Part shown: one piece after another, positions 1 through 64,000 of the stretch
Layout of the letters: each line of letters starts with the position of its first letter
Position numbering within the stretch: the stretch's first letter is position 1
NCBI RefSeq assembly: GCF_009914755.1
Contig: NC_060944.1
DNA: 64,000 nucleotides
Direction: 5' to 3' (one strand)
From: the human T2T-CHM13v2.0 reference genome, Homo sapiens
The notes under the pieces: generated by a model
Database searches by the model: none
What the model was told of the DNA's origin: nothing
Seen by the model: only the letters and a program-made list of their open reading frames with translations
Translations under genes and position numbers: made by a program

Positions 1-630
1 CTGTACCCCAGCACCCACAGGGGCTGCTGCTTTCTCTGAATTGGAAGACTCAGAGTGCAAACCTGCCTGACCCAGCCCCCACCTGGCTTTGTTCTGCCAC
101 CTGCCCTGGTAGCTTAATACAAAAAACAGAAACTCTTGGAAGCTCTATGGCCCCAACTATTGCCTGAGAAACCAGAGGGCAATCTAAAGCAAGCAAAAAT
201 CCCACTGCTACTACCATAGCTGGTGCTTTTTTGCAAGCACCACCTCCGGGCTGGAGGCCAACCAACACAGTCCATTATAGCATCTCCCGGTAGAATAACA
301 CTGCACCTAGGAAGGAGAAAATGGCTGAGGAATCTCAGCTATCACCACTGCCTGTACCCCTCTGACTAACCAGGAGGTACTGATTCTGTCCAAGTGACCA
401 GTTCAGTGCTACTATAACCAGTGTTCAAGAAAACCAACACACTAAGGCTATCAATAACCAAGGAATCTCACAGAGTCTGCATCACTCCCCTGCTACCCTC
501 ATGACTGGTGTGGCTACCCACTGCTGGGAGACTTGAGGACAGGCCACATCACCAGATCTCTTGCAGACATTCCCCAGTACTGGCCTGGAGTGTGGCAACT
601 TCACTGGGCAGCTAGATCCAGAGGAGCATT
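1..630 (+). mobile_element. Old L1 5'-region fragment
   Basis: GC-richer sequence resembling L1M/L1PB 5' ends; subfamily not resolved. Confidence 0.45.
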
Positions 631-639
631 TGAGAATTC

Positions 640-2228
640 TCAGTGCCCTACTCTAAAAGAGTTTGCTGCTATAGTGGCATGACATTTTTAGGGGTGAGCT
701 TGCAGGGTTATTTCTCAGGTCAGGGTTGTGTGCATGCAGTTGGTGGATCACCCAGTTGTGGTCTGGCTCACTGGCATTGGAACCAGGGTGCCATGATACC
801 AACAGGGAACATGGGTATATGTTTGCTGGGCCAGCATGAGGCATGCCTGCCAGGAGTGGCATATGTAGCTGTTTCTCAGTCTCAGGACATGGATGCACAG
901 CTGCTCAGATAGCCTGAGGTCACGTCTGTCAGGAGCAGCCCACTGGGCTGTTTCTCAGGCCGAAGACATGGGTACAAGGCTACTTGGGTAGCCTAGTGGC
1001 ATGTCTGCTGGAGGAGGGAACAGGGCTGCCTCTTTGGCCTTTGACACAGCTGCATGGCTGCTTGGCTAGTCTTTGGGCATTTCTGTGAGGGGTGGCACAA
1101 GAAGTGGTTTTGTTGTCCCAGGGTCCAAGCATGGGGCTTCTTGTTAGGCCTTGGGGCATGCCCACCAAGGCAGACTGTGGAGTTCTTTCTCAGTGGTGAG
1201 ACAAAGGCCCATAGCTGCTTGGCTGGCCTGGGCATATCCACCAGGGGTGGCCATTGGCTGTTTCTCAAGTTTGGGACATGGACTCTTTGCTACTTGGGCA
1301 GTCTGGGGTCATGCCCACTAAGGGTAGCTTGTGGGACTGTTTCTCAGGCCCTTATTTAAAAGATTGGGTCACTGGGCAAGCCATGGATGTATCTGTGGAG
1401 GGCAAGGGTGCTGCAGGGCTGTTTCTCAGGTATTGAGGGAGGACCATATCAGCTGCTTGGAGCTCAGGGGCCCCTCCTGCTTAGTAGAGGGTATGTGGCA
1501 GTTTGGCTAGTTCAAGGACAGGCTTACTTGGTACGACTGGACAATTATTCCCCAGCTGAAATGCAGTGGCATGAGTTGGTTTCCCTGCTGTGCCAGAATA
1601 GAGTCACAGCCAATCCTGGGCTCGAACTCTGCACAGCTGGGGTTGTGGAGTTCAGCCACTATGTGACCTTGGCGTAATGAAGATGGAGCCCAAATGCTGG
1701 AGAAGTGTGGTTGTCAGAAGTTCCAGAGGAGGCTACACTCCAGAGGGGGCTCTGTTGTCAAGATGGGACTGTGCTGCGGCAGCTTGGCCCAAGTGGGTGA
1801 GTGGGATGTGGGTAGTGCACACCTTGTGCCCCTAATGCAGGGCAATACAGCTGTGTGAATTCCCAGCAGCTCTCCAAACTGGGCTCAGGACTTTAAAGGA
1901 CTGTGGGATTCTCCTCTTGTAAGGATAGTACATGTTTGCAGTCACAAGGTGACTGGTGGGGACCTTCTCCTTACATTTTCCCTGCAACAGGAAGACCCTC
2001 TTGGCTCCAGACAGATCTGATCCGAGTGGAGGGAGACAGGACTGCAAAAACCAGATGCCTCTGCACTGCCCTCCTGAACTTCTAATCACCACGGTTCATC
2101 TCCACTCCCCCATGCACTCCAGCACTCTCCCTTTGACACTCCAACCAAATCTTAGCTGTTTGTTACCTTGACCCTTTATTCTGGTGGGGATGAGCACCAT
2201 GGGTCTCTAGTTATCCATCTTGCTGACT
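640..2228 (-). mobile_element. Old L1 5'UTR block (unit 1 copy)
   Basis: Internally repeated GGCTGTTTCTCAGG motif. Homologous to 20090-20900 and 37240-38690, where the block adjoins L1 ORF1 sequence. Confidence 0.7.
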
Positions 2229-3147
2229 GCCAAATTTTCTATTTCTTCATAGTTAAATCTTGATAGCTTACAGGGGTCTAGGAATTTATCAGTTTCTTCT
2301 AGGTTATCTAATTGTTAGTATATAGTTGTTCATGAGTCTCTAATGATCTTTGCATTTCTGTGGTATCAGTTGTAATGTCTCCTTTTTCATCTCTGATTTT
2401 ATTTAATTGAGTCTTCTTTTTTTTGTTTTACTTAGTCTAGCTAAAAGTTTGGTGATTTTGTTTGTCATTTCCAAAAACCAACTCTTTGTTTTATTGATCT
2501 TTTGTATTGTGTTTGTAGTCTCCATTTTTATTATTTCTACTATATCCGTATGATTTCTTTCCTTCTAGTATTATTACAATTAGTTTTCTCTTTTCTTTTT
2601 CTTATTACTTGTGGTGCCACATTAGGTTGTTTATTTGAGATTTTTTTTCTTTTTTGTGTAGGCATTTATTGCTGTAACTTTCTGTCTTAGAACTATTTTT
2701 ACTGTATCTCATAGCCTTTGATACATTGTGTTTCTACTTTAGCTTGTCTCGAAGAAATTTTTATTTCCTTTTTAATTTCTTCTTTGACCAGTTGGTTGTT
2801 CAGGAGCATGTAGTTTAATTTCCATGTATTTGTGTATTTTCTGAAGTTCCTTCTTTTATTAATTTCTAGTTTGATAGTAATGTGGTCAGAAAAGATACTT
2901 GATATGGTTTCAATCTTCATAAAAATGTTAAGACTTGTTTTGTGGCCTAACATATAATAATCTATTTTGGAGAATATTTCTTGTGCAGTTGAGAAGAACA
3001 TGTGTTCTGGAGTTGTTTAATAAACTTTTCTGTATACGCCCTTAAAGTCTATTTAGTCTAGAGTGCAGCTTATATCTCACAGGTCTTTGCAGATTTTCTG
3101 TCTGGGTGATCTGTCCATTGCTATTACAGGGTTTTGAAATCCTCTAA

Positions 3148-3555
3148 TGATATAGTTTGGATATCCGTCCCCTCCAAATCTCATGTTAAAATGTGACCAT
3201 CAGTGTTGGAAGTGCAGCCTAGTGTGAGGTGTTTGGGTTATAGGGCTAGATCCCTCATGAATGGCCTGGTGCTATCCCCGCAGTAATGAGTGAGTTCTCA
3301 CTCTCTTAGTTCACATGAAGACTGCTTGTTTAAAAGACCCTGGCATCTTTCTTTCTCCCTCTCTCACCATGTGATACACTGGCTCCCAATCCCTTCCATC
3401 ACGATTAAATACTTTATGTGGCATCACCAGAAACTGAGCAGATGCTGGCACCAGGCATCTTAGCCTGCAGAACTTTGAGCCAAACAAACCTCTTTTCTGT
3501 ATACATTCTCTAGTCTCAGGTATTGTTTTATAGTAATGCTAAATGCCCTAAAACA
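3148..3555 (+). mobile_element. MaLR LTR (MST-type)
   Basis: Starts TGATATAGTTTGG...CCAAATCTCATGTT and ends ...CTAAAACA; inserted into the L1. Confidence 0.85.
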
Positions 3556-4685
3556 CCTACTATTATTGTATGCAGAGATCTCTCTTCAGAATATTTGCTT
3601 TATATCTTTAGGTGCTTGGATTTGGTGTGCATACGTACTTACGATTTCTGTATTATCTTGCTGAATTGACCTCTTTAGCATTATATAATGATCTTCTTTA
3701 TGTCTTTTTACATTTTTGACTTAAAGTCTATTTGATCTGATATAAGTGTTGCTACTCCTGCTCTCTTTTGGTTTCCACTTGTGTGGAATGTTTTTTCCAT
3801 CCATTATCGTTCAGTCTATGTGTGTAATTACCAGTATGGTTGCCTCTTTTAGGAAGCCTATTGATGTATCTTATTTTTTTCCCATTCATCCACTCTAGGC
3901 ATTTAATTAGTGAATTTATTTACCTTCAAGATAATTATTCATAGGTAAGGACTTACTACTGCCACTTTTTCATTGTTTTCTAGTTGCTTTGGTGATTCTT
4001 TCTTTCTTTCTTTCTTTCTCTCTTATTGCCTTCCACTATGATTAAGTTAGTTTCTCTAGTAGTATATTTTGATACTTATTTTTTATTTTTAGGGCGTCTA
4101 TTAAAAATGTTGTCTTTGTGGCTAACATGAGGCCTTTAAAAAAAATCCTGTAGCTATCACAAGTGATTTTAACCTGATAATAATTTGTTTGATTACAAAA
4201 CATAAAACTACACCTTACCACCACTTCCCTCCCCGCATTTTGATATTTTCATGTCACAATTAACAGCTTTTATGTGCCATATACATTAACAATTTATTGT
4301 AGTTATTATTAATTTCAAGTTTTATCTTTTAGCCTTCATACTAAAGATAGAAGTGATTTATACATCACCATTATAGTATCACAGTATTCTGAATTTTGAC
4401 TGTGTAATTAATTTTATTAGTGAGTTCTACACTTTTAGATTATTTTGTATTACTCATTAGCATCCTTTTCTTTCACCTTGAAGAACTCCTTTAGCATTTC
4501 TTGTAAAATAGGTCTGATGGTGACATACTTCCTCACCTTTGTATGTCTAGGAAAGTTTTCATTTCTCTGTCATTTCTGAAGAACAGCTTTGCTGAGTATA
4601 GTATGCTTGGATGGTTTTCTTTTTTTTCATTACTTTGATAATATTATTCCACTCTCCTCTGATCTTTAATGTTCCCTTTGAGAAA

Positions 4686-5166
4686 TATGATTTGATTGCA
4701 GCACTATTCATACTAGCAAAAACATGGAATCGACTTAGGTGCCCATCAATGGTGGATTGGATAAAGAAAATATGGTGTATATACACCATGGAATACTACA
4801 CAGTCATAAAAAATAAATAAAATCATGCATTTGCAGCAACATGGATGCAGTGGGAGGCCATTATCCTAAGTAGATTAATGCAGGAAGAGAAAACTATATA
4901 CCACATGTTCTCAGTTATAGAGGGGAGCTAAATGTCAGATACTCATGAACATAAAGATGGAAATAATACACACTGAAGACTACTAGAGGAGAGAAGGAGG
5001 GAGGGAAGGGGACAAGGGTTGAAAAACTAAATGTTGGGTATTATAGTCAGTATCAGAATGACAGGAAAATTCATACCCCGAGCTTCAGCATCATGCAATA
5101 TACCCAGGTAACAAATTTGCACACTTGGCCCCTGAATGTAAAATAACAGTTGAAAAAGAAAAAAAA
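4686..5166 (+). mobile_element. L1 3' end (L1PA15/16-like) with A tail
   Basis: TGCAGCACTATTCA...ATGGAATACTAC...CCCCTGAATGTAAAATAA followed by an A-rich tail. Confidence 0.85.
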
Positions 5167-5335
5167 GGTCTGATGTGAAGTGTATTGGAACTGTTTTGCA
5201 TTTTATTTGCTTCTTTTCTTTTGCTGCTTCAGTATCATTTATTTGTCTTTGATCTTTCACAGTTTAATTATTATATGTCTAGTCTTTTTTGAATTGAATG
5301 TGATTGGTGACTGTTGACCATCCTGCACTTTGACT

Positions 5336-5418
5336 ACATATATATATATATAATAGACACATACATATATATATAATATATATGTATATATGTATATGTA
5401 TATATATGGGTGTATATA

Positions 5419-5471
<53 letters not shown>
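5336..5471. repeat. (TA)n/(TG)n compound microsatellite
   Basis: Seen directly. Confidence 0.95.
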
Positions 5472-5474
<3 letters not shown>

Positions 5475-8400
5475 CTCCTCAGATTTGGAAAGTTTTCTGT
5501 TATTACTTATTTAATAAGCTTTCTTTACTTTTCCATTTATCTTTCTCTAACTTCTCTTGAATGCCAGTAAATTGTCCCTTTGCTCACTTAATGCTATTCC
5601 ATACATCTCATAAGTTTCCTTCATTCTATTCTTTTTTCTTTTTTCCTTTTCTGAGTATATATTGTCAAATAACCTGTATTCAAGCTCACAGATTATTCCT
5701 TCTGCTTGATCATTTCTGGTGTTAATGCACTCTATTGCACTTTTCACACTTTTCATTTTATTCATTGCATTCTTCAGCTCCTATATTAACATTAGATATT
5801 AAATGTTATCATTTTTACCCTTTGTTACATCTCTCTTTCTGGTCACTTATTGTTTTCATCATTTCATTTAATTATTTATCTGTATTTTATTAAAGTTCTT
5901 TGAGCTTCCTTAGAACAGCCATTTTAAATTCTCTTTCAGGCAGGTCATACATCTCCATGTCTTTGGGGCCAATCAATGGTATCTTATTTTGTTCATTTGG
6001 TACCTTATTTTGTTAATTTGGTGTCATCAGTTTTCCCCGATTGTTCTTGATCCTTGTGATTGTGCATTGATGTCTGCACATTGAAGAAGTAGGTACTTAT
6101 TGAATTGCAGGTAGGTACTTGAATGCAGATATTGAATTTAAGGTAGGTACTTACTCCAGTTTGGCTTTGTCTGAGAATGTCCCTCAACTCTGTCCGGAAA
6201 TTCTAGGCAGATCATCTGTTCTAGGTTTGTAAGCCTGTGACTGTTTCAGTCATTGCAGCACAAGGAGATGTCATAAACCCAGGACCACCATGGCCAGTTC
6301 TGCACCAGGCTGTAACCCATGGCTGCAGAGGCTGGCACAATGATGGAATGCATTCCCAACTCCTCCTCACTGATACCTGCCTACGTATGTTGGTTATTCA
6401 TAATCCAAGGCTGCTGTAGTTGGCTGCCAGTGGTACAGGTAAGAACGCAAGTCTATCTCACAGGAACTATGTGTTCCTCTCTGCTGCTGGGGCAGGTCTT
6501 GCTGCTTAGGCCACAGGTATTCAAGCAGGGTCACTATGGGTGTCCTCCCAGTGCTGAATTTTACTATTATAGACTAGTATTTTGTTCCGTGAAAAAGTCC
6601 AAGCCTTACTTCATTCCCTTCCCCCCAAAAGAAAGTAGCTCTCTCTGCACTGTGCTGCCTGTGATTGGGTTAGGGGTGATACAGGAAACAAAATTGTCTT
6701 TCGTGCCCTCTTCAATGTGTATTTTTAATTATTATACTATAATCAGGTTCTGTAATATCTCATCTGGCCTGTTTAGCTTTTGAGAAACTATTATCATATG
6801 TGGATAATTATTAAATTCGACGTTTTGGAGGGTATAATCTCTGGGGAGTCCTACTCTACCAGGTTTTTCTGCCCATTCCCCAAAAATAACTATATTTGAA
6901 TCTTTTCTAAGTTGTAAAGTGATTTCCCATAGAATTGAGCAAAATACATTTAAGTCCTCCTGTTTTCTTCTTTTCCTATGAGTATAAAACTTTCAGATTT
7001 TTGTGCCAATTTAGTGCACTTTAATATTTTTGCATTTTTTATTTGTCCAACAGGACAAATCATTTGATCACTTAATCTTTTCCCCCATCATAATTCCATA
7101 TCTAAGATGTATGCATCACCATACCATTTTTATGCTTTCCAAATCACTGATTTCTGATTTCAACTTTATCAATACATTCCTTTATCATTTGGAAATGTTT
7201 TTTTCCACATTTCATTGAATTCAATTCTAATATGAATATAGTAATCACATGTTTTGCTTGGATTGCATTTTCCTGGTTTGTTTTTGCAAATATTGTGCCC
7301 TTTTGTTTTATCTGCATCTTTTGGACACTAGATGAGATGAAAGTTTTGTTCTTGATCCATAAGTAAGATTAATATTTCAGACTCTATTTTGTATCAGTAA
7401 GTTTGGAACAGAACAGTTTCTGGTATTTTCTTAAGGGAAGTGTGAGGAAGATTACAGTGGTTAGCAGACACAGTAATCAATTTTAGTTCAGAACAATATC
7501 ACCTTACTCTGTTGGGGTTTCTGCAATAAGGAACTACTTACTGCCTTTGAGGCAAACAGATAAATTTGGTAAGATCTCAGAGTGGCTCATAGAGAAACCA
7601 TGCAGCTCACATGATTTATGTTTGATAGCATAGCACTTTTTTTCTGTGGTTGGCCTTTCTCTTTTCCCCTTCCATAGAGCATTGCCTACAGGAAGGTTAA
7701 GATTCTAAGACAGAATAATTGAAAATAAGTTTTCAAGCTATCCTTTCCCCAGCACTACCCTCCAAGGTGTTCTGAATGTACACAGGGACACTGTTGGGAT
7801 GCTTTCTTCTTCTCCTGTGGTCTGCTCATAACGAAGTCTTTATGACTCAAAGTAAAGAAAGTTTCTTCAGACTTTTCAGGATGTCATCACAATTGGAAAA
7901 ATCTATGCTTCTACCAAAGGTGGGAATTTTAGCTTCATGTCCACTCACAATACATTATTCAATTCATTGATGGTGGCAAATATTTCTCACAGCCTGTTTG
8001 GGGATTCAGCTGTTTACTACTGAAGTAGAAACTTCTCTTAATTAAAAAGAAAATTCTGCTGTTTAGGTAGATTTCATGAAAAGAACCCAATCTAGAAACC
8101 AGCATTTTTACTTTTTTTCCAACAGTTGTTCCTATCACCATGAAAGCATATTAAAATTCTTTCATCCTTTGAAAACACATCTGGAACTTACCTCACCCTC
8201 CAGATACAGCCTCAGCTCTCACTCCACCATGAATTCAGACTTCCTGAGAAGGTTGCAGCTGGTCTCCATCCTTCAACTGACAACCCAATGCAATTGTATT
8301 CATCTCTCATTAAAGTTACTAGCAACAACTAAGAAAAACTTTGGATACATGTCAGTCTTTATTGTGTTGAACTTGACAGACATATTTGACATTGGAGTGC

Positions 8401-8799
8401 CCCATTTACTTGTTTAAAATTTCTTTCTTTGGATTCCATAACGTTTCATTATCTTCTATATCATTGGACTTCTATGATTGCTCATTCTTAGGTAAAATAG
8501 AACGTGTCTCAAGATCATTTTTAAAACAAAAGGAAGTATGGAGTTCTATCTAAAATAGAGTATTTAAATTATTGCATCATGAAGGGAAACTCACATTTAG
8601 AATATAAAGGCATTCTCAGAAACCAATTGCTTTTGTAGCCTGAAGCCAGTCTCTTTCCTACTTTTGTCTATAATTCTGTAAAATTAAAGTGATCTGGCAT
8701 GATGATCTAAAAGGACTGATAAAAATTTGCTGGGGCTGCCAGAAGAAAGAAAATGCCTTTGACATTATGTTGCTGGGGACATTGACTTTGTCCCACACT

Positions 8800-8946
8800 C
8801 AGCAGGGGTGAGGAAGTTGGCATTTACTGATAAGCTAAGAAAAGTCAGTGCCTTTTGTAATTTAAGCTCCACCCATGGCACACTCACTCAAGGAAGATAT
8901 AAATGACAAGGTCGGCTCAGCTCTCAGACAAGGTTTTCCAAGCAAG
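8800..8946 (+). promoter_or_regulatory. SEMG1: SEMG1 core promoter and 5'UTR
   Basis: TATAAA at 8898-8903, 49 nt upstream of the ATG. The motif AGCAGGGGTGAGGAAG-TGGCATTTACT (about 8801-8828) is conserved in the SEMG2 promoter. Confidence 0.85.
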
Positions 8947-10579
8947 ATGAAGCCCAACATCATCTTTGTACTTTCCCTGCTCCTCATCTTGGAGAAGCAA
9001 GCAGCTGTGATGGGACAAAAAGGTGAGTGGAGAGGGTAAGCCTTGGGGAAAGCTGCTCAGACAGCTAATAATCTAAGATTATTTGGGGTGCAAACAGTAA
9101 CCTGTTTAGGCACAGATTCTTCTCTTTGAAGAGAATTGATTTTCTCCACCCAAAGCTTCAGCTTTTCTAGAAATATCAATAATTTGTTGGGGGAAAAGTG
9201 GGGGGTAAGAGTTGTAAGGGAGCTTTGGAGATAATGAATGCATACCTTCTTATTATCAATTACCAGGTGGATCAAAAGGCCGATTACCAAGTGAATTTTC
9301 CCAATTTCCACACGGACAAAAGGGCCAGCACTATTCTGGACAAAAAGGCAAGCAACAAACTGAATCCAAAGGCAGTTTTTCTATTCAATACACATATCAT
9401 GTAGATGCCAATGATCATGACCAGTCCCGAAAAAGTCAGCAATATGATTTGAATGCCCTACATAAGACGACAAAATCACAACGACATCTAGGTGGAAGTC
9501 AACAACTGCTCCATAATAAACAAGAAGGCAGAGACCATGATAAATCAAAAGGTCATTTTCACAGGGTAGTTATACACCATAAAGGAGGCAAAGCTCATCG
9601 TGGGACACAAAATCCTTCTCAAGATCAGGGGAATAGCCCATCTGGAAAGGGAATATCCAGTCAATATTCAAACACAGAAGAAAGGCTGTGGGTTCATGGA
9701 CTAAGTAAAGAACAAACTTCCGTCTCTGGTGCACAAAAAGGTAGAAAACAAGGCGGATCCCAAAGCAGTTATGTTCTCCAAACTGAAGAGCTAGTAGCTA
9801 ACAAACAACAACGTGAGACTAAAAATTCTCATCAAAATAAAGGGCATTACCAAAATGTGGTTGAAGTGAGAGAGGAACATTCAAGTAAAGTACAAACCTC
9901 ACTCTGTCCTGCGCACCAAGACAAACTCCAACATGGATCCAAAGACATTTTTTCTACCCAAGATGAGCTCCTAGTATATAACAAGAATCAACACCAGACA
10001 AAAAATCTCAATCAAGATCAACAGCATGGCCGAAAGGCAAATAAAATATCATACCAATCTTCAAGTACAGAAGAAAGACGACTCCACTATGGAGAAAATG
10101 GTGTGCAGAAAGATGTATCCCAAAGCAGTATTTATAGCCAAACTGAAGAGAAAGCACAGGGCAAGTCTCAAAAACAGATAACAATTCCCAGTCAAGAGCA
10201 AGAGCATAGCCAAAAGGCAAATAAAATATCATACCAATCTTCAAGTACGGAAGAAAGACGACTCCACTATGGAGAAAATGGTGTGCAGAAAGATGTATCC
10301 CAACGCAGTATTTATAGCCAAACTGAAAAGCTAGTAGCAGGCAAGTCTCAAATCCAGGCACCAAATCCTAAGCAAGAGCCATGGCATGGTGAAAATGCAA
10401 AAGGAGAGTCTGGCCAATCTACAAATAGAGAACAAGACCTACTCAGTCATGAACAAAAAGGCAGACACCAACATGGATCTCATGGGGGATTGGATATTGT
10501 AATTATAGAGCAGGAAGATGACAGTGATCGTCATTTGGCACAACATCTTAACAACGACCGAAACCCATTATTTACATAA
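8947..10579 (+). CDS. SEMG1: Semenogelin-1, 462 aa; coding exons 8947-9022 and 9267-10579
   Basis: ATG at 8947 opens signal peptide [25 protein letters not shown]. Donor AG|GTGAGT at 9022/9023, acceptor CCAG|G at 9266/9267, TAA at 10577-10579. 76+1313=1389 nt = 462 aa + stop. Gln/Lys/Ser/His-rich with 60-aa repeats and a single Cys at codon 239 (9905-9907), as in the recognised SEMG1 protein. Confidence 0.99.
10029..10388 (+). repeat. Two 180-nt (60-aa) coding tandem repeats in SEMG1
   Basis: 10031-10147 and 10211-10327 are nearly identical ([30 protein letters not shown]...), offset exactly 180 nt. Confidence 0.95.
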
Positions 10580-11493
10580 ACCTACCATTCGGTAACCATG
10601 TGAAAGGATGGACCAATATCAAGGTAATTTTTTTTTAGCAAATAGGGGAGATATCTCTCTCATTGTTTAGAATTGTTGGGGACTCTCCAGGACTTTTGTG
10701 GGATTGATAACCATTGTTCGCACCAATAGAAGTGCTGTATAACAAGTGGTAGGAAGATGAGCCTCCCCATTCCCTGGTGAGGAGAGGGTCTGGTAGTGGC
10801 ACAGAAGGATGTTTGGCCTATCATGAGGTCCTAGAATTCCTATCCTTAATTGAATATTCTTCAATAATATTTTTTTGTATATGCCTACCTGCTAAAGGTT
10901 TTTTTGAACAGGTACTGACTACATATGCATATTTATAAGTTTATGGTATACTCTTGTCAGTTCTTATACTTTAGATTAGTAAACCTCAGTTTCTTTCCTA
11001 TATAGTATAAAGGATTACAGCCATTAATGTTTTCTTTCTGCACACCAGTGAATGTTCTTGCATCCCTGTTAGGGTTCATCTATGCTCCTTCAGAGACCAC
11101 AAGCCCAAAGACTATCAGTCCTCCCTCTCAGAATACAGGAAAGAGATATGTAGAAAGATCCTTGTTCATGTTGTGAAAGAGAAGATGGAAAGGGAGACAC
11201 AAGAGATGGTGAGGGATCTCATGGGCCAATTGGGTGTTTACAACATCAGGAGAAGAAAACTGAAGCCCTGAGAGGGGTAATGGTGCTTCCCTGCCTCTTT
11301 GCAGTAAGTAACACTGCACTTGAAGAGAGGGCAAGCAGTAGAAACAGTGGCCCCAGCTGGCAACTAGTGGCCTGGTATCCTAGTAGTAGAGGGCTGGTAC
11401 AGTTGGAGCTGAAGGGGACAGGGGGCCCAGCTACCATCCCCACCCTTCACTTTTTACTATACTCACATCACTGATTCTCTTCTTTCTCTCTAG

Positions 11494-11661
11494 GTGTCAG
11501 TTGACCTCAGTGAATTCTGTGATGTTTCTGAGATGCAGACTCCCGTGTAGTTTCAGATTCTTGGTCCATGGATGACACCACCTGCCCATGCTTCCTTGAA
11601 TTAGGCTTTCCTAACCTGAAGCGCCTTCAAACTTCCAATAAAGAGATCATTTTCTGCTTCA
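11494..11661 (+). other. SEMG1: SEMG1 non-coding exon 3 (3'UTR)
   Basis: Exon 2 donor AAG|GTAATT at 10623/10624. Pyrimidine tract plus TAG|G acceptor at 11493/11494. Paralogous to 26186-26352. The 3' end is approximate. Confidence 0.9.
11637..11642 (+). terminator. SEMG1: SEMG1 polyadenylation signal AATAAA
   Basis: AATAAA near the end of exon 3, followed by T-rich sequence; same position as in the SEMG2 paralogue. Confidence 0.9.
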
Positions 11662-12471
11662 TCTGCTTTTGACTCCTGTTTTCTCTGGATTCCTAGTGGC
11701 TCAAGGGGTTGAGGGCATTTCTAATGTAAGTGGTTTTGAAAGAAAATAAAGGGATATTTTTGAAGCACTAGGGAGAATAGTAATCAAAGCCACATTTCAA
11801 GATATATTGATAGAAACCAACACTAAAAATAGGGTGCTGTTAGTCTACCAGTCACATGTCTACCACCTGAGGCCAACACTAAAGGCTTTCATGACCCTGG
11901 TACTAATAAGACCCCAGGAACTAAAAATATCCCAGAAAGACAAGAGAAAATGTATTGCAACAGGCCCTGGGAAAGTCCCTGATCTGCTGGTGATCAATTC
12001 CACAGTAGCACATCCCTTCAATTAGCTTAAGAATGTCTTACGCCTACAGTATCCATTGAGATGCAATTACACCAAAGGTGATATGTTAAATCTGCACAAC
12101 TTCAGTAACAGCAAGTGGGTTAAAATGTCACCTGTGGATGGAAAGACCAGATGACCAGTCAAAGGAATCTTGAGGCAGGTGGTGTCTTCATAATGGAAAT
12201 ACTGCTGCCTATACTGCCTTTTCCCCCTCTATTTTAAAAAAGTTTCCAGAGAAATCTAAACCTTCAGGAGAAGAGGCCAACATAGGGGAGTGAGAAAATC
12301 ACAAGCCTAAGAATAAGAGATTTGGATTGTAGTTCCAATTCTGCCATAATAACCTGTATATCTTTACCTAAATATGTTCTTCCCTGCAAGCTTAAGTCCC
12401 ACATCTGCAACATGGAAAAGTTTGACACAGCAATCTTCATAGTACATATTGACTCAAAATTGTAGACATTC

Positions 12472-12645
12472 AAAAGAAAGAAAGAAGAAAGAAAGAAAGA
12501 GAGAGAGAGAGAAAGAGAAGAAAGAAAGAAAGGAGAGAGAGAGAGACAGAAAGGAAAGGAAAGGAAAGAGGGAGGGAAGGAGGGAAGGAAGGAAGGAAGG
12601 AAGGAAGGAAGGAAGTAAGAAGGAAGGAAAAAGAAAGAAAGGAGG
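12472..12645 (+). repeat. Polypurine (GAAA/GGAA) tract
   Basis: Seen directly. Confidence 0.95.
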
Positions 12646-13319
12646 TCAATAAGACCTTAAAGACGGTGTCTAATGCTGCAGTAAATTTGGTAGGGCCAGA
12701 ATAGGTCAGATGGACATGAATGCTTCAGAATGACACAGGCCTACTCGGAGTAGAGATTGGTACTGTTGTCCACCCTCAAAACCATGGATCATATAGGCCC
12801 AGAGTTGGGTTAGCCTGGGCCCCACATACAACAACCAAGGAGCCATAAGTTTATTAAGAGTCATGACGTCTTCCAGGAGAAGCAAATCATTCCCTAAGCT
12901 AGCCAACAGCTTGAAAGTCAGTAGGTCAGCTTCATCAAAAGAGCCAAAAGAGTAGGTGTAGTTATGTTTGTCCATCACCACAGCCAGGCAGCCGGTTATG
13001 TGTGTATTATGAAGTCATAAAATCTACCAAGTATGTCATTGCTAAGAATTAGTATAGATCAGCCAATAAATATGTATGTGGTTGTGCTGTGGGCCCACAG
13101 GTACCCATCTCCACTTCTCACACACATGCAGCACACGCATACAGGGCTGAATGGCCCCTGTGCTACAATAGCTTGGTGAGGAAGAAATTGTAGAGAATTA
13201 GCAATTGCTTACCATAAATTCTCCTTTTAGTTCTATTTCTTTGGCTGTATGACTCCAGCAAAGCATTTGTTGTTGTTTTCTTTGCCTCATAGGTACAATA
13301 AAAGTATTGTTTCCTGATG

Positions 13320-14047
13320 GAAGAAATAGAAAGAAAGAAGAAAGAAAGAAAAAGAAAGACAGAAGGAAAGAAAGAAAAAGAAAGGAAGAAAGGAAGAAAG
13401 AAAGGAAGGAAGGAAGGAAGGGAAAAAGGGAGAAAGAGTGAAAGAGAGAGAGAAGGAGAGAGGGAGAGAGAGTGGGAGGGAAGGGAGGAGGGGAGGAAGG
13501 GAGGGAGGGAAGGAAGGGGAGAGAGAAAGAAAGAGAGAAAGAGAGAAAGAAAGAAAGAAGCAAGCAAATAAAGAAGCAAGCAAAGAAAGAAAAAGAAAGA
13601 AAGAAAGAAAAGAAAGGAAGGAAGAAAGAAAGAGGAAGGGAGGGAGGGAAGGAAGAAACAAAGGAAGGAAGGAAAGAGAGAGAAGAAAGAAAGAAGGAAA
13701 GAAAGAAAGAAAGGAAGGAAGAAAGAAAAAGAAGAAAGAAAGAAGCAAGCAAAGAAAGAAGCAAGCAAAGAAAGAAGCAAGGAGAGAAAGAAAGAAAGGA
13801 AGAAAGAGAGGAAGGGAGGGAGGGAGGGAAGGAAGGAGGGAACAAAGGAAGGAAGGAGAGAGAAGAAAGAAAGAAAGAGAGAGAGAGAAAGAAAGAAAGA
13901 AAGGAGGGAGGGAGGGAAGGAAGGAAGAAGAAAGAAAGAAAGAAAGAGAGAGAGAGAAAAAGGAAGAAAGAAAGAGAAAGAAAGAAAGAAAGAGAGAGAG
14001 AGAAAAAGGAAGAAAGAGAAAGAAAGAAAGAAAGAAAGAAAGAGAAA
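13320..14047 (+). repeat. Long polypurine (GAAA/GGAA/GA) tract, about 730 nt
   Basis: Seen directly; the source of the low-complexity ORFs in all frames. Confidence 0.97.
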
Positions 14048-16049
14048 TCTCCATCAGGTCTTAATGTCTTCATGTTGCCTGTAGGTGTGTGATTAGAGAC
14101 TTTGTCATAGTGGCATGAGAACTCTGTCTCTCTTCACTGCTACCTTCCCAAGAGAATAGAGACCTTGTGCTCAGCCACCTGCTCTATTTTCCCAGCCCAG
14201 CAGTTAGAAAGGAGAGGTTATGATGGGCCTAGGAGCCTTAGCATCAGAGAAGCTAGAATTACCTGCTACAGTCTGCTGAACAGATTCTCTCCTCTAAGTA
14301 TGGACAGAAATACATTACACAGTTTCCCTGACATGTTGCTGATTGCATGGGAGAGGGAAACATAAATTGACATGCAAACAAGCAAAAGAGCCAGAGTCAT
14401 AAATGCTGTGTGCTGTGGTACAATTAGCACGAACTTTGGTTCCCACCACTTGCATAGTCTTGGGCCACAGGATCTCTGATACTGACCTCCTGCCTCTTAA
14501 TGAGGGGATATAATAATGATCTCATAAAGATGCTTAGATGTATTGAGTGAGATGATCACAGCCCAAGTGCTCAGGGAAAAGTGCCAGAATGACAACAAAT
14601 TTGGAAATAATAATAATAAAACAATCTTTTATTATATGTTCTTTGAAATAGAGGTAAAATTCATACAAAGAAATGCACAGATCTTATATCTGTTTGAATG
14701 AGATTGACAAACACATACATGTGGTTGCACAACACCTAGATGAGCATATAGAACATTAATCTTGCCTTATGCCCCTTTCAAATTCACTCCAAGCCCTTCA
14801 GGGGCAAATGTTATACTGACATAGAAACTAATAACTTGCTTGTTTTTAATCCTTACATAATGAAATCATATAATAACATTACCTTTTGTGTCCGACTGTT
14901 ATTCAATGTTTGAGATTCATTGTTTTTGTATGTATCAGCAGTTATTTTATTGTTGAATAATATTACATTGTTTGAGTCTCCATATTTGTTCTTCCATTTA
15001 TCTGCTGATAGATGAACATTTGGTGTTCCCAATTGAGCGATTGTGAATTAAGATATCACATAAATCCCTGTACAAGGCACAATAACATATATTTTTAATT
15101 ATCCGTGGTAAATACCCAGGAGTGAAATTTTCTCCCAGTGTGTGGCTTGGGTTTTTTTTTTTTTTTTCATTTTCTTAATGATGGTGTATTCAGAAGAGTA
15201 GAAGTTTTAAAGTGTGACAGAATCAAATATATCTATTTTCCCTTTAAATTGAATATTATTGTGTCTAAGAACTTTGGCCTTCTCGAAGGCTGCAAAAATG
15301 TTCTGTTTGTGATATCTTTCCCTAGAAGCAGCATAAGTTTAGCATCTATATTAAGGTTTATGGTTCAAATTGATTAATATGTGCATTCCATGCAAGGTAC
15401 AGATCAAGGTTCCTTTCTTCCAAGATGCTCTTGTTTTTACTAATTATTAATAATGCTGCTATGGACATTCATGTGCAAATTTTTGTGTGAATACATTTTC
15501 AGTTCTCTTTGGTATAATCATGGAAGTGGAATTTTTGGGTCACATGGCAACACTGTTTAACTCTTGAAGAAACTGACACACTGTTTTTACAATGACTCTA
15601 CCATTTTATAGTCCCACCAGCAACAGCTTCTTAGATGTGGAGATTAATATTGTTAAGCAAAATCAAAATGTTTTTAGCCATTATATCTTCAAATATCCTC
15701 TGCCTCATTCTCTCTTCTGAAATTCCCATTATGCATATGTTTTTACACTAGATTATGCTCCATAGGTCTTTGAAGCTCTATTCATTTTTTTCATTCTTTT
15801 TTTTTTTTTCACTGTTTCTCAGAGTGTATAATCTCGATTGACCTATAATTATGTTGGGTTTTTCTTCTGTCCATTCCTACCTGCTGGTGAGCCCCTCTGG
15901 TGAATTTCTATTTCAGCGATTGTACTTTACAACTTCATCGCTTATCTTGAATTATTTCAATATTGTGAGACATGATTTTCATACTTTTCTTTAGTCTTTT
16001 TCTCCATGATTTCCTTTAGTTCTTGGAGTATACCAGCTGATGTCATGAT

Positions 16050-17650
16050 ACATGCTCATGGATGAGTAGAATCAATATTGTGAGAATGACCATACTGCCA
16101 AAAGCAATCTACAAATTCAAGGCAATCCGCATCAAAATACCACCATCATTCTTCACAGATTTAGGAAAAGCAATTCTAAAATTCATATGGAACCAAAAAA
16201 CAGCCCACATAGCCAAAGCAAGACTAAGCAAAAAGAACAAATCTGGAGGCATCACACTACCTGATTTCAAACTATACTATAAGGCCATAGTCACCAAAAT
16301 AGCGTGGCACTGGTATAAAAATAGGCACATAGACCAATGGAACAGAATAGAGAACCCAGAAATAAACCCAAATACTTATAGCCAAATGATCTTTGGCAAA
16401 GCAAACAAAAACATAAAGTGGGGAAAAGGATTCCCTTTTCAACAAATGGTGCTGGGATAATTGGCTACCCACATGTGGGAGAATGAAACTGGATCCTCAT
16501 CTCACACTTTATACAAAAATCAACTCAAGATAGATTAAAGACTTAAAACTAATACCTGAAACTATAAAAATTCTAGAAGATAACATTGGAAAAATCCTTC
16601 TAGACATTGGCTTAGGCAAGGATTTCATGACCAAAAGGCAAAAAGCAATTGCAATTAAAACAAAGATAAATAGCTGGGACCTAATTAAACTAAAGGGCTT
16701 TTGCACAGCAAAAGGAACAGTCAGTAGAGTAAATGGACAACCCACAGAGTGGGAGAAAATCTTCACATTCTATACATCTGACAAAGGACTAATATCCAGA
16801 ATTTACAACGAACTCAAACAAATCAGTAAGAAAAAACGATCAATCCCACCAAAAAGTGGGCTAAGGACATGAACAGACAATCCTTAAAAGAAGATATACA
16901 GGCTGGGCGCGGTGGCTCATGCCTGTAATCCTAGCACTTTGGGAGGCCGAGGCGGGCGGATCACGAGGTCAGGAGATCGAGACCATCCTGACTAACACGG
17001 TGAAACCCCGTCTCTACTAAAAATACAAAAAATTAGCCGGGCGCTGTGGCCGGCTCCTGTAGTCCCAGCTGGTCGGGAGGCGGTGGGGGGGGAGTGCTGA
17101 GGCAGGAGAATGGCGTGGACCCGGGAGGCGGAGCTTGAAGTGAGCCGAGATCGCGCCACTGCACTCCAGCCTGGGTGAAAGACAAAGACTCCGTCTCAAA
17201 AAAAAAAAAAAAAAAAAAAAGAAGAAGAAGATATACAAATGGCCAACAAACATATGAAAAAATGCTCAACATCACTAATGATCAGGGAAATGCAAATCAA
17301 AACCACAATGCAATACCACCTTACTCCTATAAGAATGGCCATATTCAAAGAATCGAAAAACCGTAGATGTTGGTGTGGATGCGGCAATCAGGGAACACTT
17401 CTACACTGCTGGTGGGAATGTAAACTAGTACAGCTGCTATGGAAAACGGTGTGGAGATTCCTTAAAGAACTAAAAGTAGAACTACCGTATGATCTAGCAA
17501 TCCCACTACTGGGTAACCACCCGGAGGAAAAGAAGTCATTATTCAAAAAAGATACTTGCACATCCATGTTTATAGCAGCACAATTCACAATAGCAAAATC
17601 CTGGAACCAATCCAAATGCCTATCAATCAATGAGTAGATAAAGAAACTCT

Positions 17651-17684
<34 letters not shown>

Positions 17685-18233
17685 TTTTATATATATATGT
17701 TTTATATATATATCAGTGTTTCATATATATATATATAATCTTTCTTTGTCTTTGACTTTCAGCAATGCAATTAAAATGTGCCTTGGAGAGAACCTGTTTT
17801 ATATATATATGTATATAGATCTCTCTCTCACCATGATGCCCATATATGTATATATGATGGAATACTACTCAGCCATAAAAAGGAATGAATTAACAGCATT
17901 TGCAATGACCTGGATGAGATTAGAGATGATTATTCCAAGTGAAGTAACTCAGGAATGGAAAGTTAAACATCATACATTCTCACTGATATGTGGGAGCTAA
18001 CCTATGAGGACGCAAAGGAATAAGAATGATAAAGTGGACTTTGGGGACTTGGGGGGAAGAGTGGGAGGGGGGCGGGGGATAAAAGATAAAAGACAACAAA
18101 TATGGTGCAGTGTATACTGCTCAGGTGATGGGTGCACCAGGTTCTTACAAATCTCCACTAAAGAACTTACTCATGTAACCAAATACCACCTGTACCCCAA
18201 TAACTTATAGAAAAATAAAATTAAAAAAATAAA
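16050..18233 (+). mobile_element. 5'-truncated L1 (L1PB1-like): ORF2 C-terminal part, 3'UTR and A tail
   Basis: ORF2 peptides [17 protein letters not shown]...[18 protein letters not shown] and [22 protein letters not shown]; 3' end ...CCACCTGTACCCCAATAACTTATAGAAAAATAAAA. Confidence 0.93.
16901..17220 (+). mobile_element. AluY-like element inserted in the L1
   Basis: GAGATCGAGACCATCCTGACTAACACGGTG and a poly-A tail. Target-site duplication (TSD) AGAAGATATACA on both sides. Confidence 0.97.
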
Positions 18234-18239
18234 GGAACA

Positions 18240-19085
<846 letters not shown>

Positions 19086-19089
19086 CACA

Positions 19090-20900
19090 AATACTATCTT
19101 ATAACCCATTATTTAAACTGACAACAACTTAACACTGCTTCCATAAACAAACAAGAGAAAGAAAACTAATAAAGACTCTATACTTTAACTTCATTCCCGC
19201 CACTTTTTAACTGATAATTGCTGTGCTTTCTCTCACCCCATGCACAGAAATGCTCTGTGCCCCATACCTGCAACCGGGAGATGAAGGAGGAGTGGCATCA
19301 GTGATACAAGTGTTTTTCCTACCCCTTCAGCGCCTCTTTCAGTGATATAAAGTTAAAATCAGTTACTGTGAGTGCTCACCTGATTTTTTGGTTCTTATAA
19401 AGGTGATCTTTCTCTGCAGATACTTGTTAAATTGGTGACCTTGGTGGGGGCAGGGGGGATCATTGGAGCCTTCTATTCCACCATCTTGTTCTGCCACCCT
19501 CCTCTCTTAATTTTTATTCTCTCTGAACGATTTTATTTCTCCTTCATTTCTGAAGGATAGCTTTGCTGAGGGTAATGTTCTTAGCTGACAGTTTTCTCTT
19601 TTAGTAATTTGAATATATTATGCCATTCTTTCCTGGCCTGTAAGGTTTCTCCCGAGAAATTCTCTGTTAGTCAGATGGGGGTTACCTTATATGTGACTTG
19701 ACATTTTTCTCTTGCTGCTTTTAAAAATCTTTCTTTGTCTTTGACTTTTAGCAATGCAATTAAAATGTGCCTTGGAGAGAACCCGTTTAGGTTGAATTTA
19801 TTTAGGGTTCTTATAGCTTCCTGGACCTGGATTTCTATCTCTCTCCCAAGATGCAAGAAGTTTTCTGCTATTATTTTATGCGTCTGATGGAAAAGTTGCC
19901 TCTTCCAATTTTATGGAGTAGATTTTATAAGCGAAAACTTATTTTTATGAATGGGTCTTTAGGTGTTAGTTCATTTGAGTTTGTTGGTTTTTGTTGCAGG
20001 TGTATGTAGCAGTATTGTTTCCATAGAGTTTCTTCACCTATGATCCACACTTGTGGCACTTGAGAGTTTCTCAGCGCCCTAGTTGAGAGAGTGTGCTGCT
20101 ACAGTGGCATGGCTTTGCCAGTGCTGTGGTTCCAGCGCTAATTCTCAGGTCAGGGGTGTGTGCATCCACGTGGTAGGTAATTCAATTAAGGTATGACTCA
20201 ATGGTATTGGGGCCAGGGTGCTGTTATCCTGGCTGGAAGCATGGGCACATGTTTGTTCAGTCAGTGAGTGTGACTACAGGCTAGGGGTGGCCTGTGAAGC
20301 TGTTTCTTGGTTTCAGGACGTGGAAGTACAGCTTCTCAACTGGTCTGAAGACATGTCTGCCAGGGTCAGTCTACTGGGCTTTTTCTCAGGCCCAAGATGT
20401 GGGTGTAAGGCTGCTTGGATGGCCTACGAGAGGAAGGGAATGAGAGAGGAAAGAGGGCTTTTTCTCAGGCACTTGACACAGCTGCATGGCTGAGTGGCTA
20501 GGCTTTGAGCATTTCTGTAAGGGGTGGCCCAAGAAGATATTCTGTAGGCCTAGGGTGTAGGCATGGAGCTTCTTGGTTGTCCTTCATGTGTGACCACCAG
20601 AGGCAATCTGTAGGACTGTTTCTCAGACCTGGGACATGACCACATAACTACTTGGCTGGCTTGGGTATGCCCACCAGGGGTGGCCCATGGGCTGTTTCTC
20701 AGGTTTGGGAAATGGGCTCTCGGCAGCTGGGCCAGCGTGGTGTCAAGCCCAGCAGGGGAGCTTGTGAGTCTGTTTCTCAAGCTCTTATTGGGAGTATAGG
20801 GCCACTGAGCAGGCCATGGATGTGTCTCTGGAGGGAGAGAGTGTTACAGGGCTATTTCTCAGGTACTCAGTGTGGACACATAGCCACTGTGCTGCCACAG
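19090..20900 (-). mobile_element. Old L1 fragments: ORF1 piece and 5'UTR block (unit 2 copy)
   Basis: ORF1-like peptide EIQVQEAIRTLNKFN...KERFLKAAREKCQVTYK. 20090-20900 aligns with 655-1435. Confidence 0.8.
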
Positions 20901-21786
20901 GGGCATATAAACTGTGTCAAGCTCAGTGACCTGTCTCCTACTTGGTGAACTTTAAAATATTCTACTATTTTTTCCTTGTTTATTTTTTATCATTTGATAT
21001 TTTCCCAATCATGATACCACATCTAAGATGTATGCAGCACTATACCATGTTTATGCTTTCCAAATTACCGATTTCTGCTTTCATCTTTATCAATAGATTT
21101 ATTTTTAATTTTGAAATGCTTTTTTTTCAAATTTCATTAAATCCAATCATGATATGAGTATCATAATCACATGTTGTGCCTAGTTTGCATTTTCCTGCTT
21201 TGTTTTTGCAAATCTTGTGCACCTTTGTTTTATCTGTATCTTTTGGACACTAGATTAGTTGGAAGTTTTGTTCTTGATCCATAAGTAAGATTAATATTTC
21301 AGACTCTTGTTTGTTCCGGTAATCTTGGAACACAACAGTTCCTGGTATTTCCTTAAGGGAAGTGTAAGGAAGATTATAGTGATTAGCAGGTACAGCAATA
21401 AATTTGTGTTCAGGAAAACTTTACTCTTTTCTTTTGGGGTCCCTGCCATAAGGAAATACTTACTGCCCTTAGGGCAAACAGATAAAACTGGTAAGATCTC
21501 AGAATGGCTCATAGAGAAACCACATAGCTCACATGCTTCAAGTTTGATGGCATAAGTAGCATTTTTTCCTATGGTTGGCCTTTCCCCTCTCCCCTTCCAT
21601 ATAGCATTGCTTACAGGAAGGTTAGGATTTTAAGAGAGAATAATAGAAAATAAGTTTCCAAGCCGTCCTTTCTCCAGAACTACCCTCCACAGTGTTCTGA
21701 ATGCATACAGGGTCACTGTTCAAATGTTGCTGCTTCTCCTGTTGTCTTCTCATAACAAGGACTTTTTCAGTCAAAGTAAAGAAACT

Positions 21787-22132
<346 letters not shown>

Positions 22133-23137
22133 TCAAGAAGTTTTCACAATTGCAAAAAAACAAAACAAAACAACACAACACAACAAAACAAAACAAAAGC
22201 AAAAAAACCCTATGCTTCCACCCAAGGTAAAAATTTTAGCTTTAGGTCCACTCTCAATACATTATTTAATGAACTGAAGTTGGCAAATATTCCTCACAGC
22301 CTGTTGGAGGGTTCAGCAGTTTATTACAGAAGTATGAAATGCTTTTATTTAAAAAATGTATTTTGGTAAATACATTTTTGTTTAGGTAAATATCATCAAA
22401 TAATCCAATTTGGAAACCAACATTCTTACTTCTTTTTCCAACAGTTGTTCCTATCATCATAAAAACATGTTAAATTTTTCTCATCCTTTCAAAAAATCTC
22501 TGGAGCTTACCTCACCCTCCAGATACAGCCTCACCTCTCATTCCACCATGAAATCAGACTTCTTGAGATGGTTTCAGCTGGACTCCATCCTTCAACTGAC
22601 AACCCAACACAACTGTATTCATCTCTCGTTAACATTACTAGCAGTGAGTAACATCAGAAAGTTTTTGACACATGTTAGTCTTTTTTGTGATGAACTTCAC
22701 AGATACATTTGACATTGGTATGCCTCATTTATTTGTTGAAATTTTTTTCTTTGGCTTCCATGAAGTTTCTTTCTCTTCTGTATCATTCTACTTCTATGAC
22801 TGCTCCTTCTCGAGTAAAACAGAATGTGTCTCAGGATTACTTTAAAACAAGACAAAGTATAGAGTTATACCTAAAATTTAGTATTTAAGTTATTGGATCA
22901 GAAAGGAAACTCGCATTTAGAGTATGAAGGCATTGTCAGCCACCAATTACTTTTGTAACCTGAAGCTAGTCTCCTTCCTACTCCGGACTGAATTTCTTCT
23001 GTATAATGCAAGCGATCTGGCATGATGATATACAAAGACCGATAAAATTTTGCTGGGGATTCTGAAAGTAAAAAAAATTGCCTTTGATATTATGTCCCCA
23101 TGCTAAGTCCCTGGGGACTTTGACATTATCCCCCACT

Positions 23138-23284
23138 GAGCAGGGGTGAGGAAGCTGGCATTTACTAATAAGCTATGAAAGGGCAGTGCCTTTTGACATT
23201 TCAGCTCCACCCATAGCACACCCACTCAAGGAACATATAAATGAAGAGATCCGCTCAGTTCTCAGACAAGATTTTTCAAGCAAG
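23138..23284 (+). promoter_or_regulatory. SEMG2: SEMG2 core promoter and 5'UTR
   Basis: TATAAA at 23236-23241, 49 nt upstream of the ATG; aligns with the SEMG1 promoter. Confidence 0.85.
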
Positions 23285-25276
23285 ATGAAGTCCATCATCC
23301 TCTTTGTCCTTTCCCTGCTCCTTATCTTGGAGAAGCAAGCAGCTGTGATGGGACAAAAAGGTGAGTGGAGAGGGTAAGCCTTGGGGAAAGCTACTTTAAA
23401 AAAATGGCCTCTAAGGATATTCAGGGTGCAAACAGTAACCTGTTCAGGCACAGATTCTTCTCCTTGATGAGAATTGATTTTTCTCCACCCAACGCTGTAG
23501 GCTTTTGGAAATATCAGAAATTTGTTGGGAAAAGGTGGGAGGTAAGAGTTGCAAGAGAGCTTTGGAGATAATGAATGCATACATTTCTATTATCAATTAC
23601 CAGGTGGATCAAAAGGCCAATTGCCAAGCGGATCTTCCCAATTTCCACATGGACAAAAGGGCCAGCACTATTTTGGACAAAAAGACCAACAACATACTAA
23701 ATCCAAAGGCAGTTTTTCTATTCAACACACATATCATGTAGACATCAATGATCATGACTGGACCCGAAAAAGTCAGCAATATGATTTGAATGCCCTACAT
23801 AAGGCGACAAAATCAAAACAACACCTAGGTGGAAGTCAACAACTGCTCAATTATAAACAAGAAGGCAGAGACCATGATAAATCAAAAGGTCATTTTCACA
23901 TGATAGTTATACATCATAAAGGAGGCCAAGCTCATCATGGGACACAAAATCCTTCTCAAGATCAGGGGAATAGCCCATCTGGAAAGGGATTATCCAGTCA
24001 ATGTTCAAACACAGAAAAAAGGCTATGGGTTCATGGACTAAGTAAAGAACAAGCTTCAGCCTCTGGTGCACAAAAAGGTAGAACACAAGGTGGATCCCAA
24101 AGCAGTTATGTTCTCCAAACTGAAGAACTAGTAGTTAACAAACAACAACGTGAGACTAAAAATTCTCATCAAAATAAAGGGCATTACCAAAATGTGGTTG
24201 ACGTGAGAGAGGAACATTCAAGTAAACTACAAACTTCACTCCATCCTGCACATCAAGACAGACTCCAACATGGACCCAAAGACATTTTTACTACCCAAGA
24301 TGAGCTCCTAGTATATAACAAGAATCAACACCAGACAAAAAATCTCAGTCAAGATCAAGAGCATGGCCGGAAGGCACATAAAATATCATACCCGTCTTCA
24401 CGTACAGAAGAAAGACAACTTCACCATGGAGAAAAGAGTGTACAGAAAGATGTATCCAAAGGCAGCATTTCTATCCAAACTGAAGAGAAAATACATGGCA
24501 AGTCTCAAAACCAGGTAACAATTCATAGTCAAGATCAAGAGCATGGCCATAAGGAAAATAAAATATCATACCAATCTTCAAGTACAGAAGAAAGACATCT
24601 CAACTGTGGAGAAAAGGGCATCCAGAAAGGTGTATCCAAAGGCAGTATTTCGATCCAAACTGAAGAGCAAATACATGGCAAGTCTCAAAACCAGGTAAGA
24701 ATTCCTAGTCAAGCTCAAGAGTATGGCCATAAGGAAAATAAAATATCATACCAATCTTCGAGTACAGAAGAAAGACGTCTCAACAGTGGAGAAAAGGATG
24801 TACAGAAAGGTGTATCCAAAGGCAGTATTTCTATCCAAACTGAAGAGAAAATACATGGCAAGTCTCAAAACCAGGTAACAATTCCTAGTCAAGATCAAGA
24901 GCATGGCCATAAGGAAAATAAAATGTCATACCAATCTTCAAGTACAGAAGAAAGACGACTCAACTATGGAGGAAAGAGCACGCAGAAAGATGTATCCCAA
25001 AGCAGTATTTCTTTCCAAATTGAAAAGCTAGTAGAAGGCAAGTCTCAAATCCAGACACCAAATCCTAATCAAGATCAATGGTCTGGCCAAAATGCAAAAG
25101 GAAAGTCTGGTCAATCTGCAGATAGCAAACAAGACCTACTCAGTCATGAACAAAAAGGCAGATACAAACAGGAATCCAGTGAGTCACATAATATTGTAAT
25201 TACTGAGCATGAGGTTGCCCAAGATGATCATTTGACACAACAATATAATGAAGACAGAAATCCAATATCTACATAG
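23285..25276 (+). CDS. SEMG2: Semenogelin-2, 582 aa; coding exons 23285-23360 and 23604-25276
   Basis: ATG at 23285 ([25 protein letters not shown]). Donor at 23360/23361, acceptor at 23603/23604, TAG at 25274-25276. 76+1673=1749 nt = 582 aa + stop. Cys at codons 159 and 360; N-glycosylation sequon NLS at codon 272 (24341-24349), where SEMG1 has NLN. Confidence 0.99.
24369..25088 (+). repeat. Four 180-nt (60-aa) coding tandem repeats in SEMG2
   Basis: KISY(P/Q)SS-TEER units recur with a 180-nt period. The two extra units account for the 120-aa length difference from SEMG1. Confidence 0.95.
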
Positions 25277-26185
25277 CCCTGTTGCTTAGCAACCACTTGA
25301 AAAGCTGGACCAATAGCAAGGTAAGTTTGCTTTTCTTACCAAATAGGAGAGGTGCCTGTCCCAAAGTTGGGGACTCTCCAGGAACATGGTAGGACTGATA
25401 ACCATTGTTCACATCAATAGAAGTGCTATATTACAAGTGGTGGGAAGATGAACACCATTTCCTGGCGAGTAGAGGACCTGGTAGTGGCAGGGAAGGCTGC
25501 TTGGACTATCACTGGGTCCTAGAATTCCTATTCTTAATTGAGTATTCTTCAATAATATTTTTATACATGCCTACCTGCTAAAGATTTTTTTGAACATGCA
25601 CTGACTATATATGCATATTTATGAGTTTATGGTATACTCTTGTCAATTCTTATACTTTAGATTAGTAAACCTCAAATTCTTTCTCATATAGTATGAAATA
25701 TTACAGCAGTTAATATTTTCTTTCTGCACATACATGAATGTTCTTGCATCCCTGTTAGAGTTCATCTATGCTCCTTCAGAGACCACAAGCCCAAAGACTA
25801 GCAGTCCACTCTCTCTGAATATAGGAAAGATATGAGTAGAAAGAAGGATTCCTGTTCAGATTGTGAAAAAGGAAGTGGAAATGGAGGTGCAGGAGATGCT
25901 GAGAGATCTCAGGTGCTAACTGGACACTTGCAATGTCAGGAGAGGAAAATTTTAACCTGGATTGGGGAAATGGTTCTTCCATGCCCCTTTGCAATAAGTA
26001 ACACTGTACCTGAAGAGAGGGTAAGCAGCAGAAACAATGGTCCCAGCTGATAACTAGTGACCTGGTGTCCTAATGATCAGGGGGCTGGTGCAGTTGACGC
26101 TAAAGGGGACAGGGGTCCCAGCTCTCCCATCCTCACCCCCACTCTCCACTATCCTCACATATCTGGTTGTCTTTTTTCTCCCTAG

Positions 26186-26352
26186 GTGTCACCCGACCTC
26201 AGTGAAGTCTTTGATGTTTCTGAGAGGCAGACTCCCATGTGGTCCCAGATCCTTGGTCCATGGATGACACCACCTTCCCATGCTTCCTTGCATTAGGCTT
26301 TCTAAACCCGGAGCCCCTTCAAACTTCCAATAAAGGGATCATTTTCTGCTTT
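26186..26352 (+). other. SEMG2: SEMG2 non-coding exon 3 (3'UTR)
   Basis: Exon 2 donor AAG|GTAAGT at 25320/25321; acceptor CCTAG|G at 26185/26186. The 3' end is approximate. Confidence 0.9.
26329..26334 (+). terminator. SEMG2: SEMG2 polyadenylation signal AATAAA
   Basis: AATAAA at the paralogous position in exon 3. Confidence 0.9.
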
Positions 26353-27178
26353 ATCTGCTTTTGGCTCCAGTGATCTCTGAATTCCTAGTGGCTCAAGGGG
26401 CTGAGGTCATTTCTGATAAAAATGGTTTTGGAAGAAAAGAATGGGATATTTTTTAAGCATTAGGGAGAATAGCAATCAAAGCCACATTTCTAGATGTATT
26501 GATAGAAATCCAACACTAAAAACAAGATGCTATTACTCTGCCAGGCACACATCTACTTCCTGATGCCAACCCTAAAGTCTCTCGTGACCTCTGTACTAAC
26601 AGGACCCCAGGATCTAACAGTCCCCCAGAAAGAACAGAGAAAATGTATTGCAACAAGCCCTAGGAAAGTCCCTGATCTACTAGTGCCATGAGTATTCCCC
26701 AAGTCCACAGCAGCATATCTCTTCACTTAGCTTAAGAACTGTCCTACTCCTACAGCATACATTTAGATGCAATCACACCAAAGAGTGATATGTCAAGTCT
26801 CCACCACTTCAGCAAGAGTGAGTGGATTTAAAAATGTTATCTGTGATGGAAAGACCAGACGACCAGGCCAGAGTCTTGGGGCAGGTGGTGTGTTAATAAT
26901 AGAAATTCTACTCCTTTTATGCCCTTTCACCCTTTATTCTAAGGATGATTCCAGGGAAAGCCAAACATCCAGGAGAAGAAGCCAACATAGAGGAATAAGA
27001 AAAATCACTAGTCTAGGAATAAGAGATCTGGATTCCATTCTAGCTCTGTTTTAAGAACTAGTATATCTTTAATTAAATCTTTTCTTTCCTGCAAGCTTAA
27101 GTCCCACATCTGCCCATGAAAAACTTTGACACAGTTAACTTCATAGTACATGCTGACTAAATATTGTAGAGCTTCCTT

Positions 27179-27416
27179 AAAAAGAAAGAAAGAGAGAGGG
27201 AGGGAGGGAGAGGGAGAAGAGAAAAAGAGAGAAGACAAAAAGAGAGAAAGAAAGCAAAGAAAGAGAAAGAAAGAAAGAAAGAAAGAAAGAGAAAGAAAGA
27301 AAAGAAAAGAGAAAGAAAGAGATGGAAGGGAGGAAAAAGGAATGAAGGAAAAAGAAAGGAAGGAAGGAAAATAAAGGAAGGGAAAGAAAGAAAAGAGAGA
27401 GAGAAAGAAGAAAGAA

Positions 27417-27448
<32 letters not shown>

Positions 27449-27485
27449 AAAAGAAAAACAAAGAAAGAAAGAAAGAGAGAAAGAA
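27179..27485 (+). repeat. Polypurine tract (unit 2)
   Basis: Seen directly; paralogous position to the unit 1 tracts. Confidence 0.95.
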
Positions 27486-28069
27486 TCTTCTCTATGAGGT
27501 CTGATATTGCTTGTAGGTGTGTGATAAAAGACTTGGTCATAGTGTTATGAGAATCCTGTCTCTCTTCACTGCATCCTTCCCAAGAACACAGAGGCCCTGT
27601 GATCAGCCACCTGCCTTATTTTACCAGCCCAGCAGTTAAAGAGGAGAGGCTGTGATGGGCTTAGGGGCCTTAGCATCAGGGAAGCTAGAATTACCTGCTA
27701 CAGTCTGCTGAACAGACTCTCTTCTCTACATGTGGAGAGACATACATTCAACAGTTTCCCTGACATGTTGCTGATTGTGCAGGGAAGGAAACCTAAATTA
27801 ACATGCAAATAACCAAGACAGCCAGAGTCATAAATGCTGTGGCTGTGGTACAATTAGCTTGAAATGTGGATCCCACCGCTTGCATAGTCTTGGAAAGTGG
27901 GGTCTCTGATGCAGAGTTCCTTCACCTTAACGTGGGGATAATAATAACCATCTCATAGACGTGCTTAAAGATATTGAGTGAGATGATCTCAACCCCAGTG
28001 CTCAAAAAAAAAAAAGTGCCAGGACAACAAATTTGGAAGTAATAATAATAAAATAATTTTTTATTATGC

Positions 28070-31075
<3,006 letters not shown>

Positions 31076-31711
31076 GTTGGCCTTTTGACTTTATCAACTA
31101 GTGAAGTTTTGACACAGTCATGAAGACATTAAGACATGAATTAAATGAGAAAAATTTTTCACGAATTAAACTTAAAGCCTGTGGTGCACAAGGAACTAGA
31201 TTTTTCATAAATCTAGAAATTATCTTGCTAATAGATCAATATCTGGCTCTTACTTTCTGTCTGTGTGTGTTTCAATGTTAATGTAGTAAAAGTAAACACT
31301 TCAAATGCACCCTTATCTGAACATGGCTGTGAGGAGTCGGTTTCAAATGTTCTGGATACACAGTGGGAAGAGGGAAATTGGTCAGTCCTGATGCAGTCCC
31401 TGGGAAAAACAATGCCCTCCTATTACCTAAAAATTCGACAGTATAAAGTAAGAATTAGGAAGAGCCAGGACAGTTCTGCAACACCCCGAAAAAAGGAAAA
31501 TCCATGGGGGCTCTGAAAAATTACACCCCAGAAGTTGTTTCACGTGGTTGCTTCCTGGAAGTGAAAGAAAACAGCTGGTGCTTCCGGGTCAAGTTGAGGC
31601 ACCTCTGATCTCCAGCCCCCGGAGCCACAGCACCACCTGCTGGTGGGGCCCCGCTAGAGCTGACATAGACAGGTCCAGCCTCCAGGTGCGCCCAATCCCT
31701 TTTCTTGCATT

Positions 31712-32090
31712 ATGAAGCTAAGCAGCCTCTCTCAACTCACTGTGACCGTCCCCCTTTGCCTCCTCCACATGGCCCAGCCTGGAGCCCTGAAAAGTGGCGG
31801 GTAGGGCGTGGCGACGCGTACTGTGGCTGGAGTTGGGGAGCATTTCCTCTGAGGAGTCCATGCGACGACCTGGCCCTCATGCCTGGAAGTCACTTGGTGT
31901 CCCCGACTCACCCTGTGGCATTTTTCTCCAGCTGCACAGAAACCTGAATGTTGCCCAGAGTTTTCTGTTGCCTGCCCTTTCATCCTGTTACCCATGTGCT
32001 GGCAGGATAAAATTTGCAAAGGGGTTAAATGGTGTTGCTACTACGAACGTCGGCATTAGTGTATGGAGTCCTGCTGGACTTTGGATTGAG
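31712..32090 (+). pseudogene. WFDC15-like WAP-domain pseudogene, copy A (exon 1 31712-31800, exon 2 31932-32090)
   Basis: Exon 1 reads MKLSSLSQLTVTVPLCLLHMAQPGALKSG, with donor GG|GTAGGG. It is 89 nt long, so out of phase with exon 2. Exon 2 follows TTCTCCAG and reads AQKPECCPEFSVACPFILLPMCWQDKICKGVKWCCYYERRH*CMESCWTLD*, a WAP four-disulphide-core pattern with a premature TAG at 32057-32059 and Cys7 replaced by Arg. Confidence 0.88.
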
Positions 32091-32836
32091 GTTAGGAGCC
32101 CCAGATCTGCTGCCCGTGAAACCTTCCTGCAGAAGCATTGTCTTAGAAGGAGTTGAGAACTTCATGTTCCCCTAGAAAATCGTTGTGATCAGAGGTTTTA
32201 AATTGGGTCGACCCATAGATCTGCCTCTGGACAATGAAGCAAGACCTCCTTGCTTAGATTATGCACCTTCCATTTCACACAACGGACTTCACCCTTCTCC
32301 TCTCTGTAAAGAGGATATTTCAGCAAGATTCATTAAGATCCTCAACAGTTACCGGGTTTTTATTATTTTTTATTCCTATTTTCTACAGCTTATAATAATG
32401 AAACACTTTCCTCTTCATATTTACATTGTGAGTGTTTATATAATTTCACACTTCCTTAGGATGGCTTGCCTAGAATCCCTGATCCCCGTCCTTGATTCCT
32501 GGATAGCACATGCCAGTGTTCTTTGGAGAATACATAAGAGGATCCAGACAATGGCGTCCTATTGCCTCAAAATCTGCTGGATGAAGTAAAAATGATGAAG
32601 AGTTCTGTAACACCCTGAAAGGAGGCAGTCCATGAGGGCTCTCAGAAGTTACATCCCAGTTGTTTCACGTTGTCTCTTCCTGGAGGTGAAAGGAAACAGA
32701 TGGTGCTTCCGGGTTAAGCGGAGGCACCTCTGACCTCCAGCCCCGGGAGTCAAAACGCCATCTGTTGATGGGGCCCCGCCAAAGCTGACATAGACAGGTC
32801 CAGCCTCCAGGTGCCCCCACACCGTTTTCTTGCATT

Positions 32837-33328
32837 ATGAAGCTGAGCGGCTTCTTTCTACTCTCTGTGAACATCCTCCTTTGCCTCTGAATGACCCAGC
32901 CTGGAGTCTTGAGGAGTGCAGGTAGGGCCTGGCGACCCTGGGTGTGGCTGGGGTTGGGAACGTTTCCTCTGAGGAGTCCATGGGGTGACCTGGCCTGGAA
33001 ATCACACATTGGTGCCCACTCATCCTACGGCTTTTTTTTTTTTTTTTGGAGTCTCGTTCTGTCACCCAGGCTGGAGTGCAGTGACGAGATCTCGGCTCAC
33101 TGCATCCTCCGCCTCCTGGATTTAAGCGATTCTCCTGCCTCAGCCTCCTGACCTATGGCGTTTTTTCCAGCTGCACGGAAACCGGGATATTGCCCAGAGT
33201 TTGATCTTGACTGCCCTTTCACTCTCTTACCTATGCGCTGGCGTGATAAGAGTTGCAGGGGGTCAAGAAGTGTTGCTACTACAACTGTCGGCATCAGTGT
33301 ATGGAGCCCTGGTGGACTTTGGATTGAG
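32837..33328 (+). pseudogene. WFDC15-like WAP-domain pseudogene, copy B (exon 1 32837-32921, exon 2 33171-33328, candidate exon 3 from 33912)
   Basis: Exon 1 (85 nt, phase 1) reads [27 protein letters not shown], with TGA at 32888-32890. Exon 2 reads [30 protein letters not shown], then a 1-nt deletion in the G run 33258-33262, then [20 protein letters not shown], followed by donor G|GTGAGG. It resembles rodent WFDC15B (MKLLGLSLL...KPGYCPE..CPF) as recalled. Confidence 0.92.
33031..33150 (-). mobile_element. 5'-truncated Alu in intron 1 of pseudogene copy B
   Basis: T run followed by GGAGTCTCGTTCTGTCACCCAGGGCTGGAGTGCAG...CCTCAGCCTCCTG; absent from copy A. Confidence 0.92.
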
Positions 33329-33911
33329 GTGAGGAGCCCCAGATCTGCTGTTCTCCTTGCTGCCCCTAACTCCTTCCCTCAGAAGCATTTGTCTTAGAGA
33401 GAACTGAGAACTTCCCATGCGTTTAGCAACCGTTGTGAGCAGGGCTTTTAAATTGGGTCAGTCCACGCATTTGCCTCTCTAAAGTGAAGGAGGAGGCTCA
33501 ACAGACCTCTTTGCTCAGATATGCACCTTCCACTTCACATAATGGGCATCACTCTTCTCCTCTCTATAACTCTCTATAATGTCGACATTTCAACAAGATT
33601 ATCTCTAAGGTACTCAATAGTTACTGGATTTTATTATTTATTTTCAAATCCTTTTACTTACAGTTTACAATCATGAAACATTTTCCTCTTTACATTTACA
33701 TCGTGAGGTAAGTTTATAATTTCACAATTCCTTAGGATGGCTTGCCTAGAGTCCCTGATCCCCAGTCCCTGACTCTTTGGCAGCACCTGCCAGTGTTCTT
33801 GTGAGGAGAATACCTAACAGGAATCACGCCTCAATGCCCCCGGGACACAAAACCATGTGCCCTGTACATTTTGCATCTTCCTATATCTCTGGTTTCCTGT
33901 TCTCTCCCAAG

Positions 33912-34085
33912 ATGGAAAGCCCTTCTTAACCAGGACTGAGGAGACACAAGTGCTACAGGCTCAGTCTGGGATAACTGGTCTCCATGTTGTCCATGATCGC
34001 TCAGGCCCAGAACTTCCTTTTAGCAAGAGTTAAATGCTTCTTACTATGATAACAAGACGAAGAAATAAAGCGTTGTATATTTAAA
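33912..34085 (+). other. Candidate non-coding exon 3 of the WFDC15-like pseudogene
   Basis: A long pyrimidine tract ends in CCCAAG at 33911, and AATAAA lies at 34064-34069. This fits the layout with a stop at the end of exon 2 and a non-coding last exon, as seen in SEMG1/2. Confidence 0.55.
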
Positions 34086-34984
34086 ACTCTTTGAAAATCT
34101 AAGTCTGCTGGATTGATCTCTTGCTCTCCCTCTCTACTCAGCCATGTTGCATAATCCCTTAGGAACTGTAAAATGGACAGAGTTACTGTTTCACATTTAG
34201 TTTCATCAATTCCTGCACTTGTGTTTTTCTGATATATTTGTCTCTTTCAATATCTCCTGACACTCAGATTCTCTGTTGGTCAGATTCCAGGTGCATTTTG
34301 GAGTTAAATTCTCTGGGTTTGCATCCTATGAATGGCATGCCGATTAATCCTGTAATGGAAGAGCAAGGCATTTTTGCTTCAGTTTTTCTGGTACTACTGC
34401 TGGTGGCCTTTCCAAGTGTTGAAGTAATATGATCTGCGATTGGATTTGGAACTTAGGGTCAGAAACTGAGCAAGATGTACTTTAGTTCTAGGTACTTTCA
34501 TTCCTAAAAATTGAGCCACCCTAAATTAGGAGAACAAAATCCTTGTGGTTCAGCCTACATCCCTTGAGTCTTTGCTTGAGGGTTGGGCCCTAGGTCTACC
34601 TAATAATGAAGTGTAATTAGCCATGAATTTTCCAAATTTATAACTCTGTGCTTCATTCTTCCTTAACTCCCACAAATGTTGCAGAGGTCTGGGAAAGTAA
34701 TTTTCCAAAATTTTATTTATCTCTGACAAGTATCTTAACAATTTTGAAAAACTACTTTTTCCCAAGCATGTTTTAAACTGACATCTAATAATTTTATCAT
34801 CATTGCATAGTTTCAAGAGATAAAAATTTAGGTATATGATAAATGTTGTCATTTAAATCAAATGGGTATCTTACTCTATGAGGTTTCTAATAGAATCTAA
34901 CTACAATGTTCATTTGTTAGTAACATCTATTAGGGAAGAAAAAAAACATGTCCTTTTTCCTCATCATCTCTCTATCTTTCACAT

Positions 34985-35344
34985 CAGAGAGGAGCTACCC
35001 TCTCTGCAAGAGCTTCGAAGAGAGAAGCTACCCTTTCTGCGAGAGCTTCAAAGACCAGCAGACATCCGAACACCCTGCCTGCAGAGAGGAGCCACCCTCT
35101 CCAGGGCCCCCTCTCTGTTGAGAGCTGAATACTCAAGGGATGATCTGCCTACAGAGAGTAACAACCCACTACAGGTCTCCTCTGAGCTCTTCTAACACTA
35201 AATAAAGCTCTTCTTCATCGTCTTCACCCTTCACTTGTCTGTGTACCTTATTCTTTCTGGATGCAGAACAGGAACTCAGGCAAAGGTGCCACCAGCCACA
35301 GAGGTTTCTGGAAAGAAAATGAACACCCCAAAGATCATGTAACA
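34985..35344 (+). mobile_element. ERV1-class LTR 3' part (LTR9-like)
   Basis: Repeated GAGCTACCC motifs, AATAAAGCTC poly-A signal, and end ...CCCCAAAGATCATGTAACA. Confidence 0.7.
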
Positions 35345-38300
35345 CTTCTACTAATTTGGGTTTGGCTTGTTCTTGCTTTTCTAGTTTTTTGAGATGCATT
35401 GTTAGGTTACTTATTTGATATCTTTCCAGTTTTTTTATGTAGGGGCTTATTGCTATTAACTTGCCTCTTAATACTATTTTTGCCATGCTCCATAAGTTTC
35501 GTTTTTTTGTATTTCTACTTTTGATTGTTTCAAGGAATTTTTAATTTTATTCTTAATTTCTTTTTTCATCCACTGGTCATTCAGGAGCATGTCGTTTAAT
35601 TTCCATATATTTTGTATAGTTTTGAATGTTCCTGTTGTTATTGATGTCTAGTTTTATTTCCTTGTGGTCATATAAGATACTTGATATGATTTTGATTTTT
35701 TAAAATTTTTTGAGACTTCTTTTGTATTTTAGCACTTGGTCAATCCTGGAGAATGTTTCATGTGCAGATACAACAAAAGTGCATTCCATAGCTGCTGGGT
35801 AAAATGTTTTGCAAATGTCTGTTAAGTTCATTTGATCTATAGTACAGTTTAAACTTGATGCTTCTGGGTTAATTTTCCATCTTGATTATCTTTCCAATAC
35901 TGAGAGTAGGGTGTTAAAATCCCCACGTATTATTGCGTTAGAGTCTATCTCTCCCTTCAGCTCTAATAATGTTCACCTTATATATCCAGATGCTCCAGTG
36001 TTGGGTGCATATATATTTATAATTATTATGTTCTCTTGCTGAATTAGTCCCTTTACTATTACATAATGTTCTTATTTGTCCCTTTTTCCAGATTTTGACT
36101 TGAAGTCTATTTTGTCTGATATTAGTATAGCTACTCCTTCTTGCTTTTGGTTTCTGTTTGCATGGAATATCTTTTCCATACCTTCAATTCAACCCCATAT
36201 ATGTCTTTACAGGTGATGTGAGTTCTCGTGGGCAGGACACAGTTGAGTTTAGGTGTTTTACCCATTCAGCCAGTCTACATATTTTAAATGGTGAATTTAA
36301 TCCATTTATATTCGGGGCTGTTGTTGAAAGGTGAGGGCTTAAACCTCTTATTTTATTGATTGTTTTCTGATTGTTTCATATATCTTTTGTTCCTTACTTC
36401 CTATCTTATTGTAAGTTTTGGGCTGGGTTGTTTTCTGTGGTGACAATTCTTGATTCTTTTCTCTTCCTCCTTTGTGTATCGGCTCTGCCAGTGAGTTTTA
36501 GAGTTTCTTAAACTTTCATGATGGTGGCAGTTGTCTTCTCACTTCCAGACATGACTCTCTTGAAAATATTTTGTAAAGCCAGTCTAGTGGTGATGAATCC
36601 CCTTAGCTATTGCTTATCTATGAAGAATTTTATTTCTCTTTCATTTCTGAAAGATAATTTTGCTGGGTATTCTTGTCCACTAGTTTTTTTTTTCTTTTAG
36701 TAATTTGAATATATTATTCCATTCTCTTCTGGACTATAAGGTTTTTGCTAAGAAATCCTCTGTTAGTCTGATGAGGATTTCATTATATGTGACATGATGC
36801 TTTTCTCTTCTTGTTTTAAGAATTCTTTCTTTGTCTGTGACTTTTGACAATTTGACAATAGCGTGCCTCAGAAAGGACCTGTTTGGGTTGAACCTAAATG
36901 GGGTGTTTTGAGCTTCCTGGACCTGTATGTCCATCTCACTGCCAATACTTGGGAAGTTTTCAGCTATTTTTAACATGTTATTTATACATTTTCCATTCTC
37001 TTTTCTTCTGGAATGCCCGTAATGTGAATACTTGTTCACTTAATTTTGAACAAATGGTGTCCCCAGAATCCTGTAGGCTTTCTTCATTTATTTTTATTCT
37101 TTTTTATCTTTTTGTCTGCTGATATTATTTCAAGTATCCTGTCCTCTAGTGTAGAAATTATTTCTACTCTGTTGTTAAAGTTCACAGTTGTATTTTTTTA
37201 TTTTATTCATTGAATTCTTCAACTCTAGAATTTTTGTTTGGTACATGGCTGCGTGGCCAGCCTGGGAGTGTTCCTGCCAGGGGTAGCCCATGAGGCTGTT
37301 TCTCAGGCCCAGGATGTGGTCACACAGCTGCTTGGCTGACCCGGGTGTATGTCGGCTGGGGGCAACCTGAAAGACTGCTTCTCTGTCCTGGAATGCAAGC
37401 ACAAGGCTGTCCAGCTGGACTTGGGGGTCTGTCTGCTGGAGGTGGCCCCAGAGGGCTGCTTCTTAGGTCTAGGATGCAGGGCACACAGCTGATTGACCCT
37501 CCTGGGGGCATGTCTGCCAGGGGTTGACCACAGGGCTGCTTCTCAAGCCTGGATTACAGGTGCAAGGCTGCTTGGCTGGACTCAGTGCATGTCTGCTGGG
37601 GCTTTCTGTTTCTCAGCCCCAGGATGTGAATTAATGGCTGCTCAGCCCACCTGAAGGCTTCCCCTGGTGAGGAAGCCTGTGGTGTTGTTTCTCAGTCCCA
37701 GGGCATGGCTGCACAGCTGCTCATGCAGCCTAGGGCATGTCTGCCAGGGGCAGCCCACAGGTCTGTATCTCAGGCCCTGATTGTGGGTGCAGGGCCATTG
37801 GGTAGGCCAGGGGCTTGTTTGAGTGGGTGGGGCACCATGGAAATGTTTCTAATCCCTAGACATGGATGTGTACCTGCTTCTCAGGCCTTGGAATGTGTCA
37901 ACTTCTCAGAGGCCTGAGCACCACTTTCACTCAGAGGAGGGTGTGCAGCAGTTTGACTGGTTCAAGGGCAGGTTTACCCTGTGCGGGACTGTCATGCCAT
38001 TCCTCCAGGCGGAAGTGAGGGCAGCGGGGGTTGTTTGTTCTACAGGACCAGAGTCACAGCCAGTCCTGTATCCACACTTGATGCTGCTGGGATTATGGCA
38101 TTCAGCCACTGGTGTGGGCCTGGTGGAATGAAGACCAAGCCCTGTTGAGGGAAAAGTGCAGTGGCTACTGGGCTCCACAGGAGGGCGCACTCCACAGGTG
38201 GCTCTGGTCTCAAGATGGCACCTGCTGCAGCATCTTGGCTGACAGTGGGTAGGTGGACTATGAGGAGTGCACCCCTTGTGCTTTCAGTTCAAAGCAATGC

Positions 38301-38690
38301 ACCTGCATGAATTCCTAGCAGCGTTTCAAACGGCTCAGGGCTTGTGTGTGAGTACTGCAGGATTCTCCGTAGTAAGGATTTTAGGTGTTTGTGGTGGTAG
38401 TGGAGACTAGTGCGGTTCTTTTGCTTACCTTTTCCCCACAATAGGATGTCCTCCTGACTCCAGATAGATCGGATCCAGGTGTGGAAGACAGGGCGGCAGA
38501 TGCTGGATGCATCCATGCTGCCCTGCTAGACTTCCAATCCCCACAGGTGCATCTCCACTCCCCTGCTATATTCGAATACTCTTCCTTGGACTCTCTAATC
38601 GAGTTTCATCAGTTTATTCATTGCTTTGGTACTTTCTTGTGGGGAGAATGAGTGCCTGTCTTCTATAGTCAGTCGTCTTGGTGACATCAC
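35345..38690 (-). mobile_element. Old L1: ORF2 5' part, ORF1 and 5'UTR block (unit 3 copy)
   Basis: Peptides AKIVLRGKLIAISPYIKKLERYQISNL and ENFPSIGSEMDIQVQEAQ. 37240-38690 aligns with 680-2228. Confidence 0.88.
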
Positions 38691-38749
38691 TGAGCTAAAT
38701 TTCTTTATACTGCATATCCCATCCTGAATTATTGGAGTCTTTTTTAAAA

Positions 38750-39576
38750 TAATTTTTATTCTTAACCTTCATACTAAAGATATGATTTGCATACCACCAT
38801 TATAGTATTAGAGCATTCTGAATTTATGTAATTACTTCTACTACTAATGAGTTCTATACTTTTAATTTTTCTATTGTTACACATGAGTACTCTTTCTTTC
38901 ATCTTTTCTTTAGCTTTTCTTGTAAGAGAGGGTTCCCCATCCGCCCCCCACCCCCACTCAGCCCACATAGCAGGAGGTGAGCAGAGAGTGAGTGAGCGTT
39001 ACCACCTGAGCTCTGCCTCCTGTCAGATCAGGGGTGGCATTAGTTTCTCATAGGAGCAGGAACCTTATTGTGAACTGTGCATGCAAGGGATCTAGGTTGC
39101 ATGCTCCCTATGGCCCCCACTGCCCCGCCCCACCACCCCCTCCCTCCCCACCCCTATCCATGGAAAAATTGTCTTCCACGAAATCAGTCCCTGGTGCCAA
39201 AAGGTTTAGGATCACTGTTGTAAGATATGCCTGTTAGTGATGAAGTTCTTCAGCTTTTGATTGTCTAGGAAAGTATTTCTCCTTCATTTCTGAAAGACAA
39301 CTTTTCTGGGTACAGTATCCACGGATAACAGTTTTTTTTTTCTTCATCACTTTGAATATCTCATGCCACTCTCCTTCTGGCCTTTAAGGTTCCTGTTGAG
39401 AAGTTTGTATGTAGGTATATTGGAACTCCCTTATATGTTATTTGCTTCTTTTCTCTTGCTGCTTTCAGGATCCTTTCTTTGTCTTTGATCTTTTATAGTT
39501 TGACTATTATATGTATGTCTGGTATTTTTTGGACTGAATCTGATTGGTGACCTTTGACCTTTCTGTACCTTGATAT
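38750..39576 (-). mobile_element. Old L1 fragment homologous to 4320-5335
   Basis: CCTTCATACTAAAGATA...TGATTGGTGAC is colinear with the L1 upstream of SEMG1. Confidence 0.8.
38928..39217 (+). mobile_element. MER1B-like hAT DNA transposon
   Basis: ...CATGGAAAAATTGTCTTCCACGAAATCAGTCCCTGGTGCCAAAA; perfect 8-bp TSD TTGTAAGA at 38920-38927 and 39218-39225. Confidence 0.92.
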
Positions 39577-40144
39577 ATCAGGGGGTTTGCTAGGGCCTGT
39601 TGCAATACATTTCTCTGGTATTTCTGAGAGATTGTTAGTCCCTAATCTACTGGTGCCATCAATTCCACAAATCCACAGCAGCCCAACCCGTCACTTGGTT
39701 CAAGGACTGTGCTCCTCCTACAGTATCCATTAAGATCTTAAGATCTTGTACCAGCGATTGATGTGGCAACTCTCTACCATTTCAGTAAGCATGACTGGGT
39801 AAAACAATCTGTGAATAGACATACCAGAGGATGGTCTAAAAGAGTTTTGGGGGTTGGGAAGTCTTAAAATGGAAGCTCTGCTGCCTATACTGTCTTCTTC
39901 CCCTCTCCTAAGAAAGTTTCCAGGGAAGGATAAACCTCTAGGAGAAGAAGCCAGAATGGGAGAATAGAAAACCTTTGGACTGGGGATAGGAGATCTGGAT
40001 TTTAGTTCCAGCTCTGCCATAAGAACCTGTGCATCTTCAATTAAATCTGTTTTCTCTCCAAGCTTAAGTTCCTCATCTGCACATAGAAAATTTGGTGTAG
40101 TAATTCTGATCATGCGTGCTAGCCCAACATTCTGGGAGTTCATT

Positions 40145-40328
40145 TAAAAAGAAGAAAGAAGGAAAGATAAAATAAAGAAAGGAGAGAAAGGAAGGAAGAA
40201 AGAAAGAAGAAAGAAAAAAGGAAGAAAGAAGGAAGAAAGGAAGAAGGAAGGAAACAAAGAAGAAAGGAAGAGAGGAGGAAGGAAGGAAAGAGTGAGAGAG
40301 AAAGAAAGAAGAAGGAAGGAAGGAAGGA
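40145..40328 (+). repeat. Polypurine tract (unit 3)
   Basis: Seen directly. Confidence 0.95.
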
Positions 40329-40855
40329 TCTTCTCTATCAGATCTAAATTTTGCCTGTAGGTGTGTGGTAACAGACATCATCACAGTGGCATGAGAACCT
40401 GTCTCCACTGCACTGTTCCCTAGAGCACGGATGCCCTGTGCTCAGCCACCTGCCTTATTTTTCCAGCCCAGCAATTGAAGAGGAGAGACCATGGTGGGCT
40501 TAGGGGCCTTAGCATCAGGGAAGCTATAATTCCCTGCTAGAGTCTGGTGACAAGATTCTCACTTTTATGTGTGGCCAGAGATACATTCAACAGTGTTCTT
40601 GACACACTGGTAATGGTATGGAGTCAGGAAGGGTATCTAAATTGATATGCCAACAAGCAAAAGAGCCAGAGCCATAAATGCTCTGGGAGAATACACTCAA
40701 GAATATGCTGGTTATTAGCAGGCGAACAATTAAAATTTTGGATCTCCTAGCAAAGTTAACAGTTCTATACATAAATGTACAATTAGCATGAACCTTGGTT
40801 TTCACCACTTACATAGTCTTGAGCAGCAAGGTCTCTGATGCTGAACTTCTGCATC

Positions 40856-41144
40856 TTTTTCTTTTCTTTTCTTTTTTCTTTTTTCTCACTCTGTCACCCA
40901 GGCTGGAGTGCAGTGGTGTGATCTTGGCTCACTGCAGCATTGACCTGATTTTCCCACCTCAGCCCCCTGAGTAGCTGGGATTACAGGTGCACGCCACCAT
41001 GGCCAGCTAATTTTTTGTATTTTTAGTAGAGATGGGGTTTCACTATGCTGCCCAGGATGGTCTTGAACTCCTGAACTCAAGCAATCTGCCTGTCTCGGCC
41101 TCCCAGAGTGCTGGGATTACAGGCATGAGCCCCCACGCCTGGCC
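40856..41144 (-). mobile_element. Alu with internal deletion
   Basis: T-rich tail and Alu body; degenerate TSD GAACTTCTGCATCTT / GACCTCCTGCGTCTT. Confidence 0.95.
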
Positions 41145-41822
41145 AGACCTCCTGCGTCTTAATGTGGGAATAATAATAACCATGTCATATAGATTTTCAG
41201 AGGTATTGAGTGAGATTATCTCAGCCCCAGTGCTCAATAAAAAGTTCCAGCATGACAACAAATTTGGTAATAATAATAATAAAACAATCTTTTATTATAT
41301 CTTAATATTGAGGTAAAATATATACAAAGAAAAGCACAGATCTAATGTATTTATTTGAATGAGATTTGGCAAATACATATGTGTAGTTACACAAAATCAT
41401 ATGGAGATATAGAACATTCTCATCAACCTTGAAAGTTGTCTATGACGCATTCAAATTTAATTCCAACCCTTCAGGGGCAATCATTATGCTGACATCTACC
41501 AATTTAAGACTTGCCTGTTTTTTCTCATTTAAGAAGCATTTATTGTTATAAATGCACTCAGGCACTGTAAGACATAACATAAATGAAATAATTTTCAGAT
41601 AAAAGCAACTGCTTATTATTTTATCCTGCCTTTATATTATTTTTATAAACTGCCTTCAGAAGGTATCATTCATTACCATACCAGTTGGGTGGTCTGTAAT
41701 ATATTCCCACAAGGTTTGTCTTCCCTTTATTTCTTCTTTTGTTCTTACAAACATGTATTCTACAGTGTTGCTGCTTCTAAGTTCATTGATTTTCTCTTAT
41801 GTATTATTTTGATATGCAATGC

Positions 41823-42100
41823 TTTTTTTTTTTTTGAGATGGAATCTCCCTCATTGTGTCACCCAGGCTGAAGCGCCTGCAACCTCCACCTCCCAGGCTC
41901 AAGTGATTCTTCTGCCTCAGCCCCCAATTAGGTGAGATTACAGGTGTGTGCCACCATATCCAGCTACTTTTTGTATTTTTAGTAGAGATGGGGTTTCACC
42001 ATGTTGGCCAGGCTGGTCTCGAACCCCTGACCTCAAGTGATTCGCCCATCTTAGCCTCCCAAAGTGCTGGTACTACAGGCATGAGCCACCATGCCCACTC
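41823..42100 (-). mobile_element. Alu (S-type)
   Basis: TSD TTGATAT(G/A)CAATGC at 41809-41822 and 42101-42114. Confidence 0.96.
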
Positions 42101-43117
42101 TTGATATACAATGCTTCTTAACCCCCTTCCTAATAAGATCATTTCTTTTTAACAATGTATATAATATTCTGGACTGAAGTTCAATCCCACAAATTATCAG
42201 TGATGATAACAATTTATAATTACCATTCTTGGTTAAAATCTCAACTTAACATGAGCATTGGCACAAATTCTATAAACAAGCCACTTTTAAAAGCCCCAAT
42301 AAAGTTGACTATATAATTAAAGTGACCTAGTTCAAATAGAAACAAGTGACAGTAGAAGTGAATTAATATTATATGTGCTACATGGTAGTGTAGTTATGAT
42401 ACTCATAATTTTGTATTGCCATTGTAGATATTTTCTTCTAGTGCTTTCAAGTTACCAACAGATATTTATATTCAAGATTTAAGAAAAATATTTCAGAATT
42501 CCCAGGAATTCTTTAAATTAAAGTTGTTCTTAAAGTTTATCCAACATTCTTCACACTGCTTACTCATTATAGACATGGTTTGATGGTTAAGAAACATTGA
42601 GTTTATCACATTTACAAAGAACTGTAGGTTGTGAATATTCATACTCTCAGAAATATGCTAGTTATTAGCAGGTGAACAATTAAAATTTCGGATCTCCTTA
42701 GCAAAGTTAACAGTTCTATACAGAACTGTAAACCAAAATTGCCAATTTCAGAACTTATTTGCTTCCAAACTTGTTATTTCCTGAAACACCACTCATAGGA
42801 TTTATATATATATTCACTTGTACGTCTATTAAAATTAATTTTATTTGCAAGAATGACTCACTATTAGTAGCATACAGAATGATAAGCATATACTCCTAAT
42901 GTGGCAACAGGTACAAGCAACATGATTAGATGGTGACTGCTTTTTCCTTAGTGCTCCTGATTCATTCTCTGAACACATTGACCTTAATTTTTGGCTCTAC
43001 ATGTCAGCATTTTCTGGTCTTTGCTTTAGACTTCTAACCAGCAATGTTACTATTTTGAATCCCAAGGTTTAATTCTTACAAAAGAATGTAAAGACTATAA
43101 TACTTTTTTTTTTTTTT

Positions 43118-43425
<308 letters not shown>

Positions 43426-43439
43426 AAACACTGGCCAAG

Positions 43440-44278
43440 CTCTCAATGTTAAGTAGAAATGGTGAAGACAGACATCCTTGCCTTCTCCTAACCTTAAGGA
43501 GAAAACATCCAATATTTTACCATTAGAGATGATGTTTATCAGCGGCATACCAAGGATTGTGGCAGTGGGAGTGGTTCATCTGAGGAGGAGGGAGTGTTTA
43601 TCTCTGACTCTGTTTAAAATTGCCAGCACATAGTGATAATATACAGTACAGCTTTTTAAGCCACTTTTATTATTATTCTTAAATTCTCTACAATTGGGGG
43701 ACCTATTTATTGCTTACAACTGGGGTGAACTCCTTCCAATAACCTCCTTCCACTTCAGTACACCACTAAGATATGCTTTAAGTTGAATATAGTGCCCTTT
43801 ATCATATTGAGAGGGAGAGCTTCTCTTCCTTGCAGGTGGAGAAGTTTTATAATAAATGGGTTTTGGATTTGTCAAATACTTTCTCTGTTGAGATGATCAT
43901 ATAGTGAATTACACTGACTAATTTTAATACAAAACATATCCTGAATGTGTGTCTCATTTGACCTTAATGTATAATCTATTTAACATATTTTTGGACTGAG
44001 TTTATGACTACTTGGTTAGAGATTTTTATGCCTATGTCTATGAAGGATGTTAGACTGTAAGTAAACTTTTTTATAATGTTCTTCCCAGGTTTTAGTATCA
44101 CAGTTATCTTAGGCTCATAAAAGAAGTTGGGAAGTGTTTTCTCTGCTTCTCTTGTCTTAAAACATTTTTGTAGAATGTATAATTTGTAGATGTTTAATAG
44201 CATTTACCTGTGAAGCCACCTGGACCAGCAGTGTACTTTTTGGAAAGGTTTTTCATTAAAAATTTGATTGCTTTAACA
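43440..44278 (-). mobile_element. Old L1 ORF2 fragments, with a possible small hAT-like insert at about 43540-43768
   Basis: Peptides resembling L1 ORF2 (EKTLPNFFYEPKITVILKPGK). Confidence 0.6.
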
Positions 44279-44470
44279 TAGGAGTCAACAAACTTCAGCA
44301 AAGAGCCAGGAAATGAATATTGTAGGTTTTATATGCCTTAAGATCTTTATTGCAACTCCTTGTCTGTACCACTATAGGACAAAGGCAGTCAAAGATCATT
44401 CTTACCAATGGATGTGGTTGTATGCCAACAAACTTCACTTACAGAATCAGAAGTGGTAATCTAGTCTCCC
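44279..44470. mobile_element. MER58-like hAT element
   Basis: GGAGTCAACAAACTT...GGATGTGGTTGTATGCCAACAAACTTCACTTACAGAA resembles MER58A. Confidence 0.6.
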
Positions 44471-44539
44471 AGTCCAGGAATCAAAGCAAGTGTGTTTAAC
44501 TTATATTTGTTTAGTTATTCAGTTAATTATTTGTGCTAC

Positions 44540-47500
44540 TTTCTTATTGAGATACAATTTACAAACCATGACATGCACCTTTTAAGGTGTACAATATAGT
44601 GGTTTTCAGTATTTTGATAAGCTTGTGCAACCCTCACCACTTGTTAATTCCGGAACAACTTCATTACTCCCATGAAGAACCCCTATACCTGATGGCACTC
44701 AATCCTTCCTCCTACCTTTACTTCTCCCTTGGCAACCACTAACCTGCTTTTTATGAATTGACTTATTCTGGACACTTTATATTAATTAAAGTATATAATA
44801 TGTGGCTCATTGCATCTGACTTCTTTCATGCAGAATTATGTTTTCAAAGCTCATCCATGTTGTAGGGTGGGATCTTTTTTTTTTTTTTACGTTTTATGTA
44901 TGAATAATATTTCACTGAATGGATACATCACATTTTGTTTATCCATTTATCCATTGGTGAACATTTGGATGTTTCTAGTTTGTATGTACTATTATTAATC
45001 CTACTATGAACATTTATGTGCAAATTTTGTGTTAAAATGTTTTCAATTACCTTGAGTATAATTCTTAAAGTGGAACTGATGAGTCACATGATAACTCTAT
45101 GTTTAACTCTTCAAGGAACTGCCAGACTGTTTTCCACAGAGGATGTACCATTTTATGTTCCCACCAGCAATGTATGAATGTTCCAGATTCTCCACATCCT
45201 CACTAACACTTGTTATTTTAGGTTTTTTTTTTTAAGATTATAGCTATCATAGTACATGTGAAGTGGCTTCTCGTTGTGGTTCTGATTTGCATTTTCCTGA
45301 GGTCTAATGATATCACCCATCATTTTACATGCTTATTGGCCATTTGTACATTTTCTTTTGGAGAAATGTCTGTTAAAATCTGATGCCCAGTTTTTAATCA
45401 TGGTTTTTGTCTTTTATGGTTGATTTTAGGAGTTCTTTTTGTATTTTGAATACTAGGCCCTTATCAGATATAAAATTTGCAAATATTTTCTCCCATGTCT
45501 GTGGGTTATCTTTTCATTTCTTATTAGTGCCCTTTGACTCACCAAAGTTTTTAACTTTAATCTATTTTTGGATCTATTATTCCTTTTGTTGCTTGTGCTT
45601 TTGGTAGCATATCTAAGAAATTGATGCTGATTACCAGATCATGAAGATATACATTTATGTTTTCCTCAAAGAGTTTTGTAATTTTAGTTCATATATTTAG
45701 GTCTTGTTTTATTTGGAGCCCATTTTTGTACTTGATATGATGTAACAGTCCATGTATATTTTTTTGCAGGTGCATATCCAGTTTTTCCCCATTATTTGTT
45801 GAAAAGACTACTCTATCCCCACTGGATAGTTTTTGTACCTTTGTTGAAAATAAGACAATTTAAAATGTAATGGCTTATTTATGGATTCTCAATTCTATTC
45901 CTTTGATATATTGTGTTTATCCTTATGCTAGTAACACAACATCTTGAAATTGTAGATTTGTAGTACACGTTGAAATAAAAAAATGTGAGTCCTCCAATTC
46001 TGCCCTTTTTTTTTAAGACTGTTTTGGCTATTCTGGGTCCCTTGCATTTGTATACAAATTTTGGGATTCACTGATCTATTTCAACAAAAATTCACCTGAA
46101 GTTTTCTAGGGATTGCATTGAATTTATAGATCAATTTGTGAAGAATTACCAGCTTGGCAACATCGAGTTTTCCAATCCATGAACACAGTATAGCTTTCTA
46201 TTTTGGGGGTCTTCTTTTATTTCCTTGAAAAATAATTTTCCATTTTCAGTATAAAAGTTTCTCCATTTTTTGGTTAAATGAATCCCTAATTATCCTATTC
46301 TTTTTATGCTATTGTAAATGAAATTTTATTCTTAAAACCATAGAGTGTTGTATTTTGACATTATGTCCTGAACCTTGCTGAGGTCATTTATTAGCTCTAA
46401 TAATATTTTGAGGGATTCTTAAGGATTTTCTGTGTATGTATGTGTGTATATATATATATATACATGTACATATATGCGTGTATATATATACATATATATG
46501 CGTGTATATATATATATACATATATATGCGTGTATATATATATACATATATATGCGTGTATATATATATACATATATATGCGTGTATATATATATATCAT
46601 CATGTCAGTATTTCTTGCAGTCAGGTTGATGGTGATGAACTCTTCAGTTTTTGTATATCCAGGAATGCCTTAATTTTTCCCTGACTTCTGAAGAATAGAC
46701 ATACCAAGATATAGAATCCTTGGTTGATAGGTTTTTCTTCTGCCGTTTTTAATGTGTTCTCTCACTACCTTCTGGCTTTCATGATTTTAATGAAAAATTA
46801 CTGTTTAGTTTATTAACTGCTCATGATAAGTGGCTTGTCCCTTGCTTTCAAAATTTTCTCCTTGCCTTTGTCACTAATATTTCGATCTAGGTGTGGATCT
46901 CTTAGAGATTTTCCTACTTAGTGTTCTTTGAGCTTCTTAGATGTAGAGATTAATGTTTTTAATCAAAATAAAAATTTTCGTCGTCATTCTATCTTCATAT
47001 ATTCTTTCTGCGCCTTTCTCTTTCTTCTCTCTCCTGAGATTCCCATTATGCATATGTTTTTACACTAGATTGTGTTCTTCAGGTCTCTGAGGCTCTGTTC
47101 ATTTTTCTTAATTATTTTCTTTATTGTTCCTTAGAGTGTATAATCTCAAATGACCTGTAATTAAGTTAGCCGATCCTTTCTTCTGTTTCTGTCTTCTGGT
47201 GAACCCCTGTTTTGAATTTCTATTTCATTGGTTGTACTTTACAACTTCATTACTTATCTTTAATTCTTTCTATGTTGTAAGACATTATTCTCATACATTC
47301 CTTTAGTCTTTTGTCCAGAGTTTCCTTTAGTTATTTCAGTGTATTTATAATAGCTGATGTCTTTGTCTACTAATCCATCATCTGAGCTCCTAAAGGATCA
47401 TCTCTGTTCATTGTTTCCCTTCCCTTCTCTGTATGGGCAATATTTTTTGTTTCTTTGCATGTCTCGTAATTCTTTAATGAAATTGGACTTTTTACATAAT

Positions 47501-47760
47501 ATAATGTGGCCAGTTTGGAAATCAGATTCTCTCCCCAGGGTTTGTTTGCACAGTCTTTGCTGTTGATTACTTCCTTAGTAACTTTCCTGGACTAATTTGC
47601 TAAAGTCTGTATCGTGTGTCATGTGTAGCCACTAAAGACGCTGTTCCATTAGCTTAGAGGTCAGCTCATGATTGGACAGAAATGATCTTAAATACTAAAC
47701 CAATAAATCACCTGGACTTTTCCAAGGGGCTGCATGTGTATCCATTGAGATACACTGTCA
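44540..47760 (-). mobile_element. Old L1M 3' end, ORF2 and ORF1 fragments
   Basis: Typical antisense L1 3' sequence (CCCACCAGCAATGTATG, GATTTGCATTTTCCTGA). Confidence 0.8.
46433..46597. repeat. AT-rich minisatellite, unit approximately TATATATATACATATATATGCGTG x5
   Basis: Seen directly. Confidence 0.95.
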
Positions 47761-48473
47761 ACATTCCACTGGGAAACTTGCAACTTTATGTTGTATTTCA
47801 CCTCCTGTTCACATAGAGACTTTAATTCAGCCAGAGGTGAACAATTAGGGTCATCTGAGGTCTTTCCTTAGCATGTACACAGCCCTGGGGCAAACACACA
47901 ATTCTGTGCAGGAGTGTGGTATTCTAAAGTCCCACAGATGTGACAGAGATTTTCTTTAAGCACCTGGAAATCTTTCCTACCTTTTCCTTTTTTGTTTTTT
48001 GGTCAGCCTCTTGTTAGCTCCAATTGGCCTCACCGTCGGAAGTAGCTGTGATGGCAAAAAATTGCCCCAGAAATAGCACTGTCCACATAGAGCACACTCT
48101 GAGTTAGACGAGGTAAATACATGCTATGAAAAGGGTGCCTTTTTAGAGAGCTGACATACAAATGAAATAGTGACAGTTTTCCGGGGACAGAGCTTTCGAA
48201 AGCAGAAAGGAAATCCTCCCGTGCAGGGGCTGCTGGGCTGCTGGTTTTCACAGCCACTGTGGAGCAAACCTGGTGGCTTTCAGGCTACCACACAGCTGGG
48301 CACAAAGATGGGAATGGAAAAGTTATACTGCCACTAAACTTTCTGTTCTTGCTAAAGTTTTCTTGTTTTTCTTGATGATTCTTAATGATGCCACTCCTTG
48401 GATTGTGACAAACCTTTGGCTGAATTCCAAAATTCTGGGGAAAAAAAGTTGATATTGAAAATATATGTGAGTA

Positions 48474-49466
48474 CAGGTTGAGCATCTCTACCCAGAAATC
48501 TGAAATCTGAAATGCTCCAAAATCCTAAAAGTTTTGAGCACCAACATGAAGCCAAAAGTGGAAAACTCCTCTCCTGACCTCATTTGATGGGTTGCAGGCA
48601 AAACGCAGGCTGACAGTGATGAAGCTGATGTTCGTAACACTGCAGAAAAAGTGCTGATAGATGACATGGTGAAAAAGTGTGATGGGCTTATTGAAGGACT
48701 GAAGCAGCCTGTATTCATACCAAAACAAGAAATCATGTAAGTTTAAAAATCAACAAGAAATTTCTAAGACAAAAAACATTGTTAATGAGAGAGATGACTC
48801 TGGAGAAAACATTTTTAAAAGTCATCCAGCAGAATGCCTCCTCATCTCTAGAGGATCCACTTCCTGGTCCCTCAATTGCTTGTGATGTCTCTTTTCACCT
48901 ACAAAAATAAAATACAGTGACCAATAATCGTTTAATCAAAACACAGCATCGTAGATGGAGACTGAAATCCTGCTGCTGTTGCTTCTTGCTGTTGTTTAAC
49001 AGCTGGGGCAGGTATTTTGGTGATGCTACTGTGCTGCTTAGTTACCCTGAACACATTATTTTCACAGTATTAATGGTATGTCGTATTTTTATTGTTAAAT
49101 ATTTATGGGTGAATAAGTGTAATAAAATGATTGCTTATTGGTAGCATATAAATTCGAGTCAGATACAATGGTGATACTAAACAATCACAGATTGTCCACA
49201 TGGGCGGCTGAGATAGGGACAACTTTCTTTCTGATGTTTCAGTGTATACAAACTTTGTTTCATGCAGGAAACCGGTAAAAATATTGCATAAAATTACCTT
49301 CAGCCTATGTGTATAAGGTATATGTGAAACACAGATAATGTTTACACTTGCCTCTCATCCCTAAGATATCTCATTATTTATATGCAAAGATTACAAAATG
49401 TGAAAATATCCAAAATTTGAAAAATTTCTGGTCCTAAGAATTTTGAATAATGGATTCTTAAACTTA
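48474..49466 (+). mobile_element. Tigger4/Zombi-like Tc1-mariner element
   Basis: Starts TA|CAGGTTGAGCATC...GAAATCTGAAATGCTCCAAAATC, has a degenerate inverted end, and contains a transposase-like internal remnant. Confidence 0.85.
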
Positions 49467-50553
49467 TTCTCCCTCCTTTTATGAAGGAGCAGATTTTACT
49501 CCACCGTTGTGAAAGTAGTTCCCTCTGCTGTATGGTTTTTGTATAGGCTTGCCATCAAATAAGTGAACTTCTAATGTTCTGTCATTATTTTCTCATTTAT
49601 CATGAAGAGATAAGTGACTCTTTCACACATTCTATAGCCAATACGAAGATAATCATAACATTTTCCCCTGTACTCCATTAATGAGAAGTATCCCATTGAT
49701 TTACTTTTAAATGTTACACCAATCATAAATTGTTGACATAAAACCTTACTTGTGTATGATGTTTCATCATTTTTATATATGACCAAATTCCCTGTGTAAA
49801 GTTTTGTTTAGGATTTTTGCCTTTATGTTTATAGCAAGGCTGGAAAATTGTTTTCCTTTCATGTAATATCCTTCTCATGTTTCGGTATCACAGAATTGCA
49901 GTGCATATCAAATTAGTTTGGAAACAGAAAGGTCAGTGTGTGGGGTTGCAAACAAACATCTTGAAAATATGAGTGCAGACACTTTAAATATTTAAAGTAC
50001 AGACACTTTAAATATGAGTGCAGGCACTTGAAAATATGAGTGCAGGCATATTAAATCAGTTGGGAGGGATTTTGTTTTTGTAAATTTGGACTGAAACTCA
50101 GTGAGGACATGCCAATTCAGAGTTAGAAGAAAACAGCAGATTTACACAGGGAAAACACTCAACGTGTGGAGGTAGCCCCAAGTTTGTGCTAGAAAGAAAG
50201 GTCGGTGTTGGTAAATAGAGCAGCTACTCCAGAGAGCTTTCCCTCATCATCTCTCTGCCTCCCACATCAGGTCCCAATTCTTCTGTGTGCATTAATAAAT
50301 CTACTTCTTACTATTGCTGAAGTCAGATATGTTTTTAGCTACCAAGCAAGCAGGAGGAACATCCATTTTTAGAATAGTGTAGAGAGGACATGAAGGTTTA
50401 TCTGGCCCAGATTCACATTCCAAAATGACTTCAAGTTAGTCTTTTGAATCCATCAACTAATGAAGTTTTTACACAGTCATGAAGACATAAAAGCAGGAAT
50501 TAAGGAAAAAAGCATTCATTATAAAACTTAAATTTCAGTCCCATGGTGCACCA

Positions 50554-52950
50554 TGAATTGACACCATCATGAAAGCATTTGAAACTATAAAACTCACTGA
50601 TAGAACCAAAACACAAGGAAGAAAGAGAAAGGAATCAAACCTTATTATTACAGAAAACCACCCAACCACAAAAATAAACAATAAGAAGGGAAGTAAAGAG
50701 CAAAGGATATACAAAAACAACCAGGAAACAATCAATCAAATGATAGGAGTAAGTACTCACCTGTCAGTAATAACCCTGAATATAAACAGATTAAATTCCC
50801 CATTTTAAAAATATAGACTGGCTAAAAGGATTAAAAAACAAGACCCAACTATATAGTGAAAACTAACCTCACCTGTAAAGACATACATAGGGTGAAAGTA
50901 AAGAGAAGGAAAAATATTCCATGAAAACAAATCAAAAGCAAGCAGGAGTAGCTATATTTATATCAGACAAAACAGACTTCAAATTAGAAACTGGAAAAAA
51001 GAGACAAGGAATAGCATTATATAATTATAAAGGGACTAATTTAGTAAAAGAATATAACAATTGTAAATATGTATGCACTCAACAGTGGAGCGTCCAGATA
51101 TATAAAGTAAATATTATTAGATATTAAGGAATATATAGACCCCAATACAATAATAGTTAGGGACTTCAACACCCTACTGTCAGCATTGGAAAGATTATTT
51201 TAACAGAAAATCAACAAAGAAATATCAGATATAAACTGCATCATAGACTAAGCAGACCTAACAGACATTTACAGCACATTTCACCAAATAACTGCAGAAT
51301 ACGTATTCCATCAGCACAAGTAACAATGTCAAAAGTTAGCCATAGGGTACAAAACTAGTCTCAAGAATTTTAACAAATCAAAATCATACCAAGTATTTTA
51401 TCTGACCATAATGGAATAAAACTAGAAAGCAATAACAATAGGAACATTTAAAAGTATACAAATACATGGAAATTAAACAACATGCACCTGAATGATAATG
51501 GGTGAAGAAAGAAATTAAGAATACAATTTCAAAATTCCTTGAAATAATCAAAAATATAAACACAACATACCAAAACCTATGAGACCCAGCAAAAGCAGTA
51601 TTAAGAGGCGAGTTTATAGCAATAAATGTCTACATTAAAAAACTAGAAAGGTTTCAAATAAACAACCTAATGATGCATCTCAAGGAACTGGAAAAGCACA
51701 AACAAGCCAAACCCAAAATTAGTAGAAAGAAAGAAATAATAAAGATCAGAGCAGAAATACACAAGAGAGAGACTAAAAATTACAAAAGATCAACAAAACA
51801 AAAAGTTGGATTTCTGAAAAGATACACAAAACTGGCAAACCATAAACTAGACCACCTAGGGAAAAAAAGAGAGAAGACTCAAATAAAATCAGAAATGAAA
51901 AAGCAGACATTACCACTGGTGACACAGAAATACAAAGGATTCTTAGATACTATTATGAGCAACTATAAGCTAACAAATTGGAAAACCTAGAGGAAACTGA
52001 TAAATTCTTAGAAATGTATAACCTATAAAGATTGAACCAGAAAAAAATTTAGAAACCATGAGCAGTTCAATAATGAGTAATGAGACTGAATCAGTAATAA
52101 AAAGCTTCCTAACAACAACAACAAAATCCCAGGAATGGAAGACTTCACTGCTGAGTTCTACCAAACTTTTAAAGAAGAGTTAACATCAGTTCTTCTTTAA
52201 ACTATTCCAAAAAATTAAGGAGGAGAAAGGAGAAAATTCTCCCAAACTCATTCTATGAGTCCAACATTACCCTGATACCAAAACTAAATAAGGGCACGTG
52301 GACACACACATGCACACACACACCAAAAAACTACAGGCCAATATTCCTTATGAACATAGATACAAAAATCCTCAATAAAATACTAGCAAACTGAACCCAA
52401 CAAGACATTAAAAAGATAATACACTATAATCAAGTAGGATTTATTCCAGGGATGAAGAATGTGTTTCAACATATATAAATCATTTATGAATGTTTTAAAT
52501 AAATGTGATACATCACATCAACAGAATGAAGGACAAAAAGTCCATATGATTATCTCAATAGATGCAGAAAAATCATTTGGTAAAATTCAATATCCCTTCA
52601 TGATAAGGACTCTCAATAAAGTAGGTATAGAAGAAAAGTATCTCAACCCAATAAAGGCCATATAGACAAACCCACAGCTAACATCATACTGAACTGGAAC
52701 AAGAAAAGCATGCCAACTCTCACTGCTCTTATTCAACTTAATATTAGAAGTCATAGAGCAATTAGGAAAGAGAAAGAAATAAAAGCCTTTCAAATTGGAA
52801 AAGAAGTCTAATTATCCCTCTTTGCAGATAACATAATTATATCTACAGAAGAACCTTTAGACTCTGCAAATAAACTCTTAGAACCAATCAATGAATTCAG
52901 TAAATATGCAGGATACAGCATCAACATACAAAAATCAGTAGCATTTCTAT
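50554..52950 (+). mobile_element. L1 inter-ORF region and ORF2 5' two-thirds
   Basis: Peptides MIGVSTHLSVITLNINRLNSP, QKQAGVAIFISDKTDFK and HMIISIDAEKSFGKIQYPFMI. Confidence 0.93.
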
Positions 52951-53090
52951 ACAGCCCTACAGGGCTTAGTGGGTGTTCTCCCTGTGTGCAGAGACAAGAG
53001 ATTGTAAAAGACACAAGACCAAGAGATAAAGAGAAAGCAGCTGGGCCCAGGGGACCACTACCATCAAGATGCAGAGACCGGTAGTGGTGG
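52951..53090 (-). mobile_element. MER9-like (ERVK-class) LTR fragment
   Basis: AGACACAAGACCAAGAGATAAAGAG...GGACCACTACCATCAAGATGCAGAGACCGGTAGTGG. Confidence 0.75.
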
Positions 53091-53159
53091 CTGTGTCTTT
53101 AGCTTTGCAAGCTTTTTAGTTTGAGGTAGTCCCACTTGTCTATTTTTGCTTTTTTTGCC

Positions 53160-53277
53160 TGTCAGCCCTGCTTTCTTTTCCCTGTCACAGGTGTCACTCC
53201 CCAGGACACTCCCCAGCAAACCCCCTGTTCACAAACATTTGCCTCTGGGACTGTTTTCCAGAAAACCTGACCTAAGG
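53160..53277 (+). mobile_element. LTR16-like (ERVL) 3' fragment
   Basis: ...CACTCCCCAGCAAACCCC...CCAGAAAACCTGACCTAAG. Confidence 0.45.
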
Positions 53278-54152
53278 AAGATTATAAAAGTTTATCATTA
53301 TCCAAAAATTGGAGAAGAAGAGTAGAAAAAAAATAGTACTGTCACTTTTTCAGCATGTGTTCTGTATGTAACCCAGGAGTTTATCTCATTTCAACGCTAG
53401 GTCTCCTCCCCCTGCAAGGTGCTACTTGGGGCACACTCCTAGTAGCGTATTTGCCCGAGCCTAGGTTCCTCAGTCTGGAATAACCCTTGCTGGAGGTGAG
53501 AAAAGTATGTAGCAGAATGGTCCAGTGAGGTTTGGGGCATTCCAAGTCTTTCAAAATAATCGAGAGTGGGCACTGACGTAACATGGTTAGTCTTTTTGAG
53601 GACTCCATTTGCTGTGAGTTGCAGATAATCTTAATTTTTCTGAGTGTCCAGAGAGTGTTGGTTGGATTAGACAACAGACAGACCTACAACATATCAAGTG
53701 TGAAAACCAATATATATATCGTAACACATACAGAGGTGAACACAGGAATCTGCCCCAACAGTTCTGTATGGCTTTAGATGAAAACCCCCTGGATTAAAAT
53801 AGCTTAACTGTTGGCAGGATCTCTTATGCATAAACTCGTCTCAGGAAAGTTTTTCACCTGCAGTTGACAATCCTGCCAGAGGCAGTAAAATTGAGGTTTC
53901 TGATTCTTCATGTTATTGTACATCCCTAATCCCATTGAAATTTAGGAGATAAAATCACTTGTCCCAAATCACAGAGTCAGCACTTTCACACTCATGATAT
54001 AAATTCAAGTTCCCCCAGTCCCTAAGCCTCTTCCTCCCACTACGTATTCATAGGAAGGAGGCCTCATATCTAGATCTTCCCTCACAGCTTCCCACCCCAC
54101 TCATACCCCCAACGAATCACAGAAGCAGGATGTGCAAAGAGAAATAGGCTCG

Positions 54153-54162
54153 TTTATTTATT
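54153..54162 (-). terminator. SLPI: SLPI polyadenylation signal (two overlapping AATAAA)
   Basis: Plus-strand TTTATTTATT reads AATAAATAAA on the minus strand, about 150 nt after the stop codon. Confidence 0.9.
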
Positions 54163-54308
54163 CATTGATCAACTGGCACTTCTTGAAAGCCTGCTGTGTG
54201 CCAAGCCTTTCCCCAAAGGAGGATATCAGTGGTGGAGCCAAGTCTCAGGGTGGAAAGGACCTGGACCACACAGAGCAGGACTCCAGAGCCTCCTCCATAT
54301 GGCAGGAA

Positions 54309-56089
54309 TCAAGCTGTGAGAGAAAATCAGATAAGAGCTTCAGCATAGAAACCAGCCAAATCATATCCACATCCTTCCTCCTGCCCAAGGATCCTTCTGA
54401 GATAGAGAAAATAGCAAGATAGCGCTATAGTTGAGAGAGACTTAGTGTCAGGAGACAAGTCTCATTTTCACCGTAAAACTCTAAACTCAAAGCATTGAAC
54501 TAGATAATCCTCAAACTCCACTGATCCTTTGTGATTTCACCTCAGAAAACATGATGGAAACAACCTGAATAATAAATTCTTAGTGCACATAGTGCTTTGC
54601 AGAGCACTTTCAATCTCATTATGTACATTTTACCGATAAAGAAACTGAGACTCAGAAAGACACTTGCCCAGGACCCCCACCCAGAGACACTAGAATAGAA
54701 TCAAAGCCACAGGCGATCCTATGGAAATCCTGGCCCTGAGACCTGGAGAACAGTTCTCTTGAAGGACAAGGGAGTCAGACAGAGGCTGTGCTTGGAGTAG
54801 GGTTCAGGAGTCCCCCTGCCCATATGCCTGGGCCTCCAGAGGGTTGAGGCTGAGAGGGCTGGAGGGAGCTCAGTGTGCCCTCATCCCCTGCTTACCTTTC
54901 ACAGGGGAAACGCAGGATTTCCCACACATGCCCATGCAACACTTCAAGTCACGCTTGCACTGGCCATCCATCTCACAGAAATTGGGGGGGTTAAGCATCA
55001 AACATTGGCCATAAGTCACTGGGCACTTCCCAGGCTTCCTCCTTGCTGGGTGAGAGTGAGGCTACCGGTCAGAGGCCTTGTACTTTATACAACCCCTCCC
55101 ATCCCCACTTTTTAGAGTGAGCCCCTGCTCCAGCTTCAGCAGGGGGGATCATCCCCTCCCCACCTCTATCACCACCACCTTCTCCCTAAGGCGGCCCCCA
55201 AACATAGCACCTGGCTCTCCTAGAACTTCAGGCCCCCCATTGATGCAGGTGGCCAGCCACCCAGTGCTGACTAGGTGGGAGGCTTCCAACTACCTGGCTA
55301 TCTAAATGCCCGCTGCTTCACCAGCTGCTGGCTACCTTCCTGCTTAGGGCAGTGTGACTCACTGACGGATTGACAAGGAGGCCTGGCAGGACCCATCACC
55401 CAGTTCCATCCCTCTAATGCTGTGTCCCCAGGCTCACTCCTCTCTACCCAGTTCCCCGACCTGCTTACTTGGGTTTGGGGTGTCAACAGGATCCAGGCAT
55501 TTGATGCCACAAGTGTCAGGACAACATCTCTTCTTCCCTGGACACTGCCAGTCACTCTGGCACTCAGGTTTCTTGTATCTAAGGCACTGGGCAGATTTCT
55601 TAGGAGGACAGACTCCAGCTTTGAAGGCTTTTGAAGAGAAAGTCAAGAGGTCAGGAGGAGGCTGGGTACTGAGGACCCATCATGCCTCCTGAACAAAGCA
55701 CCACTTTTGAGGGGGAGAGACCCTTACCTCAGTAGCTGTCCACAAAGCCCAAAGGGTCATGCCTGCCTGATCTCCAGGTGTATTGATGGGCTTGATTAAA
55801 TTAGACAAATGGACAGGGGACGTTTCACACCCAAGAAAAGGGCAGCAGGCTTCTAGTCAAGACCTCCCACCCAAGAGCAAAACAAGGCTACACAAAGGCA
55901 GAGAGGAAGGCTGGGAGTGATGGAGATGGAGAGAGGTAAACAAAGATAAATAGAACCAGTGTGAGAGAAGTTGAGAGCTAAAGCCCAAGGCAGAAGCACA
56001 GAGACAAAATAGCAGAAGCAAAGACACAAGGAAGCAGAGTCAGAAACTAATGATTTGAGAGTCGCAGACAGGTGAAGAAGAAGGCGGAG

Positions 56090-56129
<40 letters not shown>

Positions 56130-56433
56130 ACCTGGGCTGACAGCATGGCTGCATAGAGGAAGCATTTCCAGAAGCTCAAACTGTCACACAAACCTTGGAG
56201 CTCAGCCAGACATGTATTCCACCCTCAGGGAGGTCTCCCGAAACTAAGCTGAGGGATCAGAGCCTACAGAAGGGGACACACCCACACCACAAGGAGACCC
56301 CACCTCTGACCCTGCAGCCCAGATTAGACCAGAGTGACTCCAACTTACACTTTCCAGAGCCTTCCACAGCCCAAGGTGCCAGAGTTCCCAGGGCAAGCAG
56401 CACCAGGAAGGGGAAGAGGCCGCTGGACTTCAT
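54309..56433 (-). CDS. SLPI: Secretory leukocyte peptidase inhibitor (antileukoproteinase), 132 aa; coding exons 56433-56349, 55627-55469, 55045-54896, 54313-54309
   Basis: Signal peptide MKSSGLFPFLVLLALGTLAPWAVEG and two WAP domains (GVCPPKKSAQCLRYKKPECQSDWQCPGKKRCCPDTCGIKC; GKCPVTYGQCLMLNPPNFC...). All introns are GT-AG. 85+159+150+5=399 nt = 132 aa + TGA. Confidence 0.99.
54585..54720 (-). mobile_element. MIR fragment in SLPI intron 3
   Basis: ATTTTACCGATAAAGAAACTGAGACTCAGA core. Confidence 0.7.
56093..56125. repeat. (GA)n microsatellite in SLPI intron 1
   Basis: Seen directly. Confidence 0.95.
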
Positions 56434-56670
56434 GGTGAAGGCAGGAGTGACTCTGATGGCCAATGCCAAACCTCACTATTTATTCTTTCACCAGTGGGTG
56501 TGGCCCCACCAGAATTCTTTCGGCCTCTCCCAGCTACTATTGCATAAGCAGGAAACGTAGCCAGAGACCAGAAATCCTGACACCAAGGAGATTGTTTATC
56601 TTTCCTATGCCAGGTAAGGCTATGAGGCCAACACAGCAACTATCAGAAAAGAAAGGGAAGAGATTGGCCT
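56434..56670 (-). promoter_or_regulatory. SLPI: SLPI proximal promoter
   Basis: Motif matches only: TATA-like AATAAATA (56477-56484), CACCC/KLF-type box (about 56495-56503), C/EBP-type TTATGCAAT (56539-56547) beside an ETS-like GGAA, ISRE-like GAAAAGAAAGGGAA (about 56646-56659) and CCAAT (about 56663-56667). Confidence 0.7.
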
Positions 56671-57453
56671 GGGAAGTTGGTTGATTAAAGAGGCCATCTC
56701 AGTGTCCATCTGAGCCCTAAACATCACAAGATCCCAGGCCATTAGCCTTATAGGTGGAGAGAGGGAAGAAGTGGTCAATTGCAAAGGTGCTACCCGGACC
56801 TGGAACTAAAACCAGACACAGACTCCCTGCTGAGACTTTGTGCAATACATTCTATTCTCACATTGCTAATTCTGATTCTCACATTACTGGACTCTCAGGC
56901 ATTGTGAAACTCTGCTGATTACTCAATGCAGTTTCTTTCTCAAAAGTTCAGCTCGTTCAACCAACTGATACTTAGTTCCCTGAAATATTTACACCGTTAT
57001 ATCCCCAGTGCCTGTTCTGTGCCTGACACAGGAAAAGCACTCACAAATGAAAGCTGAAGAAGAGCTCCGCTCTCCACAAATCTCTCTGGAGCTCAGTTGT
57101 CTCAGCTGTGAAATGAAATGATACTAACAAGTCAGCCCTTCTCAGAGGGTTATGAAATTAAGGGCATGAAGGGACTCTGAATGAAAAGAACAAATGAATA
57201 GTATCCCTTCCCACTAAAGAGAATTGAAATGAATCTGAGATAAAGGGGGAAAGCAGCTCATCAGTCACTGTAATCTACATTTAGCTGTGAGATAATTTGA
57301 GATCTTAGAGGATTGCTTCCTAAAATTCCCCAAAATCCCTTACAGATCTCACATGACAGCAAAAAATTAAACCCATTCTATTTGCTACCCAGTCTGCATA
57401 GGTTGCTTCTAATTATAAAGAGAGCGACCATTATCTCTAAAATTCAGCCCATA

Positions 57454-57782
<329 letters not shown>

Positions 57783-58358
57783 CTACAAACTCCAAGCTCT
57801 TGACTCATTATCTTCATGCTTGGAATTCTCCCATTCATTCCTAAGGTGAAGGTTTGTGGAACTTTCCACAGACATGAAAGACCCACTCATTATCAAGTAG
57901 CGATGGCCCCACATGAAGTATTTAAGTATTCCACAACCAAACAGGCAACTGGCAGCAGATCCCTTTATACAAAAGTCACTCCATGGTTTGAATTTTGGTG
58001 GATCAGAAGACTTGGACATAATCAATCATCAGTCAAATTTTGGTGGAAAAAGAAAAGGAAGAAAATTAATATGCACAAGGTAACTACTATGAGCCAGGTG
58101 CATTCACTCTTAGTTGGAGTACTTAGTAGGGTAGGTAAGAGAGAAATGGAGGCTATGATTTCCACCAATGGGTAATGACACTCTCAGGTCAAGATTTTTG
58201 TTCTCACTTCCACCACCCAGGGGATAATTTGATTTCTCTCACAGAGTTCCTGTTCTCTCTCTCTCTCTCTCTCTCTGTTTGTTCCTATTTTCCTCAGTGC
58301 CACACTCAAGAAATTATCTGGAGTTTTCTAAATATTTATTTCTTAAAGAATGAAAAGG

Positions 58359-58654
<296 letters not shown>

Positions 58655-58899
58655 TTAAAAGGAAAATGCTACAGCTTAAGTTTTTTTTAAATCTGTGATT
58701 GACTGATTGCTCAATCTGTGATTGACTGATTAGAGCCAGCTCCTTTCTCATCAGAAAAGAGCCCTGTGCCCAATTAGCAATGTCTTCCATGGGTGTCATA
58801 AGAAGATAATAGTATATAATCATTATTATCTTTGACATAATTGGTTCTAAATGTTTACATCATAGAATGTTAAGACTAAAAAGAGGACTTCAAGGGTTT

Positions 58900-59105
58900 T
58901 CTAGATCAGCAAACTACAGTCCTTGGACCAAATCCACCTAGTTACCTGTTTTCATAAAGTTTTATTGGCACATAGCCACACATCCATTAATTTATGTATT
59001 GTCTAAGGCTATCTTTCCACTACAATGGCAACAGGGACCTAAAATATTTACTGCACAGCCTAAAATACTTATCGTCTGGTCCTTTACAGAAAATGCTAAC
59101 CCCTA
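58900..59105. mobile_element. MER58A-like hAT element
   Basis: CAGCAAACTACAG...AAAGTTTTATTGGCACATAGCCAC...TCTGGTCCTTTACAGAAAA. Confidence 0.8.
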
Positions 59106-59313
59106 GACCAAACCCACAGCTTGCATAAAAGAGACTGAATCCCTTAGAAGAAGATCCAGGCCCAAAGCTGCATAGCGGATTAACGACACACACAAGATTG
59201 AGCTTTTCTAAAACAGGTTACTCACATGCTGATCCCCAGAACCTGTCTGGTGGAGGACACTTCCACTCCTAACCAAATCTTAACCTGAGACTGACTCATT
59301 CAATCTATCTCAA

Positions 59314-59588
59314 GGCTGGGAGTGGTGGCTCACTCCTGTGATCCCAGAACTTTGGGAGACTGAGGTGGGTGGATCACTTGAGGTCAGGAGTTTGAGACCA
59401 GCCTGGCCAACATGGTGAAATCCCATCTCTACTAAAAATACAAAAATCAGCCGGGCATGGTGGTGTGTGCCTGTAATACTCAGGAGGCTGAAGCAGGAGA
59501 ATCACTTCAACCTGGGAGGCAGAGTTGCAGTTAGCTGAGGTCATGCCACTGGGCTACAAGAGTGACACTCTGTCTCAAAAAAAAAAAT
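59314..59588 (+). mobile_element. Alu (S-type, small deletions)
   Basis: Alu body with A tail. Confidence 0.95.
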
Positions 59589-59629
59589 CTATTTCACACA
59601 CCCTTTATTGCCTTCTACCTAAATCCTAT

Positions 59630-59925
59630 AGATTCCTTCATTCATTTATACAAACCATTCACACAAAAGTTGTTTAACATTTCTTACCACATGTCAGGTA
59701 TTGCACTAGGCCTAGGGCTACAGAAAAGAGCACGCCCACGGAGTCGACACCACATGGTTGTTAAGAACCTGAACTTCAAAGTCAGACTTACAGGTTGGAA
59801 GCAAATCACTGAACCTCTTTGAACTTCAGCTACCTCCACTGAAAAATGAGAGTGTTGCTGCCTCTGGAGTCGTACAGTTGTTGTGAGGAGTATTTGGAAA
59901 GCACTCAGCAAACTGTCTGGTCCCC
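59630..59925. mobile_element. L2 3' end and MIR fragments
   Basis: TTCATTCATT...CATGTCAGGTATTG, followed by a MIR-like core. Confidence 0.5.
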
Positions 59926-60107
59926 TCAGTACATTACACATTGTTTTTATTACCGGCGTGTCCCTGCACACATTAAGCGCACAGGGAGCTGTCAGTCTTT
60001 AACTAAATAGCTTAGTCCTTGGGTCTGGACCCATCTGGCTCTGTCCCATTAAATGTTTGACAAAACATGGTCTTATTTCTTGACAAAATAGACCTGATTG
60101 GGCCTAT

Positions 60108-60175
60108 TGGTAGGTAGGTAGACAGACAGATAGACAGATCTTAACTGACAGATAGATATAGATAGATAGATAGAT

Positions 60176-60218
<43 letters not shown>

Positions 60219-60265
60219 CCAGATAATCAACTATTGGTTCTGTTTCTCTGGAAAACCCTGGCTGA
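60108..60265 (+). repeat. (TAGA)n tetranucleotide STR next to an MLT2-like LTR end
   Basis: GATA array at about 60150-60218, followed by CTATTGGTTCTGTTTCTCTGGAAAACCCTG. Confidence 0.85.
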
Positions 60266-60549
60266 TGGAACCTGCTTGCCTCTGCACTTCCCAATGCCAT
60301 TTATTAAAGTTGGTTACATCATTACTTGTGAGGCTGCATCATCCTTTATGCCTTCTCTGAATACTGGCTTCCAATTACTGTCTCAAATGTTGTTAGTGTG
60401 GCCGCTTGTCCCTGACTACCAGGGTGCTGGTGACAGGGGGACCCTGGCAGCTGGTGGGTCCTGCACACACCAAGTAGCGGGACAGGGACCCTGCGCACCT
60501 CTGGGAGTCTGCACTCTCCCTGTGAGTATCCACATACTTGTGGAGGAGC

Positions 60550-60715
60550 AACAGTAAATAATTTTTTTAACACCATGGCAGATCTAGAGAGAAACTGCCA
60601 AAGAAAGTTAAAAAATTAATTTTAGTACCGTTAACACTTTTTTTCCTGCTTTTGAACAAGCAGCTCCACATTTTCACTTTGCATTGAGTCTTGTAAATTA
60701 TGTAGCCAGCCCTGG
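60550..60715 (+). mobile_element. hAT-type DNA transposon end (MER53-related)
   Basis: TTTGAACAAG...CACATTTTCACTTTGCA...AAATTATGTAGCCAGCCCTG. Confidence 0.6.
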
Positions 60716-62689
60716 AGGGGCTCAGGGTTGAAGTGAGAGGAGCATCTCATTTGCACAAGAAATGTCTCTGCCTAATCCATTATGGCTCAACACTGACCCG
60801 AGAGAGCATAGGTCAATCAGAGGAAAAAAAAAAAGACATCAACTGAAAAGCCCCTTTGGAGTTGCACAGAGATGGCCTGGAAAGCCCTGAGGAAGAGACA
60901 GGAGCAGCCACAGGCTCCTGCCAGGAGCCATCCAAGGTGGTAGGATGACTGCCCTAGATTCTAGCAATGGGGGAAGGAGTACAGAGTGAGAAGCACCCCC
61001 TTGGACTAGAACCCATGCAGTTCTCAGTCCAAGCTGGGATTCTCTGCCCCATGGCACCATTGATCCTGGCTGGCTTCAGGCACTCCAGGGGAACATAGAC
61101 AATTTTGAGGAAGACGCCCCAAGGCACAGAGCGACCTGAAGTGTGAGGTGCAGGGAAGGAGCCCCGTTGCTCAGGTCTAAGGAAGAATGTGTTTCGGGTC
61201 GCCCCATTCTGATAGCAGATGCCAGCTTCACCCTTAACTAAAAGTCACTGTGTTCTTACCTAAAATTCACTATGTTTCCAAGTCTCAAAACCAAAAAACA
61301 ACACAGAACAAAAAACTCTTTCAGAATCTGGCAGACAACCAGGTTTTCACAGCTCATTCCTGTGTGAATAAGGCAGCAACTACCTTTCCCTGGGCCTCAG
61401 TTCCTCTACCTGTCCCAAGACGGTAACTGTGACTCTAAGAAACAGCTTCATCCTGCTTCCTCTGAGGCCATCAGCTCTCCCCAAGAGCCTCAGCCAATTT
61501 TCTGACTTTCATAGTTGCCTTTATAACTTAGCTTAAAATATTGTCTTAAACAAAATACATAAAACGTCAATAATGACCAAATGGGAATGGAGACACAGAG
61601 CCAGGGAGTATGGAGATGTAGTAGGTGTGGTGGGGAGAGTATTGGGGAAAAAAAAACCCCGAGCTGAGACAGGAAGAGTAGATGAGAAAGAGATGACTGC
61701 AAGGGAGGTGGGGTCATTTAAATCACCTCTGGAAGTGTCATCCACAGGTGGTGGACATGGCAACTGGATCTCCCTAGACCTTCCAGAGAAACAGATGGCT
61801 TAGCCACTCCTTATCATTTTCCCACCCAAGAAAGTTTGAATTCTGCAATGTTTGTACTTCCTCCCCTACTGCTCATCATAGTCCTAATAAAATCTGGAAA
61901 TATGAACTGTCCTTTTAGGCCCACAAGTGAATGGGTGAAGGGCAGTAAAGCAGAATCTGGGCAAGGGTGAAAAACATCCACCATCAAAGAATTGGCAGGA
62001 GAAATTAACCAACAACGGTGGATCTCAGGTGTCTTCATACTTATTACCATGCAAGAGATGGTTGGTGTACAGATCAGGGCTCTGCACTTTATTCCTTCAA
62101 AAACTGCATGTCTGTCTCCCTAGAGGAAGGGATCCAGTTAACCTAAGGTTAAAGAAACAAAGTCTGTGGTATGTCATGAGGAAATGCTTTAGGGACCTGG
62201 TAAAACAAAAAGAAAAACAGTGCTCGGCATTAAGAAACTGCCATCATGACTACCCATGGAAGAAAACCGGGAATAGAAAAACTGGATTATTAAACTGTGG
62301 AACAGAGCTATAAGCAGCTTGGGAAAAGATGTCCCCAAATCACTAGAATCCATCTCCTTTGGTTTAGCATGTTTTGTTACATTTAAGCGTCACACAAAAC
62401 TTGGTAGATACTAATGTCAAGTCAGTTTACAGATGAGAAAAAGTGAGTCTCAGAGAAACGTTCCTGTTGCAGATCAGGAGATGGTAGGGTCTTAGATGGA
62501 CATGGCAGACGATGCCTGGTTGATCATTACTATGGGAGAGTTTGGTGTCTAAGCCTGGGGTCAGTGGAGAGCACCACTATGAGGACACCTCTGTGGCCCA
62601 AACAGAGCAGAGTGCCAGAAAGACCATGAAAGACTCACACTTGATAGCATCACTTCTGGCCTCTGGGACCCTGTGGTCAGCTAGAGAGG

Positions 62690-63100
62690 CATGACGATGA
62701 TACTGGACTCAGGACACTGGGCTGGAATCCCAGCTCTGTCCAATTTGATGTAGAACCTTCCTTTCTCTGGGCCTCAGTTTCCCTATTTGTAAGATCAGTG
62801 CATTGGAACAGATGCTCTTTAGAGGCCCCAAGTCTTAGATTCTAGCTGGGTTTTTGCCTTATAGAGGACTCTCAGGACCCAGAGAGCCAACTTTCCTGAA
62901 TAAAAAGCCTAGGAATAGACACCATGCATGACCCCGAACTTCACAGTGGACCAAGCACTTTTATATCCCATTTTAAAGAAAAGGAAATGGAACCTCAGAG
63001 AGTAAGCCCACTTGCCCAAGATGACACAGCAAGTCAGAGGTACAGTAAGATTCAAACCCAAGTCTTCAGAATTCAGCCACATACTGCTTCATTATGGTCC
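62690..63100. mobile_element. Two MIR fragments in opposite orientations
   Basis: CTCTGGGCCTCAGTTTCCC on the plus strand and CCCATTTTAAAGAAAAGGAAATGGAACCTCAGAG in the opposite orientation. Confidence 0.7.
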
Positions 63101-63199
63101 CTCCAAGACTTCTTTAGTCCTAAACCCAGAGTTGGAGATGCCTGGGATAGTAGCACTGTCCAGATAATCCTTCGGCGGAAAGTTAAAAAATGATCTTAA

Positions 63200-64000
63200 A
63201 GATGCAAGAAGTGAGAGTGCTGAATAAACCAAGGAGAATAGGTGCTATTTTCAGGTGCAATTTGAGCAAGGGCTCAAACTATAGCTCCCACAAGATTCTC
63301 TCCACGGCACTTCTCTTCATGTTGGCTTCATTCTTAGTCAGGCTCCCTCTTAGCATTTATAATATGGCTGTGGCATCTCCTCCCATCTTCCCAAATTCAT
63401 GTCTAGTAAGGGCTTTTTCTGGGCAACTCAACTAACTAGGAGTGGCTAGAATTAAATCTTTAAACCAATGATTGGGACCAGGGAACTGGGATGTACCGAT
63501 TGGTTTAAGCCAAGGCCACAATACTCATCACCATGTGTACTCATCCCCAAATCCAGTGGAATTTTCAGAGTGGGAGAGGGAATGATTCTCCTGGGGTAAA
63601 TTAGGATATAGCTACCAGCAGAAGGGTGAAAGGATGCTCAGTGGTAAAAATAGCAGTGAGTGTTCTCTAAAGTATACCCCTTTTGGTTACTGAAATCTAC
63701 ATAACTAAATTTTTTCAAATACTTTCTAAACCAACATCTACATAAAATGCACTCAACCTCTCTCCCAAAGAAAGACAACAAAATGTCTCTCTGGGTACTA
63801 TATTCATCTCCAGTTCTGCAATGTGGGTGAAAGCAGTTCTGTCAGTTAAATTTATAGTCTTCACAGATTAAGTTTAATAAGCTTAAGTAAATTTAACCAC
63901 TTCAAATGCACCCAATATAGAATGGTAGATTGAGGGCGGAATGACTGCAATAAAAAGTCCTATTTGCAAAAGGGAAATATAGGAAGATATATACAAATTG
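63200..64000. mobile_element. Old MLT1-type MaLR LTR and internal remnants
   Basis: TTGGCTTCATTCT..., AAACCAATGATTGGGACCAGGGAACTGGGATG...GATTGGTTTAAGCC. Confidence 0.5.

What the first reader, a model, noticed from the sequence alone, without database searches (positions are those of the whole stretch)
35345..50553. A third semenogelin-type cassette whose gene has been deleted
Seen: SEMG1 and SEMG2 each sit in a unit that reads antisense L1 5'UTR block, gene, unique 3' flank with GA tract, old L1 mosaic. A third, more diverged copy follows. Its L1 5'UTR block (37240-38690) matches 680-2228 and 20090-20900, and an L1 piece (38750-39576) matches 4320-5335. It then jumps straight to the 3' flank at 39577, equivalent to about 11920 and 26614, about 260 nt after the SEMG poly-A site. 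Homology continues to 50553, equivalent to 31190, about 300 nt before the WFDC15-like duplication in unit 2. Inference: a SEMG/trappin-WFDC15 cassette was triplicated. Unit 3 lost roughly 6.5 kb including promoter and all three exons, and units 1 and 3 lost their WFDC15 ends, each being cut off by an L1 at 16045 and 50553. This implies an extinct third seminal-protein gene that exon-based annotation cannot see. Its identity (SEMG-like or PI3/trappin-like) cannot be read from this window.
Basis: partly seen in the sequence, partly recalled or inferred. Interest (0 to 1): 0.85.

Follow-up and report, generated by a model that had tools for sequence, protein, structure and literature searches.

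The report
Gene-less third semenogelin cassette relic
Between SEMG2 and SLPI lies an old third copy of the DNA that follows the two human semenogelin genes, with no gene left in it; it is most likely the relic of a lost gene copy, an ordinary by-product of turnover in this gene cluster.

Summary
Window 39574-50557 is a third, colinear, same-strand copy of the SEMG1/SEMG2 3' flank. Its unique blocks occur only at these three places in the genome. It is older than the SEMG1/SEMG2 split: K2P 0.28-0.31 against 0.20. No SEMG or PI3 promoter, exon or intron sequence is left in 31000-54000.

- The first ~67 nt (39577-39643) are inverted relative to units 1 and 2.
- The L1 5'UTR block is no closer to the unit 1 copy than random family members are.
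- The 359 nt of antisense L1 ORF1 touching the junction (39218-39576) is sister to the unit 1 copy, against 20 to 21 of the best genome-wide copies (UFBoot 98 and 96).
- The distal end (50212-50557) is the start of a WFDC15-like module.

Because both sides of the gene were copied, a ~6.6 kb deletion with a micro-inversion is the best reading. Whether an intact third gene ever existed cannot be told from human sequence alone. This is birth-and-death evolution of a known tandem family. I found no description in the papers I could read, but the key primate paper (Hurle 2007) is not held.

The parts
35345..38709 (-). L1-X3: antisense L1 holding part of ORF2, ORF1 and the 5'UTR block (37240-38709). 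Its 3' side is truncated at 35345. It lies upstream of unit 3 and is not shown to belong to the duplicated cassette.
   Evidence: Pfam L1 ORF1 domain on the minus strand at 36737-37039. Colinear with a chr17 copy used as a ruler. At least 40 genomic copies at 68-74% (5'UTR block) and 71-77% (ORF2 part). Not sister to the unit 1 block.
38704..38931 (-). L1 ORF1-region fragment (left piece), unusually diverged; its origin is unclear.
   Evidence: At most 70% identity to any of 22 other sequences, 65% to unit 1, and not sister to it.
38932..39217 (.). 287 nt insert that splits the L1 fragment; part of it is another repeat.
   Evidence: Other genomic L1 copies run straight from query 232 to 519. 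One chr10 locus matches 38966-39217 at 80%.
39218..39576 (-). L1-Y3: antisense L1 ORF1-region piece, paralogous to unit 1 4501-4684 plus 5180-5333. It ends where unit 1 carries a (TA)n/(TG)n microsatellite (5335-5472).
   Evidence: Sister to the unit 1 copy with aLRT 95.9/UFBoot 98 and 97/96, shared branch 0.058. Nine shared derived sites against 1-7 in 40 controls. Sequences read.
39577..39643 (-). Inverted fragment of about 67 nt: reverse complement of 11916-11983 and 26609-26679, the first bases of the shared flank. It lies exactly at the junction.
   Evidence: (83% over 65 nt, 82% over 71 nt) and alignment A1. In units 1 and 2 the segment is bounded by short imperfect inverted repeats (read).
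39644..40136 (+). Flank block A, unique sequence, equal to 11974-12464 and 26667-27171.
   Evidence: Three places genome-wide. K2P 0.37 to units 1 and 2, against 0.20 between them.
40137..40332 (+). GA-rich tract shared by all three units (12465-12647 and 13316-14052 in unit 1; 27172-27489 in unit 2).
40333..40847 (+). Flank block B (40333-40686 and 40777-40847), with a unit-3-only ~90 nt piece between the two parts.
   Evidence: Matches only units 1 and 2 genome-wide (78-79%), plus one local 90% copy at 42641-42730.
40848..41147 (-). Alu insertion found only in unit 3.
41148..41551 (+). Flank block C, equal to 14484-14847 and 27912-28313.
41552..44891 (.). Unit-3-only 3.3 kb: two Alus (41823-42097, 43119-43430), an old repeat (44544-44865) and at least 1.1 kb of single-copy sequence.
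   Evidence: No direct repeats of 40 nt or more.
44892..47696 (+). Flank blocks D to H, an old repeat mosaic shared with units 1 and 2: 44892-45170, 45722-46439, 46589-46860, 46862-47696. Includes a unit-3-only stretch (45171-45721) and a microsatellite (46440-46588).
47697..50211 (.). Unit-3-only 2.5 kb spacer; 48471-49466 is an interspersed repeat.
50212..50557 (+). W3: the first ~345 nt of the WFDC15-like module, upstream of its exon 1. Equal to 31074-31195 in unit 2 and to the inverted copy W0 at window -58369..-58705.
50556..52055 (+). L1-Z: sense L1 (ORF2 N-terminal part) that ends the homology.
   Evidence: ORF2 residues 290-392 encoded at 51583-51987. Inverted match to 35346-36532 at 77%.

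Best explanation
An ancestral cassette was copied in tandem. It read: antisense L1, then a SEMG-lineage REST gene, then ~4.6 kb of 3' flank, then a WFDC15-like gene. One early copy gave unit 3; the other copy later split into SEMG1 and SEMG2. In unit 3 a single complex rearrangement removed about 6.6 kb, equivalent to 5334-11915 of unit 1. That stretch holds the rest of the L1, the promoter and all three exons. The same event flipped the adjacent ~67 nt. The left breakpoint lies at an AT-rich L1 site that is an expanded (TA)n/(TG)n microsatellite in unit 1. Later events were three Alu insertions, other insertions or spacer differences, an L1 that cut off the WFDC15-like part at 50556, and L1 turnover upstream. 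What remains is a non-coding relic with no expected function of its own. Shown: the three locus-specific flank copies, their order of divergence, the absence of gene sequence, the inverted fragment, the sister relation of the junction L1 piece, and the WFDC15-module fragment. Inferred: that the loss was a deletion after a full copy existed, that it was one event, and the dates.
For: Blocks A, B and C match only the three units genome-wide, and no fourth copy exists in chr20:46.84-47.03 Mb. At least nine blocks are colinear and on the same strand. On 1554 shared sites K2P is 0.199 (u1-u2), 0.278 (u1-u3) and 0.307 (u2-u3). Site patterns are u1=u2 222, u1=u3 134, u2=u3 106. L1-Y3 (39218-39576) is sister to the unit 1 copy against the 20 best of 6418 candidates (aLRT 95.9/UFBoot 98). 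It is again sister against 10 nearest to Y3 plus 10 nearest to Y1 plus L1-X3 (97/96). Y1's best match is Y3, 78.3% against 74.6% for the next. The Y1-Y3 terminal branches (0.10 and 0.21) fit the flank depth. In unit 1 the same L1 runs on colinearly past the break point (5525-5912), so unit 3 is the truncated, derived state. The inverted 67-mer sits exactly at the junction. The distal W3 fragment shows that the copy reached the WFDC15-like module. Loss of genes by deletion and SEMG2-like pseudogenes are documented at this locus in other mammals (PMC7556508, sections 20 and 32 read).
Against: No gene remnant of any kind is left, so the gene's former presence is indirect. The L1 5'UTR block gives no support: unit 1 is the least similar of 21 sequences at 70.0%. 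The left L1 piece 38704-38931 is not sister to unit 1. With it included, support for the Y1+Y3 pair drops to aLRT 91.6/UFBoot 42. The split into left and right parts was made after seeing that result. Only 40 of thousands of L1 candidates were scored per search, so a closer unsampled subfamily cannot be excluded. Three sequences cannot be rooted without a clock, and block G shows u1-u3 (0.236) as close as u1-u2 (0.243). No outgroup genome was available.
Confidence: 0.5

Rival explanations
1. The copy was born without a gene. A replication-based, template-switching duplication copied the upstream L1 piece, skipped the gene, flipped 67 nt and went on into the flank. Under this reading no third gene, intact or broken, ever sat here.
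For: The junction combines a jump and a short inverted piece bounded by short inverted repeats. By general knowledge, that pattern is typical of template switching. There is no gene remnant. The sister L1 piece and the flank are explained equally well.
Against: Nothing in the human sequence separates this from a later deletion. It needs a complex event at the birth of the copy, while simple tandem copies (SEMG1/SEMG2) are the rule at this locus.
Confidence: 0.2
2. Only the flank and the WFDC15-like module were duplicated. The copy happened to land beside an unrelated antisense L1 of the same subfamily as the one upstream of SEMG1.
For: The L1 5'UTR block and the left L1 piece behave like independent copies. 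L1 junction positions differ between units. A 5'-truncated antisense L1 naturally ends at its right side, as at 39576. L1 identity to unit 1 is within the range of random copies over the longer stretch (third of 22 for Y3, eighteenth of 22 for Y1).
Against: Over the 359 nt next to the junction, the unit 1 copy is sister to unit 3 with high support in two neighbour sets. There are more shared derived sites than in any of 40 controls. The break point coincides within a few bases with the unit 1 microsatellite.
Confidence: 0.25
3. The shared flank is an interspersed repeat or a chance similarity, so there is no third unit.
For: The distal blocks 45700-47750 are old interspersed repeats with thousands of relatives.
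Against: Blocks A to C have only the three local copies. The local copies are also the top matches for the repeat-derived blocks. Order and strand are conserved over at least nine blocks.
Confidence: 0.01

Closest known systems
[quoted passage not shown]
   Same: Same locus, same strand and same 3' flank architecture: unique block, GA tract, old repeat mosaic. Unit 3 is a third branch of the same duplication series.
   Different: No promoter, no exons and no introns. It is older than the SEMG1/SEMG2 split. There is a 67 nt inversion at the junction.
SEMG2-like pseudogenes and deleted REST genes in Glires (ground squirrel, rabbit, mole-rats), PMC7556508
   Same: Birth-and-death of REST genes between WFDC5 and SLPI, including loss by deletion (passages and sections 20 and 32 read).
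   Different: Those relics were recognised through remaining gene homology. Here only the surroundings of the gene remain, so a search based on exons cannot find it.
WFDC15 (mouse Wfdc15a/b; predicted primate WFDC15A-like proteins)
   Same: The module that follows flank 2 and begins at the end of unit 3 encodes a WAP domain. Its best protein match is named WFDC15A-like in chimpanzee.
   Different: All three human copies with exons (W0, W2a, W2b) are broken. Unit 3 keeps only ~345 nt upstream of exon 1.
Gene loss by deletion or unequal crossing-over in seminal-protein families (KLK2/KLK3 in primates, PMC3542562)
   Same: The same evolutionary regime, birth-and-death driven by reproductive biology (abstract and passages read).
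   Different: A different locus; no comparative data were available here.

Membership tests
REST gene or pseudogene (SEMG/PI3 type) | Three-exon structure: signal-peptide exon, large coding exon, non-coding exon 3 | tested here: not met
   No DNA similarity to SEMG1 5335-11980, SEMG2 20900-26680 or the PI3 region in 31000-54000, other than the inverted 65-71 nt, Alus, a microsatellite and short L1 bits. tblastn with the SEMG1 and SEMG2 proteins gave a best E of 2.1.
REST gene or pseudogene (SEMG/PI3 type) | Position between WFDC5 and SLPI | tested here: met
   Unit 3 lies between SEMG2 and SLPI (annotation).
Locus-specific segmental (tandem) duplication | Several colinear blocks, same strand, copies confined to the locus | tested here: met
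Locus-specific segmental (tandem) duplication | The copy includes sequence on both sides of the gene (full cassette) | tested here: inconclusive
   The right L1 piece is sister to unit 1. The 5'UTR block and the left L1 piece are not.
Interspersed repeat | Many dispersed copies genome-wide | tested here: not met
   Blocks A to C have three copies only. Met only for blocks D to H taken singly.
WFDC15-like gene or pseudogene (for the distal end of the cassette) | WAP four-disulfide core exon | tested here: not met
   Unit 3 keeps only the 5' flank of the module (50212-50557). The WAP exons are in unit 2: 31853-32056 scores Pfam WAP 20.0 bits against a cut-off of 20.8, and 33170-33324 carries a frameshift.
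Deletion with inverted fragment (template switching or multi-break repair) | Inverted copy of adjacent sequence exactly at the breakpoint, with short inverted repeats at its ends | tested here: met
   The mechanism itself cannot be tested with these tools.

The most novel reading that the evidence does not exclude
Unit 3 marks the place of a real third semenogelin-lineage gene that was expressed in early primates or their ancestors. That gene may survive, intact or as a pseudogene, in strepsirrhines, tarsiers, colugos or tree shrews. It may even be the counterpart of one of the extra rodent Svs genes. If so, the ancestral primate ejaculate had three clot-forming proteins, each paired with a WFDC15-like inhibitor gene.
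Probability: 0.3. Interest if true: 0.5.

Novelty: new member of a known kind. Interest (0 to 1): 0.33.

Why it matters
It adds one unit to the duplication history of the human semenogelin locus and places the first duplication before the SEMG1/SEMG2 split. It shows that the duplicated unit paired a clot-protein gene with a WFDC15-like inhibitor gene. It also gives exact coordinates (the L1/flank junction at 39576/39577) where other mammals can be checked for a lost or surviving seminal-protein gene. More generally, it is an example of a gene copy visible only through its surroundings, which exon-based annotation misses. There is no sign of present function.

Tried and rejected
1. RefSeq soft-masking was of little use for naming repeats: 38 intervals covering 13.6% of the window.

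2. A chr17 L1 copy fetched as a ruler (L015) covers only the 5' end, about 2.3 kb, before Alus interrupt it. It fixed the order ORF1 then 5'UTR, but gave no full L1 coordinates.

3. My first reading of the L1 pieces as sense ORF2 was wrong. The Pfam ORF1 hit on the minus strand corrected it.

4. Pfam found nothing for six other L1 fragments or for four more. PDB sequence search then identified two of them as L1 ORF2.

5. PI3 as a fourth flank copy: PI3 and SEMG share only 69 nt around the poly-A site by blastn, so the PI3 flank cannot serve as an outgroup.

6. LTR-type direct repeats in the two unit-3-only stretches: none of 40 nt or more.

7. Inverted L1 pair 35346-36532 / 50556-51727 as an inverted duplication: they are each other's best match, but the margin is small (887 against 825 bits). 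Left unexplained.

8. Literature. Seven full-text searches and passages or sections of PMC7556508, PMC2831891, PMC3209443, PMC3542562, PMC5487211 and PMC11665854 gave no mention of a third human semenogelin-type unit. Hurle et al. 2007 (PMC1800918) and Ferreira et al. 2013 (PMC3603315) are not held. Lundwall 1996 (structure of the semenogelin locus) and Clauss 2005 are known to me only by recall. Any of these four, or their supplements, may already describe this.

9. Dates. The clock depth of unit 3 is about 1.5 times that of SEMG1/SEMG2. Translating that into 60-100 million years rests on recalled substitution rates and on the presence of two SEMG genes in marmoset (a title seen in the reference list of PMC3209443).

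Full report
WHAT IS THERE. An unmasked self-comparison of the window and a comparison with 192 kb of surrounding reference show that unit 3 repeats the DNA downstream of SEMG1 and SEMG2, in the same order and on the same strand.

Against unit 2 the blocks are:
- 39637-40325~26667-27369
- 40148-40686~27286-27842
- 41144-41522~27912-28284
- 44892-45085~28390-28974 (in pieces)
- 45755-46439~28997-29684
- 46589-46860~29676-29952
- 46862-47696~30252-31064
- 50433-50557~31074-31195, after a 2.7 kb gap

Unit 1 shares the same blocks up to 16044. There a sense L1 begins; ORF2 residues 803-933 are encoded at 16041-16457.

NOT AN INTERSPERSED REPEAT. Searched against the whole reference, three stretches match only themselves and the two SEMG flanks:
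- 39577-40145
- 40333-40847, which also has one short copy elsewhere inside unit 3, at 42641-42730
- 41148-41551, apart from a ~160 nt element with two other hits

The distal blocks (45700-47750) are old interspersed repeats with thousands of relatives. Even so, the three best non-self matches are units 2, 2 and 1 (73, 73 and 77%), against 66-71% elsewhere. No fourth copy lies in chr20:46.84-47.03 Mb.

AGE AND ORDER. I aligned 1554 sites in blocks A, B, C and G.
- K2P distances: 0.199 (u1-u2), 0.278 (u1-u3), 0.307 (u2-u3).
- Site patterns: u1=u2 222, u1=u3 134, u2=u3 106.

Under a clock, unit 3 split at a depth of about 0.146 and SEMG1/SEMG2 at about 0.10, a ratio of about 1.5. Block G is an exception, with u1-u3 at 0.236 against u1-u2 at 0.243. 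None of the Alus is shared between units. Absolute dates of roughly 60-100 million years rest on recalled rates.

NO GENE. Sensitive blastn (word 7) of SEMG1 5335-11980 and SEMG2 20900-26680 against 31000-54000 finds only a microsatellite, Alus, short L1 bits and the inverted fragment described next. The PI3 region adds nothing. tblastn with the SEMG1 and SEMG2 proteins gives a best E of 2.1. PI3 hits only the WFDC15-like WAP exons.

THE JUNCTION. Forward homology starts at 39644 (=11974/26667). The 67 nt before it (39577-39643) are the reverse complement of 11916-11983 and 26609-26679, at 83% and 82%. In units 1 and 2 this segment is bounded by short imperfect inverted repeats. To its left, unit 3 has an antisense L1 ORF1-region piece that stops at 39576.

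THE L1 QUESTION. The upstream layout of each unit is:
- Unit 3: one L1 (35345-38709: ORF2 part, ORF1, 5'UTR block), then a second L1 fragment (38704-38931, a 287 nt insert, 39218-39576).
- Unit 1: a 5'UTR block (626-2251), then a long L1 (about 2240-5912) that carries a 495 nt insert and a (TA)n/(TG)n microsatellite at 5335-5472.
- Unit 2: 19517-20884, which then jumps to the equivalent of 7063.

The junction positions of these pieces differ between the units.

I tested paralogy with trees against the best genome-wide copies.

5'UTR block (37937-38598 against 1487-2144, plus the 20 best of 156 candidates):
- The tree is a star.
- The unit 1 copy is the least similar of the 21 sequences to unit 3, at 70.0% against 73-76%.
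- This gives no support for paralogy. The block is either an independent insertion or was inserted just before the duplication.

Junction piece (39218-39576 against 4501-4684 plus 5180-5336):
- Units 1 and 3 are sister against the 20 best of 6418 candidates (aLRT 95.9/UFBoot 98, shared branch 0.057).
- They share 9 derived sites, against 1-7 in 40 control pairings.
- I fetched a second neighbour set: 10 copies nearest to unit 3 and 10 nearest to unit 1. Over the longer stretch that includes 38704-38931, the pair remains but support falls to 91.6/42.
- Splitting that alignment, the right 359 nt give 97/96. Unit 3 is then unit 1's best match, 78.3% against 74.6% for the next.
- The left 228 nt are aberrantly diverged from everything (at most 70%) and are not sister. 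I made this split after seeing the weaker result.

In unit 1 the same L1 runs on colinearly beyond the break point. Unit 3 is therefore the truncated state.

THE DISTAL END. The last block (50433-50557) is not flank. It is the start of a module that in unit 2 runs from 31075 to 34980 in two tandem copies. That module has an inverted paralogue outside the window, between WFDC12 and PI3 (window -58369..-60801). Unit 3 keeps 50212-50557 of it.

The module is WFDC15-like:
- It has a WAP-like ORF (Pfam 20.0 bits against a cut-off of 20.8).
- It is 95% identical to a chimpanzee protein named WFDC15A-like.
- It matches intact 80-residue proteins in orangutan and marmoset.

PMC11665854 (passages) lists no WFDC15 among the human genes. 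All three human copies with exons are broken.

INTERPRETATION. The piece next to the junction comes from 3.6-4.4 kb upstream of SEMG1. The flank beyond the junction comes from 255 nt downstream of the gene. The copy therefore spanned the gene, and unit 3 lacks the 6.6 kb between them.

The simplest account is a tandem copy of the whole cassette, followed by one complex deletion that also flipped 67 nt. Its left break fell at an AT-rich L1 site that is a microsatellite in unit 1.

I cannot separate this from a copy that skipped the gene at birth. A flank-only duplication next to an unrelated L1 of the same subfamily remains possible if the L1 tree is misleading.

On identity, the evidence favours the SEMG lineage and not PI3. 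PI3 and SEMG share almost no detectable DNA similarity, while unit 3 keeps 70-80% identity to the SEMG flanks.

COMPARISON AND NOVELTY. Birth-and-death of REST genes at this locus is well described in Glires, including pseudogenes and deletions (PMC7556508). A gene-less third human unit is a new member of that known kind.

I found no description of it in seven searches or in the papers I could read. The most relevant primate paper (Hurle 2007), two older locus papers and all supplements were out of reach.

Noticed in passing
outside the window: window coordinates -58369..-60801 (chr20:46,873,199-46,875,631); loci L002/L009: An inverted paralogue (W0) of the WFDC15-like module lies between WFDC12 and PI3, under lncRNA LOC101929863. 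It is 71-79% identical to 31075-34980, and its WAP exon carries a frameshift.
   Followed up: partly
window 32837-32923 and 33170-33324 (W2b); 31712-32086 (W2a): Two tandem WFDC15-like pseudogenes sit downstream of SEMG2 and overlap exons of lncRNA LOC105372630. W2b is closest to intact 80-residue proteins of orangutan and marmoset. It has a stop in exon 1, a Cys-to-Arg change and a frameshift. The chimpanzee protein model reads through the same shifted frame.
   Followed up: partly
window 35346-36532 and 50556-51727: The L1 pieces that bracket unit 3 are inverted relative to each other. Each is the other's best match in the genome (77%; 887 bits against 825 for the next). The margin is too small to call an inverted duplication.
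   Followed up: partly
window 40691-40779 and 42641-42730: An 89 nt stretch absent from units 1 and 2 has a 90% identical second copy 1.9 kb away, inside the unit-3-only 3.3 kb.
   Followed up: no
window 43440-44540: About 1.1 kb inside the unit-3-only stretch has no other match in the genome. That stretch may therefore be ancestral sequence lost from units 1 and 2, not an insertion.
   Followed up: no
window 1448-7063 versus 20882-20985: Unit 2 lacks about 5.6 kb that unit 1 has between the L1 5'UTR block and the SEMG upstream region. This points to a second large deletion, or to insertions in unit 1, upstream of a SEMG gene.
   Followed up: no
window 12465-14052: The GA-rich tract after SEMG1 has expanded into a tandem array of about 1.6 kb, with many offset self-matches in 13316-14052. 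The tract is about 0.3 kb in unit 2 and 0.2 kb in unit 3.
   Followed up: no
window 38704-38931: This L1 ORF1-region fragment is far more diverged from all sampled copies (56-77% by window) than the piece 287 nt to its right.
   Followed up: partly
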